A DNA stretch of 64,000 nucleotides from a virus: the IMG/VR virus record IMGVR_UViG_3300042878_001497, positions 64,001-128,000 of that record. The stretch is one strand, 5' to 3'. Below are positions 1 to 64,000 of this stretch, one piece after another; the stretch's first letter is position 1; each line of letters starts with the position of its first letter. The position numbers and the translations under genes were made by a program. Below the pieces are notes generated by a model, which saw only the letters and a list, made by a program, of their open reading frames with translations, was not told the DNA's origin and made no database searches.

Positions 1-82
1 AGACCTAACAGACAGGCATTACCTGACTGTAACCGGTTCACCTATGCAAAGAGTAAATCAAATCCTTAAATACATTAAATAA
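1..82 (+). CDS. 3' end of a CDS, possibly NadR/AAA_28-like ATPase (partial)
   Basis: Open frame from base 2 (DLTDRHYLTVTGSPMQRVNQILKYIK*); its TAA overlaps the next ATG. The C-terminus loosely resembles AAA_28 proteins. Confidence 0.35.
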   Translation, partial: DLTDRHYLTVTGSPMQRVNQILKYIK

Positions 83-996
83 TGGACGCTAACAAGAATC
101 AAAGCGCAGTTGTAGAGATTGCAAGTAAACACCTCGGACAGGTAGGTGGTGCAGGCTACTCAGACAAATACGATCCCTCACTGCTAGTAGCAGTACCTCG
201 TTACCTCAACCGAGAGGCTTACGGCATCAAAGAAGACAGCCTACCTTTCGTAGGAGTTGATTCATGGAATGCCTACGAAGTATCAGCAATCACAGAGAAG
301 GGACGTCCGGTAGCAGGCATGCTTAAGATTGTATGCCCGGCCGATTCACCATTCCACGTTGAGTCAAAGTCAATCAAGCTTTACCTCAACTCATTCAATA
401 TGACTCCTTTTGGCAAGACAGCCAAAGAGTGTATCAAGTTTATCGAAACTCAAGTAGCTAAGGACCTTACCGAGCTTCTGCAAGGGGATGTTATTTGTAC
501 CTTCTTCGGTAACGATTACGGAGTTGAGTTTCAATTCGATGGCTACCAAGACCTAGCCGGTCTAGTAAACCTAGATGAAGTAGAATTTACTTCATTCCAC
601 TCAGATGCTTCTCAATTGAAGGTCTGGGAGGTAAAAGAAGAAAACGTTGTTAAAGAGATTCATTCAGACCTTCTACGTTCTAACTGCCGGGTAACTAATC
701 AGCCGGACTGGGGTGATGTTTACATCCGTATGGAAGGTAAGAACGTAGCTGATGAAGCATCACTAGCACAGTACATTGTATCTCACCGCCAGGTCTCTCA
801 CTTCCACGAAGAGATCTGTGAGATGATATTTACTCATCTCATGCAAGCTTATCAGCCTGAAAAACTGATGGTTGCATGTCTTTATACGCGACGTGGAGGA
901 ATTGATATTAATCCTATTCGAGCCACTCATGCCGAATTGATCCCGGGATGGTTTAAGGATTCGAATAAACGGATGAAAAAAACTTTACGTCAATAA
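82..996 (+). CDS. queF: NADPH-dependent 7-cyano-7-deazaguanine (preQ0) reductase, bimodular type
   Basis: QueF motif VESKSIKLYLNSF, D-x-W-N-A-Y-E, catalytic LRSNCRVTNQPDWG, HFHEEICE, YTRRGGIDINP. Confidence 0.95.
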   Translation: MDANKNQSAVVEIASKHLGQVGGAGYSDKYDPSLLVAVPRYLNREAYGIKEDSLPFVGVDSWNAYEVSAITEKGRPVAGMLKIVCPADSPFHVESKSIKLYLNSFNMTPFGKTAKECIKFIETQVAKDLTELLQGDVICTFFGNDYGVEFQFDGYQDLAGLVNLDEVEFTSFHSDASQLKVWEVKEENVVKEIHSDLLRSNCRVTNQPDWGDVYIRMEGKNVADEASLAQYIVSHRQVSHFHEEICEMIFTHLMQAYQPEKLMVACLYTRRGGIDINPIRATHAELIPGWFKDSNKRMKKTLRQ

Positions 997-1029
997 GTTG
1001 GAGCCTACGGGCTCCTTTCTTATTTTTAG
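997..1029 (+). promoter_or_regulatory. Bacteroidetes-type promoter with a hairpin nested in the spacer
   Basis: GTTG-N20-TATTTTTAG; GGAGCC-TAC-GGGCTCC hairpin inside the spacer. Confidence 0.6.
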
Positions 1030-1033
1030 ATAT

Positions 1034-3367
1034 ATGGCTATAGAAAAAAAGTACTACCTGGTTACAGACAAAGAGACTGTTAACCTACTTATTCAACACA
1101 TCCAAGAATCAAAGGTTATCGCTTATGATACCGAGACTGACTCCCTCAACATGAGGAAAGGTCAGATTATAGGATTCTCCGTATCGGGGGATATCGGGAT
1201 GGGGTTCTACCTCCCTACTATGGCCTGGAACCACCAGACCGGTACCCTAGATGAACTTAATATTGAAGGGGTACCTTGCCACTCTATAGCAAAAAAAATC
1301 TTACCTATGCTTATCGGCAAGAGGCTTGTGATGCACAACGCATCGTTTGACTGCCGGTTTACTAAAAACTTCTACGGGGTGGACCTCCTAGAGAGTTTAT
1401 GGGTAGATACTGCCTTACTAGTCCACACCGTCCAAGAGGAGGGTGCAGGGATGGGGGTATTCGGTCTTAAGTCCCTAGCAATATCAGTACAAAATGAAAT
1501 CGGACTCGACGTCGAAAAAGCTGCTAACGAAGAGCAGGTCCTTCTCAAGGAATCTATTAAAGCCAACGGAGGTTCAGCTACTAAGGAAAACTACGAGATT
1601 TATAAAGCCGACATGGGGCTCCTGGGTAAGTATGCTGCTGCTGATACCGACCTTACTCTTCGTCTGTGCAGTCATTTTATGGACGTCCTTCAACGAGAGG
1701 GTCTTGAGAAATTCTTCTTCGAAGATGAAGTAATGCCCCTTTACAAGGAGGTTACTATCCCGATGGAGGAGATGGGTGTTGATTTGAATATAGATTTGCT
1801 GCTTGAGACCAGGGATGAGATTTTAAAAGACTTAGCTGAGAATAAGCAGATCGTTCTTAAATCTTTGATAGGTACTAAGGCCGGCCAGGAATGGGTGGTA
1901 GACACTGCTCTAAATGAGTTCCCGCCCTCTAACAAAGGTACATGGGCACAGACACTAGCCGAGCGATACTCCCTCTCTCTGCCTAAATCTGATAAGACTG
2001 GTAAGTTCTCTATTACTAAAAAGACTTTAGAGGAGCTGGAAGATTCTCCTGCTAAGGAGTACCTACTGACCGGGGACCTAAACCTCTTAGATACTATGGA
2101 GGCTATGAAGATCTCGATGTCTTTATGGAAGCAAAAGAACGACGGTGACTATGTTAACATCCAGTCTAAAAAACACCTAGGAGAGATAGCATTCAAGTAT
2201 ATGAATATCCGGGCTAGATCTCAGACCGCTAAAGGTCAGGATCAGTTCGATATGGATATGCTAGAGGACTTATCTAAGACTCATTCCTGGGCTGAGAACC
2301 TCCGGGTTTATAATAAGCTTCTTAAGATTAAGTCCACTTACATCGATCGGTTTGTTGATAATGCCGAAGATGGGAAGTACTTCTTCTACTTCAAGCAGCA
2401 CGGTACGGTTTCTGGCCGATACGGCTCCGATGCCCAGCAGCTACCCAAACCCAAGGAAGAGGGTGAGGACGTTCCAATTATCGTTAAGTACAATAACGCC
2501 GTCAGGGCTTTCTTGATAGCGGGAGAAGGAAGGAAGATTATCGATGCTGACTATGAGTCACTGGAACCTCACTGCTTTGCTTCAGTATCCGGGGATAGAG
2601 GTCTGCAAGATATCTTTAATAACGGGTGGGACTTTTACTCTACAGTCGCTATTAAGGCCGAAAAGCTTGAACAGGATACAGTCAACTACCCTAATGGAGT
2701 TAGTCCGGATAAAAAATCTCCGGTCTACCTTAAGAAGATCGATCCCGTTAAAAGGAATAAAGCCAAGGCTTACTCGCTAGGAATAGCTTACGGAATGGAG
2801 GCTTACGCGTTAGGAAAATCTTTGGACATAGATCAGAAAGCAGCCCAGATCCTAGTTGACGGCTACTTGGATGGGTTCCCCGAACTTAAAGCCTGGAGGA
2901 TCAACTCCCGTCAGCACGTCAAAGAGCACGGCTCTATCAAAAATAAAGTAGGCCGGATAAGGCACCTGCCTAAAGTCCAGAGACTCTACCAGAAGTACGG
3001 AGATCAGATCATGGACTGGAGATATAGGAATGAGCTCGCTAATACCTACGGCAAGGAACAGGTCATGAGTATGTATAGGGATTATCGCAACGGACTTAAT
3101 AACTGCTTGAACTATCAGCTGCAATCACTAGCAGCGGCTGTTGTTAACCGGGCTGCTATCCAGATCAATCGTAAGTTAAAAGAGATGGGGATTGACGGCC
3201 GGGTTCAGGCTCAGGTCCATGACCAGCTTATAATTAACGTCCCTGAACATCAAGCCGAGTTAGTAGCACCTATCGTAAAAGAGATCATGGAAAACACCAC
3301 CCAGCTAGAAGGAGTAACTCTAAAAGCACCTCCTGAGATTACAAACAATTGGAGAGATGGGCACTAA
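1034..3367 (+). CDS. polA: DNA polymerase family A with 3'-5' exonuclease
   Basis: Exo motifs AYDTET, HNASFD, YAAAD; GTVSGR; motif A DADYESLE; motif B RNKAKAYSLGIAYG; motif C QVHDQL. Start moved to ATG 1034 because the track's TTG 998 is the promoter -33 box. Confidence 0.95.
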   Translation: MAIEKKYYLVTDKETVNLLIQHIQESKVIAYDTETDSLNMRKGQIIGFSVSGDIGMGFYLPTMAWNHQTGTLDELNIEGVPCHSIAKKILPMLIGKRLVMHNASFDCRFTKNFYGVDLLESLWVDTALLVHTVQEEGAGMGVFGLKSLAISVQNEIGLDVEKAANEEQVLLKESIKANGGSATKENYEIYKADMGLLGKYAAADTDLTLRLCSHFMDVLQREGLEKFFFEDEVMPLYKEVTIPMEEMGVDLNIDLLLETRDEILKDLAENKQIVLKSLIGTKAGQEWVVDTALNEFPPSNKGTWAQTLAERYSLSLPKSDKTGKFSITKKTLEELEDSPAKEYLLTGDLNLLDTMEAMKISMSLWKQKNDGDYVNIQSKKHLGEIAFKYMNIRARSQTAKGQDQFDMDMLEDLSKTHSWAENLRVYNKLLKIKSTYIDRFVDNAEDGKYFFYFKQHGTVSGRYGSDAQQLPKPKEEGEDVPIIVKYNNAVRAFLIAGEGRKIIDADYESLEPHCFASVSGDRGLQDIFNNGWDFYSTVAIKAEKLEQDTVNYPNGVSPDKKSPVYLKKIDPVKRNKAKAYSLGIAYGMEAYALGKSLDIDQKAAQILVDGYLDGFPELKAWRINSRQHVKEHGSIKNKVGRIRHLPKVQRLYQKYGDQIMDWRYRNELANTYGKEQVMSMYRDYRNGLNNCLNYQLQSLAAAVVNRAAIQINRKLKEMGIDGRVQAQVHDQLIINVPEHQAELVAPIVKEIMENTTQLEGVTLKAPPEITNNWRDGH

Positions 3368-3475
3368 AATAAAAAGTTTATATATTTATATAAAAGAGCA
3401 GGGGACCGCTCTAAATGGCTTACCGATTGGGAGCCGGGTTATACTAATTTATTAATAAAAATAGATCTAAGGACT

Positions 3476-3916
3476 ATGACACACATCAAGTACACTCCGT
3501 GGACTGCAGACTATACGTCATCCACATTCGACATCCTATTCAAGGATTTCTTTAACACGAACTCAACGTTCGTATCACCGATCGACCAAAAGATCGGACA
3601 TCCAGTAGACATTTATGAAACCGAAAAAGGGTTATTCTTCGAGATCGCCGCAACGGGGCTATCGAAGCAAGATATCAAAATCTCAATTGAAGGTGAAATC
3701 CTTCGAATTATTCACGATAAAGTGGAAGAACAGGTCGATAAGACTAAAGTTCGTTATTACAACAAAGGACTTAGTAGACGATCATTCAATCTAGGTTATA
3801 AAATTGCTCGTAGGTTTGACCTCAGCACAATTGACGCCCAGATGAAAGACGGATTGCTTAAGATCTTCTTACCTCACACCGAGGAACATAAACCTCAAGA
3901 AGTAAAGATTAAGTAA
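3476..3916 (+). CDS. Small heat-shock protein (Hsp20/alpha-crystallin)
   Basis: PVDIYE...GLSKQDIKI...RSF...AQMKDGLLKI alpha-crystallin pattern. Confidence 0.92.
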   Translation: MTHIKYTPWTADYTSSTFDILFKDFFNTNSTFVSPIDQKIGHPVDIYETEKGLFFEIAATGLSKQDIKISIEGEILRIIHDKVEEQVDKTKVRYYNKGLSRRSFNLGYKIARRFDLSTIDAQMKDGLLKIFLPHTEEHKPQEVKIK

Positions 3917-3974
3917 AGTTACATTTGGTCCCCTGCGATTTTTTTCGTATCTTTAAGTATTAATCAAAACAGTT

Positions 3975-4256
3975 ATGGCAAGAGGTAAAAAAGTTGGCCA
4001 CGTAAAGCCGCAAGTCACTATTAAAGATGACTCTATCACTCCCTACTATATTAGTATGGACGAGAATCAATTCACCGTTCAGGTGGAAGGTTCCACTCTC
4101 CCGCTAGGCTACTACAGTAGGTTAGATGGAGCTGTAAAACGTATTGCAAAATACAAAGTACTGGAGAATCTTAATCAATCTACAGTTGACCTGACGGACT
4201 TTTTAAAGGCTTACGATAAAGTATTAACGCAAATTAATGACCGAATTCCGGTATGA
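3975..4256 (+). CDS. Hypothetical protein
   Basis: ORF after the promoter at 3924-3956; overlaps the groES start. Confidence 0.7.
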   Translation: MARGKKVGHVKPQVTIKDDSITPYYISMDENQFTVQVEGSTLPLGYYSRLDGAVKRIAKYKVLENLNQSTVDLTDFLKAYDKVLTQINDRIPV

Positions 4257-4552
4257 AGAAACTAATTCCACTTAACGACCGTATTGTGGTAAAGCCGATC
4301 GAAGAGGTCGAGCAGACTTACGGTAACATCATTATTGCCGATATGGGCAGAGAGCGCCCAGAGATGGGCGAAGTAATCGCAGTAGGACCTGGACGTATGT
4401 CAGAATACGGCAAGTTTGTTCCAGTGAACGTAAACGTTGGCGATATTGTACTCCTTCCTAAAATTGGTACCATCCGAGTTGAATTCGATGGTGAAGAGTA
4501 TTATATTGGTCAAGCAAGAGAAATCCTTTGTAAAGTAATCGAAAATGAGTAA
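4253..4552 (+). CDS. groES: Co-chaperonin GroES
   Basis: PLNDRIVVK, GEVIAVGPG, VNVGDIVL. Confidence 0.95.
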   Translation: MKKLIPLNDRIVVKPIEEVEQTYGNIIIADMGRERPEMGEVIAVGPGRMSEYGKFVPVNVNVGDIVLLPKIGTIRVEFDGEEYYIGQAREILCKVIENE

Positions 4553-6179
4553 GAAGATTGAATTTTCAAATCAAGCCCGCGAACAGCTCCTTGCTGGAGT
4601 TGAGAAGCTTGCTAACGCAGTAGCTTCCACCCTCGGTCCTAACGGCCGGAATGTTATTATCGAACAGCAGATGGGTAATCCGGTCTCAACCAAGGATGGT
4701 GTTACGGTAGCCAAAGCAATCGAGCTAGAAGACACTATCGAGAATATGGGTGCCCAGCTTGTGAAGCAGGCCTCAATCAAGACTGCAGACGGAGCCGGTG
4801 ATGGTACTACTACCTCAACTCTCCTTGCATACGAAATTTACAAAGAAGGTTTGAAGCATCTGGATAAGCACAACGCAGTAGACATTAGCCGAGGTGTGGC
4901 TAAGGCTACCAAAGAGGTTGTAGCTTACCTAGAGCAACAAGCCCGAGAAATTACCGACGAAAATCAACTTCGTCAGGTAGCAACTATCTCAGCTAATAAC
5001 GACCCTGAGGTGGGAGAGCTAATCGCTGCAGCTATGGACAAGGTGGGGCGTGACGGCGTAGTGACTATCGAAGAATCTCGCACAGGCGAGACCTACCTAG
5101 AGACGGTAGAGGGTATGCAGTTTAATCGTGGATATAAATCAATTTACTTTGTAACTGATAATAACACGATGACGGCTGCATTGAGCAACCCACTGGTTTT
5201 AATTGCAGATAAAAAGATCACTGCCGCCAAAGAGCTTCTTCCAATCCTGGAAGCATGTTCAGCTCAGAACAAAGCTCTGTTAATCATTGCCGATGATATC
5301 GATGGCGAGGCTCTCTCCACCCTGGTCGTAAATAAGATGCGAGGAATCTTGCAAGTAGTAGCAGTTAAGGCTCCAGAATTTGGAGATCGTAAAAAAGCTA
5401 TGCTAGAAGATATCGCTACGCTGACCGGTGGTCAAGTTGTATCAACTGAGAAAGGAATGCGACTGGATAAGTTCAATCCTGATTGGTTAGGTTCAGCCCG
5501 CAAAGTTACCATCGGTAAAGAAGAAACCACGATTGTGGATGGCAAAGGAGCTTCTGAAGCTATTGAAACCCGGGTAGATGAGATCAAAGCTCTGATCGAT
5601 AATGCTAAATCTCCTTTCGAAAAAGAGACTCTCCAGGATCGATTAGGACGATTGATTGGCGGTGTAGCGATTGTTTACGTCGGAGGTCAATCAGAACTTG
5701 AGATGAAAGAGAAGAAAGATCGAGTAGAGGATGCATTGCATGCTACTAAGGCAGCCCTTCAAGAAGGTATTCTGCCAGGTGGTGGTACCGCTCTTTTAAA
5801 TGCAGCTGAATACCTGCATGCTAACAAGACACTAGTACCGTTTGCAAATACTTCTGCAGAACTCGGCTATACAATCCTTCTACAGGCTATCAACAAACCT
5901 TTCTTTAAGATTTTATCCAATGCCGGATACGAACAAGGATACTCAGAAGATATTATGAATGAGGTCCTTAATTCAGATAATTTCTGGCAAGGATTTAATC
6001 TACGTACCGAAGAGTATGTTGATATGTTTGAGGAAGGTATTATCGACCCTGCCAAGGTAACACGCCTGGCGCTAGAAAATGCAGCTTCGATTGCAGGTAC
6101 TATGCTAACAACCGAATGTGTTGTAAGCAACCTAAAAGAGAAGAGCAGCGATCCTATGGATTTTAATTCAATGATGTAA
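4545..6179 (+). CDS. groEL: Chaperonin GroEL
   Basis: TLGPNGRNV, TKDGVTVAK, AGDGTTT, KAPEFGDRKK, GIIDPAKVTR. Confidence 0.97.
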   Translation: MSKKIEFSNQAREQLLAGVEKLANAVASTLGPNGRNVIIEQQMGNPVSTKDGVTVAKAIELEDTIENMGAQLVKQASIKTADGAGDGTTTSTLLAYEIYKEGLKHLDKHNAVDISRGVAKATKEVVAYLEQQAREITDENQLRQVATISANNDPEVGELIAAAMDKVGRDGVVTIEESRTGETYLETVEGMQFNRGYKSIYFVTDNNTMTAALSNPLVLIADKKITAAKELLPILEACSAQNKALLIIADDIDGEALSTLVVNKMRGILQVVAVKAPEFGDRKKAMLEDIATLTGGQVVSTEKGMRLDKFNPDWLGSARKVTIGKEETTIVDGKGASEAIETRVDEIKALIDNAKSPFEKETLQDRLGRLIGGVAIVYVGGQSELEMKEKKDRVEDALHATKAALQEGILPGGGTALLNAAEYLHANKTLVPFANTSAELGYTILLQAINKPFFKILSNAGYEQGYSEDIMNEVLNSDNFWQGFNLRTEEYVDMFEEGIIDPAKVTRLALENAASIAGTMLTTECVVSNLKEKSSDPMDFNSMM

Positions 6180-6319
6180 TGAGTAAAGTTTCAAGCAAAG
6201 CCCGTTACGAGGCGTTTATGGAATGGCACAAGTGGGCTTCAGCTCACTACTCTTCGATGAAAAGAAAAAAGAGAGCCAATTCAGAGTCCCACGGTAACGA
6301 CTTTAAAACCCAAGAGTAA
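6179..6319 (+). CDS. Small basic hypothetical protein (46 aa)
   Basis: TAATG coupling to groEL; not in the ORF track. Confidence 0.5.
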   Translation: MSKVSSKARYEAFMEWHKWASAHYSSMKRKKRANSESHGNDFKTQE

Positions 6320-6486
6320 TGAAATTTCAACTAGGCGATACTGTCAAGCTGTTGGATTCTCGTATTACAACCTTACCGTGTACGGTGATGGAGATTAAAG
6401 GAAGTATTATCTTAGTTGAAGATGCTTCCGGAATCATTCACGAGGTCTTTGCCGAGCAGTTACACAAGCAGATGCTATTTGGATAA
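6319..6486 (+). CDS. Small SH3/KOW-like hypothetical protein (55 aa)
   Basis: MKFQLGDTVKL... N-terminus; TAATG coupling. Confidence 0.55.
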   Translation: MKFQLGDTVKLLDSRITTLPCTVMEIKGSIILVEDASGIIHEVFAEQLHKQMLFG

Positions 6487-6487
6487 A

Positions 6488-6547
6488 GCCGAAGGGGCGG
6501 GAGAGGGGGCGTGATCTCCTCCCCGCACCGAAGGTGCCACGCGCATT
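6488..6547. repeat. GC-rich structured element, copy 1
   Basis: Shares an identical 24-mer CGCACCGAAGGTGCCACGCGCATT and a covarying stem with 48322-48378. Confidence 0.8.
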
Positions 6548-6630
6548 TTCTATAAAAGTTCCTACCGGGCCTTGGACCCCGGGCTATTTATTAGGGTATT
6601 ATCTCTAGTTTAATTTTGGTGTTATTAACA

Positions 6631-6801
6631 ATGGATGCAAATCGTGTCGAGGAATTAGGTTTTTTGGCTCACAAGGAAGGATTCTTCCCACAATGGCAAG
6701 ACACGGCTTCAAGATACCTTAAGGAGGAAGAGTACCAAGATAAGACATTAGCATACGAAAGAGCTTACGCAAAATACTCCCAAACAGTTGGATCTAATTA
6801 A
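6631..6801 (+). CDS. Hypothetical protein
   Basis: ATG downstream of the TATTTATT motif at 6585. Confidence 0.55.
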   Translation: MDANRVEELGFLAHKEGFFPQWQDTASRYLKEEEYQDKTLAYERAYAKYSQTVGSN

Positions 6802-6839
6802 AGGAGTTACTTTATCTAAGATTTAATAAAAATAGTGCT

Positions 6840-7172
6840 ATGGAACAAAGTACAGGATTTCAAAAACTTTTAATCTCTATGATGACAAGAAGGTGGTTAA
6901 TCACCTTGATTGTATTGATTACTTTTATGTTTACTACCTTCGGGATTCTGATCTCCATTCACGTAGAAACGGCTGTAGGTCAGGAGTGGAAAGAACTTTT
7001 ACTTTTACTCTTAGGAGCTTTCATCGGTTCCTACGGTAAAATTATCGACTACTGGTTCTCGGATACTGATAAAGATAAAATGCTTGTACAAAAAATGGAC
7101 GAAGAAGACGGTGTAGCTCTTTCCAATACAGGAGGCTCAGTCGAACCTTTAAACAGTAGCGAGGAAGAGTAA
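6840..7172 (+). CDS. Two-TM membrane protein with acidic tail
   Basis: Two hydrophobic helices, then IIDYWFS and an acidic C-terminus. Confidence 0.7.
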   Translation: MEQSTGFQKLLISMMTRRWLITLIVLITFMFTTFGILISIHVETAVGQEWKELLLLLLGAFIGSYGKIIDYWFSDTDKDKMLVQKMDEEDGVALSNTGGSVEPLNSSEEE

Positions 7173-7378
7173 TGTCTTCAATGCCATGCCCTGCCTGTAG
7201 ACATCCATTAGGGTTGACTTTAGAGTTTATATCCAAGCACCCAATGTCAATGTGCCCCAATTGCCAGACTATGTTTAATTTTGAAGTCGGTGATGAAATT
7301 AAAGAATCACTAGCTAGCGCGTTATCTGATATAAATAAAATTAAAAAACAATATAAAGGTACGGTTAAGTTTAAATAA
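7172..7378 (+). CDS. Zn-ribbon protein
   Basis: CPAC...CPNC. Confidence 0.7.
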   Translation: MSSMPCPACRHPLGLTLEFISKHPMSMCPNCQTMFNFEVGDEIKESLASALSDINKIKKQYKGTVKFK

Positions 7379-7467
7379 ATTTAACAACTTTACTATTGTT
7401 TGATACTAGTTATATACAAACAAACGGTTACAGGAGAAATAAATAACAATATAAAAAAATAAAAAGT

Positions 7468-8073
7468 ATGGCTTCAGATATCTCAGCCCAATTTACCGGT
7501 TTACCAATAGAGGATTTAATTGTATCTCCTATCATCGGAATGGCAAAGGGGCAAGCAAAATTAAACGATGTAACATGGCAGTACATCAACCAAGTCGCAT
7601 TCGTAACTGACGAAAAAACAAAGGCTGTGACAGCCCGTTCTTTGGATGTACAGATGCAAAGAGTAATGACTGATCCTGATACTGGAGCGCAGGAATTAAA
7701 GACACTGTACTCTAAAGTACCAATGCTACCATTAGTACCGCTTCCAGCTCTAGCTATCACATCAGCTGACATTGAATTTACTATGGAAGTAAAAACTTCT
7801 GAAGTAAACAAAGATTCAGTAGATGCTAAGTCTAGCTTTGAAGCAACAGTCGGCGGCGGGTTCTGGGGTATGAAATACTCTGCTACAATGGCAGGTAGTG
7901 TTGCAACTCACAAAGAAAACACTCGCTCAAGCGATAACTCAGCTAAGTACAATGTAAAGGTTCACGCCGAGCAGTTGCCACCAACTGAAGGTATGTTGAA
8001 GCTATCTGACTACCTAACTCAGATGCTAGAGCCATCTTTGATTCCATTCGGAGAAGGTACTGCAGCTAAGTAA
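7468..8073 (+). CDS. DUF2589-like protein (long form)
   Basis: GLPIEDLIVSP...AKGQAKL...KVPMLPLVPLPALAITSADIEFTMEV...PPTEGMLKL. Confidence 0.8.
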   Translation: MASDISAQFTGLPIEDLIVSPIIGMAKGQAKLNDVTWQYINQVAFVTDEKTKAVTARSLDVQMQRVMTDPDTGAQELKTLYSKVPMLPLVPLPALAITSADIEFTMEVKTSEVNKDSVDAKSSFEATVGGGFWGMKYSATMAGSVATHKENTRSSDNSAKYNVKVHAEQLPPTEGMLKLSDYLTQMLEPSLIPFGEGTAAK

Positions 8074-8098
8074 TAAGTAAAACAAAAGAGGTTATAAA

Positions 8099-8563
8099 AT
8101 GTCAAGATTAAATGTAGAGGAACTAGTTGGCGGTCTATTAGAGGCCGCCATGGTTTCTCAAGGAATAAGTGAAAGACAGCATATTAATGCTCTCCGGAAC
8201 TATTTCAATGAAGACGGTACACCCAAAACCACCACCTTTACTGTAGGTGAGAAGGAATTGGTTGTACCTCTTTATATTTTAGCAGACCACTCATCTATTG
8301 GATTAGAAGAATTAGATATTGAGTTCTCTTGTAGGCTTATATTTGGTGATGAAGAAAGAGAGGTTTCCAATCTTAAAAAGTCTCTACTAGGGTTATTTAA
8401 GAAAAAAGGATACGAGCACAATATCAAAGGTATTGAAGTTGACTCTGGGTTTAATCCAAATGAAACGGGGGTAGCTAAAATAAAGGTTAAGTTCAAGGCC
8501 GATGAAAAGCCCGAAGCGGTTAGTAGATTGGTTGACGAGTACATAAAATTGCTAGCTAGCTAA
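8099..8563 (+). CDS. DUF2589-like protein (short partner form)
   Basis: VEELVGGLLEAA...VPLYILADHSSIGLEELDIEF...KPEAVSRLVDEY. Confidence 0.7.
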   Translation: MSRLNVEELVGGLLEAAMVSQGISERQHINALRNYFNEDGTPKTTTFTVGEKELVVPLYILADHSSIGLEELDIEFSCRLIFGDEEREVSNLKKSLLGLFKKKGYEHNIKGIEVDSGFNPNETGVAKIKVKFKADEKPEAVSRLVDEYIKLLAS

Positions 8564-8613
8564 AAGAATAATTAACCAGATGAATGATTTTAGATTTCTG
8601 TATTGGGATAATT

Positions 8614-8751
8614 ATGAAGCGCCAAAGAGAGACACAGCAGGAGAGAGCTCTAGCACAGCTTATTCGCCGGAAGATGATTCAACGGGATCACGGGGCGGCA
8701 AAGACAAGCTATAGGCGCGATAAAAGTTGGATGCGCTATGAGTTGGAATGA
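8614..8751 (+). CDS. Small basic hypothetical protein (45 aa)
   Basis: ORF read by eye; Arg/Lys rich. Confidence 0.45.
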   Translation: MKRQRETQQERALAQLIRRKMIQRDHGAAKTSYRRDKSWMRYELE

Positions 8752-8873
8752 TGAATATGATAATTGGTCACCCGACGCTTCTATCCACGGGCATACAATC
8801 TACCGAGAAGAAGAAGAGGAATAGTTGCTAGATCGAAAGATCGTTCGTATATTTAGGTATAAGAAAAAAGGTT

Positions 8874-9047
8874 ATGAATGATAGTGATGCTTGTCGTTAT
8901 TTGTTTAGTCTGTACATGGCACAGGCTGAAAGTCTGAATCTGGAGATTGAATTTCTAGACAAATTAAATGAAATTTTTGTGGAAGCTCCTGAGTACGAGC
9001 TGTGGGATGCCATACAGGGCGCAGCCTTTGACTGTGATATGGTCTAG
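8874..9047 (+). CDS. Hypothetical protein (57 aa)
   Basis: Follows the promoter at 8824-8856 and an AAAGGTTATG leader. Confidence 0.6.
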   Translation: MNDSDACRYLFSLYMAQAESLNLEIEFLDKLNEIFVEAPEYELWDAIQGAAFDCDMV

Positions 9048-9057
9048 GAGCAGGAAC

Positions 9058-9142
9058 GCACCAGTGATGAAATGGTAGACATGAGGGACTTAAAATCCCT
9101 TGGGCAGGAATGCCCGTGCCGGTTCGAGTCCGGCCTGGTGTA
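9058..9142 (+). tRNA. tRNA-Leu(TAA)
   Basis: Acceptor GCACCAG/CTGGTGT; anticodon arm AGGGA-CTTAAAA-TCCCT; long variable arm; GGTTCGAGTCC. Confidence 0.93.
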
Positions 9143-9229
9143 CAGAAGAAGGGTTGGAGGTAAGAAAAAAAATTCGTATCTTTAATCTATAGAACAAAGA
9201 GGTTCTTTGACTTGTTGGCGGTATAGAAT

Positions 9230-9312
9230 GCCGAGGTGGTGGAATGGTAGACACGCTGGTCTTAGGAACCAGTGCTTTACGCGTGCGGGTTCGAGTCCCG
9301 CCCTCGGTACCA
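9230..9312 (+). tRNA. tRNA-Leu(TAG), CCA encoded
   Basis: GCCGAGG/CCTCGGT; CTGGT-CTTAGGA-ACCAG; T-loop present. Confidence 0.95.
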
Positions 9313-9318
9313 TAATAT

Positions 9319-9392
9319 GGTCCGGTAGCTCAGCTGGATAGAGCATCGCACTTCTAATGCGACGGTCTCAGGTTCGAATCCTGATCGGATCA
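9319..9392 (+). tRNA. tRNA-Arg(TCT)
   Basis: TAGCTCAGCTGGATAGAGC D arm; TCGCA-CTTCTAA-TGCGA. Confidence 0.95.
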
Positions 9393-9486
9393 CTACGCAG
9401 TCAAGTGTTCGAGGTTTCTTTGTTCCTAGGGAAAAACAAAGTGGAGCTACAGTGGCAGGTTGCGGTTGTCCTACAACAACCGAGTT

Positions 9487-9559
9487 AGGGGAGTAGCGCA
9501 GGTGGTAGCGCAGCTGGTTTGGGACCAGCGGGTCGCAGGTTCGAGTCCTGTCTTCCCTA
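9487..9559 (+). tRNA. tRNA-Pro(TGG)
   Basis: GCTGG-TTTGGGA-CCAGC; acceptor AGGGGAG/CTTCCCT. Confidence 0.92.
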
Positions 9560-9581
9560 CTAACTTTTAAATATCTAAACT

Positions 9582-9773
9582 ATGTCAAAAGCAGAGAAAC
9601 TTCTCTATGGGGTTATGTACGTCCTGTTTACCCTCGGGATTATTCTTGCAATTGCCCGTAATGATTACGGAACTGCAATTTGGACTATTGTGGGTGGAAT
9701 GTGGATGCACACTTCATTCATGCATCGACGTGAAGTAATTGACCTTCTAAAAGAGTTGGAAAATACGAAGTAA
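9582..9773 (+). CDS. Small two-TM membrane protein
   Basis: Two hydrophobic segments. Confidence 0.6.
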   Translation: MSKAEKLLYGVMYVLFTLGIILAIARNDYGTAIWTIVGGMWMHTSFMHRREVIDLLKELENTK

Positions 9774-9839
9774 GTTCGTATATTTATCCTATAACGATCC
9801 CAGGCGTGTACACTAATTGTTTAATTTAAATTTTCTAAT

Positions 9840-10004
9840 ATGAAGAAGATTCTTGCAATGATTGCCTTTGCTACTTTGGTAGCAGCTTGCAACAATGCTA
9901 CTGAAGAAGCTGTAGTAGAGGAAGTAGTAGTTGATTCTACTGCTATCGACACCACAGTTACTGAAGAAGTAGCAGCAGAAGGCGAAGAGGCAGCAGCCGA
10001 ATAA
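9840..10004 (+). CDS. Small acidic lipoprotein (54 aa)
   Basis: MKKILAMIAFATLVAA-C lipobox followed by an Ala/Glu/Val-rich tail with DST and DTT; not in the ORF track. Confidence 0.8.
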   Translation: MKKILAMIAFATLVAACNNATEEAVVEEVVVDSTAIDTTVTEEVAAEGEEAAAE

Positions 10005-10115
10005 TACTGAGTCTAGCCAAAAAATCCTGTTGCACTCGAACAGGTTGACTTCGGGGAAAAGATTAAAAGGGGGAGTACGTGAACCGATAGCGTCTTAGAA
10101 TAAACCTCCCTGTAA

Positions 10116-10188
10116 GCCTCCTTAGCTCAGTTGGTAGAGCCACTGATTTGTAATCAGTAGGTCGTTGGTTCGAGTCCGACAGGAGGCT
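10116..10188 (+). tRNA. tRNA-Thr(TGT)
   Basis: GCCTCCT/AGGAGGC; ACTGA-TTTGTAA-TCAGT. Confidence 0.95.
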
Positions 10189-10279
10189 CTAACAGTACTC
10201 GCCACGCTTCTCGTCAGATCAGCGCACCCGGGCGAGTCTTTTACGAGGGTAGGTAGTTGCAAATGCTTACCCTCAACAT

Positions 10280-10402
10280 AGTCAGGTGGCGGAATAGTAG
10301 ACGCATCAAATTAGGTTACTGCGTGAAATACTTACTAATTTGATTATACAGTGCAGCAGTTTTAATAACTGAGTATTGCTGGTTCAAATCCAGCCCTGAC
10401 TA
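10280..10402 (+). ncRNA. tRNA-like RNA with an enlarged, non-canonical anticodon domain
   Basis: Acceptor AGTCAGG/CCTGACT-A, Leu-type D arm, T arm GCTGG-TTCAAAT-CCAGC; the anticodon arm is replaced by a 10-bp stem with a 20-nt loop. Confidence 0.75.
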
Positions 10403-10407
10403 CATAC

Positions 10408-10490
10408 TGGAAGGTGGGTGAGTGGTTAAAACCGGCAGACTGTAAATCTGCTCCCTTACGGGTACAGCAGTTCGAATCTGTTCCTTCCAA
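10408..10490 (+). tRNA. tRNA-Tyr(GTA)
   Basis: GCAGA-CTGTAAA-TCTGC; long variable arm; acceptor TGGAAGG/CCTTCCA. Confidence 0.9.
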
Positions 10491-10494
10491 CTAC

Positions 10495-10620
10495 AGAAAC
10501 AGAGGAAGCGTAGAACAACTAGCTGGGAGAGCAGCGACGCAAGGGTACACACTTAGTAGCTCTCTTATTGGTGTGTTAAGCATTTGTTAGATTCCTGATA
10601 AAGTTGTTCCTGTTTCTTTT
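10495..10620 (+). ncRNA. Putative pseudoknotted ncRNA between tRNAs
   Basis: Closing stems AGAAACAG..CTGTTTCT and GAACAACT..AGTTGTTC; interleaved GGGAGAGC/GCTCTCTT and ACACAC/GTGTGT. Confidence 0.5.
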
Positions 10621-10625
10621 ACAAT

Positions 10626-10713
10626 GGAGGTTTGGCAGAGTGGTCGATTGCGGTAGTCTTGAAAACTATTGACTGTAACAGGTCCCGGGGTTCGAATCCC
10701 TGAGCCTCCGCCA
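10626..10713 (+). tRNA. tRNA-Ser(TGA), CCA encoded
   Basis: GTAGT-CTTGAAA-ACTAT; long variable arm; G73. Confidence 0.95.
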
Positions 10714-10715
10714 TC

Positions 10716-10789
10716 GGGCCTGTAGCTCAGTCGGTTAGAGCGAGGGACTCATAATCCCCAGGTCCCAGGTTCGAGCCCTGGCAGGCCCA
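10716..10789 (+). tRNA. tRNA-CAT (probably Ile2; Met not excluded)
   Basis: GGGCCTG/CAGGCCC acceptor typical of Ile2; CTCATAA loop. Confidence 0.88.
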
Positions 10790-10878
10790 CTTAGGTTTCT
10801 TAATAAAGGCTTAATACTGATCTAAACTCGGTAGCCTATCTTAAACGTAGTTATTAATAAACAATTACGTTTACATTT

Positions 10879-12429
10879 ATGAAACACTTATTTACCCTTG
10901 TAGCTCTTTCGGCAGTTACGTTATTCGGCCAGACCTCTTTCTGGACCCCAACAAGTTATAGAGGTGCTTTTGCACCAGCTCCTACCACCCAATGGACTGA
11001 CGGATGGACTAACTGGGATGCTCAAAACACAGTCTACCCGATCCACACCCAGACAGTTTCAGGAGAACTACTTAGTAGTCTAACTTGGACAAGCAGCAAT
11101 GTTTACTTAGTTCAAGGTCCGGTATACTTGAAGAGCTCGCTTACTATCCAACCCGGTACAGTAATTCTTTTTGATAAGAACACTGCAGGATCGGCTCTGA
11201 TTGTAACTAAGCAGGGAACATTATATGCTGAAGGTACAGCTACTCAACCAATCGTATTTACTTCTAGTGCAGTTCCTGGCCAACGAACAATCGGTGACTG
11301 GGGAGGAATTGTTATTCTAGGAGAGGCTGTTAATAACATCCCACCCAACACAGCAGCAGGATCTAATGCAGGCATCGGTAACATCGAAGGCTTACCTACT
11401 TCAGCTAATACTGAGTATGGAGGTAATAACGACCAGGATAGCTCAGGTGTTTTAAAATACGTTAGAATCGAGTTCGGCGGATATGCTTACATGCCTGACA
11501 AAGAGATTAATGGATTAACTTTCGGTTCAGTAGGAAGTAAGACAGTAGTTGATTATGTTCAAGTTTCATTTACTAATGATGACGCTTTTGAATGGTTTGG
11601 TGGTACTGTGAATTGTAAGCACTTGGTATCGTACCGCAACCTGGATGATGACATGGACTGCGATTTTGGATACCGAGGTAAAGTTCAATTTGCTTTAATT
11701 GTTAGAGATCCTTTTATTGCTGACCAGTCATCAGGCTCAACCTCAGAAGGGTTTGAATGTGATAATGACGGCGCCGGTTCTAACAACGGACCTAAGACAG
11801 CTGCCACATTCTCTAACGTAACTGCTATCGGACCACTAAGAGGTAACCTACAGGCTACAGTCGATCCTAAGTTTAGAAGAGCTTTGAGACTTCGCCGGAA
11901 CAGTGAAATGAAAATCTTCAACTCAGTCTTTACAGACTTTAAAGACGGTATTCATATTGACGGAACTTCTACAGAAACAAATGCACTACAGAATAGGTTA
12001 GTATTCCAAAATAATCTGATTGCTGGCTGCAGCGGCAAATTCATCCTCAGAGGAACTAATCCTTCTTTTAATGCCGGTGCTTGGTATTTTACTTCCAATG
12101 ATACTCTAGCAGCTTCTACTGGATTGTTTACCACTCCTTACAGCTACCTACAGCCTGACTATCGTCCATCAGCTACTAGCGGACTAGACACAGGAGCTAG
12201 CTTTAACGACACAAACCTAATCGGCAATACTATCTCAGTTGCAGAATTTAACTCACCAATCAGCCTATACCCTAACCCGGTTGCTGATCAGCTCTACTCT
12301 CAAGAGCAAGCTCTGATCTTTGACAACACCGGTAGAGTAGTTGGCAAGCTTGAAAAAGGCTGGAACGATTTAGGATACCTTCCTAAGGGAGTTTATACAG
12401 TTAAAAATATAAGAGTTATTAAACAATAG
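10879..12429 (+). CDS. Secreted beta-helix-like protein with T9SS type A C-terminal sorting domain
   Basis: Signal peptide; GDWGGIVILG, SGVLKYVRIEFGG, DDAFEWFGG family motifs; C-terminal LYPNPV...LPKGVY...RVIKQ. Confidence 0.85.
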   Translation: MKHLFTLVALSAVTLFGQTSFWTPTSYRGAFAPAPTTQWTDGWTNWDAQNTVYPIHTQTVSGELLSSLTWTSSNVYLVQGPVYLKSSLTIQPGTVILFDKNTAGSALIVTKQGTLYAEGTATQPIVFTSSAVPGQRTIGDWGGIVILGEAVNNIPPNTAAGSNAGIGNIEGLPTSANTEYGGNNDQDSSGVLKYVRIEFGGYAYMPDKEINGLTFGSVGSKTVVDYVQVSFTNDDAFEWFGGTVNCKHLVSYRNLDDDMDCDFGYRGKVQFALIVRDPFIADQSSGSTSEGFECDNDGAGSNNGPKTAATFSNVTAIGPLRGNLQATVDPKFRRALRLRRNSEMKIFNSVFTDFKDGIHIDGTSTETNALQNRLVFQNNLIAGCSGKFILRGTNPSFNAGAWYFTSNDTLAASTGLFTTPYSYLQPDYRPSATSGLDTGASFNDTNLIGNTISVAEFNSPISLYPNPVADQLYSQEQALIFDNTGRVVGKLEKGWNDLGYLPKGVYTVKNIRVIKQ

Positions 12430-12485
12430 TAAAATTTCTGAGTAAATGTTTGGAGCCCCGAAAGGGGCTTCTTATATTTATTACT

Positions 12486-14051
12486 ATGAAAAAGTTGTAC
12501 GTTGTTTTAGCGTTGTTGATGAGCTTTGTCTCAACAGCATCGCACTTAGCGGGTGGTGATATACAATACCGCTACATTGGAGATTCTACCGGAATCGCCC
12601 GTCATTATAAAATCATTCTGAGAGTCTATAGAGATGTTACCGGTATAGCAATGCCCACTACTGAGACAGTAACAATATCCTCAGGATGTTATTCTAACAC
12701 CAACGTTACTGTCAACCTAACAGCCGGAAGCGGGGTTGTATCCCCAACCCTATTTGATTGCGTAAACCCGGGACCTGGTGTGAAGACTCTGGAAGTTTAC
12801 CGGTACACCGGGTATGTAGTACTGCCGGGCAACTGCGGTGACTTTGTATTCTGGTATTCAAATTGCTGCCGTCCTCCTGGAGTAACTAATATCTCAAACT
12901 CAAATGGAACTGGAACCGACGGCTTCTACTTTGATGCTCTACTCAATAACCTTAATGGACAGAACTCATCTCCGATCTTTGTATCGGAGCCTGTTCGGGC
13001 ATTCTGTGTAGCTAATCCTTTCAACTGGAAGCAAAGCTCGGTCGAGTACGATGGAGACTCGGTGGCATACTCTCTGATCAATTGCCGGGAAGGAGCTTAC
13101 CCAAACCAGACTAACATTCCGTTTGACTTTGGATTCAATAAGAATCAACCTGTATCCTCAACCTACTTCAATATCAATCCTCAGACCGGGCAGATCTCTT
13201 TCTATCCTACAACTCAGGAGGTTGATGCACTGTCGGTATTGATTGAAGAATACAGGTATGATTCGCTTTGGGGAGTATGGACTAAGGTAGGTTCAGCCTC
13301 AAGAGATATGATGATATCAATTGCATATAATTGCAATGCAGTAGCGATGCAAGGCGTAAAATACGACCCTACTCAATACCCGGTTGATACAATTACAGGA
13401 CTAAAATATAAAGAAGTAGCATGCGGGGATACAGCCTTTGGACTTAAGTTTCACATTGCCTTAGATGGGTATTCAATTAACGATGTTGATTTTAGAATGA
13501 CCCGGACACAGACCAGCCAACCTGTTGCAATCAAAAAAATCTGGTCTAATGTCGATGTCAATTACGAGACCGACTCAGTACGTATTGTAATGCTCATGCC
13601 CTTTAGTTACGCAGGAGAGTACTACCTCTACTCTAAGAAAGGAAACGATGGAAATACTTTAATGAATAAGTGCGGTATTGAGATGGACGAGTTTGATACA
13701 ATCCTAATCAAGGTAGGACCTTGTCCACCTCCACCACCTCCAGACCCTATCGGTCCAGTTGACGATATTAGGAACGGAGAAGAACCTATTGTTATCCCTA
13801 CGCAACCTATTCTTATCCCGAACGTAGTAACTCCGAACGGAGATAACAAAAACGATCTGTTTGTAATTAAGAACCTAAGCAATCACAGTCCTGCCAGTAT
13901 AAGTATTATGAATAGATGGGGGCAGATAGTCTACACCAATCCAGATTATAAGAATGATTGGGATGGAGGAAATGTAGCAGATGGAGTTTATTTTGGAGTA
14001 TTAGACACCCCAGATCAGTCTTACAGCTTTACAGTTACAGTCCTAAGATAA
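12486..14051 (+). CDS. Secreted protein with T9SS type B (gliding-motility-associated) C-terminal domain
   Basis: Signal peptide, SHLAGGDIQY N-terminus, NCCRP, poly-Pro linker, IPNVVTPNGDNKND...NRWG...WDG...DGVYF. Confidence 0.88.
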   Translation: MKKLYVVLALLMSFVSTASHLAGGDIQYRYIGDSTGIARHYKIILRVYRDVTGIAMPTTETVTISSGCYSNTNVTVNLTAGSGVVSPTLFDCVNPGPGVKTLEVYRYTGYVVLPGNCGDFVFWYSNCCRPPGVTNISNSNGTGTDGFYFDALLNNLNGQNSSPIFVSEPVRAFCVANPFNWKQSSVEYDGDSVAYSLINCREGAYPNQTNIPFDFGFNKNQPVSSTYFNINPQTGQISFYPTTQEVDALSVLIEEYRYDSLWGVWTKVGSASRDMMISIAYNCNAVAMQGVKYDPTQYPVDTITGLKYKEVACGDTAFGLKFHIALDGYSINDVDFRMTRTQTSQPVAIKKIWSNVDVNYETDSVRIVMLMPFSYAGEYYLYSKKGNDGNTLMNKCGIEMDEFDTILIKVGPCPPPPPPDPIGPVDDIRNGEEPIVIPTQPILIPNVVTPNGDNKNDLFVIKNLSNHSPASISIMNRWGQIVYTNPDYKNDWDGGNVADGVYFGVLDTPDQSYSFTVTVLR

Positions 14052-14086
14052 GTTGCTTTTTTAAATAAAAGTTACTATCTTTAGGT

Positions 14087-14590
14087 ATGTTAGATCTATG
14101 TCCGTTTAAGCCCGTTCACTCGGTAGAGTGGTTGGAGAGTTACTTTGCTGAGAACTGCTACAAGAAGCCTTACGATCGTTTTATGTGGTGGAGAGGTTAT
14201 GTAGCTAAGAAGAAGCCTTTGTTTCCTCAAGCTCATTTCAAGGAGAAGGTTATGAACGGTGACTTTGACTTTCCTCATTATAAGTACGAGGCCGAGTTAG
14301 TAGAGCATAAACTCCGTCATGCCTATATAAATAAAGTTGATATCGTTGGATTTAATGAATCTCAGAGTCTGAATATGGCTCGGTGGAAACGCCTGCTTGA
14401 AGATCATACTAAAGAAGAAGCCAAGCGGTTGGAAGGTATATATAAGGAGTGTAAAAAGAACTACGGCTTATCTCGAGAAAAAGTAGAAGAAGAGATTATG
14501 AACCTGGATGGCGATAGTGTAAAGGAGCTTTACCTAGTACTTGAAAAGAAGTACGGGTACAAGCAAGTAAGCGTTCCTAAGTTCAAATAG
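14087..14590 (+). CDS. Hypothetical protein
   Basis: ORF directly after the promoter at 14052-14084 (near-leaderless). Confidence 0.7.
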   Translation: MLDLCPFKPVHSVEWLESYFAENCYKKPYDRFMWWRGYVAKKKPLFPQAHFKEKVMNGDFDFPHYKYEAELVEHKLRHAYINKVDIVGFNESQSLNMARWKRLLEDHTKEEAKRLEGIYKECKKNYGLSREKVEEEIMNLDGDSVKELYLVLEKKYGYKQVSVPKFK

Positions 14591-14636
14591 GTACTCTGCT
14601 ACGAAGGTGCTATTTATATGTAAAACCTCTCGTAGT

Positions 14637-15659
14637 ATGCCACTAACTCTAAGACTTGTTAAAGGTTCTGAACTAACCTACTCAGAACTTGATGGCAACT
14701 TTACATACCTGTCCAGCAGCCTTAACTCACTTATAGCAACAGGTTCCGTCTCCAGTAACGTGCTTACGTTTACTAAGGGGGATGGTAGCACATTTAACTT
14801 AACCGTCAATACAGGTTCAGGCGGTGGCGTCGGTGGTGGAACTACTCTAGTTCAAAATTTAACTTCAAACCAGACAGTAGGAGGGGTCTCCCCAGGTGAC
14901 TTATTTACTGCCGGCTCCACTATTGAAGCTCTACTAAGATCAATGCTGATAACTTACATAGAGCCTACTATTAGTAGCTTACTGATTAAACTTGACGGTA
15001 CTACTAGATCAACAGCCACTAGAGATGTAGGTAACTCTTTTACCTGTAACTCAGCTTCATTCCTAGCAACCGTGGATAGCCCAGATGGAAACTATCCAGT
15101 ATCTGCTAGCATTACAGGTTCTGGAGCAGATTCAGGACTACTCCAGGCGTATTTTTCTAACACTCTTTCAGGAACTAACGCCTTTACATTAGGATCTGCT
15201 CTGACGATTAATAGAGCAACTACAGCGGGCAATGTTACGTTTATTGTCAATACTAAGAGTCAGACTACTGCCGATACTCAATCTACAAATACAGGCTTTG
15301 CTTTCTACTGGAGAAACTATTTAGCTGCTAGCTCTACTCCAATTACAGATAACGCCTCAGCTCAGAGTGTTATCAACTCTGATACTGTGACTAGTACCCT
15401 CACCACAACTAAAGCCTGGACTCCAACCTGTGATGCTAATAATAACGACCCTACTAAATACACTTACATAATCTACCCAGCGTCTTATGGTGATTTATCA
15501 AATGTAATTAAAGATGGGGCATTATCGGTAATAACAGCATTCGATAAAGTAGGAGACTTTACCGTGGCAAACGCTTATAGTTCCTCAACTTCATTTAGAG
15601 TATATCAATCAAAACAAAAAGGTGCATTTGGTTCAGGAGTAACATTAACAATATCTTAA
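14637..15659 (+). CDS. Putative virion structural or fibre protein
   Basis: N-terminal LTLRLVKGSELTYSELDGNF motif typical of phage fibre proteins; Ser/Thr/Gly rich; TATTTATA at 14611. Confidence 0.65.
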   Translation: MPLTLRLVKGSELTYSELDGNFTYLSSSLNSLIATGSVSSNVLTFTKGDGSTFNLTVNTGSGGGVGGGTTLVQNLTSNQTVGGVSPGDLFTAGSTIEALLRSMLITYIEPTISSLLIKLDGTTRSTATRDVGNSFTCNSASFLATVDSPDGNYPVSASITGSGADSGLLQAYFSNTLSGTNAFTLGSALTINRATTAGNVTFIVNTKSQTTADTQSTNTGFAFYWRNYLAASSTPITDNASAQSVINSDTVTSTLTTTKAWTPTCDANNNDPTKYTYIIYPASYGDLSNVIKDGALSVITAFDKVGDFTVANAYSSSTSFRVYQSKQKGAFGSGVTLTIS

Positions 15660-15663
15660 GATC

Positions 15664-17454
15664 ATGGCTATATTTTTTCCTGACATTCTAGAAAATAACA
15701 ACACTAACTACCCGTTAGTTGATGCTACTTCTTTAAAAGGAACTGCATACCCTCTAGCTTCTATTAACAATACTGGAAGTATACCTTCCGATAAGAGGAA
15801 TGTGGGTACGATAGTATTTGATTCTGGATCCGGTAAGTTTTACGGGTTTAAAGGAAGCAGTGTATCTAACTGGAATACTGGTTCTAACTGGATAGAGTTT
15901 GGAAGTGGAAGCGGTGGCGGCACTACTGTAAATCATTTATTTGATAGATGTATTGTTAACGGCTTTACGTACGATGGATACAACGCAGGTATTCTTAATC
16001 TCCAATTTGTTCCTACAGGCAGTACTTTAAATGGCCTGTTCGGTGAAAATCTAGCCTACAAAGTTGGAGATAAAATGATAGTCTACGTAGATGATAAAAA
16101 CTATATTAAGGGTACAGTTAACCAAGTTCCAGGAGGCTTTGGAGTAGGTTCAATTAACGTATTGGTTAACGCAGTTATTGGAACTACTGCGTCTGATGAC
16201 TACTGTATAACATTAGATTTAACTAGAGATTCCTACGTTTATGCTACCCAAACAGGTTCATTCCTATACAGCGGTTCTTACAACAGTACAACTTCCGCAT
16301 TAACATTACATAGTAGTACCAATACCTACAACCTAGACCTATCCGGACTTGCCGGAGGTGGTGGTGGTGGTTTCGCTATCACAGCATCTAATGAAGGTAC
16401 TGTGTTAACTGAGAATGCAAGAACCTTTGATTTCGTAGGTAATGCTGTTACTGCTACTAACGTAGGGTCAGCCGTAACTGTTACAATCAATACAGGATCT
16501 ACATCAGCAACAGACATTACAGCTCTTAACAACTTTACAGGCTCAGCTCAAACAAGCATTACCGGATTAAATACTTTCTCAGGCTCAGCTCAAACAAGCA
16601 TTACCGGATTAAATATTTTCTCAGGCTCAGCTCAAATAAGTATTAATGCATTAAATAGCTTCTCAGGCTCAGCCAACACTAGACTTGGTAGCTTAGAAGC
16701 TGCTACAGGTTCTTACGTTACAAATGCTAGGACAGGTTCATTCTACTACTCGTCTTCAATAAGCAGCAACGTCATTACTTTCAACCAAGGAGACGGAACT
16801 ACAGAAAGTATTACTCTAGTATCTGTACCTAGTGCTTCGTTTGCTCCTAATTTATATAATTCAGACGGTACTTTAACAGCAGCAAGAGAAGTTAACCTTA
16901 GTACTAATGCTCTAAAATTTAATAATACTAACGCTTTCTTTACTGTTAGTGGATCTGATAGAGTAACTTTTAATAACCTCAGTGAAGCTAATTATGGGTA
17001 TGTTGCAGGGTATGACTTAACCGGTATTTCAGGCACACAAGGTCTATTAGGTTACGTAACTGCTTCAAAACTTACAGTAGCTAGTGCTTCACATGCTCCT
17101 AACCTCTACAATTCAAACGGAACATTAACAGGAGATAGAGTTATCACACTCGGAGCTAATAATGAGCTTAGAATACAGCCTGGAACAGGTGCAAGTGAGT
17201 TTAGAATCTCAGACGGTCCTTCAGGTGGACCATTTATCTACGAAGTAGTTGTTAACGGAGCTGGATCGCTTAGAGTTAATAGCCCGGATAGTGCTAGCTT
17301 TGCAACTGATATATTCATAACCTTAGGAAAGGTACTTACACTTCAGCCAACTTCTGTACTTCCGATAGGAGCACCTGTAGGCTCATTTGCAGTATCCAGC
17401 AGTGTTCCTCCTAGACCTTATATGTGGGATGGAACTACTTGGTATGCTCTTTAA
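15664..17454 (+). CDS. Putative tail fibre or virion protein with internal repeats
   Basis: S/T/G rich, poly-Gly hinges, 14-aa repeats, two NLYNSxGTLT repeats, C-terminal YMWDGTTWYAL. Confidence 0.65.
   Translation: MAIFFPDILENNNTNYPLVDATSLKGTAYPLASINNTGSIPSDKRNVGTIVFDSGSGKFYGFKGSSVSNWNTGSNWIEFGSGSGGGTTVNHLFDRCIVNGFTYDGYNAGILNLQFVPTGSTLNGLFGENLAYKVGDKMIVYVDDKNYIKGTVNQVPGGFGVGSINVLVNAVIGTTASDDYCITLDLTRDSYVYATQTGSFLYSGSYNSTTSALTLHSSTNTYNLDLSGLAGGGGGGFAITASNEGTVLTENARTFDFVGNAVTATNVGSAVTVTINTGSTSATDITALNNFTGSAQTSITGLNTFSGSAQTSITGLNIFSGSAQISINALNSFSGSANTRLGSLEAATGSYVTNARTGSFYYSSSISSNVITFNQGDGTTESITLVSVPSASFAPNLYNSDGTLTAAREVNLSTNALKFNNTNAFFTVSGSDRVTFNNLSEANYGYVAGYDLTGISGTQGLLGYVTASKLTVASASHAPNLYNSNGTLTGDRVITLGANNELRIQPGTGASEFRISDGPSGGPFIYEVVVNGAGSLRVNSPDSASFATDIFITLGKVLTLQPTSVLPIGAPVGSFAVSSSVPPRPYMWDGTTWYAL
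16525..16692 (+). repeat. 42-bp in-frame tandem repeat, about 4 copies
   Basis: CAGGCTCAGC at 16538, 16580, 16622 and 16664 (LNTFSGSAQTSITG unit). Confidence 0.9.
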
Positions 17455-17514
17455 AAAAAAGTTTGAACGAAAAGTAAATCTTTATATATTTATATAAAAT
17501 AAAAAGTCAAAACT

Positions 17515-17811
17515 ATGTTAAAACGTTTTTGGAATTGGTTGTTAGGTAAGACTACTATTGACGAGAAGATTGTTGAGAAAGTCGAGCAAGTTCAAGAGAG
17601 AGTTGAAAGAGTAAAGGAAGAAGTAAAAGATGTAGTTGCCGCTGCAAAAGAGGTAGCTAAACAAGCTTCTGACGTTGCTGAAGCTGCTGCAGGTAAGCCA
17701 CGCCGTGGTCGTAAACCAGTTGCAAAAAAAAATGCTCCTGCAGAGACTGCAGCTGTAGCTAAGCCTGCTCCTAAGAGAACTGCTACTAAAGGTCGCAAAG
17801 CTAGTAAGTAG
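17515..17811 (+). CDS. Coiled-coil protein with Ala/Lys-rich histone-H1-like tail
   Basis: AAAGKPRRGRKPVAKK...AKPAPKR. Confidence 0.7.
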   Translation: MLKRFWNWLLGKTTIDEKIVEKVEQVQERVERVKEEVKDVVAAAKEVAKQASDVAEAAAGKPRRGRKPVAKKNAPAETAAVAKPAPKRTATKGRKASK

Positions 17812-18053
17812 TGAATCAGAACTTAAATGTAAGTCTGGATCAAACCCTTCCGGTAGAGTGTGAGAAGTGCGGAGGTATTTACTTCGAGCAGGCACTACAC
17901 ATCCGCAAGGTATCAGGGCTACTAACCGGCACAGGTCAAACATCCTACCTCCCAATCCCAGTCTTTGCATGCAAGTCATGCGGACACGTCAATACAGAGT
18001 TCTTGCCTAAAGAACTAAAAGACCTGGGGGGAGATGAAAGCAGTACAGATTAG
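17811..18053 (+). CDS. Zn-ribbon hypothetical protein
   Basis: CEKC...CKSC; GTG start. Confidence 0.75.
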   Translation: MNQNLNVSLDQTLPVECEKCGGIYFEQALHIRKVSGLLTGTGQTSYLPIPVFACKSCGHVNTEFLPKELKDLGGDESSTD

Positions 18054-18156
18054 CGTTCACTTCAACGAGCCGGTATGGATGTACGATGGAATGCAAGAAT
18101 CCATCTACAACGACCACTCTGAAGAAGAAGAGTAAGCGTAAGGTATACTTTAATTA

Positions 18157-18183
18157 GGAAAGGGACTTCTGGTCCCTCTTCCT
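18157..18183 (+). terminator. Hairpin, possible terminator
   Basis: AGGAAAGGGAC-TTCTG-GTCCCTCTTCCT. Confidence 0.5.
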
Positions 18184-18251
18184 GTTTATATTTATAATGG
18201 AATTGTTGTAGGTAATTGTTTTTGGAATTTAAACATAACTTACGACCCTCT

Positions 18252-20186
18252 ATGAAAAAAATCTTTGTAGTACTCGCTGCAATTTTAGGATTAACAGCTC
18301 AAGCACAGAATGGTGCTAATGAGATCCTACCAGCTCCTAACTCATCTACTCCTTACATTCTAGTAGATACTTTGTTTACTCTGGCTAATCACCCGGCCAC
18401 CTACACCGATATCTACGTACACTTTGCTAACCCAACTGCAACACCAGTTAAAGCTGTCCAGTTTAGATTGTTTTACGACAATACTAAATTCTCTGGAGCT
18501 ACCATGTTCTGGGGTCCAACAGCACAGTCGGTATCAGATAAGTACGGATCTTACTTCGATGTAAATGCTAGCGGGTATATCAACGTTGTAGCAACTTACA
18601 CCGGTACCAATACTTCCTATGACTGGAATGATGGTGCGATGTTTAAGTTAAGACTTAATCACGGATCTAACTACAAAGGAGTTACTAACTCAATGGCCAT
18701 CACAGGAGCCAGCTCCTACACCAACCTTGCAACAGTTGGTAGCGGTACCGACGTTACTCTAACCTTATTCAACTACGGAGGTGCATTCCAAATGACTCCG
18801 ATGACTTTCCCAGTCAGAGCTAAGAACGCAGACGGATCACCAGCTCAAGGAGTTTGGTTCTCAGCTGCAAAGAGACTCAAGTCAACTCCTCTTGCAACTT
18901 GGCAGCCAATCTCTTCTGATTCAACTAATGCAGCAGGTCTAGTAGAGTTTACTCACCCTCTTGATACAAACTACTGGCATCTTAAGATCGCTGCTCAGAC
19001 TGACTCAATGTCTGACGGTGGTGCAATCTCAATCACAGACGCCTATAAATTAGCCAACCACGTTACCGGCCAAGATACTTTAGCAGGTATAGAGTGGTAC
19101 GAAGGTGATATCAACCAATCACAGACAGTAACTATCTCTGACGGCTTTGCCGTATTCAATAGATTAGCTCTTCAGTCAACTACCTGGAGTGGATTATTTA
19201 CAGGAGTAAACAACGTTGCAACATTATGGCCTGGTGAGTACGATCCTGCAACTCTAGCTACCGGAGCTCCTAACTGGGCTACTACTCCTAGAAGATACGC
19301 AATCGATACTATTGTTAATAGTCTAGACTCAATCAATCCTTACATCTACGTAGTTGGTGACGCTACAACAACCGGCTACAACAATCCAGCAACAATCCTT
19401 GCTAAGATCAACCCAGCCGGAGGCGGTATCACAGAATACGTTCTAGACCCAGCAGTCTATATGTCAAACAAGCCTGACACAGTTCAGTTTAGATTCCCTA
19501 AGCTAGTACTTACTGCAGACAACTTCGTTGACGTTCCAGTTACTATGTACACATTCGGTAACAAGATTGGAGCAGCTCAGATGGGCTTTGAATACGACAC
19601 CAACATCTTTGAGTTCATCTCAATCGAAGCAGGACCAGTAGCAGCTAAATGGACCAGTCTTATTAGTGTAGAGAAAGGCAGAGTGTTCTGGGCCGGTCAC
19701 GAAGATAAGATGAACCCTGCAGTGCTAGAAGCAATGAGCAATGCATTTACATTCCGCTTTAGAGTTAAATCAATCCTAGGATGGACTTCAGCTCCTCTAA
19801 GAATCTTCGACAAAGCAGCTGGTAACGAAAAAGCAGATGACCTATCAGTTAAGCCTTCTCTTAACGATGGTTCGATCATCAACGGAAGAGCTACTCTAGA
19901 TCCTATTACAACGGAGAAGATCTACGGCTTCCACGTATACCCTAACCCAGTATCGGATATGACCGGTGGATGGGCTATAGCAGAATTCTACACAGAAGAT
20001 AAGCAGCCTCTAACTATGGTGATTGCAAACATGCAAGGTCAAATCCTAAAGGCTGAAAAAATTAATCAAACAGATCTAGGCTTCCAATACAAAGGAATCT
20101 ACCTGGGTGATTTACCAAAAGGTACTTACTTCGTAAGACTGGTTATGAACGACAGAGATAAAGTTTACAAATTAATTAAATTCTAA
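18252..20186 (+). CDS. Secreted cohesin / beta-sandwich / dockerin-like / cohesin protein with T9SS type A CTD
   Basis: Signal peptide; cohesin-like VKAVQFRLFYDNTKF and IGAAQMGFEYDTNIFEF; dockerin-like AISITDA..GDINQSQTVTISD; CTD VYPNPV..LPKGTYFVRL..KLIKF. Confidence 0.8.
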   Translation: MKKIFVVLAAILGLTAQAQNGANEILPAPNSSTPYILVDTLFTLANHPATYTDIYVHFANPTATPVKAVQFRLFYDNTKFSGATMFWGPTAQSVSDKYGSYFDVNASGYINVVATYTGTNTSYDWNDGAMFKLRLNHGSNYKGVTNSMAITGASSYTNLATVGSGTDVTLTLFNYGGAFQMTPMTFPVRAKNADGSPAQGVWFSAAKRLKSTPLATWQPISSDSTNAAGLVEFTHPLDTNYWHLKIAAQTDSMSDGGAISITDAYKLANHVTGQDTLAGIEWYEGDINQSQTVTISDGFAVFNRLALQSTTWSGLFTGVNNVATLWPGEYDPATLATGAPNWATTPRRYAIDTIVNSLDSINPYIYVVGDATTTGYNNPATILAKINPAGGGITEYVLDPAVYMSNKPDTVQFRFPKLVLTADNFVDVPVTMYTFGNKIGAAQMGFEYDTNIFEFISIEAGPVAAKWTSLISVEKGRVFWAGHEDKMNPAVLEAMSNAFTFRFRVKSILGWTSAPLRIFDKAAGNEKADDLSVKPSLNDGSIINGRATLDPITTEKIYGFHVYPNPVSDMTGGWAIAEFYTEDKQPLTMVIANMQGQILKAEKINQTDLGFQYKGIYLGDLPKGTYFVRLVMNDRDKVYKLIKF

Positions 20187-20191
20187 AAGTC

Positions 20192-20572
20192 ATGAGTGAA
20201 GAACAAGAAGGCGGAATGTCTAGCGTAAAGAAGACAGTCCTAGGAGTATTAGGTACAGCTGTAACAGGTATTGGTATCTGGGCTACTACTCACATTAATA
20301 GCTTGTTAGGTATTGAGGATGAAGAGGAGACTAAAACTGAGCAGGTAGCTCCTGCCCCGGCTCCAGTTATCGTTAACCTTGAGAACAACAATACCCAGCA
20401 GCAGAACAACTCCGGTGGTGGTACTACTATCATCAAAGAGACTGTTCGTGAAGTACCAGCTCAAGCAGCAGCACCAGCTCCAGCAGCTCCAGCTGAAGAG
20501 AAGAAAGAAACTCCAGCCGAAAGAATGGCTCGCCTTAAAAAGCAGAGAGAAGACCAGAACGCCGGTAAGTAA
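20192..20572 (+). CDS. Membrane-anchored low-complexity protein
   Basis: N-terminal TM, then PAPAP/NNNTQQQNN linker. Confidence 0.75.
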   Translation: MSEEQEGGMSSVKKTVLGVLGTAVTGIGIWATTHINSLLGIEDEEETKTEQVAPAPAPVIVNLENNNTQQQNNSGGGTTIIKETVREVPAQAAAPAPAAPAEEKKETPAERMARLKKQREDQNAGK

Positions 20573-21312
20573 TGAGAACTAGAAGAGACGAGATTATGGA
20601 AAAGATTTTCGCTCCTATAGGGGTACTTCTGGTTGTAGGTGGAATGTTAGTTGTAGGTACGTTAGCGACCTCATGTAAATCTTCTGTAGGTGTACAACAG
20701 TATACAGCCGAGTTTGAGAAAGCAGAAGCTCTAAATACTCTTCCAGCCTTTACCGGTCAGAAGCAGGTAGTGCAGCTATCTAAGCTTAATGTCAATAAAG
20801 AGCTTTGGGATATGTTCCCTGAGTTAAGAGACAAGAGAGTGGGTATGGGTGTATCGAATAGAATCATTGAGAACTTCGAACAGACCGGTCGCTTTACTTA
20901 CGCTGAAGAGAAAGAAGCAATTCAGAATCAGATGCTTGATGCTTGGGAGACTGAACTAAACGGACTTTCAAATGGCAAGACTCAACTTACAATGGAAGGC
21001 ATTGCCGTTCCTAAGTATGTTGTGTATGCTGAGATCTATGACTTCTCTGTATCATATGCTGAGACTTACGATAAAGGTAAAACAAATAAGACCAATACTA
21101 CTATCATCGGCATTCAGATCCGAATGGTAAATGTGGATAACGGACAGTATATTGTGGCTTCAGGTCAAGGAACTTCAACCCAAGTTGGTGAGGGCTTCTT
21201 TAAGAATCCTCAGATGGGGTTTGATGGTTCAACAGTTGGCGTTGCTACACAACGTGCGTTAGAGGTTGCGACTGTAAACCTCGTCAAGCGCATGGAGCAG
21301 TATGGATGGTAA
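20572..21312 (+). CDS. CsgG/HfaB-like lipoprotein
   Basis: Lipobox LATS-C; GMGVSNRIIENFEQTGRFT; YVVYAEIYDF; IGIQIRMVNVDNGQYI..G.G. Confidence 0.75.
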   Translation: MRTRRDEIMEKIFAPIGVLLVVGGMLVVGTLATSCKSSVGVQQYTAEFEKAEALNTLPAFTGQKQVVQLSKLNVNKELWDMFPELRDKRVGMGVSNRIIENFEQTGRFTYAEEKEAIQNQMLDAWETELNGLSNGKTQLTMEGIAVPKYVVYAEIYDFSVSYAETYDKGKTNKTNTTIIGIQIRMVNVDNGQYIVASGQGTSTQVGEGFFKNPQMGFDGSTVGVATQRALEVATVNLVKRMEQYGW

Positions 21313-22849
21313 ATGGAAAATAGCGTTAATATTTCTAATTGCATGGTTCAAAGGGTATAGTCAGTATATCTATACCTACACCGATCCTTGCACAGGAATA
21401 CTTAACTCTGTTACCATTACCCAGCCATCAGGCTCTGTAACGCTCTTTTATGCCGGACAATACAATACTTTTACAGCAGCCCAGCTACAGGCCGGAGCCT
21501 TCGAGCTTTGGGTACAAAGTGTTAATGCAAGTGTGCCTGCAGGAAGTAACCCCTGCGCTGGAGGCGGGGGTACTATCACAACAGGATCAAATGCAGCTAT
21601 TGGCACTAATACGGTCAATAACGTATCAGGCATAGTTAGTATCGCCGCCAGTCTAGGCGGGAACATAGGATCATCCGCTATTCCGGGCGGAGGTGTAGCA
21701 GGTGGTGGAACTTCAAATACAAATAATAATGACAATGGTTCGAATTCTTCTGGTAGCAGCTCTAGTAGTTCTGGGAATGGCGGTAGTAGTTCTGGGTCTA
21801 GCTCCGGTAGCTCCGGAACAGGCTCTACAGGCAGTGGAGGGAGCACTGGTGGGAGTGGCGGTAGCGGTAGTACTGGTGGCGGTGGCTCTGGCTCGGGTTC
21901 TGGCGGAGGTTCCGGAGGAGGTTCAGGAACTGGAGGCTCTGGTTCTTCAGGCGGCTCAGGCTCAGGCGGTTCGGGATCGGGTGGTTCGGGATCAGGTCAA
22001 CCTTCCTCCGGTCAGGGTGAAGGCGGAGGAGGATCTATTCCATCTTCAGGAGGAGGAGGCTCGACTGAGGGCGGTGGTACGGAATCAGGAGCAGTCGGTG
22101 GGCAAGAAAACACAACCTCAGCATCAGGTGGGGAGTCTGAAAGCTCGTCAAATGGCAATGGTGGTGGTAAAAGCGGCGGCGGAGGTCAAAAGCAAAAAAG
22201 CAGGCAAGAGAAAGTAGGTAGAGGAGCTCTCATAGGCTCCGGTGACTTTGTCGCCATCAGAAACTCCGGCAACATCAGGGACACGGGTCAGGATAATTTT
22301 AGGTTCAACTCCTCCATCACCCATGTCAATACCAAGCAAAACTTTATCAAAGGAGTTAATCTGAATTACACTACCGGTGAGAATGTTCTGAATACTACTC
22401 TATATGGTTCTTATAAAGCTAAAGGGTTTATGGGGGTATTCTCCAATTCGGTGATGACTAACTTTAAGACCGATTGGTTTAATACAACCACAGCTCTAGC
22501 AGCTCAAAAAGCAGGACCTGCTACAATGATGTTGGGTACTAATTTTACTGCCGGGCAGCTGGGGAAGAGCTGGTTCCGGAACTGGTCCATAGTCGGAGGA
22601 GGATTTACAAACTTTAAAGGAGGAAAATCAATAGGTGGAAACGTAATGCTGTTGGGCGTATATTCACCTTATATCTTCTACTACCAAGGTCAGTGGTACA
22701 GTTCAGGAATGCTACTAGTACCTCTAGCTAACATAGATTTTAAATTAACTGATAAGTTCAAATGGAGTATTTCATTCTCAGGAGCTTATCAATGGAATGC
22801 AGAAATACTTAATTACCAGATATCAACAGGAACAAAAATACTGTTATGA
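21302..22849 (+). CDS. Secreted protein: small N-domain, long Gly/Ser linker, C-terminal beta-barrel-like domain
   Basis: Signal peptide; DPC..NPC cysteine pair; ~170-aa G/S-rich linker; alternating beta pattern in the C-terminal ~200 aa. Confidence 0.7.
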   Translation: MDGKWKIALIFLIAWFKGYSQYIYTYTDPCTGILNSVTITQPSGSVTLFYAGQYNTFTAAQLQAGAFELWVQSVNASVPAGSNPCAGGGGTITTGSNAAIGTNTVNNVSGIVSIAASLGGNIGSSAIPGGGVAGGGTSNTNNNDNGSNSSGSSSSSSGNGGSSSGSSSGSSGTGSTGSGGSTGGSGGSGSTGGGGSGSGSGGGSGGGSGTGGSGSSGGSGSGGSGSGGSGSGQPSSGQGEGGGGSIPSSGGGGSTEGGGTESGAVGGQENTTSASGGESESSSNGNGGGKSGGGGQKQKSRQEKVGRGALIGSGDFVAIRNSGNIRDTGQDNFRFNSSITHVNTKQNFIKGVNLNYTTGENVLNTTLYGSYKAKGFMGVFSNSVMTNFKTDWFNTTTALAAQKAGPATMMLGTNFTAGQLGKSWFRNWSIVGGGFTNFKGGKSIGGNVMLLGVYSPYIFYYQGQWYSSGMLLVPLANIDFKLTDKFKWSISFSGAYQWNAEILNYQISTGTKILL

Positions 22850-23664
22850 AAAAATTTTTACTACTCATCTTAATACCTTTCAATGTCTTTGCCCAGACTA
22901 CCCAAGAGGGCTCTGAATCAGTCTCGGAGTGGACTTCAATTCAGTACGTTGATCTTGATAACGACATCATTAGTAGTTCAAGCCTATCCTTCGGGTTCCT
23001 AGGTCAGTTTAGTATCTTCAGCTATAATCTCGCCTACCAGCTTAAGAATAAGAATCACACCAACGGGTTCTTCCTTTCAAGGACTCCTTCATTTAATTTT
23101 ACTAAGTTCGGCTACAACTACATCAGAGAGAAAGAATTCCCTAACGGCCTGCTTAGAACCAACACATACAGCCTCACGATAGGAGGGAGTGATGTAGGAG
23201 TGAATACAATTTCAGTTACTCCTTTCCTTAATCAGACTTACCAGAAGAGTAGCTACAAGCTAGGGTACACTTTGTTTGTGAAGGATAATAGCTGGGACGG
23301 GTTTCAATTCCTTGATACTTACATCCCGGCAGGCTTCCAGACTAAGTTCAGTGTCATGCTCTTAGGAATGAAAGAGTTTCAAGCAGGAAGATGGGTGGCA
23401 AGACCTGAGATCTTTATGTTGTCATCTCTTAGAACCCACTTTAAACATTTAGAGGACTCGGAAGATTATTTAGATATCTGGTTTTGGAATAGAACTAACT
23501 TGACTACTTACTTCGGTACTACTATTCAATACAATGTTACTGATGTATTTGCATTTGCTACGAAGTTTAGAACTAGTTATACTTATGATATATCTGATAT
23601 AGAGAATGGATACAGCAAAACCACGCCTTATATCGTTTCAATAGGCGCTAATTATGACTTCTAA
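22846..23664 (+). CDS. Putative outer-membrane beta-barrel protein
   Basis: Signal peptide, aromatic-rich alternating strands, C-terminal beta-signal YIVSIGANYDF. Confidence 0.7.
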   Translation: MKKFLLLILIPFNVFAQTTQEGSESVSEWTSIQYVDLDNDIISSSSLSFGFLGQFSIFSYNLAYQLKNKNHTNGFFLSRTPSFNFTKFGYNYIREKEFPNGLLRTNTYSLTIGGSDVGVNTISVTPFLNQTYQKSSYKLGYTLFVKDNSWDGFQFLDTYIPAGFQTKFSVMLLGMKEFQAGRWVARPEIFMLSSLRTHFKHLEDSEDYLDIWFWNRTNLTTYFGTTIQYNVTDVFAFATKFRTSYTYDISDIENGYSKTTPYIVSIGANYDF

Positions 23665-24649
23665 GGTTCTTATCACTTCAGCTTTTGTATTCCTGGTACA
23701 GTTACTAGGTCTCTCTCAGACCTTTACTCACTCGGGTGCTATAAGGACCGAAGGCAATATAGGAGTTCCAGGAGTAACAGTCAACCTTTATAAAAGAGTC
23801 ACCCCAGTCATTACAGGTTTTACAAATCAGCAGAACTACAACGGTCATTCCTACTACAGGTCAACAGGTTCAGCATTTTGGTCAGCAGCCAAAGCTGCCT
23901 GTGACAACATGGGTGGACATCTAGTAACAGTCACCACGCAGGCTGAAAATAACTTTATATTTGGGTTATGGCCATCGGGTTGGATAGGATTAACCGATGA
24001 AGTAAATGAAGGAGTATGGAGATGGGTTACCGGTGAAGCTTACTCTTACACTTCTTGGAACCCTGGAGAGCCAAACAACGCAGGTAATGAAGACTACGTT
24101 CAGTTTGTCGGTAATGGAAAATGGAATGACCTACCTAACAATGTAAACTTGCCCTATGTTTTAGAGTTTGAATACATAGTTACTACTACTGCCTGGACTA
24201 TTCAAGCCACATCAGTCACTAATTTAAATGGGCAGTATTCTTTCTCCCAACCCACCAATCCTTCCGTTGAGTGGTATATCGAAGTAGTAGTTCCTACTGT
24301 AACTTCTAATCTTACTTCTGCAGATTTTGAAGGAGTGGGTGATGTTGTAACTCAGAAAGTTACCTTAAGACCCTTCCACTATCACAAGTACGATTTAAAC
24401 CTTGAAGGAAAGATTACTACTGCCGATATTTGCATTATAGCTGATAGAATTAACGGAGCACCTTTTACTAAAAGCACATTGCTTTTTACAAATGCTCAAT
24501 GGACTAGCCTTAATAGCGGTTCTTCAAACCTAATGGGTTCAATACCTGGCTTGCAATCTAACTTTACCTTTACTCCTACTTCAGGAGGTATAAGCAACTT
24601 CTATTTATTATCGCCTGGATACTCTAACCAAGCCACGTTACAATACTAA
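23654..24649 (+). CDS. Secreted C-type lectin plus dockerin-like protein
   Basis: Signal peptide; GHSYY, C...GGHL, WIGL, WNPGEPNN, WND; YDLNLEGKITTAD. Confidence 0.85.
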   Translation: MTSKVLITSAFVFLVQLLGLSQTFTHSGAIRTEGNIGVPGVTVNLYKRVTPVITGFTNQQNYNGHSYYRSTGSAFWSAAKAACDNMGGHLVTVTTQAENNFIFGLWPSGWIGLTDEVNEGVWRWVTGEAYSYTSWNPGEPNNAGNEDYVQFVGNGKWNDLPNNVNLPYVLEFEYIVTTTAWTIQATSVTNLNGQYSFSQPTNPSVEWYIEVVVPTVTSNLTSADFEGVGDVVTQKVTLRPFHYHKYDLNLEGKITTADICIIADRINGAPFTKSTLLFTNAQWTSLNSGSSNLMGSIPGLQSNFTFTPTSGGISNFYLLSPGYSNQATLQY

Positions 24650-24658
24650 GTCAATATC

Positions 24659-25081
24659 ATGATCAATCCAATCCTTACTATGTGCTTTTACGTCGCTACG
24701 GTGACTTCAAATGCCAACCTTGCCGGTATCGACAATCAAAAATTTACTTTCGGACTAAGACAAATCACCGAGGACGTTCTCAATGAAAGAGGAAATCCTT
24801 TATGCCCGGAAAGCGATCTTAATGCAAGTCCGATCTACGTTACAGTAACTGAAATTAAAGCTCCTACTCAAGGAATTAGAATCGGACCTTTTGAATTCAA
24901 ACAAAAGAAAACAATCGTTGAGGTAGATATTGCAATCGGTTCATCAGTCTATCACGGAGTAGGAAAAGCTAATACAAACGTTGCTGCTACATTAATGCAG
25001 CTGCAAGATGAAAATCTTCCTTTCGAAAGAACAGAATTTTCAGTAGCTGTTAAAAAAGCTATTGTGGATGCCCTAGACTAG
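24659..25081 (+). CDS. Short CsgG-fold-like protein
   Basis: FGLRQITEDVL...YHGVG...FERTEFSVAVKKAIVDAL parallels the CsgG-like ORF 20572. Confidence 0.5.
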   Translation: MINPILTMCFYVATVTSNANLAGIDNQKFTFGLRQITEDVLNERGNPLCPESDLNASPIYVTVTEIKAPTQGIRIGPFEFKQKKTIVEVDIAIGSSVYHGVGKANTNVAATLMQLQDENLPFERTEFSVAVKKAIVDALD

Positions 25082-25158
25082 GTCTATTTATACCAAAGGG
25101 TTGCCGTCAATTGTTTTCTTAATCAGTTCTATAAGTTAAACTTTTTAAATAACAATTT

Positions 25159-25401
25159 ATGGCATTTTGGGACATTTTTAAAGATAAAAATGACTTCAAC
25201 GAGAAAACAATCGTTGGCTTTTTATCATTCTCGGTGATGGCTATCTTCGCTGGAGCTGACATCGTTACAGGTATTTTAGGTAACCAACTGGTAATCAGTG
25301 ATACTATCTTCAATTCATTTGTAATGATCACTCTAGGTGCATTTGGTATCGCCGAAGCAGGAAAGATCTTCGGAGGAAAGAAAGAAGAAAATAACGATTA
25401 A
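25159..25401 (+). CDS. Small two-TM protein, holin-like
   Basis: Two TM segments with a charged C-terminus; lies upstream of the endolysin. Confidence 0.6.
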   Translation: MAFWDIFKDKNDFNEKTIVGFLSFSVMAIFAGADIVTGILGNQLVISDTIFNSFVMITLGAFGIAEAGKIFGGKKEENND

Positions 25402-25411
25402 AAATTAAACT

Positions 25412-26023
25412 ATGAGCTTAAAAAGTTTACAAGAGAAGATGGGCATAGCCGCTGATGGCGCTTTTGGTCCCGGAACAATGAAGAAGGCAATGGAGTTTTA
25501 TAAGTTGACTCCAGTTAGAGCTGCACACTTCTTCGCTCAAACAGCCCACGAAACAGGAGGCTTTAAAGCATTTTCAGAGAACCTAAACTACTCCGCCCAA
25601 GGCCTGCAAGGTATCTTCGGCAAGTACTTCCCCGGTAACCTCGAAGAGTCTTACGCCCGCCAGCCTGAAAAGATTGCAAACCGAGTCTACGCCGACAGGA
25701 TGGGCAACGGAGCCGAAGCATCAGGGGATGGATACAAGTTCAGAGGCAGAGGAGCTCTTCAGTTGACTGGTAAAGCCAACTACGAAGCATTTGCAAAGTA
25801 CTTAGGCAATGACGAGGTCTTGACTAACCCTGATACGGTTGCTACTAAATACGCTTTTGAATCAGCTATGTTTTTCTTTGAAAGAAATAAGCTATGGACT
25901 ATCTGTGATAAGGGCATCAACGATGCAGCTATCCTGGAACTGACCAAGCGCATCAACGGCGGTACTCACGGACTTGAAGACAGAAATGCCAAGACTAAGA
26001 AGTACTACGAATACGTGAAGTAA
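25412..26023 (+). CDS. Endolysin, glycoside hydrolase family 19, with short PG-binding N-terminus
   Basis: AHFFAQTAHETGGF, ENLNYS, FRGRGALQLTGKANY, TKRINGG; ADGAFGPGT. Confidence 0.93.
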   Translation: MSLKSLQEKMGIAADGAFGPGTMKKAMEFYKLTPVRAAHFFAQTAHETGGFKAFSENLNYSAQGLQGIFGKYFPGNLEESYARQPEKIANRVYADRMGNGAEASGDGYKFRGRGALQLTGKANYEAFAKYLGNDEVLTNPDTVATKYAFESAMFFFERNKLWTICDKGINDAAILELTKRINGGTHGLEDRNAKTKKYYEYVK

Positions 26024-26439
26024 TGAAACCAACAGCCATATTTTTGTCTATCGCCACCACACTTTCATTCGGATGCTCTTATTTTCTAGAGCTGACAATG
26101 GGTAACTTTGAGCAGTACCTTGCTCTAATTGCTGTGGTGTTTGTAGATGGATTTTTTGGCATCATTGCTGGAATCAAGAGAGAAGGTTTTAAGACCTTTA
26201 AAGCTGTTAGAGTACTACAAAGAACAATAGTATGGGTAATGTTCCTAACTGTTATCCTGATGGTCGAAAGAGGCTTTGCAGGAACTAGTTGGTTATCTGA
26301 AACCATTATCGTACCTTTCATTCTACTTCAGCTTATAAGTGCTCTTAAGAACGCTTCGATGTCTGGCTTTATCCATATAGGGGACTTAAATAAGATCTTA
26401 GATCGAATAGATCCTCACAAAGGAGAAAGAAAAGAATAA
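26023..26439 (+). CDS. Phage holin (holin_4-like)
   Basis: Multiple TM segments; VDGFFGIIAGIKRE...ISALKNA; coupled to the endolysin. Confidence 0.7.
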   Translation: MKPTAIFLSIATTLSFGCSYFLELTMGNFEQYLALIAVVFVDGFFGIIAGIKREGFKTFKAVRVLQRTIVWVMFLTVILMVERGFAGTSWLSETIIVPFILLQLISALKNASMSGFIHIGDLNKILDRIDPHKGERKE

Positions 26440-26447
26440 AAAGTTTA

Positions 26448-26487
26448 AAGAGCCCTTGCTTCGCAGGGGCTTTTTTCGTATATTAAG
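26448..26487 (+). terminator. Intrinsic terminator overlapping a promoter
   Basis: AAGAGCCCTTGC-TTC-GCAGGGGCTTTTTT; CTTG-N20-TATATTAAG. Confidence 0.75.
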
Positions 26488-26490
26488 GTT

Positions 26491-26850
26491 ATGAGCGAAG
26501 ATAAAAATATATACGAAAGAGGCGCAGTCGAGATCCTCAAGGAAGAATACCCGACTATCTACTACGGCTACATTCAGATTCAAGCAGAGCAGTTAGAGCT
26601 CTTTGCAAAGAAGCATTTAGATTACGGAATGCATAACATCACTGCAGGTACTCAACTTGCTAACGAAGATGAGATTGGCTTTGCATTGACCGGACTCTGG
26701 TACCGAATCTCAGATAAGGTTAACCGCTGGAAGAATCTGCTGATTAATCGACGTAGTGTACAGAATGAATCCTTAATGGATACTTATCAAGACCTGGCTA
26801 ACTACGGCATCATTGCTCAGTTAGTGGCTCGAGGTATGTGGAAGAAGTAA
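26491..26850 (+). CDS. DUF1599 / nucleotide-modification-associated domain 1 protein
   Basis: KKHLDYG..NI...RISDKVNR..NL...ESLMDTYQDLANY. Confidence 0.8.
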   Translation: MSEDKNIYERGAVEILKEEYPTIYYGYIQIQAEQLELFAKKHLDYGMHNITAGTQLANEDEIGFALTGLWYRISDKVNRWKNLLINRRSVQNESLMDTYQDLANYGIIAQLVARGMWKK

Positions 26851-26851
26851 A

Positions 26852-27790
26852 ATGGCTAAGAAGAAACTCCCTAAGGAGGTAAGCCTGGTTCGTGAATACA
26901 AAGTAGAGAAGTACGACACAAAGGAGAACAAAAACATCTCCTACAGTCAATACTCAATCTACAGTACTTGTCCACATCAGTGGTATCTTTCGTATCCGAA
27001 AAAGCTAGCACCTTATACTCCTAGCATTCATACAGTCTTTGGAACTGCTCTACACGAGACAGCTCAGAACTGGTTGGATGTACTTTACAACCAATCGGTA
27101 AAGGCTGCTACTGAAATCGATCTATCAGAGTATCTGATTGACCGAATGAAGAAGACTTACAAGAAAGAAAGATTTAATAACGGACACAAAGACTTTACAA
27201 CTCCTCAGGAGCTTCAAGAGTTTCACAACGACGGAGTAGCCATAATGGACTACCTAAAAAAGAAACGTTCGATATACTTTAGCACAAAAGGAACTTACCT
27301 GGTAGGAGTAGAGGTGCCGCTGGTACAGCAGCTTAAGACTGGATTGTACTTCAAAGCCTATCTTGATCTGGTCTTCTACAATGAAGTTACAGGAAAGTAT
27401 TTGATCTTAGATATCAAGACTTCGACTAAGGGTTGGAGTGATTACGAAAAGAAAAGCGATACTAAGATCTCTCAGGTACTATTCTACAAAGAGTTCTTTG
27501 CCAAGCAATTCAATACCGATGTAGAGAACATCGATGTAGAATTCTTTATCGTACGTAGAAAGATTTACGAAGGAGGAGAGTTTGTACCCAAAAGAGTACA
27601 GCAATTCAGACCTGCTTCAGGAAAGATTAAGCGAGGTCAGGCGATGTCCGGCTTAAATAGATTTGTAGAAGAAGCATTTTCGGATACAGGAGAATATCTT
27701 GAGAAAGACTATAATAAGAATGCATCTAAAAACAACTGTAGATTCTGTCCGTTTAACAAAAGCCCTCTCTGTAGCGCAGCTATTTTATAA
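26852..27790 (+). CDS. PD-(D/E)XK exonuclease (RecB/Cas4-like)
   Basis: SYSQYS..CP, FGTALHE, YLDL..LDIKTS, Q..FY, CRFCPF..C. Confidence 0.88.
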   Translation: MAKKKLPKEVSLVREYKVEKYDTKENKNISYSQYSIYSTCPHQWYLSYPKKLAPYTPSIHTVFGTALHETAQNWLDVLYNQSVKAATEIDLSEYLIDRMKKTYKKERFNNGHKDFTTPQELQEFHNDGVAIMDYLKKKRSIYFSTKGTYLVGVEVPLVQQLKTGLYFKAYLDLVFYNEVTGKYLILDIKTSTKGWSDYEKKSDTKISQVLFYKEFFAKQFNTDVENIDVEFFIVRRKIYEGGEFVPKRVQQFRPASGKIKRGQAMSGLNRFVEEAFSDTGEYLEKDYNKNASKNNCRFCPFNKSPLCSAAIL

Positions 27791-27830
27791 TTCCAAGCTA
27801 TTTATATATGTATATAAACATATAAAGGCT

Positions 27831-28013
27831 ATGGACAACAAAAAGCTGACAAGCGTTAGAGTAGAACAGCAGTTATTCGACGAGTTTAAAGTTCAATGCG
27901 TACGCTATAAATTTTCTTTTCAAAAGTTGGCAGATAGAGCTATTTTTTTCTATCTTACAGACGATACGTTTAGAGACAAGGTACATAATCAGAACGATAT
28001 AAACTTAAAATAA
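27831..28013 (+). CDS. Small ribbon-helix-helix-like protein
   Basis: KLTSVRV..LFDEFK..C...SFQKL; follows TATTTATA at 27799. Confidence 0.6.
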   Translation: MDNKKLTSVRVEQQLFDEFKVQCVRYKFSFQKLADRAIFFYLTDDTFRDKVHNQNDINLK

Positions 28014-29461
28014 TGCAAGACAAATTTCGTTATGTTGAGCAGAAAGATCGAAAAAAGATTCTTCTGCTGTGTGATGATATAAGACTCCATTCCGGAGTCG
28101 CTACTATGGCAAGAGAGATTGTAGTAGGCACATCACATCACTTCAATTGGGTAAACTTAGGAGGTGCTATGAAGCATCCCGATGAAAAGAAAGCCTTTGA
28201 TCTCTCAGAAGATGTTAACAAGCAGACCGGTATAACAGATGCTTCAGTGAAGCTATATGCAACATCAGGCTACGGCACTATTGAGGTTATAAGAGAGCTT
28301 CTAAGAGTTGAAAAGCCTGACGCTATCATGCTCTTTACCGATCCTAGATACTGGGCTTGGTTGTTTGATATCGAAAGAGAGCTTAGAACAACAATGCCTC
28401 TCCTGTACTTAAACATTTGGGACGATTACCCTACCCCTCTTTACAATAAAGCTTATTACGAGTGCTGTGATCTTCTTATGTCTATTTCAAAACAGACTAA
28501 GAATATTAACGAGCTTGTGCTAGAAGATGCTGCTAAAGGTAAGGTACTTACTTATGTACCTCACGGTATTAACGAAGAGCACTTCTTCCCTATTACACCT
28601 GAGTCTAAGAATTACGACAAGTACCAGGAGTTCAAAAAGAGCATCTTTGAAGGAAAAGATATTGAGTTTGTAGCGTTCTGGAACTCTAGAAACATCCGAC
28701 GTAAATCACCGGGTGATGTTATTCTAGCCTATAGACAGTTCTGTGATCAAGTAGGTCCAGAGAAAGCAAAGAAATGTGCTCTAATTATGCACACCCAGCC
28801 TGTAGATGAAAACGGAACAGATCTTTACGCAGTTAGAGAAGCTATTTGCGATCCGAGCTACGTTAATGTATTCTTCTCTCAGGACAGATTAGGTCACGAG
28901 CAGATGAACTGGCTGTACAACCTCGCAGATGTTACTATGCTCATCTCTTCTAATGAAGGATGGGGCTTAAGCTTGACTGAATCTATGATGGCAGGTACTA
29001 TGATCATTGGTAACGTTACCGGTGGTATGCAAGACCAGATGAGATTTGTAGATGATAAAGGTCAGTGGTATACTCCTTCGCTTGAAATACCTTCCAACCA
29101 CATGGGTACTTATCTAGAGCATGGAGAGTGGGCTATGCCTGTCTACCCTTCCAACATCTCACTAGTAGGTTCGGTACCTACTCCGTACATCCACGATGAC
29201 AGATGCGACTTCAGAGATGTAGCTGATGTCCTTGAAAGAATCTACATATTGTCTCCCGAAGAAAGAAAGCAGAAAGGACTTGCCGGACGTGAATGGGTAA
29301 CATCAGACGAAGCAATGATGTCTGCTAAGAATATGTCCAAGAATGTGATTCTATCTATCGATCAAACATTTGAAAACTTTACACCTCGTAGCCGATACGA
29401 TGTGATTAAGGTTGAAGATCTTCCTACTAAATATGTAAAACACCCAATGGTATATGAGTAA
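28013..29461 (+). CDS. GT-B glycosyltransferase (GT4-like)
   Basis: PHGIN, NSRNIRRK, SNEGWGLSLTESM. Confidence 0.9.
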   Translation: MQDKFRYVEQKDRKKILLLCDDIRLHSGVATMAREIVVGTSHHFNWVNLGGAMKHPDEKKAFDLSEDVNKQTGITDASVKLYATSGYGTIEVIRELLRVEKPDAIMLFTDPRYWAWLFDIERELRTTMPLLYLNIWDDYPTPLYNKAYYECCDLLMSISKQTKNINELVLEDAAKGKVLTYVPHGINEEHFFPITPESKNYDKYQEFKKSIFEGKDIEFVAFWNSRNIRRKSPGDVILAYRQFCDQVGPEKAKKCALIMHTQPVDENGTDLYAVREAICDPSYVNVFFSQDRLGHEQMNWLYNLADVTMLISSNEGWGLSLTESMMAGTMIIGNVTGGMQDQMRFVDDKGQWYTPSLEIPSNHMGTYLEHGEWAMPVYPSNISLVGSVPTPYIHDDRCDFRDVADVLERIYILSPEERKQKGLAGREWVTSDEAMMSAKNMSKNVILSIDQTFENFTPRSRYDVIKVEDLPTKYVKHPMVYE

Positions 29462-30725
29462 GCCAACAGTTTTAGTTAGTTGTCCAATTGATACGTACTC
29501 TGGATACGGAGGCCGTTCTAGAGATTTTGTTAAAGCCTTAATTAGTACAGGTAAATATAATGTCTATATTCTATCTCAACGCTGGGGGAATACTCGGTTT
29601 GGATATCTAAAAGACCATTCAGAGCATGATCTAGCTTCAAAGATTGTACCAAACGTTACAGGTCAACCTGATATCTGGATTCAAATTACAGTACCTAATG
29701 AGTTCCAACCTATTGGAAAGTATAACATAGGAGTTACAGCCGGTATCGAAACTACAATCTGTGATCCAAGTTGGATTGAAGGCTGTAATAGAATGAACCT
29801 CACACTAGTATCCTCTCAGCATGCTAAAGAAACTTTTGAGAGAAGTAAGTTTGAAGTGCAAGATAAGGGTAAGACTACAGGTACAATTGAACTGCAGAAG
29901 CCTATTGAAGTATTATTTGAAGGATTGGATATTGAAAAATATAAACCTGTTACTAGTAGTACTTTTAACCTCTCTGCAGTAGAAGAATCTTTTGCTTACC
30001 TCTTTGTAGGACATTGGCTGCAAGGAGACTTTGGACAGGATAGAAAAAATGTAGGATACCTTGTAAAAGCTTTCTTAGAAAGTTTTAAGAATAAGAAAGA
30101 CGCTCCTGCTTTAATCTTAAAGACTCAATCTGCTAACGCTTCTATCTTGGATAGAAACCAAGTACTAAAAAAGATTGACGATATTAGAAAGAGTATTAAA
30201 GGTACTTTACCTAACATCTACCTACTTCACGGAGAGATGTCTGATGAAGAAGTTAATATGTTATACAATCATCCTAAAGTCAAAGCAATGGTTAGCTTTA
30301 CTAAAGGAGAAGGATTTGGCAGACCTCTTCTAGAATTCTCAGCTGTGAATAAACCTATCATAGCTTCAGGATGGTCAGGGCATATCGACTTCTTAGATAA
30401 GGAATTTACTTACCTTGTTGCCGGTACTCTGACTAACGTACATAAGAGTGCTGCAATAGATAAAATGCTATTAAAAGAAGCTCAATGGTTTACACCAGAC
30501 GATGCACAGACAGGAACTGCTTTGCGTATGGTATTTGACAACTATAAGAAGTATGCAGAGCTAGCTAAGAGACAGGGATATAAGTCTCGTACAAACTTTA
30601 GCTGGGAGAAGATGGCAGAGCAATTAGATCAAATTCTCTCAAGTAATCTTCCTGAGTTCCCTAAGCAAGTTGAACTTAAACTACCAACATTACAGCTACC
30701 TAAACTACAGAAAATAAATGGATAA
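29454..30725 (+). CDS. GT-B glycosyltransferase (GT4-like)
   Basis: DRKNV, KGEGFGRPLLE, WSGHIDF. Confidence 0.9.
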   Translation: MSKPTVLVSCPIDTYSGYGGRSRDFVKALISTGKYNVYILSQRWGNTRFGYLKDHSEHDLASKIVPNVTGQPDIWIQITVPNEFQPIGKYNIGVTAGIETTICDPSWIEGCNRMNLTLVSSQHAKETFERSKFEVQDKGKTTGTIELQKPIEVLFEGLDIEKYKPVTSSTFNLSAVEESFAYLFVGHWLQGDFGQDRKNVGYLVKAFLESFKNKKDAPALILKTQSANASILDRNQVLKKIDDIRKSIKGTLPNIYLLHGEMSDEEVNMLYNHPKVKAMVSFTKGEGFGRPLLEFSAVNKPIIASGWSGHIDFLDKEFTYLVAGTLTNVHKSAAIDKMLLKEAQWFTPDDAQTGTALRMVFDNYKKYAELAKRQGYKSRTNFSWEKMAEQLDQILSSNLPEFPKQVELKLPTLQLPKLQKING

Positions 30726-31155
30726 GTTAACCGATTGTAAAAGATGCGGCTCTAATGCCTGCTACGAACAGCACATCAACGAACAGCTAACAACCTGGTT
30801 ATGTATGGGATGTGGCTTTACAACCTCTACTGTTATGACAGAAGGAAGCCAGCCAGTCACTCAAGCCTTAGAATCCTCTCCAGAACTCTACAAAGACCTT
30901 CTTCATAAAGATCAAGACGATCATATATGGATGCCTGCTACGGTAACACTGCCTGGTAAAGGAATGGTGTTTATCGACGGCAGTACTAAAGAGAATTGGA
31001 GATGGGCAGCCGTTAAAGCTGTTGAGATTCTTAAAGAAGAACAGCACAAGTACCCTGAAGGGCAGACTCATAAAATGGATATGAAAGGAGCTCAAAACTT
31101 CGAACAGAGAGACTTTATGGACGCATTACAAGTAATTGGCTTTTACGAAATGTAA
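30718..31155 (+). CDS. Zn-finger hypothetical protein
   Basis: CKRC...CMGC. Confidence 0.7.
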   Translation: MDKLTDCKRCGSNACYEQHINEQLTTWLCMGCGFTTSTVMTEGSQPVTQALESSPELYKDLLHKDQDDHIWMPATVTLPGKGMVFIDGSTKENWRWAAVKAVEILKEEQHKYPEGQTHKMDMKGAQNFEQRDFMDALQVIGFYEM

Positions 31156-31781
31156 TGAAAATTAGTTACGCAGTAACGGTTTGTAATGAGCTTGTAGAGA
31201 TACAACGACTGCTTCCTTTCCTAATTCAGAACAAGAGGCAGGAGGATGAGATCATTATCTTTTACGATTCCAATAATGGAACTAAGGCAGTAGATGAGTA
31301 TCTAAGAAGTCTATCTACGAATACATTTGCTCCATTTCGGTACATTAGTTACCACTTCGACGGGCACTTTGCTAACATGAAGAATGCTTTGACTGAAGCT
31401 TGCTTGGGAGATTATATCTTTCAGATTGATGCTGATGAGATGCCTAGCAGTTTTCTAATGCAGCATCTCCCTGCTCTACTTGAAATGAATCAGGTAGATG
31501 TTATACTAGTACCTCGAATCAACACAGTAGAAGGACTAACCCTAGAGCATGTACAGAAGTGGAACTGGGCTATTAACGAAAAAGACTGGGTAAACTTTCC
31601 AGACTATCAATGGAGGATCTATAAAAGATCTTCAGATATTAAATGGGTAAGCAAGGTACATGAATACCTAGAAGGATTTAAAACCGCTTCCCCGCTTCCC
31701 CCTCAGGAAGAATGGTGCTTGTTCCATCCTAAAACAATCCAGCGTCAAGAAAAACAAAACGCTTACTACGATACTTTATGA
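31155..31781 (+). CDS. GT2 glycosyltransferase
   Basis: ISYAVTVCNE, QIDADE, PDYQWR, KVHE. Confidence 0.9.
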   Translation: MKISYAVTVCNELVEIQRLLPFLIQNKRQEDEIIIFYDSNNGTKAVDEYLRSLSTNTFAPFRYISYHFDGHFANMKNALTEACLGDYIFQIDADEMPSSFLMQHLPALLEMNQVDVILVPRINTVEGLTLEHVQKWNWAINEKDWVNFPDYQWRIYKRSSDIKWVSKVHEYLEGFKTASPLPPQEEWCLFHPKTIQRQEKQNAYYDTL

Positions 31782-32803
31782 TAAAGATTCGGTTAGTACA
31801 ACCTGACCTACACCGCAATGAGATTGCTTTCCGTCCATATTGGAGAGCTAAAGACTTATTCAAAGAGGTAGGTATAGAGTTTACAACCGAGGATAGTTCA
31901 TACGATTTTGCTTTTATTGCTCAAGCAAGCTTCATAGATAAGCAAGCAAGCTTAGCCGAATCGGTTGAGAAAGGTATTGAGTTTGTATCAAAGTTTGGTA
32001 AGGATGTTCTACTGCTTGATGGACAAGATTCACATTCCCTAATAGGAACAGTTGAAGTACTCCAAGCAACCGAGGTAAAAGTTTTATTTAAGAATACTTT
32101 ACTCAAAGATCTCTCGCTATACGAACAGGGCTGGGTTAATGGAAGAACATACTGGGGTGCTGGAGATTACAAAGTACCTTTTATTAATCAAGTTAAGGAC
32201 AGGATTAAGCTAAGCGGTACAAACTGGCTCTCTACAATCACCCCAACCTGGTATAATTACTCTTCAGACAAGCCTTACGATGTGTCGTGTATGTTTAGCT
32301 GGGGGGATAATTTAAATTATGAGTATACAAATTTAACTTCTCCTTACTACGACACCCACCGCAAAGAGTTACTAGAGAAGTTAGAAGGTACTTCTTATAA
32401 GGTTGCAAGGAGAGAAAAAGGAGTAAAAATTCCTCAAGAGCAATTCTACCAGAATATGTACAACTCTAAGATTGTAACAGCTCCTATCGGATATGGAGAG
32501 ATGGCAGTACGGGATATTGAAGCAGCAAGCTTTGGAAGTATTCTTCTTAAACCTGATATGTCTCATCTAGATTCTTATCCGTTTATCTACCAGGATAATG
32601 AAACCTATATTGCCTGTAAGTACGATTGGTCGGATGTAGAAGAAAAGATCGAACACATCTTCAGGAACTATAAAGAACTTCAACCCTACTTAGTAGAGAA
32701 TATGCGAAGAGCTTACACTACTCAGTACTCTAATCAGAGCTTAGTAGAATATTTTTACAAACAGTTATCAACAGTAGAGGGGATAGGGTATGAGAATAAC
32801 TAA
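31778..32803 (+). CDS. GT-B glycosyltransferase-like protein
   Basis: SKIVTAPIGYGE...RDIEA...LLKPDMS. Confidence 0.7.
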   Translation: MIKIRLVQPDLHRNEIAFRPYWRAKDLFKEVGIEFTTEDSSYDFAFIAQASFIDKQASLAESVEKGIEFVSKFGKDVLLLDGQDSHSLIGTVEVLQATEVKVLFKNTLLKDLSLYEQGWVNGRTYWGAGDYKVPFINQVKDRIKLSGTNWLSTITPTWYNYSSDKPYDVSCMFSWGDNLNYEYTNLTSPYYDTHRKELLEKLEGTSYKVARREKGVKIPQEQFYQNMYNSKIVTAPIGYGEMAVRDIEAASFGSILLKPDMSHLDSYPFIYQDNETYIACKYDWSDVEEKIEHIFRNYKELQPYLVENMRRAYTTQYSNQSLVEYFYKQLSTVEGIGYENN

Positions 32804-33218
32804 TATAGATACGCTGAGTGCGTACTTGGATAGGTTGATCACTGAAAATATTAAGCTATACTTCTTTGAGAAAGATAACCTAGATGAAAAAGCTAGCCAC
32901 CAGAAGCTTTTAATTAAAGAAGTAAAAGGAAAAATAACCGAACTACTAGTTGACTCTCTAGAAAATAGGTCTTATATTTATTTAGAAGAGCATCGTACCT
33001 TTGACGAAAATTCTATTGTTGAACAGCTAGAGGAGCTTATCCGAAACGATATCAACATAGGAGAAGCCGATCGAGCTAGATTAGAAGAGACTAAAAAAAG
33101 CAAACCTAATCTTGAAAGAATGGTTGTTAACGAAAAAAGGCTTCGCAAAGCTAACGAAGGTAGAGCAGCCAACAAAAACAATATCGATAAAATATTTAAA
33201 CGCATAGCTGAAAAATGA
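32790..33218 (+). CDS. Helical hypothetical protein in the glycosylation island
   Basis: TLSAYLDRLITENIK; overlaps both neighbours. Confidence 0.65.
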   Translation: MRITNIDTLSAYLDRLITENIKLYFFEKDNLDEKASHQKLLIKEVKGKITELLVDSLENRSYIYLEEHRTFDENSIVEQLEELIRNDINIGEADRARLEETKKSKPNLERMVVNEKRLRKANEGRAANKNNIDKIFKRIAEK

Positions 33219-34213
33219 ACAAGACTGTTTTAATTACAGGTGTAGCTGGCCTACTAGGATCTAGACTAGCAGATTGGATTATAAAAAATAAACCCGGCTA
33301 CAGGGTAGTAGGTATTGACGATCTTAGCGGCGGATATAAAGAAAACGTTAACCCAGAAGTTGAGTTCTGGCAGATGGATTTAGTCAATCATCCTATCGAA
33401 AATTGCTTTGAAGTTCATAAACCAGACTACGTTTTTCACTTTGCAGCCTATGCCGCAGAAGGTCTCTCTCCTTTTATTCGGACTTACAATTACAAGAACA
33501 ATCTCGTAGCTACAGCTCGGATCGTTAATGAATGTATCAAGCACGATGTAGAGCGACTAGTATTCACTTCCACCATGGCAGTTTACGGCTTTGGGGAAGG
33601 AGGAATCTTCCACGAAGATATGAGACGAGCTCCTATCGATCCTTACGGAGTAGCTAAAGCAGCTTGTGAGCATGATATTGAAATTGCAAACGAACAGCAC
33701 GGACTTGACTACTGTATTATCAGACCTCATAACGTCTACGGTGCTAACCAAAACATCTGGGATAAGTACCGCAACGTTCTTGGAATCTGGATGTACTATC
33801 ATATGGAAGGTCAGCCGGTAACTATTTTTGGAGACGGTACTCAAAAGAGAGCATTTAGTTACATCGATGATTCTTTAGAGCCTCTATGGAATGCTGCAGT
33901 ACGCCCTGAAGCTTCCAAGCAGATTATTAACCTAGGAGGTATTCAAGAGTATTCTATCAACGAAGCAGCTGATATTCTAACTGAAGTTGTTGGAGGTGCT
34001 GAAAGAGTTTATTTAGAGAAACGCCACGAGGTACATTACGCTATCCCAACCTACGACAAGTCTATCGAGCTACTAGGATTCCAGCACAAAACAGATCTTA
34101 AAGAAGGTTTGACTAAGATGTGGGAATGGGCTCAGCACCAACCTAAACGAGAGAGATTTGTTTGGGAGAATTACGAAATAGAAAAAGGAATTTATTCGTT
34201 CTGGAAAAAATAA
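33215..34213 (+). CDS. NAD-dependent nucleotide-sugar epimerase/dehydratase
   Basis: TGVAGLLGS, YGVAK, RPHNVYG. Confidence 0.92.
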   Translation: MNKTVLITGVAGLLGSRLADWIIKNKPGYRVVGIDDLSGGYKENVNPEVEFWQMDLVNHPIENCFEVHKPDYVFHFAAYAAEGLSPFIRTYNYKNNLVATARIVNECIKHDVERLVFTSTMAVYGFGEGGIFHEDMRRAPIDPYGVAKAACEHDIEIANEQHGLDYCIIRPHNVYGANQNIWDKYRNVLGIWMYYHMEGQPVTIFGDGTQKRAFSYIDDSLEPLWNAAVRPEASKQIINLGGIQEYSINEAADILTEVVGGAERVYLEKRHEVHYAIPTYDKSIELLGFQHKTDLKEGLTKMWEWAQHQPKRERFVWENYEIEKGIYSFWKK

Positions 34214-34215
34214 AC

Positions 34216-35100
34216 ATGAAGCGGATTGTTATAATTCCTTGCTTTGGTGAAGGGCACTTTACTGCCTTACAGATTGAAAATCTTGTAAACACTATAAAGC
34301 CTACTCACATTATTTACAATGAAGGACTATTCCCAAAAGGACCTGAAAATAAAGGAGGAGTAGATGAAAGCTTTCGTAAAGAGTTCTGTTTCGAGGATAC
34401 TAACCTAGCCTGGGATACGCAAGTAGTACAAGCAGCTGTAAAAGAAGCTCAAATAAAGTACCCCGAGATACAAATTACCTGGAATGCAGTAGACTACTCA
34501 GCCATAGATGCTAACGACTGCTACGTACATTCAGTTAGTAACTTTGAAGAATTAGGTGTAGTTGTACAAGAAGGAGATTTGATATTTCCTCTCGAAGGAG
34601 ATGTATTCTTTCACAAAAATGATACCGACTTACTAGAAGAACTTATCTCCAATTTAAATCCTGATGAAGGTCTTCAAGCTCCGTACTTAGACTTTATGGA
34701 GAATCAATACTACATAGAGGCAGAAAGTTTAGATCCTTCCCGCATTCATAAAAGAAGAATTGTTATTAAGTTTGGAACCTGGGAATACTACAGAGAGGTT
34801 GTAAAGAACTTCACAAGTCAGAAATACCCTCAACTAACAATCTTTCCAAGATACGTATTTCACTATGCCTGGTGGAGACCCGGTAAGTATAAAGATCTTA
34901 GATTTAGACAACTCATACGCCCAGAAGCTTACAGAAATGCTTTTAAGTCTGCATTAGAGCAGGCTAAGCATAACAACCAGGACAATATTATTATCAGGCC
35001 GGATAGATTAGAAGCTGATCCTCTACGTTATATAACTCGAATTAATATAGATCACCCGTTGGAGATCTATACTCATCCTAACTATATTAAAGCATTATGA
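34216..35100 (+). CDS. Putative GT-A glycosyltransferase
   Basis: IVIIPCFGE, EGD, FHYAW; island context. Confidence 0.5.
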   Translation: MKRIVIIPCFGEGHFTALQIENLVNTIKPTHIIYNEGLFPKGPENKGGVDESFRKEFCFEDTNLAWDTQVVQAAVKEAQIKYPEIQITWNAVDYSAIDANDCYVHSVSNFEELGVVVQEGDLIFPLEGDVFFHKNDTDLLEELISNLNPDEGLQAPYLDFMENQYYIEAESLDPSRIHKRRIVIKFGTWEYYREVVKNFTSQKYPQLTIFPRYVFHYAWWRPGKYKDLRFRQLIRPEAYRNAFKSALEQAKHNNQDNIIIRPDRLEADPLRYITRINIDHPLEIYTHPNYIKAL

Positions 35101-35831
35101 CACTAGCAGTTATTTACAACCACAATCTTCCTGATCTAACCGATCAGCTTTTTGAATCTCTAGAAGCACATAGAGATGATTCTTATGACCTAATCATTAT
35201 AGATAACGGTTCTACACCGGAAGGTAAAAGCAAATACACTACTCACGAGACAGGACAGAATGTTTACTTTGGGGGAGCTTTAAACCTTGCTATGCAATTG
35301 TTTTTAGAGAACAAAGAATACGACAGTCTGCTTTCTCTCAATAACGATTTAATTCTACATGGAGGTAACTTTGTTAAATCTCTTCGCAAAGCTATGTTCG
35401 AAAAAGATTACAAAATTGTTTCTCCTTGTGTACTACAGCCTCAAAAGAACCAGTGCAAATGGAAGTATGTTCATTGCTGGTCTGCTACCGAAGTACGTGA
35501 TGTTAAGTGGGTAGACTTTCAAGCACCTTTAATGCATAGAGACTTAGTTGAGAAGATTAGTCAGTTTTCTAATCAGCTGATCTACGGCTGGGGACAGGAT
35601 GTATACTCAGGTATTGTTTGTGAACAGAACAACTGGAAAGTAGGAGTTGTTGACTGGTGTCCAGTCATACATTACTCTGCTCAGACCTACAAGCAGGAAA
35701 AGAGTGACTTATCTCTTAATGAATATTGCCGTAATGCTGAAGGAAATATGTTCAAGTTCTTTGAAGATAACGATTTAGTTCGTATATTCAATGAATACAG
35801 AACTCTCTCTGCAAACTACACATATGCGTAA
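35097..35831 (+). CDS. GT2 glycosyltransferase
   Basis: IIDNGS, LNND, GWGQD. Confidence 0.85.
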   Translation: MTLAVIYNHNLPDLTDQLFESLEAHRDDSYDLIIIDNGSTPEGKSKYTTHETGQNVYFGGALNLAMQLFLENKEYDSLLSLNNDLILHGGNFVKSLRKAMFEKDYKIVSPCVLQPQKNQCKWKYVHCWSATEVRDVKWVDFQAPLMHRDLVEKISQFSNQLIYGWGQDVYSGIVCEQNNWKVGVVDWCPVIHYSAQTYKQEKSDLSLNEYCRNAEGNMFKFFEDNDLVRIFNEYRTLSANYTYA

Positions 35832-36561
35832 CGTTGTTTTTATCACAAACCTTAACACTAATTACGACACTGTTAACTATTCTCAGTTCTGCTTAGCTAC
35901 CTGGCAGCACTGGTGTAAGCGACACGATGTAGAACTTATCGTATTAGATCAACCTCTAGTAGATCCTACTGAGATGAAAGCTACCTGGCAGAGGTGGTAC
36001 GTCTTAGACATACTAGAGACAAATAATATTGAATACGATCAAGTAGCATTAGTGGATATTGATACGATGATACACTGGGATGCTCCTAATTTCTTTAATG
36101 AAACTAAGCACAACCTAGCAGCCTGTGTCGATAACGATAATGTAGGTTGGGTATGGCAGAGCTTGGAAGGCTACCAACACTTATTTCCAGAAGTAAAGCT
36201 GGATTGGGTCAACTATTACAACTGCGGATTTGTTGTAATAAACAAACAGCATAAAGAATTGTGCACTGCTATTACAGATTTCTGGCATAATAACGCAGAA
36301 ACGTTAACAAACCTGCAGACAACTTTGCGCAAAGGTACAGATCAAACACCTGTTAACTACCTTACACGGCAGTTAGACTACGATGTAACTCTACTTAATA
36401 AGAGATGGAATCTCACTCACTTAAATCGCAAAGAACTTCTTAACGATTTTATGTTTGTAGATTGCGGTTACGTATGGCATTTTAACGGCTTTGATAAAGA
36501 GCACCGTGTTCATTTTATGAGTCAGACCTGGAGCAAATACAGAGATCAATATGAAAACTAA
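35824..36561 (+). CDS. GT-A glycosyltransferase (GT8/GT34-like)
   Basis: VDIDTM, YYNCGFVV, TDQT..N, WN, HFNG. Confidence 0.8.
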   Translation: MRNVVFITNLNTNYDTVNYSQFCLATWQHWCKRHDVELIVLDQPLVDPTEMKATWQRWYVLDILETNNIEYDQVALVDIDTMIHWDAPNFFNETKHNLAACVDNDNVGWVWQSLEGYQHLFPEVKLDWVNYYNCGFVVINKQHKELCTAITDFWHNNAETLTNLQTTLRKGTDQTPVNYLTRQLDYDVTLLNKRWNLTHLNRKELLNDFMFVDCGYVWHFNGFDKEHRVHFMSQTWSKYRDQYEN

Positions 36562-37513
36562 ATTTGCAATTGGCTGTCTAGTACAATGGTACGAAATTGA
36601 AATGCTTCCAGAGTATATTGATACTCTTTTAGCAGCTGTTGACATATACGATAAAGACCAAGTACTTATCGATATTAAGCTCACCACTAACCAAGAACTA
36701 GAACAATTAGATAATCCAGACAGGTTAGCTTATATTCTATCTCAGTTTGAGAAGCAAGTGGAAAGACTTAATGAATACTCAGCAAATGTTTATATTGATG
36801 AAACTCTTATAACTATAGCAGATTATCGAAGAGAGTTTAATGCCAAGTACTGTACTATGGTTGATGTACTGGTGTGGGGTGAATCAGATATGTTAGTCCC
36901 AAAGCAGGCATTTGTAGTCACAGATCACCTACACCAGAATGTAAAACATACTCCTAAGTACATTGCAACATTCGGTATTTGTAAAATGTGGGATAAAAGC
37001 TGGGAACCACTAGAGCATCCAGAATTTACAAATAAACCTTTTATAGAAGGAGATACAGAAAATTGGTGGAGCATTCCTTATACTATGTCAGAAGAGGAAA
37101 TGAATAGCTTTAACAACATTGAAGAACTACAAGTATCTACTATTAGTCCGCACAAATTTAACGGATGCGGATTAGTAATATCTTCAGAAGTTATTAAAGC
37201 AGGAGTTAACATTCCTTCCTCTGTTTTCTTTATTCACGAAGATACAGCGTTCATGCACGTACTGCATCAGTTACTCCCTACTACTCCTCAATACCATTTT
37301 AGGAATTTGCTAGTAGTACACAATAGAAAACATCCTCAGAAGAGAAACTACATTGCCGGAGAGCAATCTTTTGAAAGCGTGGATATCGATAATAAGAGAA
37401 AATCTCATAACTGGTATAAATTAGCTAACGAATATTGCAGAACCAATACCAACAATTTATTCAACCCTAACTACAAGTCCTACACCTGGCAGGACGTTTT
37501 TAAAGATGCTTAA
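36551..37513 (+). CDS. Putative GT-A glycosyltransferase
   Basis: WGESD, IHEDTAF; island context. Confidence 0.55.
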   Translation: MKTKFAIGCLVQWYEIEMLPEYIDTLLAAVDIYDKDQVLIDIKLTTNQELEQLDNPDRLAYILSQFEKQVERLNEYSANVYIDETLITIADYRREFNAKYCTMVDVLVWGESDMLVPKQAFVVTDHLHQNVKHTPKYIATFGICKMWDKSWEPLEHPEFTNKPFIEGDTENWWSIPYTMSEEEMNSFNNIEELQVSTISPHKFNGCGLVISSEVIKAGVNIPSSVFFIHEDTAFMHVLHQLLPTTPQYHFRNLLVVHNRKHPQKRNYIAGEQSFESVDIDNKRKSHNWYKLANEYCRTNTNNLFNPNYKSYTWQDVFKDA

Positions 37514-38252
37514 AATATACTACAGAATATCTGAGGCAGGTTATAATAAGATTAAACCACCTTATATTAATAATGAGAATTGCCTGCGAAACTTTGTAAA
37601 GCATTTCGATCCTAGCTCTATTACTGTAATTGCGGATAATATAGGAGAGGAGACTTTTGAAATGATCTGCAAGTATGTACCGGCTGAAAATATTCAAAGA
37701 CATTCTGTAGGTAATGGAGCAGGTACATTCAATCTTGCTTTAGATCAAGCCCTTCAGCTAGAAGATGACACTACAGTATACTTCGTAGAAAATGACTACC
37801 TGCATAGAGCAGGAGCTAGACAAGCTCTAGAAGAAATCTTTCAGACAGGAGTACAGTACATTACTCTTTACGATCATCCAGATAAGTACGTACTAGCAGA
37901 ACATGGAGGAAACAAACTATGTAAAGATGGTCCTGAGATTACTCGTGTATTTGTATCTCGCTACTCTCACTGGAAGGTTACTAATTCAACTACTATGACC
38001 TTTGCTGCTAAAGCAAAGACATTAAAAGCAGACGAAGACATCCTACGGAAGTATACAAACGGCATACATCCAGAGAGTGGAAAAGTTACAGGCCATCCTT
38101 ATGACTTCTCTATGTTTTTGGAATTAAACGCTCGCAAGCGTGTATTAATAAGCCCGATACCCGGGTACTCAACTCATGGAGAGACTTATTTTATGTCTCC
38201 TTTAATCAACTGGGAAAACGAAGTCGATGATTACCACGTGCATCTCCACTAA
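37506..38252 (+). CDS. Putative GT-A glycosyltransferase
   Basis: YFVENDYLH, YDHPDKY, PGYSTH. Confidence 0.7.
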   Translation: MLKIYYRISEAGYNKIKPPYINNENCLRNFVKHFDPSSITVIADNIGEETFEMICKYVPAENIQRHSVGNGAGTFNLALDQALQLEDDTTVYFVENDYLHRAGARQALEEIFQTGVQYITLYDHPDKYVLAEHGGNKLCKDGPEITRVFVSRYSHWKVTNSTTMTFAAKAKTLKADEDILRKYTNGIHPESGKVTGHPYDFSMFLELNARKRVLISPIPGYSTHGETYFMSPLINWENEVDDYHVHLH

Positions 38253-39132
38253 CAACAACTTAAACTACCTTAAGCTAGCAGTTGCTTCTGTAAGAAAGAA
38301 TGCATACTATAAGGATCAACCTATTATTGTACATGCTGAAAATTGCACAGACGGTACAGACGAATGGTTGAAAGCTCAAGCAGGTGAGGTAGGTATTGAG
38401 TACTACATAGATCACAACACCAAACCTAAAGGTATTGGCGGTGGGATGAACTTCTGTGTAGACAAAGCTCAAACTGAATTCGTAAATATTATCCACTCAG
38501 ATATGTGGATCGGTCCTAATCAAGACCTAGAGTTATTAAAGCTATTTGAAAATAATAACAGCAGGCTGATCGCATCTTCGTTTAGAATTCAACCTAAAAT
38601 CTTCCCAGCTGATCCGGACTACAGACCCGGTACAGTTTTCTTCCCATCAGAAGTTTTTGGGGAGTACCATTACAACTTTAATACAGAGTTATTCGATCAG
38701 TTTGCCTCAGAGTTCTCCGAACTTAACAAAGGTACGGAAGTTCGAAAAGGAGGAGGAGCTGGCTTCTTCTGCCGCAAAGAAGACTTTACCCACATAGGAG
38801 GAAACGATCCTCTCTTTGCTCCCTCTAGTTGGGAGGATATGGACCTGTTTGTAAGAATGCAGCTAGAAGGCTTTGAATTCAGAATGGTAGCTACTTCGGT
38901 ACTATACCATTTTTCTGCTAGAGGAAGTCACTTTAAGGACGATAACCTAGCAGTTAAATCAGATAGACAGCAGCTAGCAGAGCAAGCAAACATCAACAAA
39001 TTTAACAGCAAGTGGGGCCGTCTTCCTGATCACGATGAACAGACATTTGTTAAACCTATTTATAATAGTGGAGTAAATCCTGTTATGTCTTTTACAGAAA
39101 ATCTAAAATATTTTGAAGGTTATGAAAGGTGA
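38227..39132 (+). CDS. GT2 glycosyltransferase
   Basis: CTDGT, HSDM, GGND..WEDMD. Confidence 0.88.
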   Translation: MITTCISTNNNLNYLKLAVASVRKNAYYKDQPIIVHAENCTDGTDEWLKAQAGEVGIEYYIDHNTKPKGIGGGMNFCVDKAQTEFVNIIHSDMWIGPNQDLELLKLFENNNSRLIASSFRIQPKIFPADPDYRPGTVFFPSEVFGEYHYNFNTELFDQFASEFSELNKGTEVRKGGGAGFFCRKEDFTHIGGNDPLFAPSSWEDMDLFVRMQLEGFEFRMVATSVLYHFSARGSHFKDDNLAVKSDRQQLAEQANINKFNSKWGRLPDHDEQTFVKPIYNSGVNPVMSFTENLKYFEGYER

Positions 39133-40051
39133 AAAAATTTTTATCACCGGCGGAGCAGGGTACCTGGGCCGAAATCTTGTCGAGAGGTATTACACTGATA
39201 ATGAAATAACAGTGTACTCTAGAGACGAAGCAAAGCACTACTACCTTAAAAAAGAGTTCCCAAACATTAATTGCGTCGTAGGAGACGTTCGCAACTACGA
39301 CTTGCTTAGAAGAGCTTCCGCCGGACATACTATTGGGATTTTTGCTGCATCTTTAAAACAGATTGAAGCTGTAGATCAGAATGTAGAAGAAGGAGTACGA
39401 GTGATTGTAGATGGAGCTATTAATTCTAGAAGAGTAGCAGAAGAGAATAACTTTAAAGCAGCTTGCTTTATCTCTTCAGATAAATCTAGAGCAGCTACAA
39501 CCCTGTACGGTGCTATGAAGTTTGTAGCAGGAGAAGCTTTTATTGTAAACGCAGAGAAGTCTAACGTTAAGCTTTCAACTGCTATCTATGGTAACGTACT
39601 AAACTCAACCGGTTCGATTATTCCTTTGATGTGGGATGCAATTAAGAAAGGTTATAAACTTACTCTGTACTCTCCTGAGATGACTCGCTTTATGATCGAT
39701 ATCGAGCAAGCTATCGACCTTATAGAAGCAGGACTACAGGAAACTGGTTATAATGTTATACCTAATTTAAAGGCTTTTAAGGTAAGAGATCTATTTGAAA
39801 TTTATGCTGAAAAGTTTGGATTAGAATATAAACTCGGCACACCACGCATCTCAGAGAAGCTACATGAAATGATGGTATCTAAGGAGGAAAGACCTCGTAC
39901 GTTCTACAACAAGGACAACGATACTTACTACATGCACTACAAAGACATCTCAGACAGACAAGTAAGCTGGGAAGAATTTACAAGCGATCAAGTAGCAGTA
40001 AGTAAGCAGGAACTTGAAGATATTCTACAACACTATAATTACTTTCAATGA
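39122..40051 (+). CDS. UDP-sugar 4,6-dehydratase (CapD/PseB/FnlA-like)
   Basis: TGGAGYLG, SRDEAK, SSDK, YGAMK, YGNVLNSTGS, EKLHE. Confidence 0.88.
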   Translation: MKGEKIFITGGAGYLGRNLVERYYTDNEITVYSRDEAKHYYLKKEFPNINCVVGDVRNYDLLRRASAGHTIGIFAASLKQIEAVDQNVEEGVRVIVDGAINSRRVAEENNFKAACFISSDKSRAATTLYGAMKFVAGEAFIVNAEKSNVKLSTAIYGNVLNSTGSIIPLMWDAIKKGYKLTLYSPEMTRFMIDIEQAIDLIEAGLQETGYNVIPNLKAFKVRDLFEIYAEKFGLEYKLGTPRISEKLHEMMVSKEERPRTFYNKDNDTYYMHYKDISDRQVSWEEFTSDQVAVSKQELEDILQHYNYFQ

Positions 40052-40767
40052 ACGTTTTAGTGCTAGGGCATAAAGGCATGCTTGGACATATGGTTTCCGA
40101 GTACCTCTCTAATAATGGAGTTACAGTTACTGTTACTCCTTTCCGCTACTTAACTCCTGATTTTGCTGATGCAGTAACTTCCTTTAAAGGAGAGTATATT
40201 ATTAACTGTATTGGAGCTATTCCTCAACGGACTAAAGACTTTTCTATCAACGAAGATCTTCCTACCTGGTTAGATATTCTAGCAAATACTAGAGTTATAC
40301 ACCCTGGAACTGATTGTGAAGTAGACGAAGATGTTTACGGCGTATCTAAAAGAAAAGCTAGAGACTTTATTATTGAAAAAGGAACACGTACTAAGATACT
40401 CAAAACATCTATCATAGGACCTGAATTAGACTCTAAAGTTAGTTTACTTGAATGGTTTTTAAATAGCGAGAACTCAGTAGGAGGCTACACCAAAGCTATG
40501 TGGAGCGGCATTACAACTTTAGAATGGGCTAAACAATGTTATAAACTAATGCAGGATTGGGATAGCTACAAAGTAGAAAATACTATTGAAAGTACTTGCC
40601 TCTCTAAATTTGATTTACTATCTTTGATTAAAGAAGTATTTAGTAAAGATATTGAAATCGTACCAAACTCTTCAGTAGAAGTAAATAAATGCCTCGTAGG
40701 AGAGATAAAAACAAAATCAATTAAAGAGCAGCTCATTGAGCTAAAAGAATACTATTATGATAGTTGA
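40048..40767 (+). CDS. RmlD-like NDP-4-keto-sugar reductase
   Basis: GHKGMLG, INCIG, TDC, YGVSK, TSIIGPE. Confidence 0.85.
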   Translation: MNVLVLGHKGMLGHMVSEYLSNNGVTVTVTPFRYLTPDFADAVTSFKGEYIINCIGAIPQRTKDFSINEDLPTWLDILANTRVIHPGTDCEVDEDVYGVSKRKARDFIIEKGTRTKILKTSIIGPELDSKVSLLEWFLNSENSVGGYTKAMWSGITTLEWAKQCYKLMQDWDSYKVENTIESTCLSKFDLLSLIKEVFSKDIEIVPNSSVEVNKCLVGEIKTKSIKEQLIELKEYYYDS

Positions 40768-41689
40768 CCTAAACCCAGAGTTTGGCTATGAACTTGTATG
40801 TGCAGCTCCTTATGCGTACTGGCTTAAAGAGCAAGGAGAGTATGTTAAGGTAATAACAAGCAAAGGAATGAAACCTTTCTACTGGTTTTGTGACGAAGTA
40901 GAAGAGAAGTATACAACTAGGTCTGTAGATAATTCCTCTAACGGAGTACAGAATCTACCTAACAGCTGGATACATCATAATGCTCTAGCTATTTTCGGGA
41001 AAGACTATAGCCTACTTACTGAAGAAGAACAGAAGCAAGCCAACGGATGGTTAGATTACTCTCAATGGGTAGCACCTCCTTATGCTGAGAAGTATTACAA
41101 GAAAGATACACCTGCTTTGAGTAACTATGTTATTATCTCAAATAGGTTTAACTTAGAACACGGGCAGACACCTATTGGGTACTTTGATATAGAGAGTCTG
41201 TATATAATGTTTAATCTTTTAACTGAGAAAGGTTATAACATTATCTATAAACGACCTCGTAATACAGAGTTTGCTACCGATCCTAATGAGCTACAGAATA
41301 GAGATATCTTAGCTAATGTAGAAGGTCAAGGAGTAATTACTGATTATCAGCTTACTGAATACTTTGAAAATGTATACCTATTCGATGATATTGTTAACCA
41401 GGTAGGAGGTACATACAATGAAGCTCAGTTAGCAATATACTCTAGTGCCGAAGGATTTATATCTATGGGTGGAGGCTCAAGCATACTTTGCAGCTACTTT
41501 AACAAACCTGTTATTATTTACGTTAACACTTCTAAAGATATTAGACCGGGTTATTTTGAAGGAGAATCTTACTTCAATAAATTATCTAAAGCAAAGGTAG
41601 TACCTGTAGTTGATACCTTAGACGAAATAGTTAAGAGAGGTTATCGAGATTACTCTAAGGTATTTGAATCTATTAAAGAAGTATTGTAA
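40757..41689 (+). CDS. GT-B (GT9-like) glycosyltransferase-like protein
   Basis: EFGYEL, FISMGGGSS; island context. Confidence 0.55.
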   Translation: MIVDLNPEFGYELVCAAPYAYWLKEQGEYVKVITSKGMKPFYWFCDEVEEKYTTRSVDNSSNGVQNLPNSWIHHNALAIFGKDYSLLTEEEQKQANGWLDYSQWVAPPYAEKYYKKDTPALSNYVIISNRFNLEHGQTPIGYFDIESLYIMFNLLTEKGYNIIYKRPRNTEFATDPNELQNRDILANVEGQGVITDYQLTEYFENVYLFDDIVNQVGGTYNEAQLAIYSSAEGFISMGGGSSILCSYFNKPVIIYVNTSKDIRPGYFEGESYFNKLSKAKVVPVVDTLDEIVKRGYRDYSKVFESIKEVL

Positions 41690-42528
41690 TGAAAGTTTTA
41701 GTAACAGGAGGAGCAGGATTTGTTGGTACAAATTTAATCAAGAGACTTCTTGAAGAAGGTCATGAAGTAGTTTCTATTGATAATTACAGCACTGGCCTGG
41801 AGAGCAATCACCAAGACGGAGCAGAGTACCTGAACTATGATATCAGAAATATCACCAGCTACGATTGGATCAAGCCTGAGTTTGTTTTCCATATGGCTGC
41901 CATTGCTCGTATTCAACCTTCATTTGAAAAGCCTCAAGACTATTTTGAAGTTAATGCACTAGGTACAATGAGGTTAGTAGATTGGTGTGCTAAATCAGGA
42001 GTACCCGTTGTGTATGCAGGTTCATCTTCTAAGCATAGTGGAAGGTACAAAAATCCTTACACTTTTTCAAAAGATTTAGGAGAAGATATAATCAAACTAT
42101 ACCAGCAACACTACCAACTAAAAGCTTCAATTGCGAGGTTTTACAACGTTTACGGACCTAATCAATTAACAGAAGGAGGTTATACAACTTTAATTGGTAG
42201 ATGGATTAATAGTTGGTACAAGCAAGAGAAGTTCGTAATTTATGGCGATGGAGAACAACGCAGAGACTTCACACACGTCGATGATATTGTTGATGCTCTA
42301 ACACTAGTTATGTACAAGCAGACTTACGGATACGAATTTGAGCTGGGAAGAGGTAAAAATTACTCTGTAAACGAAGTACTACAAATGTTCCAACAGACTG
42401 CCGAGTATTTCCCAGCACGCCCAGGCGAAGCCTTAACTACCCTGAATACAGATAATACTGCTAGAGAAGTTCTAGGATGGAAACCTACCCGCAACCTTAC
42501 AGATTACCTAAAAGAAGTTATTAAATGA
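41689..42528 (+). CDS. NAD-dependent nucleotide-sugar epimerase/dehydratase
   Basis: TGGAGFVG, YTFSK, RFYNVYG, RDFTHVDD. Confidence 0.92.
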   Translation: MKVLVTGGAGFVGTNLIKRLLEEGHEVVSIDNYSTGLESNHQDGAEYLNYDIRNITSYDWIKPEFVFHMAAIARIQPSFEKPQDYFEVNALGTMRLVDWCAKSGVPVVYAGSSSKHSGRYKNPYTFSKDLGEDIIKLYQQHYQLKASIARFYNVYGPNQLTEGGYTTLIGRWINSWYKQEKFVIYGDGEQRRDFTHVDDIVDALTLVMYKQTYGYEFELGRGKNYSVNEVLQMFQQTAEYFPARPGEALTTLNTDNTAREVLGWKPTRNLTDYLKEVIK

Positions 42529-43703
42529 AAATTAGCTTAATACAGCCAAGCCGTAATAATCTTAAGTACCTTAAGTGGTCTTATGAATCAATTAGAAAAA
42601 ATCAAGGAGAGCACGAGATTGAAATTTGTGTAGCTGACGATGCTAGTACAGACGGAACGTGGGCATGGTGTGTAGAGACGGAGAAAAAAGATCCTAACTT
42701 TAAATGGATTCGTAACCAAGGTCCGGAAAGATTAGGGCATACTATTTTATACGACCGTTTAATTAATAATGTAGCAACTGCAGATGTAGCGATGATCTAC
42801 CATGCTGATATGTACTTATGTCCAGGTGCTATTTCTGCTATTGAGAAACATATTAAGCCAGGTGTAATTGTATCTCTAACTCGAATTGAGCCACCACTAC
42901 ACCCTCCAGGACCAGAAAAGGTTTTAGCTAACTTTGGTACTGAGCCTGAAGAGTTTAACGAAGAGGCTTTCTTAAACTGGTATAGTAAGCTAGAGGTGCA
43001 GCAAGCTACAGAAGGTGTTTTTGCTCCCTGGGCTTTCTACCGCAAAGACTTCCAGAAGATTGGAGGACACGACCCTTTATATGCTCCGCAATCAAAAGAA
43101 GACTCCGATATTTTTAACCGCTTTCACCTAGACGGAGTTAAATTTGTGCAGACTTGGGAAGGACACGTATACCATATGACCTGCAGAGGGTCTAGGTTTA
43201 ATCCTACCTTGACAACTCCAGGTAAAAATAGTAGCGAGTGGGAAGCTCAAAATATGAGATCTACTCGTAATTTTATTCGGAAGTGGGGACATTTTGTAAA
43301 ACATGATAGTATGATGAAACCAATTGTATCTCCTAAGTACGACATTGGTATTAAAGTCACAAATTGTACCAGTGAATTATTAGAGCTTCTTGAACCCTGG
43401 TGTTCAACAATTCTGATCGATGATGAGATGCAGGTACTAACTACTCACTACTTGGATAAAGAACAGCATAACACTCAATATAATCTTGCAGAGAAAATCA
43501 AAACAACTCCGTTCGATACCTTACAAAATGAAATCATACTAACTGTGGATAAAAATACTTTTACTGAATATGACTTTCAAGTACTGCAACAGTTACCGGA
43601 GATTATCCAAATGAATGGAAACCCAGGTACATATACCGTAAGTAGTATGTCTTTAGAAATTAGTAAGATGAACGAATATCAGAATAGTTTAATTAACTTA
43701 TAG
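42525..43703 (+). CDS. GT2 glycosyltransferase
   Basis: DDASTDGT, HADM, SKEDSD. Confidence 0.9.
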   Translation: MKISLIQPSRNNLKYLKWSYESIRKNQGEHEIEICVADDASTDGTWAWCVETEKKDPNFKWIRNQGPERLGHTILYDRLINNVATADVAMIYHADMYLCPGAISAIEKHIKPGVIVSLTRIEPPLHPPGPEKVLANFGTEPEEFNEEAFLNWYSKLEVQQATEGVFAPWAFYRKDFQKIGGHDPLYAPQSKEDSDIFNRFHLDGVKFVQTWEGHVYHMTCRGSRFNPTLTTPGKNSSEWEAQNMRSTRNFIRKWGHFVKHDSMMKPIVSPKYDIGIKVTNCTSELLELLEPWCSTILIDDEMQVLTTHYLDKEQHNTQYNLAEKIKTTPFDTLQNEIILTVDKNTFTEYDFQVLQQLPEIIQMNGNPGTYTVSSMSLEISKMNEYQNSLINL

Positions 43704-43862
43704 ACAAATGGGCAAGATTCATTTGCAAGATCTAGACCGCTACCAGGAAGAAGCACGTCCTTACCAGCCGATCAAGACAAATAAGAAGAAAAAAGTAGGT
43801 CCTATTTATAAAAAGGACGACGATCAGTTGGATCGAAACTAACTTCTTCTTATATTTAAAGC

Positions 43863-44204
43863 ATGAAAGAGCTACTCTTAAAAGAAATCCAAAACGTAAT
43901 TGCTGAAGCCACTAAAGTAAACTTTAAGGGTAAGCAGTTTGTACTTAAGGTGGGTGTTAACGAAGATCCAAACAAAAAAGGAATCAAAGTACAATTCATT
44001 CCTGCTGATATGTCTCCTATCAATCCTACCGAGCAGAATGAAATTGCAATGGCATTAGCTGAAAAGCTTGATACAGGTCTTAAGCAGTACGGTATGCAAG
44101 TAGAGAGAGACAGAGAGCTTAAAGACAAATCAATCGTAGGCTTCTTCATCTACATCGAATATGTAGATAAAATTATCCGTCAAGCATTAGGAACTGGAGC
44201 TTAA
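43863..44204 (+). CDS. Hypothetical protein
   Basis: ORF after TATTTATA (43803) and the promoter at 43827-43859. Confidence 0.75.
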   Translation: MKELLLKEIQNVIAEATKVNFKGKQFVLKVGVNEDPNKKGIKVQFIPADMSPINPTEQNEIAMALAEKLDTGLKQYGMQVERDRELKDKSIVGFFIYIEYVDKIIRQALGTGA

Positions 44205-44370
44205 CCTAACTTACTTTTATGAAAAGATTCTCTTTCTACAGTCGAACAGATAGTAGCCAGGAGGCTATTGGATCTACTTTTACATTTAACCGCCTTGCTG
44301 CTGCTAGGTACTTTGCAGAAAGAAAACATTTACCGCTTAAGAGCTTCTTAAGCCTATTTAAAGTCACTAG

Positions 44371-44775
44371 ATGAATCCTAAGGAAATACTTAGACGAATA
44401 CTAAAAGAACAGTTACCTTTGAAGTACCGAATAAAAGAGGTACCTCGAAATAAAGAAGCTATGCATAAAGAATTATTTATAGAAATACTTAAGCTGTTAA
44501 AAGAAATCGACGATCGAACAGACTTTGTAGCTTCCGAAATTGGAATGGATATTGCAGCTTACGAAGATAAGTTCTTTAGAGTTATCCACAACTTAATGAG
44601 AATGACCTTTAACAGGGAACAAGTTTTTCTAATCGAGCTGTACTTGAATGAAATCGACTACAACGAAAAAGAAGAATGGGATGGATGCATCTCAGTAACT
44701 GTTGGTAAAAAAGAGCAGAAGATTGCATTCCGCACCCCAGAAGATGTTTGGGAAGCTATTCAGAAATTTAAATAA
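44371..44775 (+). CDS. Hypothetical protein
   Basis: ORF track. Confidence 0.7.
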   Translation: MNPKEILRRILKEQLPLKYRIKEVPRNKEAMHKELFIEILKLLKEIDDRTDFVASEIGMDIAAYEDKFFRVIHNLMRMTFNREQVFLIELYLNEIDYNEKEEWDGCISVTVGKKEQKIAFRTPEDVWEAIQKFK

Positions 44776-44826
44776 AAGTTGGATCCTAACCAACTTCTTG
44801 CTATCTTTAGGTAAATAAATAAAAAC

Positions 44827-45219
44827 ATGGATAAAAGGTTCTGTACTGTGTGTGGGGATGAGATTAATCCCTTGCGTGTTAAGGCTCTGCCTGAAACTAA
44901 GACTTGTATTAATCACTCTACTGTAGGAGCGAAACGAGGTCGTATTCTCACTTTAGGAGAAGGAGATCATACTTACAATGAGATTGAAATTCTTGACGAA
45001 GAAACCTACCGCAAGGTAGTAGCTATAGAGTTAGGTGTGGATCGTCTAGCAGAAGAGATGCCTGAGATTCAAAACTACGATCAAACTCTGGTTGCTGATG
45101 ATACTCGTGCATTGAAAGAGAAAGCAGAGAAGTTTTTGGATGATGAAGAAGATGTAAAACTTCTAGAAGATCCAGATGAAGTAATTGAAGACTCAGAAGA
45201 AGAAGAGGAGGAAGAATAG
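44827..45219 (+). CDS. DksA/TraR-type zinc-finger protein with acidic tail
   Basis: CTVCGDEINPLRVKALPETKTCINH. Confidence 0.75.
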   Translation: MDKRFCTVCGDEINPLRVKALPETKTCINHSTVGAKRGRILTLGEGDHTYNEIEILDEETYRKVVAIELGVDRLAEEMPEIQNYDQTLVADDTRALKEKAEKFLDDEEDVKLLEDPDEVIEDSEEEEEEE

Positions 45220-45866
45220 TGGAGGAAAGAAAGAGAGGGAGACCGAGTAAGATACTCCTCAGAGAGGATATCGAGCGTGCAATCCGGATGACTAAATCCA
45301 ATAAGGCTGCCGCTCGATACCTTCACTGCTCCTTTCCTCATTACAAAAAGTACGCCAACCTCTTCAAGGCAGAAGATGGAAGGACGCTTTTTGAGACACA
45401 TCTCAATCAAGCCGGTAAAGGAGTTCCCAAGTTTCTAACAGGAAGAGCTAAACAAGCTCCTTTGAAAGAGATCTTAGACGGAACGTTCCCAGTAGAACAT
45501 TTTAAGCCAGCTAAGATCAAGGCAGCTCTAATTTCAGAAGGGTACCTAGCCGAGCAGTGTAATAGATGTGACTTTGGAGAAGCTAGATTGCTTGACGGTA
45601 AAGTACCTCTCATTCTTACTTTCAAAGATAAGAATAAACATAACTACCATCGAGATAACATCGAGCTACTTTGTTATAACTGCTCCTTTCTCTATGCTGC
45701 TTCTCCTATTTCCGATGATCAGGTAGAACAGATGGAGGATTATGTAGAGCTGCAAGTAAAAGACTATGATTGGGAGATCGATCAAGCACATATCGATCAC
45801 CTAAAGGAGTTAGGACTGTGGGAAGATAATAAAAAACCTGGTGAGGAATTTATATCTCGGCAATGA
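45219..45866 (+). CDS. HTH plus HNH endonuclease-like protein
   Basis: CNRC...FKDKNKHNYHRDNIELLCYNC. Confidence 0.75.
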   Translation: MEERKRGRPSKILLREDIERAIRMTKSNKAAARYLHCSFPHYKKYANLFKAEDGRTLFETHLNQAGKGVPKFLTGRAKQAPLKEILDGTFPVEHFKPAKIKAALISEGYLAEQCNRCDFGEARLLDGKVPLILTFKDKNKHNYHRDNIELLCYNCSFLYAASPISDDQVEQMEDYVELQVKDYDWEIDQAHIDHLKELGLWEDNKKPGEEFISRQ

Positions 45867-46084
45867 AAGTACCTAAGAAGCGACAAAGACCTCAGCTAGA
45901 TTCAGAGAAGAATAAACAGTTCCTACTAAAGAAGCACGCTGATAAACTTCTTGAACAGGACCAAAAAAATAAAAAGCTGTCGGAAAAGTTGCTCAATCGA
46001 GACATCTTTACTATCTTTAGTGAAGAAGAAACAAATAAAGGTTATGAGCGAGAAGAGAGGACAGACGGAGAAGATCAGATTTGA
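45863..46084 (+). CDS. Hypothetical protein
   Basis: ATGA-coupled ORF. Confidence 0.5.
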   Translation: MKVPKKRQRPQLDSEKNKQFLLKKHADKLLEQDQKNKKLSEKLLNRDIFTIFSEEETNKGYEREERTDGEDQI

Positions 46085-46319
46085 CTTCAATACCGCAGGT
46101 GTATTAGAGATTCAACTTCATAACGAAACCTGGTACCGAGTTACTGCTGCTACTTTCCGTGCTTACGACGGACCTCGCCGCATTACCGAGCCTCAGTTTA
46201 CTGAACGAGGTAACCCCTGGGTACCTATGCATACCTATGTATACGAAGGACCGGTATATTACTACGGCTCTAATAAGCAAGCTACCAAGCAGAATAACTA
46301 TACTACCCGACAGCTATGA
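46044..46319 (+). CDS. Hypothetical protein
   Basis: Promoter 45988-46020 and AAAGGTTATG leader define the start. Confidence 0.7.
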   Translation: MSEKRGQTEKIRFDFNTAGVLEIQLHNETWYRVTAATFRAYDGPRRITEPQFTERGNPWVPMHTYVYEGPVYYYGSNKQATKQNNYTTRQL

Positions 46320-46624
46320 AACAATTTGTATTTGAATCTCCGCAAGAGTTTGATGCTTTCTTTACCGGAGAGAATCTCAAAGTAACAGAAGCAATCACTG
46401 AGGGTATTCGACTGGCTGTGCAAGCTAAGAAGAGGCATGCCGACCTATTTGAAGTTAGCTTTGAAGGAGGAGATACTGCATTTGATATCAGCCTTCCGTC
46501 TATGGAGTGGCCTCAAGCATTATCTAAATGCCTGGAGATCTATGAGCAGAAAGAGATGTACGATGATGCAATCGATACCTATCAGTTAATCAAACAGATT
46601 TCAGATGCAAGAGATCTTATCTAA
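46316..46624 (+). CDS. Hypothetical protein with UVR-like C-terminus
   Basis: ATGA coupling; EMYDDAI...IK. Confidence 0.7.
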   Translation: MKQFVFESPQEFDAFFTGENLKVTEAITEGIRLAVQAKKRHADLFEVSFEGGDTAFDISLPSMEWPQALSKCLEIYEQKEMYDDAIDTYQLIKQISDARDLI

Positions 46625-46838
46625 GACTCACTCAGACGGAACTACCATTAGGTACTTTATGTCTGAAAATGGAAGGGTTATAACATCTGAAACCTCTTAC
46701 AGTAAGGGTCATAAGAGTCTCTATGAAGAGTTAGAAGAGAAGAATAAAGGACTACCTAAGACCAAACACCAGTACATGACTGATGAAGGTAAGGTGGTAG
46801 GATATCTTACTGCAAAAAAGTTAGGAATTATTACTTAG
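46605..46838 (+). CDS. Hypothetical protein
   Basis: ORF track. Confidence 0.6.
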   Translation: MQEILSKTHSDGTTIRYFMSENGRVITSETSYSKGHKSLYEELEEKNKGLPKTKHQYMTDEGKVVGYLTAKKLGIIT

Positions 46839-46898
46839 AAGAGTTGGAACCAACGAAGTTAGTTCCTATCTTTAAGTATAATTAAAAACAAAATGGTT

Positions 46899-47720
46899 AT
46901 GATGATTTCAAACAGCAATGCAGACCGCGTAATGACAATCGAAGAGTTGAAGAAGGTAGTTCCTTTTGCCTTCATCGACAAGCCTACTCGACAGGTATCA
47001 GACAAGTACGTTCACGTACCTACTAGCCGAGTAATTGAAGACTTAACGACGATGGGATGGGAGCCAGTTCAAGCTGCTCAACGCCGAGGTCGTGCAGGTA
47101 AGACTTCTATCTTCTCTAAGCACATGATTAAGTTTCAGAACCCTAACCTCCTTATCAAAGGTGCAGAAGGTGATGATGTATTTCCTCAGATCATTCTGAC
47201 TAACTCTCACGATGGTACTCAATCATTCAAGTTTATGATGGGGCTGTATCGTCTGGTGTGCAGCAATGGATTGGTAGTAGCTGATGAGCAGTTTGCTAAC
47301 TTTAAGATCCGCCACATGGGTTACTCGTTTGAGGATCTGCAGAAGCTTATTGAGACTGCAGTGCAGGAGCTACCTAAGAAGGTTGAGGTTATCAACAAGA
47401 TGAAAGAGGTTGTGATGACGGAAGAGCAGCAGAAAGACTTTGCTTTGAAGGCTTACCTACTACGTCGTGGTATCGAACTAACCGATGAGGTTAAAGTAGA
47501 AGATGAGGTGTTGGAAGGTATTCTTTCTAGCCGCCGTAAGCAAGACGAAGGAAATGATTTGTGGTTGACTTTCAACCGAGTACAGGAAGCTATCACCCAA
47601 GGAGGCTTCAAAGGAGCATTGAATGGAGCTAAGGTACGCCAGGTACGTAAGATTCGTTCATTCGAGAAAGACTTGAAGATCAATCAAGACCTATTCGAAC
47701 TTGCTCTGCAGTATGCGTAA
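46899..47720 (+). CDS. DUF932/DUF945 family protein
   Basis: SDKYVHVPT, NSHDGT, GLYRLVCSNG, LWLTFNRVQE. Confidence 0.9.
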   Translation: MMISNSNADRVMTIEELKKVVPFAFIDKPTRQVSDKYVHVPTSRVIEDLTTMGWEPVQAAQRRGRAGKTSIFSKHMIKFQNPNLLIKGAEGDDVFPQIILTNSHDGTQSFKFMMGLYRLVCSNGLVVADEQFANFKIRHMGYSFEDLQKLIETAVQELPKKVEVINKMKEVVMTEEQQKDFALKAYLLRRGIELTDEVKVEDEVLEGILSSRRKQDEGNDLWLTFNRVQEAITQGGFKGALNGAKVRQVRKIRSFEKDLKINQDLFELALQYA

Positions 47721-47836
47721 GATCAGAGATAAGAAAGCTACCCCACCTGTCCGTTTCGAAAGAGACGGGCAGCTGTGGGAGGTAGTTCACAAGACTTCTC
47801 AAATGGCGTACGCTGTGAGGTTGTGTAAGAAAGGTT

Positions 47837-48313
47837 ATGCGTTCGGTGTTGTTGAAAGATTCTATGAGCATGTCTAAGATTAAAGCAATTATCGATCAGA
47901 AGTTTAAACTGGTAGGCACGATGGCTACCGGGATGAAGGGTGGTGAAGAAGGTAAGAGAGGTAGAAAGGTTAACCCAAGTAAAAGACTTATCTTTAACTT
48001 CAACCCAGACCTAGCCAAAGAAGAAGATGTAGTGTATATGATGTGCGATGGAGAAGAGATTCTTTACATCGGGTATACAGCTAACTCTCTACAGCAACGC
48101 TTTGAAGGATACGACAAAGGCCGCTTTGCAAAGATGGGCGGAACTAACAAGAAGATCTTTAAGAAGATGATTGAGAACGATCACATGCTTGAGATATATT
48201 CCACAAAGGGGGATAAATTATTCTGGCATGGTGTTATTCTCTCACTAAGCAGGAGCTTGGAATACGCTTTGATTAACAAATACAGTCCAAAGTGGAACAG
48301 CAGGGTCCGGTAA
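47837..48313 (+). CDS. GIY-YIG nuclease family protein
   Basis: VVY...LYIGYT..SLQQRF...LEYALI...PKWN; start may instead be 47864 or 47870. Confidence 0.8.
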   Translation: MRSVLLKDSMSMSKIKAIIDQKFKLVGTMATGMKGGEEGKRGRKVNPSKRLIFNFNPDLAKEEDVVYMMCDGEEILYIGYTANSLQQRFEGYDKGRFAKMGGTNKKIFKKMIENDHMLEIYSTKGDKLFWHGVILSLSRSLEYALINKYSPKWNSRVR

Positions 48314-48321
48314 GCAGGGAG

Positions 48322-48378
48322 GCCGAGGGGCGAGCAGGGGGCGTTTCCCTCTCTCGCACCGAAGGTGCCACGCGCATT
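48322..48378. repeat. GC-rich structured element, copy 2
   Basis: See 6488-6547. Confidence 0.8.
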
Positions 48379-48418
48379 CTCATCAAAAGCCCGCAGGGCT
48401 TGTAATCAAAACTTAACA

Positions 48419-48673
48419 ATGGCGTACGGAAGTATTAAATGGGAACCTTGGGTAGTAGTGCTTAAGGATGAAAAGAAGAGGACAGTAGAGGTTGTAAGAT
48501 TTGACAACTTCGAAGATATGATGATATGGAAGAAGTCCGAAGAAGGGACGGCTGTCCATAACATGCAGTTCCTAACAGTTGTCTCAATGACCGAGCGGTA
48601 CTATCTTCAGTTATACTCCTACGAACAGGAGGTGTGGTGGAATGAAGTCGAACATCTAATCAGAAAGCTATGA
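48419..48673 (+). CDS. Hypothetical protein
   Basis: ATG 48419 preferred over the GTG inside the repeat element. Confidence 0.6.
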   Translation: MAYGSIKWEPWVVVLKDEKKRTVEVVRFDNFEDMMIWKKSEEGTAVHNMQFLTVVSMTERYYLQLYSYEQEVWWNEVEHLIRKL

Positions 48674-48893
48674 CCAAGAGAATACCTCTAGACCAGGACC
48701 CGGCCTTTCGGGACCTAAATTGGGACCTTCCTTCAATCCAGGAATGGGATAATACATTACAAGACGGACTAGAGGATGAGGAGTGGAGTGATGATGAAGA
48801 GTGAAGAAAGAGAAGAGAATGGCTATGAAGATGGAGTAGATATCTTCTCAGCATACAAAAGAAAAAAGACAACCTTCAGTGAATCTTTAGAAG

Positions 48894-49157
48894 ATGATGA
48901 ATAAGATAAAATCAACACATAAGGCAGAGTTACTCGGCTACCACTGGACAGAGGCATACTCTAAAACTAGGAATACAATCTGGACAAGTACTGGGGAGGA
49001 ACATCTGGAGGCATGTCTGAGGATGGTAGAAAATTATGAGAGACTTGTGCTAGACTTTGGTCCTACCTCCCTACAAGGACGTCAAATTGCTAAAGGGACT
49101 GTTAATGATCTCCTTTCTCTCATTAAGATAAAACGTAAGTTGATTAAGAAGGGATGA
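48894..49157 (+). CDS. Hypothetical protein
   Basis: ORF track. Confidence 0.6.
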   Translation: MMNKIKSTHKAELLGYHWTEAYSKTRNTIWTSTGEEHLEACLRMVENYERLVLDFGPTSLQGRQIAKGTVNDLLSLIKIKRKLIKKG

Positions 49158-49364
49158 TGTTTAGAGGAAACCGTAGCGTATATAAAGATATTTGTATAGA
49201 GTGATATAGAGATATGGAGATATAAATTGTGTGTAGACTTAAAGCAGAGAGTGAAGTTAAAGTAAAGATTCAATAGCTAGTACCTGCCTACCCCTCTTGC
49301 AACTTTTTTCTCTATAGAATTTATTAAATTTTCAACCTTAAAGTAAAGCTTTAAGTATTCAGTA

Positions 49365-49558
49365 AACCGTAGAAAAAACCGTAACCCAGAAAACCGTATG
49401 CAGATAATCCTCCTTACAATCATCAGTGCCTTAACGTACAGAAAACCGTACCTACTAGGTAACCGTAGCCAGGAAACCGTCCCAGGTAACCGTAGGGAGA
49501 CAACCGTCCAGAAAACCGTAGGAGGAAACCGTAGGGAGGGAACCGTCCAGCCAACCGT
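49365..49558 (+). repeat. AACCGT iteron-like array, 12 copies (plus one at 49169)
   Basis: 49365, 49377, 49392, 49444, 49461, 49475, 49488, 49502, 49514, 49527, 49541, 49553. Confidence 0.9.
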
Positions 49559-49630
49559 CCGTCTAGTGATCGATCTAGAGACTGGGACAGTTAAATCAAA
49601 GCTTGAAGTTAAAGCAGAGCTTTAAGTCGG

Positions 49631-49975
49631 ATGTACGTGGTGTATGCTCTGAGGCTGGATGACTATGTAGGTGTCCGCCTCTCTCCCTCTCAGGTTATTC
49701 TTAAGGTAGGAGTGTCGATGCATGATGCGGAGTACCGCCTAGACGCTAATGAGCGCTACGAAGGTAGAAATTCCTATCGAGCGCTTTTTAAAAAAATAGA
49801 AGTACTAGGGCAGAAAAAATTTAGGACCAAGGTAGAGGCTCTAGGGTATGAGCAAGCCCTACTGCAGGAGTTAGGCAGCAAGGACCTTAGTATACAGGAG
49901 CAGGTGAAGGGAGTAACTGAGTTGAGAGTTCTGACTCCAGACCGCCTGGCAGTAGTGCATCAGTGGATGAAATAA
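49631..49975 (+). CDS. GIY-YIG/T5orf172-like protein
   Basis: VVY...LKVGVS....R...YEQALL...GVTE pattern. Confidence 0.55.
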   Translation: MYVVYALRLDDYVGVRLSPSQVILKVGVSMHDAEYRLDANERYEGRNSYRALFKKIEVLGQKKFRTKVEALGYEQALLQELGSKDLSIQEQVKGVTELRVLTPDRLAVVHQWMK

Positions 49976-50081
49976 CCTTCAAGCAAAGCTTTAAGTTAAA
50001 GTAAAGCTTTAAGTCTAGAGTATAAGGTACCGGCCCGTCTACTCTTCCGCCTCTCTTCCAAGGGCAGGCCCGTCAACCATC

Positions 50082-50114
50082 CTAAATGTACGAAAAAAAA
50101 AGTTTGTGACCAAC
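50082..50114 (-). promoter_or_regulatory. Leftward Bacteroidetes-type promoter
   Basis: Minus strand GTTG-N20-TACATTTAG, back-to-back with the + promoter at 50124. Confidence 0.7.
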
Positions 50115-50180
50115 TAAAAAAAAGTTGGATTGAAAAAAGTTTGTGCCTATCTTTAGGTACAATTAAAAACAACAACTGTT

Positions 50181-50426
50181 ATGGCAAACATGAGCTACTG
50201 TCGATTTGAGAATACGTATAACGATCTTTTAGATTGTTTTGAGAATATCTGGAATGAAGCTGAAAACGAAAGAGATGAAAGGTATCGTGTTCGAATGATT
50301 CGTTTCCTTAAGGAGCAGCTTAATGAGATTGAGGAACTGAATGAAGAGTTAGATTTGAATGAAGAGTTAGATAAACCCGGAATGTTTATCGATGATAAAG
50401 AATGGGAAAAAGAAATGGGTCGATAG
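50181..50426 (+). CDS. Hypothetical early protein
   Basis: MANMSYCRFENTYNDL; own promoter. Confidence 0.8.
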   Translation: MANMSYCRFENTYNDLLDCFENIWNEAENERDERYRVRMIRFLKEQLNEIEELNEELDLNEELDKPGMFIDDKEWEKEMGR

Positions 50427-50480
50427 TTGACTATTTTAAATATAGTTCCTATCTTTAGTAAACAAATAAAAACAACGGTT

Positions 50481-50813
50481 ATGAAAAAAGAAAAGTTAAT
50501 ATTGAATGAGGAGATGGTTGGTACTTATATCAACCGGGTGCTATGGTCGGATATTATGCCCTTAGGTAGGATAGTATCTATCAAGAGTAAGACCAAGGTA
50601 CTAGTCCAGAGAGTGAAAGCAGGAGAGAATAAGGTCAAGATGGAGTTTGTGCCCGGAGGCTTTGCAGGTCATTGTGTCAACAACTACCAGCAGGACTATG
50701 ACTTCTACGATGAAGGGCAGCCCTTTGAGCTTTCTCTCAGTAGGAGCTCTATGAAGAGAAGCTTCTTGCAGTTTGCTAACTGCCCGATGAAGCATCACGA
50801 TTATAACTTCTAG
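50481..50813 (+). CDS. Hypothetical early protein
   Basis: Own promoter and ACGGTTATG leader. Confidence 0.8.
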   Translation: MKKEKLILNEEMVGTYINRVLWSDIMPLGRIVSIKSKTKVLVQRVKAGENKVKMEFVPGGFAGHCVNNYQQDYDFYDEGQPFELSLSRSSMKRSFLQFANCPMKHHDYNF

Positions 50814-50889
50814 GAAAAAAGTTTTGGGAGGGGGTTGGTTTATCCAACCTTCCTTCGTATATTTAGGTACAAACAAAAAAATAAAGGTT

Positions 50890-51042
50890 ATGAATGAAAA
50901 CATTAAAGAATTGGTGGTTGAATTTGCAGAAGCATTAGACGAATCAGTTGTAATAGCATTATTTGATGAGCTAAAAGCTGAGGATAAGCCTTTTGCAAAA
51001 GAGGCACTACTTCGGTATTTGTCAAAATATTTACCAATTTAG
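50890..51042 (+). CDS. Hypothetical early protein
   Basis: Own promoter and AAGGTTATG leader. Confidence 0.7.
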   Translation: MNENIKELVVEFAEALDESVVIALFDELKAEDKPFAKEALLRYLSKYLPI

Positions 51043-51133
51043 GTAAGATAATTTCAAAAAAGTTTAGGAGGGGGTTGGTTTTACCGACCCTCTTTCTTAT
51101 CTTTAGGTATTAATAACAACAAACACAACAGTT

Positions 51134-51376
51134 ATGGAATTGAAATTGAAAGAAAGAGTTTTCGGATTTACTTGGAACTTCGAAACTGGTGAAGTAGGAG
51201 AAGTGTTTACTGAAGAGCTTACTTCAAAAGAGGTCCAGTTGATAGGTCGTGTCATGGGAGATGATGTATCATTGATTATATATAACTCAGATATCAGTTT
51301 AGTATTTGGTGATGATATCGAAAACCAAGATGAATTAGAGGAGATGGGATTAGCTGAAGTAATGGAATTTCTTTAG
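51134..51376 (+). CDS. Acidic hypothetical early protein
   Basis: Own promoter. Confidence 0.75.
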   Translation: MELKLKERVFGFTWNFETGEVGEVFTEELTSKEVQLIGRVMGDDVSLIIYNSDISLVFGDDIENQDELEEMGLAEVMEFL

Positions 51377-51437
51377 GAGGGGGTTGGTTTATCCAACCCT
51401 TCTTCGTATCTTTAGTAAACAAATAAAAAAAACGGTT

Positions 51438-51638
51438 ATGGAATTAGTAGAAGTAAAAAATCAGACTATCAATTATACTATCAAATTCGGTGGTAATATT
51501 TACAACCTCTTCTATTATGAAGATTTGATGTCTTATTCAGAGGAATTGACTGAAGTTTCAACTGGTTTGCCAGTCACAGATGATGATGAGTATGAAGCAG
51601 TGATGGAATTTTTTGCTGACAATCAGCCAAAGCTTTAA
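51438..51638 (+). CDS. Acidic hypothetical early protein
   Basis: Own promoter and ACGGTTATG leader. Confidence 0.75.
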   Translation: MELVEVKNQTINYTIKFGGNIYNLFYYEDLMSYSEELTEVSTGLPVTDDDEYEAVMEFFADNQPKL

Positions 51639-51700
51639 AAAAATAGTTGCTCAATTGAAATTTCGTTCTTATCTTTAGGTAAATAAAAACAACAACGGTT

Positions 51701-51811
51701 ATGGATGTACGTGATGTACTTGCTCAAAAGGAATTTGGAATGGATTATAATCAATTAGGTCCAAATGAGAAGGAGTGGGTGAATGATGAACTTGATAATT
51801 CCCTTAACTAA
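51701..51811 (+). CDS. Micro-protein (36 aa)
   Basis: Own promoter and ACGGTTATG leader; not in the ORF track. Confidence 0.65.
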   Translation: MDVRDVLAQKEFGMDYNQLGPNEKEWVNDELDNSLN

Positions 51812-51869
51812 TAGTTGGTTGGTATTAGTCTAGTTACTATCTTTAGGTAAATAAAAACAACAAATGGTT

Positions 51870-52109
51870 ATGGGTTATCCTAGAAATTCAGTTAATCAAG
51901 TAGTAGAATATTTGAAAAAGCATAATTTTCAAACAGAATCTGAAATTCAAGAAAATGTTTGGGGTTATTTTAGAAATGAAACTAGGTTAGCAAATAAGAA
52001 ATTTGCTGACTTATTAAGAAGGGGTTTACGTAAAGGTTTATATTATAGAGTTAAACATAAAAAAAATAAAAGTCAATATGTTTATTTTATAGTTCCAGAA
52101 AATACCTAA
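51870..52109 (+). CDS. Basic winged-helix-like hypothetical protein
   Basis: Own promoter; GGTTATG leader. Confidence 0.7.
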   Translation: MGYPRNSVNQVVEYLKKHNFQTESEIQENVWGYFRNETRLANKKFADLLRRGLRKGLYYRVKHKKNKSQYVYFIVPENT

Positions 52110-52178
52110 TTATAAAGGGTCTAGTTTAACCCAGATCTTGTTCGTATATTTAGGTATAATAAGAAATAAATAAAGGTT

Positions 52179-52304
52179 ATGAAAAAGAATGATTTGATTG
52201 TAGTAATGCAGATAGCTATTTCGCTTTTAGATAAAGGTGAAGCAAATAAAGCTAATGGAGTTTTGAAAATAGCTCTAACGGAGGAATTTAGTTCTGGAAA
52301 ATAG
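52179..52304 (+). CDS. Micro-protein (41 aa)
   Basis: Own promoter and AAGGTTATG leader; not in the ORF track. Confidence 0.6.
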   Translation: MKKNDLIVVMQIAISLLDKGEANKANGVLKIALTEEFSSGK

Positions 52305-52358
52305 TTGGTTGGTATTAGTCTAGTTACTATCTTTAGATAAATAAAAACAACAACGGTT

Positions 52359-52835
52359 ATGAAAGTAAAAGAATTGAATGAAGGAATTTACAAGAAATTG
52401 GTTAATCTAGACTACAGCCGCAAAGAAAATTATTTGTATAAAACAAATGAAACTGAGTGGTGTGAGTTGGATGGTGAAATAAAAGATACAATTTTATCTT
52501 TTCCTATTCTCCAAATAGATTGGTATGCAGATCTAATGGATATTGAAGTCCTAGATGGTGACCAACAGTTTTACTTATTTGAAAGTGAAGGTAGAACGTT
52601 TCTAGTAGATACACAGGGTTATAATTACCCACGCTATATCATTGAGTTAAAAGGGTTCAATGGTGTAGATGACACATATGAACGAATGGATGGATTGGTT
52701 CGAATTGCTGATGTTGCGATTTTGAAATCTGTGGTTAAGAGTTTGGCTTTTGATTTGCAGGAAGAAGGATTTGATAGAGCAGATATCATCAACTTCATCG
52801 ATGCTCAAATCTACGGAGCACTTTTAGAAAAATAG
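52359..52835 (+). CDS. Hypothetical early protein
   Basis: Own promoter. Confidence 0.8.
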   Translation: MKVKELNEGIYKKLVNLDYSRKENYLYKTNETEWCELDGEIKDTILSFPILQIDWYADLMDIEVLDGDQQFYLFESEGRTFLVDTQGYNYPRYIIELKGFNGVDDTYERMDGLVRIADVAILKSVVKSLAFDLQEEGFDRADIINFIDAQIYGALLEK

Positions 52836-52892
52836 TTGCCTCCTAAGAGTATAGTTCGTATCTTTAGGTATAATTAAAAACAAACAACGGTT

Positions 52893-53645
52893 ATGATGAA
52901 TGAAATTCAAGATCCCAATCAGCTTACTCTCGGTATTGAAAGCCAAGTATTGACTGTCGATCAGATAGAGCGAGTGGAAGCATTTAAAGAGCGATTGGAT
53001 AAGAGTAATAAGAATCTGAAAGCTTCTTTGCTCCGTAAGCAAGCTCTACTGTTAGAAAATGGCTTTGTCGAAGGTAAGGATTTTAGCTTCTCTATGGAGG
53101 AGGTAAATGAAAACGTAGATGTTAATGCTAATGGCTGGAATGATGCTGAATTAATCGTTACTGTGGATATTCTGCACGTCAAGGGGCAGTGTGCATTACT
53201 CTACGATCGATATGAAGTTACTTCTGATACGATTGTTCAGTCGACGGCTGGCTTTAGTATCGAGCAAAATAAAGTAGAGTGTTATACTATCAATAATAAT
53301 GGCCGGTGGGTTACCTTCCGTACGCTAAAAGAGAAGTTGGCTGATAAGAATTCTGCTGCTGAATGGGAGATGATATCTACTCGTAATAGGAAGTCAGTAC
53401 TCAGCTATACTGCTGAGAAGTATCAGAAGCTTGCTCCTGGGGCTGAAGTGGTGGTGGGTCGTGATGGTACGTCTAGAGGCCGTGATTACTACTCCTTCGA
53501 TACTGTGACTGTAAAGTTTGAGAATGGTAATCTGTTAGTTGTTAAGCCCGGATTTAAGAATGATGAGGAGTCAGTTTATCGCTTTATCGATGTAACGACT
53601 ACTGGTAAGAGTGCTGAAGAATTGGCTCAGTACCTCGGTCAATGA
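52893..53645 (+). CDS. Hypothetical early protein
   Basis: Own promoter. Confidence 0.8.
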   Translation: MMNEIQDPNQLTLGIESQVLTVDQIERVEAFKERLDKSNKNLKASLLRKQALLLENGFVEGKDFSFSMEEVNENVDVNANGWNDAELIVTVDILHVKGQCALLYDRYEVTSDTIVQSTAGFSIEQNKVECYTINNNGRWVTFRTLKEKLADKNSAAEWEMISTRNRKSVLSYTAEKYQKLAPGAEVVVGRDGTSRGRDYYSFDTVTVKFENGNLLVVKPGFKNDEESVYRFIDVTTTGKSAEELAQYLGQ

Positions 53646-53956
53646 GGAGTAAGCTGATCAGAGTCTCTGAAGAGATTGCTAAGACGCTACGGAGGTGGGA
53701 TCCTAGTTCGCTAGGGTCCTACTCCATCGAGAGGAAGAAAGGTCCTAGGTACTTCACTGCAGTACAGGATTCGGACGGATGGGATATTATAACCTATTAC
53801 GTCGACTAAGATATTTAGCCTCCTGGTTGGGCGCATATACACCAGGGTTGTTGTTTGTCTGGGTTGGGATCCTTCGGGATCTCTTCCTGGTTACAATAGT
53901 TGCCTTTAGAGAGTTTAGTTCGTATATTTAGGTATAATTAAAAACAAATAAAGGTT

Positions 53957-54139
53957 ATGTCAAACATCAAAGAAGAAGCGCTAATGGAAGTCGCTTATGC
54001 TTACGCTCATGCAGTAGGCATCCTCTCAGGCACTATGAATGTCCTGATCGATCATGTAGCTTCTTACACTGAAGAAGAGAAGATCGAGATGATGAAGAAA
54101 GCTTTGAAAGAGGCTGATGAAGCAATCGCTAATGCCTAA
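53957..54139 (+). CDS. Hypothetical early protein
   Basis: Own promoter. Confidence 0.7.
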   Translation: MSNIKEEALMEVAYAYAHAVGILSGTMNVLIDHVASYTEEEKIEMMKKALKEADEAIANA

Positions 54140-54200
54140 ATAAGAGTTGGCCCTTCGGGGCCTTCTTCTTATCTTTAGTTAAATAAAAACAACAACGGTT

Positions 54201-54467
54201 ATGGTAAAAGAAATCACCTCAATGATGTCAGCACTCAAAGCAAAGGGTGTGAAGGTATGCGGCACAGCTTCAGAGTTCTACAGTGCTAAGACTCACATCG
54301 ACGGTATCTGGGTAGCAGCTGAGTACACCCCGGACCTATTCAACTACTGGTCTGAGGCTTGGGCTGATACGTTCGGTGTTAAGCCTTCACTCAACAAGCT
54401 GGTTGAGGAGTCGGGCTGGTACTTTGAGTGGCATGACGCCGGTACGATGATGGTGTGGAAGCAGTAA
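54201..54467 (+). CDS. Hypothetical early protein
   Basis: Own promoter. Confidence 0.8.
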   Translation: MVKEITSMMSALKAKGVKVCGTASEFYSAKTHIDGIWVAAEYTPDLFNYWSEAWADTFGVKPSLNKLVEESGWYFEWHDAGTMMVWKQ

Positions 54468-54537
54468 CATAGAGTTGTCACCTGAGAGTATCCTTCATAT
54501 CTTTAGTAAACAGAATAACAACTAACAACAGCAAGAC

Positions 54538-54765
54538 ATGAACAAGAAAAAGTATCCTAAAGCCCAGCTTGACGCAGTCCTAGAAGGTGTATTGGTAGAA
54601 TCACTACAGCTCTGGCAGAATGCATTCATCCAGGAGTTAGACAAGATGAAGGCCGATGGTAAGATCCCGATGTTCCATCCTAACTGGACCGCTCAAATGC
54701 TGAGAGAGTTCGGACATCGGTTCAGGGTGCAGGAGCTAATCGATACCCCGGCAGTACAGGATTAA
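54538..54765 (+). CDS. Hypothetical early protein
   Basis: Own promoter. Confidence 0.75.
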   Translation: MNKKKYPKAQLDAVLEGVLVESLQLWQNAFIQELDKMKADGKIPMFHPNWTAQMLREFGHRFRVQELIDTPAVQD

Positions 54766-54796
54766 GAGAGAGGGCCCTTAGGGGCTCTTTTTTTTT
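54766..54796 (+). terminator. Intrinsic terminator ending the early cassette array
   Basis: GAGGGCCC-TTAG-GGGCTCT followed by a T tract. Confidence 0.85.
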
Positions 54797-54993
54797 GACT
54801 GATGTCGTCAGGAGGTCAAGGTGAGAGCGGGGTGACGGCAAGGTGCTATAAACCTGCTAGTATATTTCACTATACGGTTTTCTCGACGGTTAGCTAGAGG
54901 TAACCCTAGTAATGCATCGCTGATCAAATTTTAAGGTATACTAATATATATTTATATATAGAAAGCAAGGGTACAAGCGCTTCAACGGGTTAA

Positions 54994-55272
54994 TTAATTA
55001 GATTTAGTTGAAGCTAGATCCTTCAACTCCTTTTTTGTTCTCTCTTCACATTTATCCACCCTACTGTCGATATGACGGTAGACTGCCTCCAGGTCCCGCC
55101 TTATGGCATTGTCCTGTTCGTTACTAAATTCGTATAACCTTTGTTCAGCTTTCTCAAAATCAGCTACTGCTTTGATAAGACTCTTAATTGTCACATAGTT
55201 CATAAACGTAACCGCAACTACTACCGAAGTAATAACAGCACCTACACCTAAAAGAAATGATATTGTTTCCAT
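54994..55272 (-). CDS. Membrane-anchored coiled-coil protein (only clear minus-strand gene)
   Basis: N-terminal TM; minus-strand promoter GTTG-N20-TATATTAAA at 55354-55322. Confidence 0.8.
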   Translation of the reverse strand: METISFLLGVGAVITSVVVAVTFMNYVTIKSLIKAVADFEKAEQRLYEFSNEQDNAIRRDLEAVYRHIDSRVDKCEERTKKELKDLASTKSN

Positions 55273-55462
55273 ATTATATATTTTATATATGTCAAAGCAC
55301 TTGTAGCACCCTTACTACGGTTTTAATATAAGAACTTTTGGTAGAAAAACCAACTATGTCCGGGGAAATTTTCCGGAAAAATTTTTATATATGTAGTTGT
55401 CTATATAATTATATCTTTATATATTTAATAATATAGGAGGAATCCTATTTATATAAAAAACT

Positions 55463-55846
55463 ATGAAGCTTATCTCTGCTCTTCTTTCGGAATCTAAAAG
55501 CGGTATCTTTGACGGTAAAACTTACCTTGATGATGCTACTTCGGCTATGGAGTTTGAGAAAGGGTACGAGGCCTTAGCTAGATTTGTTCATCCTAGACTA
55601 GTTATCAAAAAAGGCCACGATCCCGATCTAAAAATGGATTTAACCATAGCTTATGAAGAGCCTTCGGATTTACACTTTAGGTATATCGAGACTACGGGAG
55701 AATTTTTCTACGATGAAAAAATCTTCAAAGCAATCCTTCAGACCCCGGCCGTAAGAGAGAAACTAGGTAAGCTTTGGAATATCTCCCCGGACCCGGTAGA
55801 GGTATTTCGCCGCTACGGTGCTGTTACAACTAAACTATCAGCGTGA
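55463..55846 (+). CDS. Hypothetical protein
   Basis: Follows TATTTATA at 55446. Confidence 0.7.
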   Translation: MKLISALLSESKSGIFDGKTYLDDATSAMEFEKGYEALARFVHPRLVIKKGHDPDLKMDLTIAYEEPSDLHFRYIETTGEFFYDEKIFKAILQTPAVREKLGKLWNISPDPVEVFRRYGAVTTKLSA

Positions 55847-56271
55847 AAGCTCTACCACCTGCCTTTCTATCGATCTTCGATTACGATGATCAGGATGACC
55901 TTAGTAAGGAGGGGTTTACTAAGGCGGTGATCGATTACACCCAGCATCCGTACATCATTTTCGGTACCGTGATCAAATGCGTTGAGAACTTCTTTATCAT
56001 TAATGAGATGTACCGTAAAAAATACGGAGAGAGATATCAATCAATTGAGCAGACCGTGCGAAAGACTTACTTTGATAGAGTATTCACTTACCTAGAAAGA
56101 TTCGATGAGAGTAGATATGAGCATATAGTAGAGGCTAGAAAATTTACTCCTCAGGAAATTGCCTTTGCTATGGAGGAGTTAAGAGATCACTATGAGGGTA
56201 TTGAAGAGTATGAAAGATGTGCACGAATCCAAAAGATTTATAATATTTTAGCAGTAGAAGTTGCTTCTTAA
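55843..56271 (+). CDS. Hypothetical protein with UVR-like C-terminus
   Basis: HYEGIEEYERCARIQK. Confidence 0.7.
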   Translation: MKALPPAFLSIFDYDDQDDLSKEGFTKAVIDYTQHPYIIFGTVIKCVENFFIINEMYRKKYGERYQSIEQTVRKTYFDRVFTYLERFDESRYEHIVEARKFTPQEIAFAMEELRDHYEGIEEYERCARIQKIYNILAVEVAS

Positions 56272-56314
56272 GCATTTACTTACTATCTTTAAGTATCAAT
56301 AAAAAATAAAGGTT

Positions 56315-56518
56315 ATGCTTAGTACGATCATTTACTACATCATTGTAGGAGTTACTTTTAACTTCCTATGGGATTTTGTTGTCTCAAAGACTCGAAAAGA
56401 GGAAAACCGTTTCACTATGTTAGAGCGTATTATCGTGACTATTATCTGGCCGATAACTATACTCTTCTTTATCTTTATTTTAGCTAGGAATCTATTTTTC
56501 GGTAACGATCAAGAGTAA
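56315..56518 (+). CDS. Small two-TM membrane protein
   Basis: Promoter at 56260; IIWPI motif. Confidence 0.7.
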   Translation: MLSTIIYYIIVGVTFNFLWDFVVSKTRKEENRFTMLERIIVTIIWPITILFFIFILARNLFFGNDQE

Positions 56519-56521
56519 GTT

Positions 56522-57151
56522 ATGTCTTTAAAGAAACTATCCTTCGAAGAGGCTTTAGAACTTGAATCTGAGTCTCTCATTACCATCTACGATTTCTACC
56601 CAGATACCTCTGAGCTAGACTATCACCCCAAGGCTAAGGAATGGTTTCAGAACTACGCCGATATGCGCTTTAAGTTTCGTCAGCATAATCCTGCCGATGT
56701 CTCTAATATGCTTAACTGTGACTACCGTATTGAGGTCCCTATGGCTTATGAGCCTGAAACCAATACCCATTCCTGGAAGTACTTATTTGCTAAGCTGACT
56801 CAAGATCTTAATAAGTTCAAGCAGTATCATTCTAGAGGAAGTTATATCTACATCCTCACCAACGAGGCTTACCCGGGATTTGTCAAGATTGGTAAAGCGG
56901 TTAATCCCTTGCGGAGAGTTGAACAGATTAACGGTGCTGGTGTTGTTTCGGAATGGAAGCTTCGGTATTCACTCCCGGTAGAGAATGATTATCTGTTAGA
57001 GCATTCCGTTCACGAGTATTTAGTTAACCACCGCCGGACTACCGATCAAGGATCTTCCCGTGAATTCTTTGAGGTTACGCTAGACCGTGCTATTGAAGTT
57101 ATTGAACTGTTAGGTGCACAAATGAAGATCGGAGATGCTTTCTATTACTAG
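56522..57151 (+). CDS. T5orf172-domain (GIY-YIG) protein
   Basis: YIYILTN..PGFVKIGKA..P.RR...REFF. Confidence 0.85.
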   Translation: MSLKKLSFEEALELESESLITIYDFYPDTSELDYHPKAKEWFQNYADMRFKFRQHNPADVSNMLNCDYRIEVPMAYEPETNTHSWKYLFAKLTQDLNKFKQYHSRGSYIYILTNEAYPGFVKIGKAVNPLRRVEQINGAGVVSEWKLRYSLPVENDYLLEHSVHEYLVNHRRTTDQGSSREFFEVTLDRAIEVIELLGAQMKIGDAFYY

Positions 57152-57332
57152 ATTTGCGGGGCGGCTTCGTGCGCGGCGCGGCGCGTGTGAAAACTTTTTT
57201 ATAAAACAGTTGTTTCGCATTGATTTATTTCGTATATTTGAAACGAAGGGGAGGAAAAAAAGGGGAGAGTAAAAATATTATATAGATAATATTAGTATAT
57301 TATATATAAAGATTAATAATTATTAAGTACTT

Positions 57333-57515
57333 ATGAAAAACAAAAATTTATATCAAGAAAAAATTAATCGTCTTGAATCACAAATCAAGAAGATTGAACA
57401 CAGTGTTGCAACTCTAAATAGAGATCAAGCTTATGTAGAGTTAGATAAAGCTCGAGAGATCCTTCGAGATATGCAAACTATGATTAACCGAGAAGAGGAA
57501 TACTTTAAAGCTTAA
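57333..57515 (+). CDS. Small coiled-coil protein
   Basis: ORF track; promoter at 57209-57240. Confidence 0.65.
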   Translation: MKNKNLYQEKINRLESQIKKIEHSVATLNRDQAYVELDKAREILRDMQTMINREEEYFKA

Positions 57516-57517
57516 CT

Positions 57518-58255
57518 ATGCAGCTCACACCCGAACAAGTAGAAGCTAATTGGAATCGTCATCTTCAATACGTTGAAGATTATATTACCGGAGAACGTAA
57601 GGAAAAGCTTAAAGCTACTTACGAATCTCTTGCTGAACACATGGTTCTTGCTCCTGCCTCCTCAAAAACATGGTACCACAATGCATTTCCGGGAGGATAT
57701 GTAGAGCATGTTAATAGAGTAGTAGAGCTTGCACTCCGTACTATGAAATTCTGGGCAGTATCCGGTGCAAATATTGATTTTACCGAGGAAGAACTTGTTT
57801 TTGCTGCTTTAAACCATGATCTAGGTAAGATCGGTGACGGAGAACAGGACGGTTACCTACCTCAAACCGATAATTGGAGGAGAGACAAGCTAAAAGAGGA
57901 GTATTCTATTAATACTTCCCTAGATTTTATGCTTATTCAAGATAGATCCCTTTATCTCCTTCAGAAATACGGTATTTCCATGTCTCAGAAAGAGTATTTA
58001 GGTATCAGACTCCATGATGGCATCTTCGATGATGCAAATAAGGCGTATTTCTTCAATCATAACCCAGATTCTAGGTTCAAAACCAATATAGTCTTTGTCC
58101 TACACCAGGCTGACTTCATGGCTTCTAAGATTGAGTATGATCGCTGGTTAGGAAACGGAGGTAAAAGCACTCCAAACGTAAGTAAAACAGGTACCTCTAC
58201 CGGTAAAACTGTTAAATCTTCAGAAAATTTAAGTAATTTATTAAAAAACATCTAA
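57518..58255 (+). CDS. HD-domain phosphohydrolase (YhaM-like)
   Basis: HNAFPGGYVEH, HDLGKIG, LHDG, HQAD. Confidence 0.88.
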   Translation: MQLTPEQVEANWNRHLQYVEDYITGERKEKLKATYESLAEHMVLAPASSKTWYHNAFPGGYVEHVNRVVELALRTMKFWAVSGANIDFTEEELVFAALNHDLGKIGDGEQDGYLPQTDNWRRDKLKEEYSINTSLDFMLIQDRSLYLLQKYGISMSQKEYLGIRLHDGIFDDANKAYFFNHNPDSRFKTNIVFVLHQADFMASKIEYDRWLGNGGKSTPNVSKTGTSTGKTVKSSENLSNLLKNI

Positions 58256-58257
58256 AA

Positions 58258-58527
58258 ATGTTGGTTCTATCCATTTTTCTAGCTATATTAGCATCAGTCC
58301 TCGGGTTTTCTACATGGAATCTCCTAAGAAAACTAGAGAAGTTAGAGGACACCGTTCAAGATCAACAAAGATACGTTGAGAATATCTCCAATATTATTGA
58401 GGATTCAAACAAAAGGTTACGTGAAATCGACGACAAAGGGCACTTCAGTGCAGATGATGAAGTCGGTTTCTTCTTTGAAAACCTAAAAGAAATACAGAGT
58501 GCTCTCGATGGTTACAGACTAAGATAA
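58258..58527 (+). CDS. Membrane-anchored coiled-coil protein
   Basis: N-terminal TM plus heptad repeats. Confidence 0.75.
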   Translation: MLVLSIFLAILASVLGFSTWNLLRKLEKLEDTVQDQQRYVENISNIIEDSNKRLREIDDKGHFSADDEVGFFFENLKEIQSALDGYRLR

Positions 58528-58530
58528 CCT

Positions 58531-59232
58531 ATGGGAAGAAAGAAGAGTAATACAAACTATTTTACACAAGATACCGAGAATGCAATAGTAGCTTACAACA
58601 ACTCAACCGATACAACCTTCAGACAGAAGATTTTTACGGATGAAATCTACTACCCTTTCTACAAGCTCGTAGAAAACATCATTCACACCTTTAGATTCTA
58701 CTACACCGACGTTGATGACCTCGAAGATTTAAAACACGAGGTCATTTCCCTGTTAATAGAGGAGAAGATTCATATGTTTGACCCTACTAGAGGTGCAAAA
58801 GCCTACTCGTACTTCGGTACAATTGTGAAAAGGCACTTAATCAACTACAATAATAAGAACTACAAGCGCCTCAAATCATTAGCTCCTGTCGAAGACTTTA
58901 ACGGAACCTATGATTTAGATACATCTGAAGTACGTCCGTACGCGTTTACATTACGTCAAATCTTCGATATCTATATAGAACGTACTTATAGCAAACTAGA
59001 CGCCCTTTTCCCTAAAGAATCAGATAAGAAGGTAGCTGATGCTATTTTAACGCTTTTTGAAAAACGTTACGATCTCGACATTTTTAAGAAGAAAGCGTTA
59101 TACATCTATATACGAGAGATTACCGGTACTGAAACTCCGTACCTTACTAAAGTTATCAACGTATTGAAAGAAGAGTTCTATACTTTATATAATGGATTAG
59201 AGCAGGAAGGTTTAATTGACCTAAAAAACTAA
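58531..59232 (+). CDS. Phage RNA polymerase sigma-like factor
   Basis: Region 2-like LKHEV..L.EKIHMFDPTRGAKAYSYFGTIVKRHLIN. Confidence 0.7.
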   Translation: MGRKKSNTNYFTQDTENAIVAYNNSTDTTFRQKIFTDEIYYPFYKLVENIIHTFRFYYTDVDDLEDLKHEVISLLIEEKIHMFDPTRGAKAYSYFGTIVKRHLINYNNKNYKRLKSLAPVEDFNGTYDLDTSEVRPYAFTLRQIFDIYIERTYSKLDALFPKESDKKVADAILTLFEKRYDLDIFKKKALYIYIREITGTETPYLTKVINVLKEEFYTLYNGLEQEGLIDLKN

Positions 59233-59256
59233 CCTTTCTATTTATAAAGAAAGAGT

Positions 59257-59595
59257 ATGGCACTGGATAAGGAGCTATTTAACGGCAAGACTGTTTCTAA
59301 CGTACTAGAGGAGATTTATAACAACTCTAAGAAAAAAGATAAACAGATCAATGCTCTCATCGGAGAGCTTAAGCCTCTTATTGAAAATATCGGGGACGCT
59401 ACCCTAGTAGTCCCCATGATCGCTAACTACCTAGAGATCGGAGTTAAGAACGATGAGATGCTCGTAAAAATGCTCACCATCGTCCAGAGAATGGATAATG
59501 CTAGGACATCTGGTGATACAGCAGGATTTGAACTAGGAGCAGAAGAACTAGCCCAGATCCTAGAACAAGCCAATGCATTAGGAGAGCAAAAATAA
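59257..59595 (+). CDS. Hypothetical protein (late region)
   Basis: Follows TATTTATA at 59239. Confidence 0.75.
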   Translation: MALDKELFNGKTVSNVLEEIYNNSKKKDKQINALIGELKPLIENIGDATLVVPMIANYLEIGVKNDEMLVKMLTIVQRMDNARTSGDTAGFELGAEELAQILEQANALGEQK

Positions 59596-60656
59596 TGGCA
59601 TACGAATACGGCCCGTCTAAAAAAGACAGGAAATATGGTAGTTCCTTAAAGCAGGTCTACGATATATTCCTTGCTAAGGTAATCTCCACAGATCTTTCAA
59701 CAGTAGATCCTGAGAGTACTTTTAAGATTAAGTACACTAAGGACCTAGATAACCCAGTATCGAGAGATAGTACAGCATATAGTACAGCGCTTCCATATAG
59801 TAGCGCTTATAAAAAACCACCCCTACCGGGAGAGGTAGTTTTAGTCATACGTACACAGATAAAGAGTCAAGGTAAAACTTCTACACCTCTAGAAAACTCT
59901 TACTACTTAGAACCTCTTAACTTATGGAAACATCCTCAACACGGGCAGACTCCTATAGGTAATGAAGATAATGTAACGACTGTCAAGGATTTTACAGAGA
60001 GGAGCGATATTAACCCGCTTACTCCTTACGCTGGGGATGTTCTATTTGAAGGAAGGCAAGGGCAGAGTCTTAGATTTTCACAAAGTATTCCTAATAAGAC
60101 TCCCTGGAATGGTCCTTTAGGAGAACCTATTATGGTTCTGAGTAATGGTCAAGTTACAGTTAATAATGGATTTGAATACATAAAAGAAGATGTAAATGAA
60201 GATTACGCTTCTTTATATCTAACTTCTACTCAAAAACTCCCACTAACCCCAGGTAACAAGCTTACCCAACCACTAAACGAGTACGACCAGCCTCAAGCTA
60301 TCTTAACTAGCGGCAGAGTAGTACTTAACGCTCGAGACAACAACCTGATCTTATCTACTCCCGCTGCTTTAGAAGCTTCAGGAAGAGTTGTAAACATCAA
60401 AGCAGAAGACACTATAACTAGTGAAGCTCCTCAAATCAAACTAGGAGAACAGGCAGATCAAAAAGCAATATTAGGAGATAGAATGTTAGCAGATCTATCA
60501 GCGGTTTTAATTGAACTTACTAAGGTAACTGCTGCACTCGGATCACTAGGTATAGCTCCCCTTACAGCACCTGCCGCTTCATTTACCGAGCGAGCAACAA
60601 GGTTCATATTAGAGGTAGAGCAAATGAAATCAAACAAAGTACTTATCCAGAAATGA
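59595..60656 (+). CDS. Baseplate hub/spike (gp5/VgrG-like) protein
   Basis: OB-like P..GEVV; GDVLFEGRQGQSLRF; SGRVVLNAR; AILGD; baseplate context. Confidence 0.65.
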   Translation: MAYEYGPSKKDRKYGSSLKQVYDIFLAKVISTDLSTVDPESTFKIKYTKDLDNPVSRDSTAYSTALPYSSAYKKPPLPGEVVLVIRTQIKSQGKTSTPLENSYYLEPLNLWKHPQHGQTPIGNEDNVTTVKDFTERSDINPLTPYAGDVLFEGRQGQSLRFSQSIPNKTPWNGPLGEPIMVLSNGQVTVNNGFEYIKEDVNEDYASLYLTSTQKLPLTPGNKLTQPLNEYDQPQAILTSGRVVLNARDNNLILSTPAALEASGRVVNIKAEDTITSEAPQIKLGEQADQKAILGDRMLADLSAVLIELTKVTAALGSLGIAPLTAPAASFTERATRFILEVEQMKSNKVLIQK

Positions 60657-61855
60657 GCGAGTTTGATCTACAGCCCTGCGACGGCAGGCATCTCATACAA
60701 AAGCTTAGCGATGAGCTTTTAAAAGCCTTAGCTCAAGCCAAGCAAAAATCCTGTGATGAACTAGCCCAGATCTTGACTGAATTCGGAATAGAAGATGTTA
60801 AGCCATGTGATCTTGTAAGCGAGAGATTTCTCAGACTGATTGCAAATAATCAAACCGACGAAGCAATCAACTTACTACTTTCTGGACTAAACCTACCCCC
60901 ACACACTCTTAAACTATTGATTCAAGGGTTTGATAAACTTACCCCGCAAGAGCAGGCAGATGTAGTACTATATATAGAAGCTTCTGGAGTCTCTTTACCT
61001 CCTTACACTGCTAAAATTATACAAGCTGAAGGAGGAATCAAAACTGGGTTAAATAAACTTTCAGAACAAGAGAGGAAAGAGTTCAACCAATGGTTCCAAG
61101 ATAGAGGGACAGCCTACACTCTAAGCTTTCTGACCCCCATCATACTCTCTCAGGTTACTCAAAAGATTCAATGTCCAACCGGTCAAACACTTCAAACACT
61201 AATTAACGTAGTTAGAACCATTAAGAAGTTTGTAAACAGTCTTGCAACAAAGCTACAAACTCTTACACAGGTTGTAAATCTAACTTCATCTGCTATCAAT
61301 GCAATAAGCTTAACCCTTACTGCATTAGAAGAAGCTGCTAAAGCTTCTGAAGCAAGTACTTTTGCTTCCGCCGCTACCCCAAGCGGTGCATCCGGAGTGT
61401 TCGCCCTACTTACTGCTAGAGTTTATAGACTAGCAGATCGCATCAGGCCTGATATTCAAGGTCCCAGTAACCGCTACGGAGAGAAAGGATTAGACGGGAT
61501 AGCCTGTCAAGCAGCTAAAACAGTTACATATATTACAATTCAAGTAAACACCGTTCAAGCTATTATCACAATCATTGATACGCTACTACAATCCTGCAGT
61601 AAAGATCAAATAGACACAGGTAACTTTATACCAGTACAACTTTCACAGAGCGGGGAAAATAACCTAGGTACATATCAAGGTTACAGGATTGAAGTTCGTA
61701 TTGACCCAAACTCACCACCAGTCGCTCCTAGGCGTTACGCAGTAGCTATTGACTCTATTGGAGCAGTCGTGCTAGAAGGTAACAAGTCCTTCTCTAGCTC
61801 TAACGAACTTCTTATAGAAGAGCTTAAGCTAGCCATTGATCGACTAGTTAATTAA
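60653..61855 (+). CDS. Hypothetical structural-region protein
   Basis: Coupled to the spike gene; helical. Confidence 0.7.
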   Translation: MSEFDLQPCDGRHLIQKLSDELLKALAQAKQKSCDELAQILTEFGIEDVKPCDLVSERFLRLIANNQTDEAINLLLSGLNLPPHTLKLLIQGFDKLTPQEQADVVLYIEASGVSLPPYTAKIIQAEGGIKTGLNKLSEQERKEFNQWFQDRGTAYTLSFLTPIILSQVTQKIQCPTGQTLQTLINVVRTIKKFVNSLATKLQTLTQVVNLTSSAINAISLTLTALEEAAKASEASTFASAATPSGASGVFALLTARVYRLADRIRPDIQGPSNRYGEKGLDGIACQAAKTVTYITIQVNTVQAIITIIDTLLQSCSKDQIDTGNFIPVQLSQSGENNLGTYQGYRIEVRIDPNSPPVAPRRYAVAIDSIGAVVLEGNKSFSSSNELLIEELKLAIDRLVN

Positions 61856-61869
61856 ATCTATTTATTATT

Positions 61870-62295
61870 ATGAAAGCTAGTGAATTTAAAAGTCTAATTA
61901 AAGAAGCTGTAAGAGAAGCTATCAGAGAAGAACTTTCTGAAATGAAAGCTCCCGCTCCTATGCAGACTGAAGCTACAGCACCTGCACCTAAGCCATTACA
62001 ATTCTCAGGAGGAAATCCTCTTATGGAAGCCCTTAATATGACTAGCCGTTCTATGACTTCGGAAGATTACCGCAGCATGGGAACAGCAACAGCTAATATG
62101 GCTGAAATGTTTGATAGAGGCGCATTCACGCCCAGGCAGGCCTTCAAACCAGTCTCTGAAGATCCTAGAGCAGTAGCTCAAGCTGTAGCCGCCGCCCCAA
62201 AAGTAGGGCTAGATCTATCCCAGTTGAGCTTTGTTAATAAAGCAGCAGCAATTGTAAAGCAAGCAAATAAGAAGAGAGATCCATATGGCGTATAA
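61870..62295 (+). CDS. Hypothetical protein
   Basis: Follows TATTTATT at 61859; LIKEAVREAIREEL. Confidence 0.75.
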   Translation: MKASEFKSLIKEAVREAIREELSEMKAPAPMQTEATAPAPKPLQFSGGNPLMEALNMTSRSMTSEDYRSMGTATANMAEMFDRGAFTPRQAFKPVSEDPRAVAQAVAAAPKVGLDLSQLSFVNKAAAIVKQANKKRDPYGV

Positions 62296-62695
62296 CGTAC
62301 AGAGAATTAACCCATTAGACCTTCAGCCTAGAAAAGCTGTAGGGGTTGCTTTACCTTTCCAAGGTAGAGCTGTTTTTAATTCTACGTATACTACCAAAGA
62401 CGCTACTAAAGCTAATCTTATCAATTTCTTTCTCACCGGACAGAATGAAAGAGTTTTCAATGTAGATTTTGGAGCAGGTCTTCGAAATTTTGTATTTGAA
62501 GCTATTACCCAAGATAGCGTTGAAGAGATCACAGAACGTATAGAGACCTCACTAAAACTATACTTTCCACAAGTTCAGGTTAAGACTTTAAAACTTACAC
62601 CAGAACCGGACCAAAACTTAATCTCTTTTGAATTAAAATACTCTGTTAGAGAAACCAACATTACAGATGAGATTGTAATTAACTTTGAGCAATAA
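62285..62695 (+). CDS. Baseplate wedge protein, T4 gp25-like
   Basis: NLINFFLT..NER..DFGAGLRNFVFE...YFP. Confidence 0.88.
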   Translation: MAYNVQRINPLDLQPRKAVGVALPFQGRAVFNSTYTTKDATKANLINFFLTGQNERVFNVDFGAGLRNFVFEAITQDSVEEITERIETSLKLYFPQVQVKTLKLTPEPDQNLISFELKYSVRETNITDEIVINFEQ

Positions 62696-64000
62696 TGGCA
62701 CAGGAAAGAGATATAAAATATGTAGGAAAGTCTTTTAGCGATTTTCGTCAACAGTTAGTAGACTACGCTAAAAACTACTTCCCAGACACCTACAACGACT
62801 TTTCTCCAACATCACCAGGTATGATGTTTATGGAGATGGCAGCTTACGTAGGAGATGTACTCTCATTCTACCAAGACGTACAGCTTCAAGAAACCTTCCT
62901 ACAGTACGCTAAAGAACCAGGTAATCTGTATACATTAGCTTACATGATGGGTTACCGTCCTAAAATAAGCGCAGCTGCAACGGTAGACTTAGACATCTAC
63001 CAAAGAGTACCTTCCAAGCTAGTAAGTGGACAATGGATACCAGATTACGATTACGCAGTCACTATTAGTGAAAATTCACAACTACAGTCTACTACTAATC
63101 CTCCTGTAAAGTTTCTTATAGATAATAAGATTAATTTTACCTTCTCAAGCTCTTACGATCCTACAGATGTATCAGTTTATGCAGATGACGGGGTTAAACC
63201 CACCTTATTTCTATTAAAGAAAAAAACTAAAGCTATTTCTGCCGAGGTAAAAACTACCACAATCACAGTAACAGCTCCGGAAAAATTTAGAACTGTTGTA
63301 GTAGAGGATACCGATATACTAGGTGTATTAGATATTACAGATGCAAGTAGTAATAGGTGGTACGAAGTACCTTACCTGGCACAAGACAGTATCTTTTTAG
63401 ATCAGTCAAATAATGCAGCAGATTCTAGCTTAGTACCCTATACCCTACAGCTTCAAAAAGTACCTAGAAGATTCGTATCAAGATTTAACTCAGCAGGTAA
63501 TTTAGAAATTCAATTTGGAGCAGGAACAGTAGGAGGATCCGATACTGTATTCACACCAGATCCTACTAATGTAGGTTTAGGAGATCAAATTATAGGGGTA
63601 TCTAAAATAGATAAGGCCTACGACCCTTCAAATTTTATGTTTACAGGAACATATGGTCTAGCTCCTGCTAACACAGTATTGACGATCCGCTACCTAGCCG
63701 GCGGCGGAGTTGAAGCAAACGTACCCTCCGATACCGTAACTACTATCCTATCATCCACTAGAACTGCTACTTTAGCAGGGTATGAAAACACAGTAGCATT
63801 CAATAATCCCGCTGCAGCAGTTGGAGGAAAAGATGGAGATACTTCTGACGAGTTACGTGAAAATAGTTTAAAAGCTTATGCAGAACAGCTGAGAGCTGTA
63901 ACAAAAGAAGACTACATAATTCGTACCCTATCACTACCTTCTAAGTTTGGATCTGTAGCAAAAGCGTATATAGTTCAAGATCAGCTAAGCTCTACTAAGT
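62695..64000 (+). CDS. Baseplate wedge protein, T4 gp6-like (runs off the window)
   Basis: MAQERDIKYVGKSFSDFRQQLVDYAKNYFPDTYNDFS..SPGMMFMEMAAYVGDVLSFY; later AVGGKDGD...RAVTKEDY. Confidence 0.9.
   Translation, partial: MAQERDIKYVGKSFSDFRQQLVDYAKNYFPDTYNDFSPTSPGMMFMEMAAYVGDVLSFYQDVQLQETFLQYAKEPGNLYTLAYMMGYRPKISAAATVDLDIYQRVPSKLVSGQWIPDYDYAVTISENSQLQSTTNPPVKFLIDNKINFTFSSSYDPTDVSVYADDGVKPTLFLLKKKTKAISAEVKTTTITVTAPEKFRTVVVEDTDILGVLDITDASSNRWYEVPYLAQDSIFLDQSNNAADSSLVPYTLQLQKVPRRFVSRFNSAGNLEIQFGAGTVGGSDTVFTPDPTNVGLGDQIIGVSKIDKAYDPSNFMFTGTYGLAPANTVLTIRYLAGGGVEANVPSDTVTTILSSTRTATLAGYENTVAFNNPAAAVGGKDGDTSDELRENSLKAYAEQLRAVTKEDYIIRTLSLPSKFGSVAKAYIVQDQLSSTK

What the first reader, a model, noticed from the sequence alone, without database searches (positions are those of the whole stretch)
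18189..25081. Phage-encoded surface-assembly operon: T9SS scaffoldin (cohesin/dockerin), CsgG-like pore, beta-barrels and lectin-dockerin
Seen: seven tightly coupled genes, most with a signal peptide, lipobox or TM anchor. They encode a protein with two cohesin-like domains, a dockerin-like domain and a T9SS type A CTD (18252); an anchored linker protein; a CsgG-like lipoprotein; a Gly/Ser-tethered barrel; a second barrel ending in a beta-signal; a C-type lectin with a dockerin-like C-terminus; and a short CsgG-like protein. Known: cohesin-dockerin pairs assemble surface complexes, CsgG forms outer-membrane secretion channels, and CTDs route cargo through the Bacteroidota T9SS. Exported proteins of this kind are not expected to be virion parts. 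Inference: the phage builds a cellulosome-like adhesin or coat on the infected cell, with lectin docked on cohesins and a self-polymerisable scaffold. Possible roles are superinfection exclusion, aggregation with new hosts, or grazing avoidance. The operon sits behind a late-type TATTTATA motif and directly before the lysis genes.
Basis: partly seen in the sequence, partly recalled or inferred. Interest (0 to 1): 0.88.

Follow-up and report, generated by a model that had tools for sequence, protein, structure and literature searches.

The report
Phage envelope module with swappable lectins
A 173-kb phage of Bacteroidota carries a strictly conserved block of seven exported proteins, next to its lysis genes, that most likely assembles in the outer envelope of the infected cell and presents exchangeable sugar-binding heads; what it does for the phage has never been tested.

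Summary
Seven tightly packed + strand genes (18252-25081) all carry export signals. Tools support two cohesins and a T9SS type A tail (g1), a CsgG-family lipoprotein (g3; fold Z 12.9 to CsgG), an autotransporter-like barrel behind a Gly/Ser tether (g4), a C-type lectin (g6) and a short CsgG-like protein (g7). The dockerin call stays sub-threshold, and the g5 barrel could not be folded.

New here:
- The core g1-g2-g3-g4...g7 is present in every evaluable locus of 121 fetched phage contigs in two clades. One clade includes the cultured Flavobacterium phage immuto.
- A slot next to the core swaps C-type lectin, PA14/GLEYA and ConA-like heads.
- g3-g4-g7 mirrors an uncharacterised bacterial operon (CsgG-like A, barrel, CsgG-like B) in FCB-group genomes.
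- g3 lacks CsgG's second membrane hairpin, so a PelC/LptE-like ring or plug under a barrel fits better than a curli-type pore.
- The module lies close to the endolysin gene in most loci that hold one.

The cellulosome-like reading is plausible but unproven. This scan has noted the same module on other DNA (75 notes, at least 56 genomes). I found no paper describing it. Partial precedents are phage T9SS cargo and phage CsgG/CsgF clusters.

The parts
18161..18177 (+). terminator-like hairpin that closes the upstream unit
   Evidence: 7-bp stem, 4 G-C pairs; sequence read.
18189..18196 (+). TATTTATA motif, a candidate promoter element 56 nt upstream of g1
   Evidence: 14 copies against 5.4 +/- 2.3 expected, 12 of them on the + strand and mostly intergenic. 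Timing is untested.
18252..20186 (+). g1, the scaffold (644 aa): signal peptide, cohesin 1, a beta-sandwich plus dockerin-like module shared with the lectin cargo (about aa 190-380), cohesin 2 (about aa 411-560) and a T9SS type A CTD (aa 562-643)
   Evidence: The shared module comes (g6 165-325 against immuto im14 194-358, E=8e-5). g1 is split into two genes in phage immuto (im14 plus im15).
20192..20572 (+). g2 (126 aa): bitopic inner-membrane protein with KK before the TM segment (N-in inferred), a variable Pro/Ala/Asn-rich spacer and a conserved C-terminal EEKKETPAERMARLK motif
   Evidence: No family hit. Present in 109/109 evaluable loci together with g1.
20572..21312 (+). g3 (246 aa): CsgG-family outer-membrane lipoprotein. 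No acidic surface-export signal follows the Cys, so it probably faces the periplasm
   Evidence: The AF2 model has pLDDT 80.7. Fold Z: CsgG 12.9, PelC 10.7, LptE 9.1.
21302..22849 (+). g4 (515 aa): signal peptide, a roughly 80-aa two-Cys N-domain, a Gly/Ser tether of variable length (near 0 to about 220 aa among relatives) and a C-terminal roughly 215-aa barrel-like domain
   Evidence: alignment; the Atlas model of residues 300-515 matches autotransporter barrels at TM 0.81 and the KdgM porin at 0.74; 217 close relatives, none annotated.
22846..23664 (+). g5 (272 aa): accessory exported protein, possibly an outer-membrane barrel (signal peptide, 19% aromatic residues, ends ..SIGANYDF)
   Evidence: Found only in a few loci. 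Fold not tested. No homology to g4 or to the bacterial barrel.
23654..24649 (+). g6 (331 aa): variable-slot cargo. Signal peptide, C-type lectin (EPN/WND) set in a beta-sandwich stalk, and a C-terminal module with one EF-hand/dockerin-like loop (DLNLEGKITTAD)
   Evidence: It is 53% identical to the immuto lectin im13.
24659..25081 (+). g7 (140 aa): short CsgG-like protein, corresponding to the C-terminal two thirds of the bacterial 'B' paralogue; two invariant Cys
   Evidence: hhalign gives 96.2% (E=2e-9) to bacterial B and 90.4% (E=1.4e-6) to the g3 family. Present with g4 in 100/100 evaluable loci.
25085..25092 (+). second TATTTATA copy, 4 nt after the g7 stop, at the head of the lysis genes
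25159..26439 (+). linked lysis cassette: 2-TM protein (25159-25401), GH19-type endolysin (25412-26023) and holin (26023-26439)
   Evidence: Of 121 related loci, 71 hold an endolysin gene. In the 67 of those where the distance could be measured, it lies within about 2.5 kb of the module edge in 65, on either side.

Best explanation
This is a conserved phage 'envelope module'. Its products leave the cytoplasm of the infected Bacteroidota cell and assemble in or on the outer membrane.

Shown:
- Every protein carries an export signal.
- g1 carries two cohesins and a type A T9SS sorting tail.
- g3 and g7 are CsgG-family proteins.
- g4 ends in a barrel-like domain preceded by a Gly/Ser tether of very variable length.
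- The neighbouring slot swaps sugar-binding heads (C-type lectin, PA14/GLEYA, ConA-like) on a common stalk. That stalk also occurs inside g1.

Inferred assembly:
- g3, with g7, forms a ring or plug on the periplasmic face of the outer membrane under the g4 barrel. This is the arrangement of PelC on PelB, or LptE in LptD, and not a curli-type pore.
- g4 holds its small N-domain out on the flexible tether.
- g2 ties the complex to the inner membrane.
- g1 is exported by the host T9SS.
- The lectin heads, which lack a T9SS tail, join g1 through the shared stalk/dockerin-like module and the cohesins. They might ride out with g1, because the T9SS moves folded proteins.

Inferred role: around the time of lysis the infected cell, or its debris, becomes coated with strain-matched lectins. 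My preferred purpose is sticking to glycans of neighbouring host cells ('sibling capture', flocculin-like). Masking of receptor glycans is the second choice.
For: - Export signals and gene packing.
- Domains.
- g3: 26 of 61 homologues hit Pfam CsgG (best 1.9e-25), and the family profile hits only CsgG in the PDB (E=6e-4). The AF2 model has pLDDT 80.7. Foldseek's top hits are CsgG then PelC. VIA Z is 12.9 for CsgG, 10.7 for PelC and 9.1 for LptE.
- g7: hhalign 96.2% and 90.4%.
- g4 barrel: Atlas TM 0.81 to autotransporter barrels. Tether length varies from about 0 to about 220 aa.
- Conservation: 41 plus 117 matching phage contigs. The core is present in 109/109 and 100/100 evaluable loci, and in the cultured phage immuto at 26-53% identity.
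- Variable slot: PA14 in 8, Lectin_C in 7, GLEYA in 5 and Laminin_G_3 in 2 of 24 cargo proteins.
- Bacterial counterpart: an A-barrel-B operon in FCB-group genomes, once next to T9SS cargo.
- Linkage to the endolysin gene.
Against: - No experiment and no expression data. Both tools that could have given transcript or context data were closed.
- The dockerin is below Pfam's cut-off (14.2 against 22.9 bits). Its profile finds a dockerin in the PDB only at E=1.5. A strict Ca-loop motif is present in only 7/24 cargo and 3/16 scaffold proteins.
- Cohesin-dockerin pairing and g3-g4 contact were not modelled.
- The g4 barrel rests on a predicted model of moderate confidence. No sequence homology to the bacterial barrel was detected (hhalign 9.3%).
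- g7's export signal is atypical.
- The host is unknown for this contig. That it has a T9SS is inferred from the immuto host, a Flavobacterium.
- The biological role is pure inference.
Confidence: 0.55

Rival explanations
1. Receptor masking or superinfection exclusion. The same assembly forms, but the lectins bind the host's own surface glycans. This blocks later phages and keeps progeny from adsorbing to lysed-cell debris, as the phage T5 lipoprotein Llp does for FhuA.
For: - The swappable glycan-binding heads suggest an arms race over strain-specific glycans.
- The module is linked to the lysis genes.
- The fold class of g3 includes the TraT surface-exclusion lipoprotein, weakly (Z 6.9).
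- Flavobacterium phages are known to use T9SS-dependent surface structures as receptors (general knowledge).
Against: - No PADLOC or PHROG exclusion family matches.
- A seven-gene apparatus is elaborate for masking.
- Nothing shows what the lectins bind.
Confidence: 0.2
2. Type VIII-like secretion conduit. g3, with g7, forms a CsgG-type outer-membrane pore, perhaps together with g4, that exports the lectin or PA14 cargo encoded beside it.
For: - CsgG is the best structural and sequence match of g3.
- The cargo genes lack a T9SS tail and, in this clade, sit between g4 and g7.
- Pelagimyophages carry CsgG/CsgF clusters (PMC7029224).
Against: - g3 has a single long hairpin with a polar tip (YDKGKTNKTN) and only a 14-residue loop where CsgG has its second membrane hairpin.
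- No CsgE, CsgF or CsgA-like partner was detected.
- CsgG passes unfolded chains through a narrow constriction, whereas the lectin and PA14 domains are folded modules.
- Relatives of the domain are fused to caspases and kinases, so it serves as a general periplasmic module.
Confidence: 0.12
3. Lysis accessory. The module weakens or breaches the outer membrane at the end of infection. In this role it would be spanin-like, with g2 as the inner-membrane partner and g3 as the outer-membrane lipoprotein.
For: - In 65 of the 67 loci where the distance could be measured, the module edge lies within about 2.5 kb of the endolysin gene, on either side.
- g2 and g3 are adjacent, overlapping genes for an inner-membrane protein and an outer-membrane lipoprotein.
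- No canonical spanin is evident next to the holin and endolysin.
Against: - At 246 aa, g3 is a globular CsgG-fold protein with bacterial homologues in non-phage operons. Known o-spanins are short.
- The periplasmic part of g2 is low-complexity, not a coiled coil.
- Cohesins, a T9SS tail and swappable lectins have no place in membrane fusion.
Confidence: 0.08
4. Virion parts (tail fibre or decoration proteins), or a recently captured host operon with no phage role.
For: - Lectin and Ig-like folds are common in phage receptor-binding proteins.
- A repeat-rich 596-aa protein without a signal peptide lies just upstream (15664-17454).
Against: - Sec signal peptides, a lipobox, a T9SS tail and a barrel are incompatible with cytoplasmic virion assembly.
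- There are no PHROG structural hits.
- The core is conserved in 121 phage loci at 24-92% identity, and close copies were seen in 1 of 401 Bacteroidota genomes.
Confidence: 0.04

Closest known systems
CsgG of the curli (type VIII) secretion system, and the CsgG/CsgF clusters reported in pelagimyophages (PMC7029224)
   Same: g3 is a lipoprotein of the CsgG family by profile and by fold (Z 12.9), and it is phage-encoded. The function of the pelagimyophage cluster is also unknown, and an aggregation role ('sibling capture') was proposed there.
   Different: - No second membrane hairpin, and a polar hairpin tip.
- No CsgE, CsgF or CsgA.
- Its partners here are a separate barrel protein, a second short CsgG-like protein, a T9SS cohesin scaffold and lectins.
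- The hosts are Bacteroidota, not SAR11.
PelBC exopolysaccharide exporter (PelC lipoprotein ring on the PelB barrel; PMC12141448), and LptE inside LptD
   Same: A CsgG/PelC/LptE-fold lipoprotein is encoded next to an outer-membrane barrel. PelC (Z 10.7) and LptE (Z 9.1) are the next-best fold matches after CsgG.
   Different: - No sequence homology to PelC, PelB or LptD was shown.
- No polysaccharide synthase lies in the block.
- The oligomer state was not modelled.
Cellulosome-type cohesin-dockerin assemblies
   Same: Two Pfam-level cohesins sit on one exported protein, and the partner proteins carry an EF-hand-like helix-loop-helix segment. The layout is a fixed scaffold with exchangeable heads.
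   Different: - The dockerins are sub-threshold, and many have a degenerate Ca loop.
- The heads are lectins, not enzymes.
- The scaffold is anchored or exported through a T9SS tail, not SLH or sortase.
- It is phage-encoded.
- Binding is untested.
Phage-encoded T9SS cargo ('Cryophage', PMC7468147)
   Same: A phage gene carries a type A T9SS sorting domain, the genes are variable and include a PA14 protein, and superinfection or competition roles were proposed.
   Different: There, single variable cargo genes (glycoside hydrolases, PA14) each carry their own tail. Here there is one tailed scaffold inside a fixed multi-gene module with CsgG-like and barrel parts, and the variable heads have no tail.
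Type Va autotransporters
   Same: g4 has an N-terminal domain, a long linker and a C-terminal barrel of about 215 aa. Its predicted model superposes on autotransporter barrels (TM 0.81).
   Different: - No Pfam Autotransporter hit.
- The linker is a Gly/Ser-rich disordered tether of variable length, not a helix plus a beta-helical passenger.
- The topology is untested.
Uncharacterised bacterial operon found here: CsgG-like A, roughly 410-aa barrel, CsgG-like B (FCB-group genomes, L044-L051)
   Same: - A is 35-44% identical to g3.
- B is homologous to g7 (hhalign 96%).
- The gene order is the same.
- The barrel protein likewise has an N-domain, a charged low-complexity linker and a C-terminal barrel.
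- In one case it lies next to T9SS type A cargo.
   Different: - No cohesin scaffold, g2 or lectin slot.
- Barrel homology to g4 is not significant (9.3%).
- The function is unknown too, so it explains ancestry and not mechanism.

Membership tests
CsgG family (PF03783) | Direct match of the protein to the family model above its cut-off | tested here: not met
   g3 has no Pfam or NCBIfam hit at E<=0.1.
CsgG family (PF03783) | Homology shown through intermediates or a profile | tested here: met
   26 of 61 phmmer relatives hit PF03783 (best 1.9e-25). The profile of A4 hits only CsgG chains in the PDB (E=6e-4). Bacterial A proteins that are 35-44% identical to g3 pass the cut-off.
CsgG family (PF03783) | CsgG-like fold | tested here: met
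   AF2 model pLDDT 80.7. Foldseek E=6.5e-8 and VIA Z 12.9 (166 residues, rmsd 4.2) to CsgG 4uv2.
CsgG family (PF03783) | N-terminal lipidation site | tested here: met
   Signal peptide ending ..LATSC; Cys35 is invariant in 19 homologues.
Curli-type CsgG pore (type VIII secretion) | Two membrane-spanning hairpins per subunit that build the 36-stranded barrel | tested here: inconclusive
   The monomer model shows one long hairpin (149-187) with a polar tip, and a 14-residue loop (207-220) where CsgG has TM2. This leans against a pore, but no oligomer was modelled.
Curli-type CsgG pore (type VIII secretion) | CsgE, CsgF and CsgA/B partners in the cluster | tested here: not met
   None of the seven proteins hits a curli family in Pfam or NCBIfam.
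T9SS type A cargo | C-terminal sorting domain above the curated cut-off | tested here: met
   TIGR04183 33.9 bits against 23, PF18962 28.8 against 27, and solved CTD 8glj_D at E=4.5e-4.
T9SS type A cargo | N-terminal Sec signal peptide | tested here: met
   MKKIFVVLAAILGLTAQAQ, read. No predictor was run.
T9SS type A cargo | Secretion depends on a host T9SS | not testable with these tools
   The host of this contig is unknown. The related phage immuto infects a Flavobacterium.
Cohesin (PF00963) | Match above the cut-off | tested here: met
   38.9 bits against 24.1, in two stretches. The immuto homologue is annotated as cohesin-domain protein.
Dockerin type I (PF00404) | Match above the cut-off | tested here: not met
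   g1 scores 14.2 bits against 22.9. Only 1 of 24 cargo proteins matches, at E=0.015.
Dockerin type I (PF00404) | Duplicated Ca-binding F-hand segments | tested here: inconclusive
   - One EF-hand-like loop (DLNLEGKITTAD) followed by a helix.
- The strict loop motif is present in 7/24 cargo and 3/16 scaffold proteins.
- The profile's only PDB hits are an EF-hand protein (E=1.2) and a dockerin, 4uyp_B (E=1.5).
Cohesin-dockerin assembly | Specific binding of the two modules | not testable with these tools
   No multimer prediction was available.
C-type lectin (PF00059) | Domain match plus the Ca/sugar-site motifs | tested here: met
   61 bits against 22.6; EPN at residue 139 and WND at 157. The canonical disulfide Cys are mostly absent.
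Type Va autotransporter | C-terminal 12-stranded barrel | tested here: inconclusive
   The Atlas model of residues 300-515 superposes on autotransporter barrels (TM 0.81) and on KdgM (0.74). There is no Pfam Autotransporter hit. Whole-protein model confidence is moderate (pLDDT 0.51).
Two-component spanin | Inner-membrane protein with a periplasmic coiled coil, plus a short proline-rich outer-membrane lipoprotein | tested here: not met
   The periplasmic part of g2 is low-complexity. g3 is a 246-aa globular CsgG-fold protein.

The most novel reading that the evidence does not exclude
A widespread group of large Bacteroidota phages builds a trans-envelope lectin-display machine in the infected cell. 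It consists of a CsgG/PelC-like ring and an autotransporter-like barrel as the anchor, and a cohesin scaffold exported by the hijacked T9SS. Tail-less, plug-in lectin heads hitch-hike on that scaffold. The lectins glue uninfected host cells, or receptor glycans, to the cell just before the burst.
Probability: 0.2. Interest if true: 0.9.

Novelty: new variant of a known kind. Interest (0 to 1): 0.7.

Why it matters
If the reading holds, lytic phages of an ecologically dominant aquatic phylum do more than copy themselves. They re-equip the surface of the dying cell with strain-matched sugar-binding proteins, using the host's own type IX secretion. That would add a new behaviour to phage ecology: host capture, or receptor masking, at burst.

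It would also give:
- the first cohesin-dockerin-type assembly outside polysaccharide degradation and in a virus;
- a natural example of cargo riding through the T9SS on a tagged partner;
- a first handle on an uncharacterised CsgG-like/barrel operon of FCB-group bacteria.

It is directly testable, because the cultured phage immuto and its Flavobacterium host carry the same module.

Tried and rejected
- PHROGs, NCBIfam and PADLOC gave nothing for g2, g3, g4, g5 and g7, apart from one weak PHROG hit for g7.
- The first AF2 run of g3 used a shallow alignment and was unusable (pLDDT 50). Shallow profiles also found nothing in the PDB.
- hhalign found no significant link between the g4 barrel, g5 and the bacterial barrel.
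- g5: no PDB hit and only 21 close relatives. A home-made beta-moment score did not discriminate.
- The search with the g4 C-terminus returned only unannotated close relatives.
- The genome search cannot draw relatives of a virus record.
- I therefore have no gene context for the distant representatives and no transcript evidence.
- I rejected the virion-part and recently-captured-host-operon readings, and downgraded the spanin and curli-pore readings. The reasons are given under the rival explanations.

Full report
**What is there.** The window is the middle of a 173,415-bp IMG/VR phage record, and every gene in view lies on the + strand. Between 18252 and 25081 lie seven ORFs joined by gaps or overlaps of +5, -1, -11, -4, -11 and +9 nt. 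I call them g1 to g7.
- g1, g4, g5 and g6 begin with typical Bacteroidota signal peptides.
- g3 has a signal peptide that ends in a lipobox cysteine. That cysteine is invariant in 19 homologues.
- g2 has one N-terminal membrane segment.
- g7 has only a short hydrophobic N-terminus plus two invariant cysteines.
- A terminator-like hairpin (18161-18177) and a TATTTATA motif (18189) precede g1. A second copy (25085) follows g7.
- The motif occurs 14 times against 5.4 +/- 2.3 expected, mostly intergenic and on the coding strand. It is a credible promoter element, but nothing shows that it is 'late'.
- Directly downstream come a 2-TM protein, a GH19-type endolysin (phrog_181, 1.4e-61) and a holin.

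**Domain checks.**
- g1 (644 aa) passes the Pfam Cohesin cut-off with two stretches (38.9 against 24.1 bits). It also passes both T9SS type A models (TIGR04183 33.9 against 23; PF18962 28.8 against 27). The family profile finds a solved T9SS sorting domain (8glj_D, E=4.5e-4).
- Its 'dockerin' scores only 14.2 bits against a cut-off of 22.9.
- g6 is a C-type lectin (61 bits) with EPN and WND motifs.
- The C-terminal 160 aa of g6 are homologous to the middle of the scaffold (g6 165-325 against immuto im14 194-358, E=8e-5). Scaffold and cargo therefore share a stalk module.
- That module contains one EF-hand-like loop (DLNLEGKITTAD) and a helix. Its profile finds only an EF-hand protein (E=1.2) and a cellulosomal dockerin (4uyp_B, E=1.5) in the PDB. 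The strict loop motif is present in 7 of 24 cargo and 3 of 16 scaffold proteins. 'Dockerin-like' therefore remains a lead and is not a result.

**g3 and g7.** g3 has no direct family hit. An exhaustive phmmer search found 193 representative relatives.
- Of 61 aligned relatives, 26 hit Pfam CsgG (best 1.9e-25) and 8 hit LpoB.
- The profile of that alignment hits only CsgG in the PDB (E=6e-4).
- The protein language-model search also pointed to CsgG (0.95).
- With the deep alignment, AlphaFold2 gave a confident model (pLDDT 80.7).
- Foldseek ranks CsgG first (E=6.5e-8), then PelC.
- VIA-align gives Z 12.9 for CsgG, 10.7 for PelC, 10.3 for CT253, 9.6 for FlgT, 9.1 for LptE and 6.9 for TraT.

The model has one long hairpin (149-187), whose tip is polar (YDKGKTNKTN). 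Only a 14-residue loop (207-220) sits where CsgG carries its second membrane hairpin. No CsgE, CsgF or CsgA-like protein is in the block. I therefore file g3 in the CsgG superfamily, but I do not accept 'pore' as shown. A periplasmic ring or plug under a separate barrel, as in PelC-PelB or LptE-LptD, fits the anatomy better.

g7 is homologous to the C-terminal two thirds of CsgG-like proteins: hhalign gives 96.2% (E=2e-9) to the bacterial 'B' paralogue and 90.4% to the g3 family.

**g4, g5 and g2.**
- g4 has a conserved two-Cys N-domain. Its Gly/Ser tether ranges from almost nothing to about 220 aa among relatives. Its C-terminal 215 aa are conserved.
- The Atlas model of residues 300-515 superposes on autotransporter barrels (TM 0.81) and on the KdgM porin (0.74). 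The variable tether length is what one expects of a stalk that must cross a surface glycan layer of variable thickness. That point is inference.
- g5 is confined to a few close relatives. It has a signal peptide and ends ..NYDF. I could not fold it, so its barrel status is open.
- g2 is a bitopic inner-membrane protein with a variable spacer and a conserved basic C-terminal motif.

**Conservation.** Searches for the g3 protein fetched 41 IMG/VR loci at 64-89% identity. The immuto homologue matched a second clade of 117 contigs, of which 80 were kept. Contigs reach 308 kb.
- In every locus with enough flank, scaffold plus g2 lie upstream of g3 (109/109), and barrel plus g7 lie downstream (100/100).
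- The cultured Flavobacterium phage vB_FspM_immuto has the whole set at 26-53% identity. There the scaffold is split into two genes and the lectin comes first.
- Next to the core is a variable slot with one to three signal-peptide genes. Their heads are PA14 (8 of 24), C-type lectin (7), GLEYA (5) or ConA-like (2), on the common stalk.
- Of the 121 loci, 71 hold an endolysin gene. In the 67 of those where the distance could be measured, it lies within about 2.5 kb of the module edge in 65, on either side.
- Close copies of g3 are rare in cells. Among 401 sampled Bacteroidota genomes only one had a strong match, and 26 had distant CsgG-like proteins.

**A bacterial counterpart.** In FCB-group metagenome-assembled genomes, a lipoprotein 35-44% identical to g3 ('A', which passes the Pfam CsgG cut-off) is followed by a barrel-type protein of about 410 aa. 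That protein has an N-domain, a charged low-complexity linker and a C-terminal ..RF. A second CsgG-like protein ('B') follows it. The genomes come from Cloacimonadota, KSB1, Bacteroidota, Rhodothermales, Ignavibacteriales and Chitinivibrionales.
- The phage order g3, g4, (cargo), g7 repeats this A-barrel-B order.
- In one Cloacimonadota contig the operon follows an 840-aa T9SS type A cargo protein.
- Sequence homology between the two barrels is not significant (9.3%, E=0.0035, collinear).
- This operon is uncharacterised as far as I could find, so it informs ancestry and not function.

**Interpretation.** The export signals, lipobox, T9SS tail and barrel rule out virion parts. The deep, strictly syntenic conservation in phages rules out a recent host capture. 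The best-supported reading is an envelope-located assembly with four parts:
- a fixed outer-membrane core (g3, g7, g4);
- an inner-membrane tie (g2);
- a T9SS-exported cohesin scaffold (g1);
- exchangeable lectin heads.

How the tail-less heads would reach the surface is unknown. Riding on g1 through the T9SS, which carries folded proteins, is an attractive but untested idea. As for purpose, PA14/GLEYA domains are the sugar-binding heads of yeast flocculins (general knowledge), and the lectin has the Man/GlcNAc/Fuc-type EPN motif. I therefore favour adhesion of the infected cell to glycans of neighbouring hosts, the 'sibling capture' idea raised for pelagimyophage curli genes (PMC7029224). Receptor masking or superinfection exclusion is the second choice. 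The linkage to the lysis genes fits action late in infection under either purpose. It also keeps a lysis-accessory role alive at low probability.

**Relation to what is known.** Phage-encoded T9SS cargo has been reported once, as single variable genes (PMC7468147). Phage CsgG/CsgF clusters have been reported in pelagimyophages with unknown function (PMC7029224). The PelBC structure shows a ring of a CsgG/PelC-fold lipoprotein on a barrel (PMC12141448). I found no paper describing this combined module. Within this scan the same module has been noted many times on other DNA (75 notes in at least 56 genomes), and the follow-up conclusions there are similar to mine. That is not independent evidence.

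**Limits.** There are no expression, localisation or binding data. Only two structure predictions were allowed, and both went to g3. The host of this particular contig is not known.

Noticed in passing
window 12450-14051 and 10879-12429: Two more exported phage proteins sit upstream. The 533-aa protein has a strong T9SS type B sorting domain (CHU_C 8.1e-19; TIGR04131 40.2 bits against a cut-off of 35). The 516-aa protein has only a sub-threshold type A tail (18.2 bits). The genome-wide scan finds just two T9SS tails over the cut-off, g1 and the 533-aa protein. No PorP/SprF-like partner was detected beside the type B protein.
   Followed up: partly
window, 14 sites (e.g. 3383, 17487, 18189, 25085, 27799, 43803, 55446, 59239): TATTTATA is enriched 2.6-fold. 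Twelve of the 14 copies are on the coding strand, mostly in gaps just upstream of genes and often extended to TATATATTTATAT. It is probably a phage promoter element whose timing class is unknown.
   Followed up: partly
L048 9382-11859; L050 3742-6276: The bacterial CsgG-like A/B operons neighbour a protein of about 830 aa with a transglutaminase-like core and, in L050, TPR repeats. The L050 protein has a far-sub-threshold similarity to the anti-phage protein ProA (59 bits against a cut-off of 1500). In L048 a CHASE2-adenylate/guanylate cyclase follows.
   Followed up: no
proteins P0039, P0083, P0100, P0143, P0071, P0087: Metagenomic relatives of g3 occur fused to caspase-like peptidases (Peptidase_C14) or to Ser/Thr protein kinases. 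The CsgG/LpoB-like domain is thus reused as a general periplasmic module.
   Followed up: no
L032 11868-12797: In one related phage the variable lectin slot holds an extra 309-aa ORF without a signal peptide. By eye its N-terminus resembles a TnpB/OrfB-type transposon protein, which would suggest a mobile-element insertion. No search was run on it.
   Followed up: no
window 15664-17454: A 596-aa protein without a signal peptide has repeated ..FSGSAQTSITGLN.. units and no family hit. It is possibly a tail fibre. It lies two small genes upstream of the module.
   Followed up: no
window 8099-8563; 26491-27790: A DUF2589 protein (3e-13) lies upstream. A DUF1599 'nucleotide modification associated' protein plus a PD-(D/E)XK nuclease lie right after the holin.
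   Followed up: no
L001 19887-20114 (phage immuto): Immuto annotates a small 'YcfL protein' about 3.5 kb downstream of its module. In E. coli, ycfL lies next to lpoB (ycfM), another CsgG/LpoB-fold lipoprotein gene (from memory).
   Followed up: no
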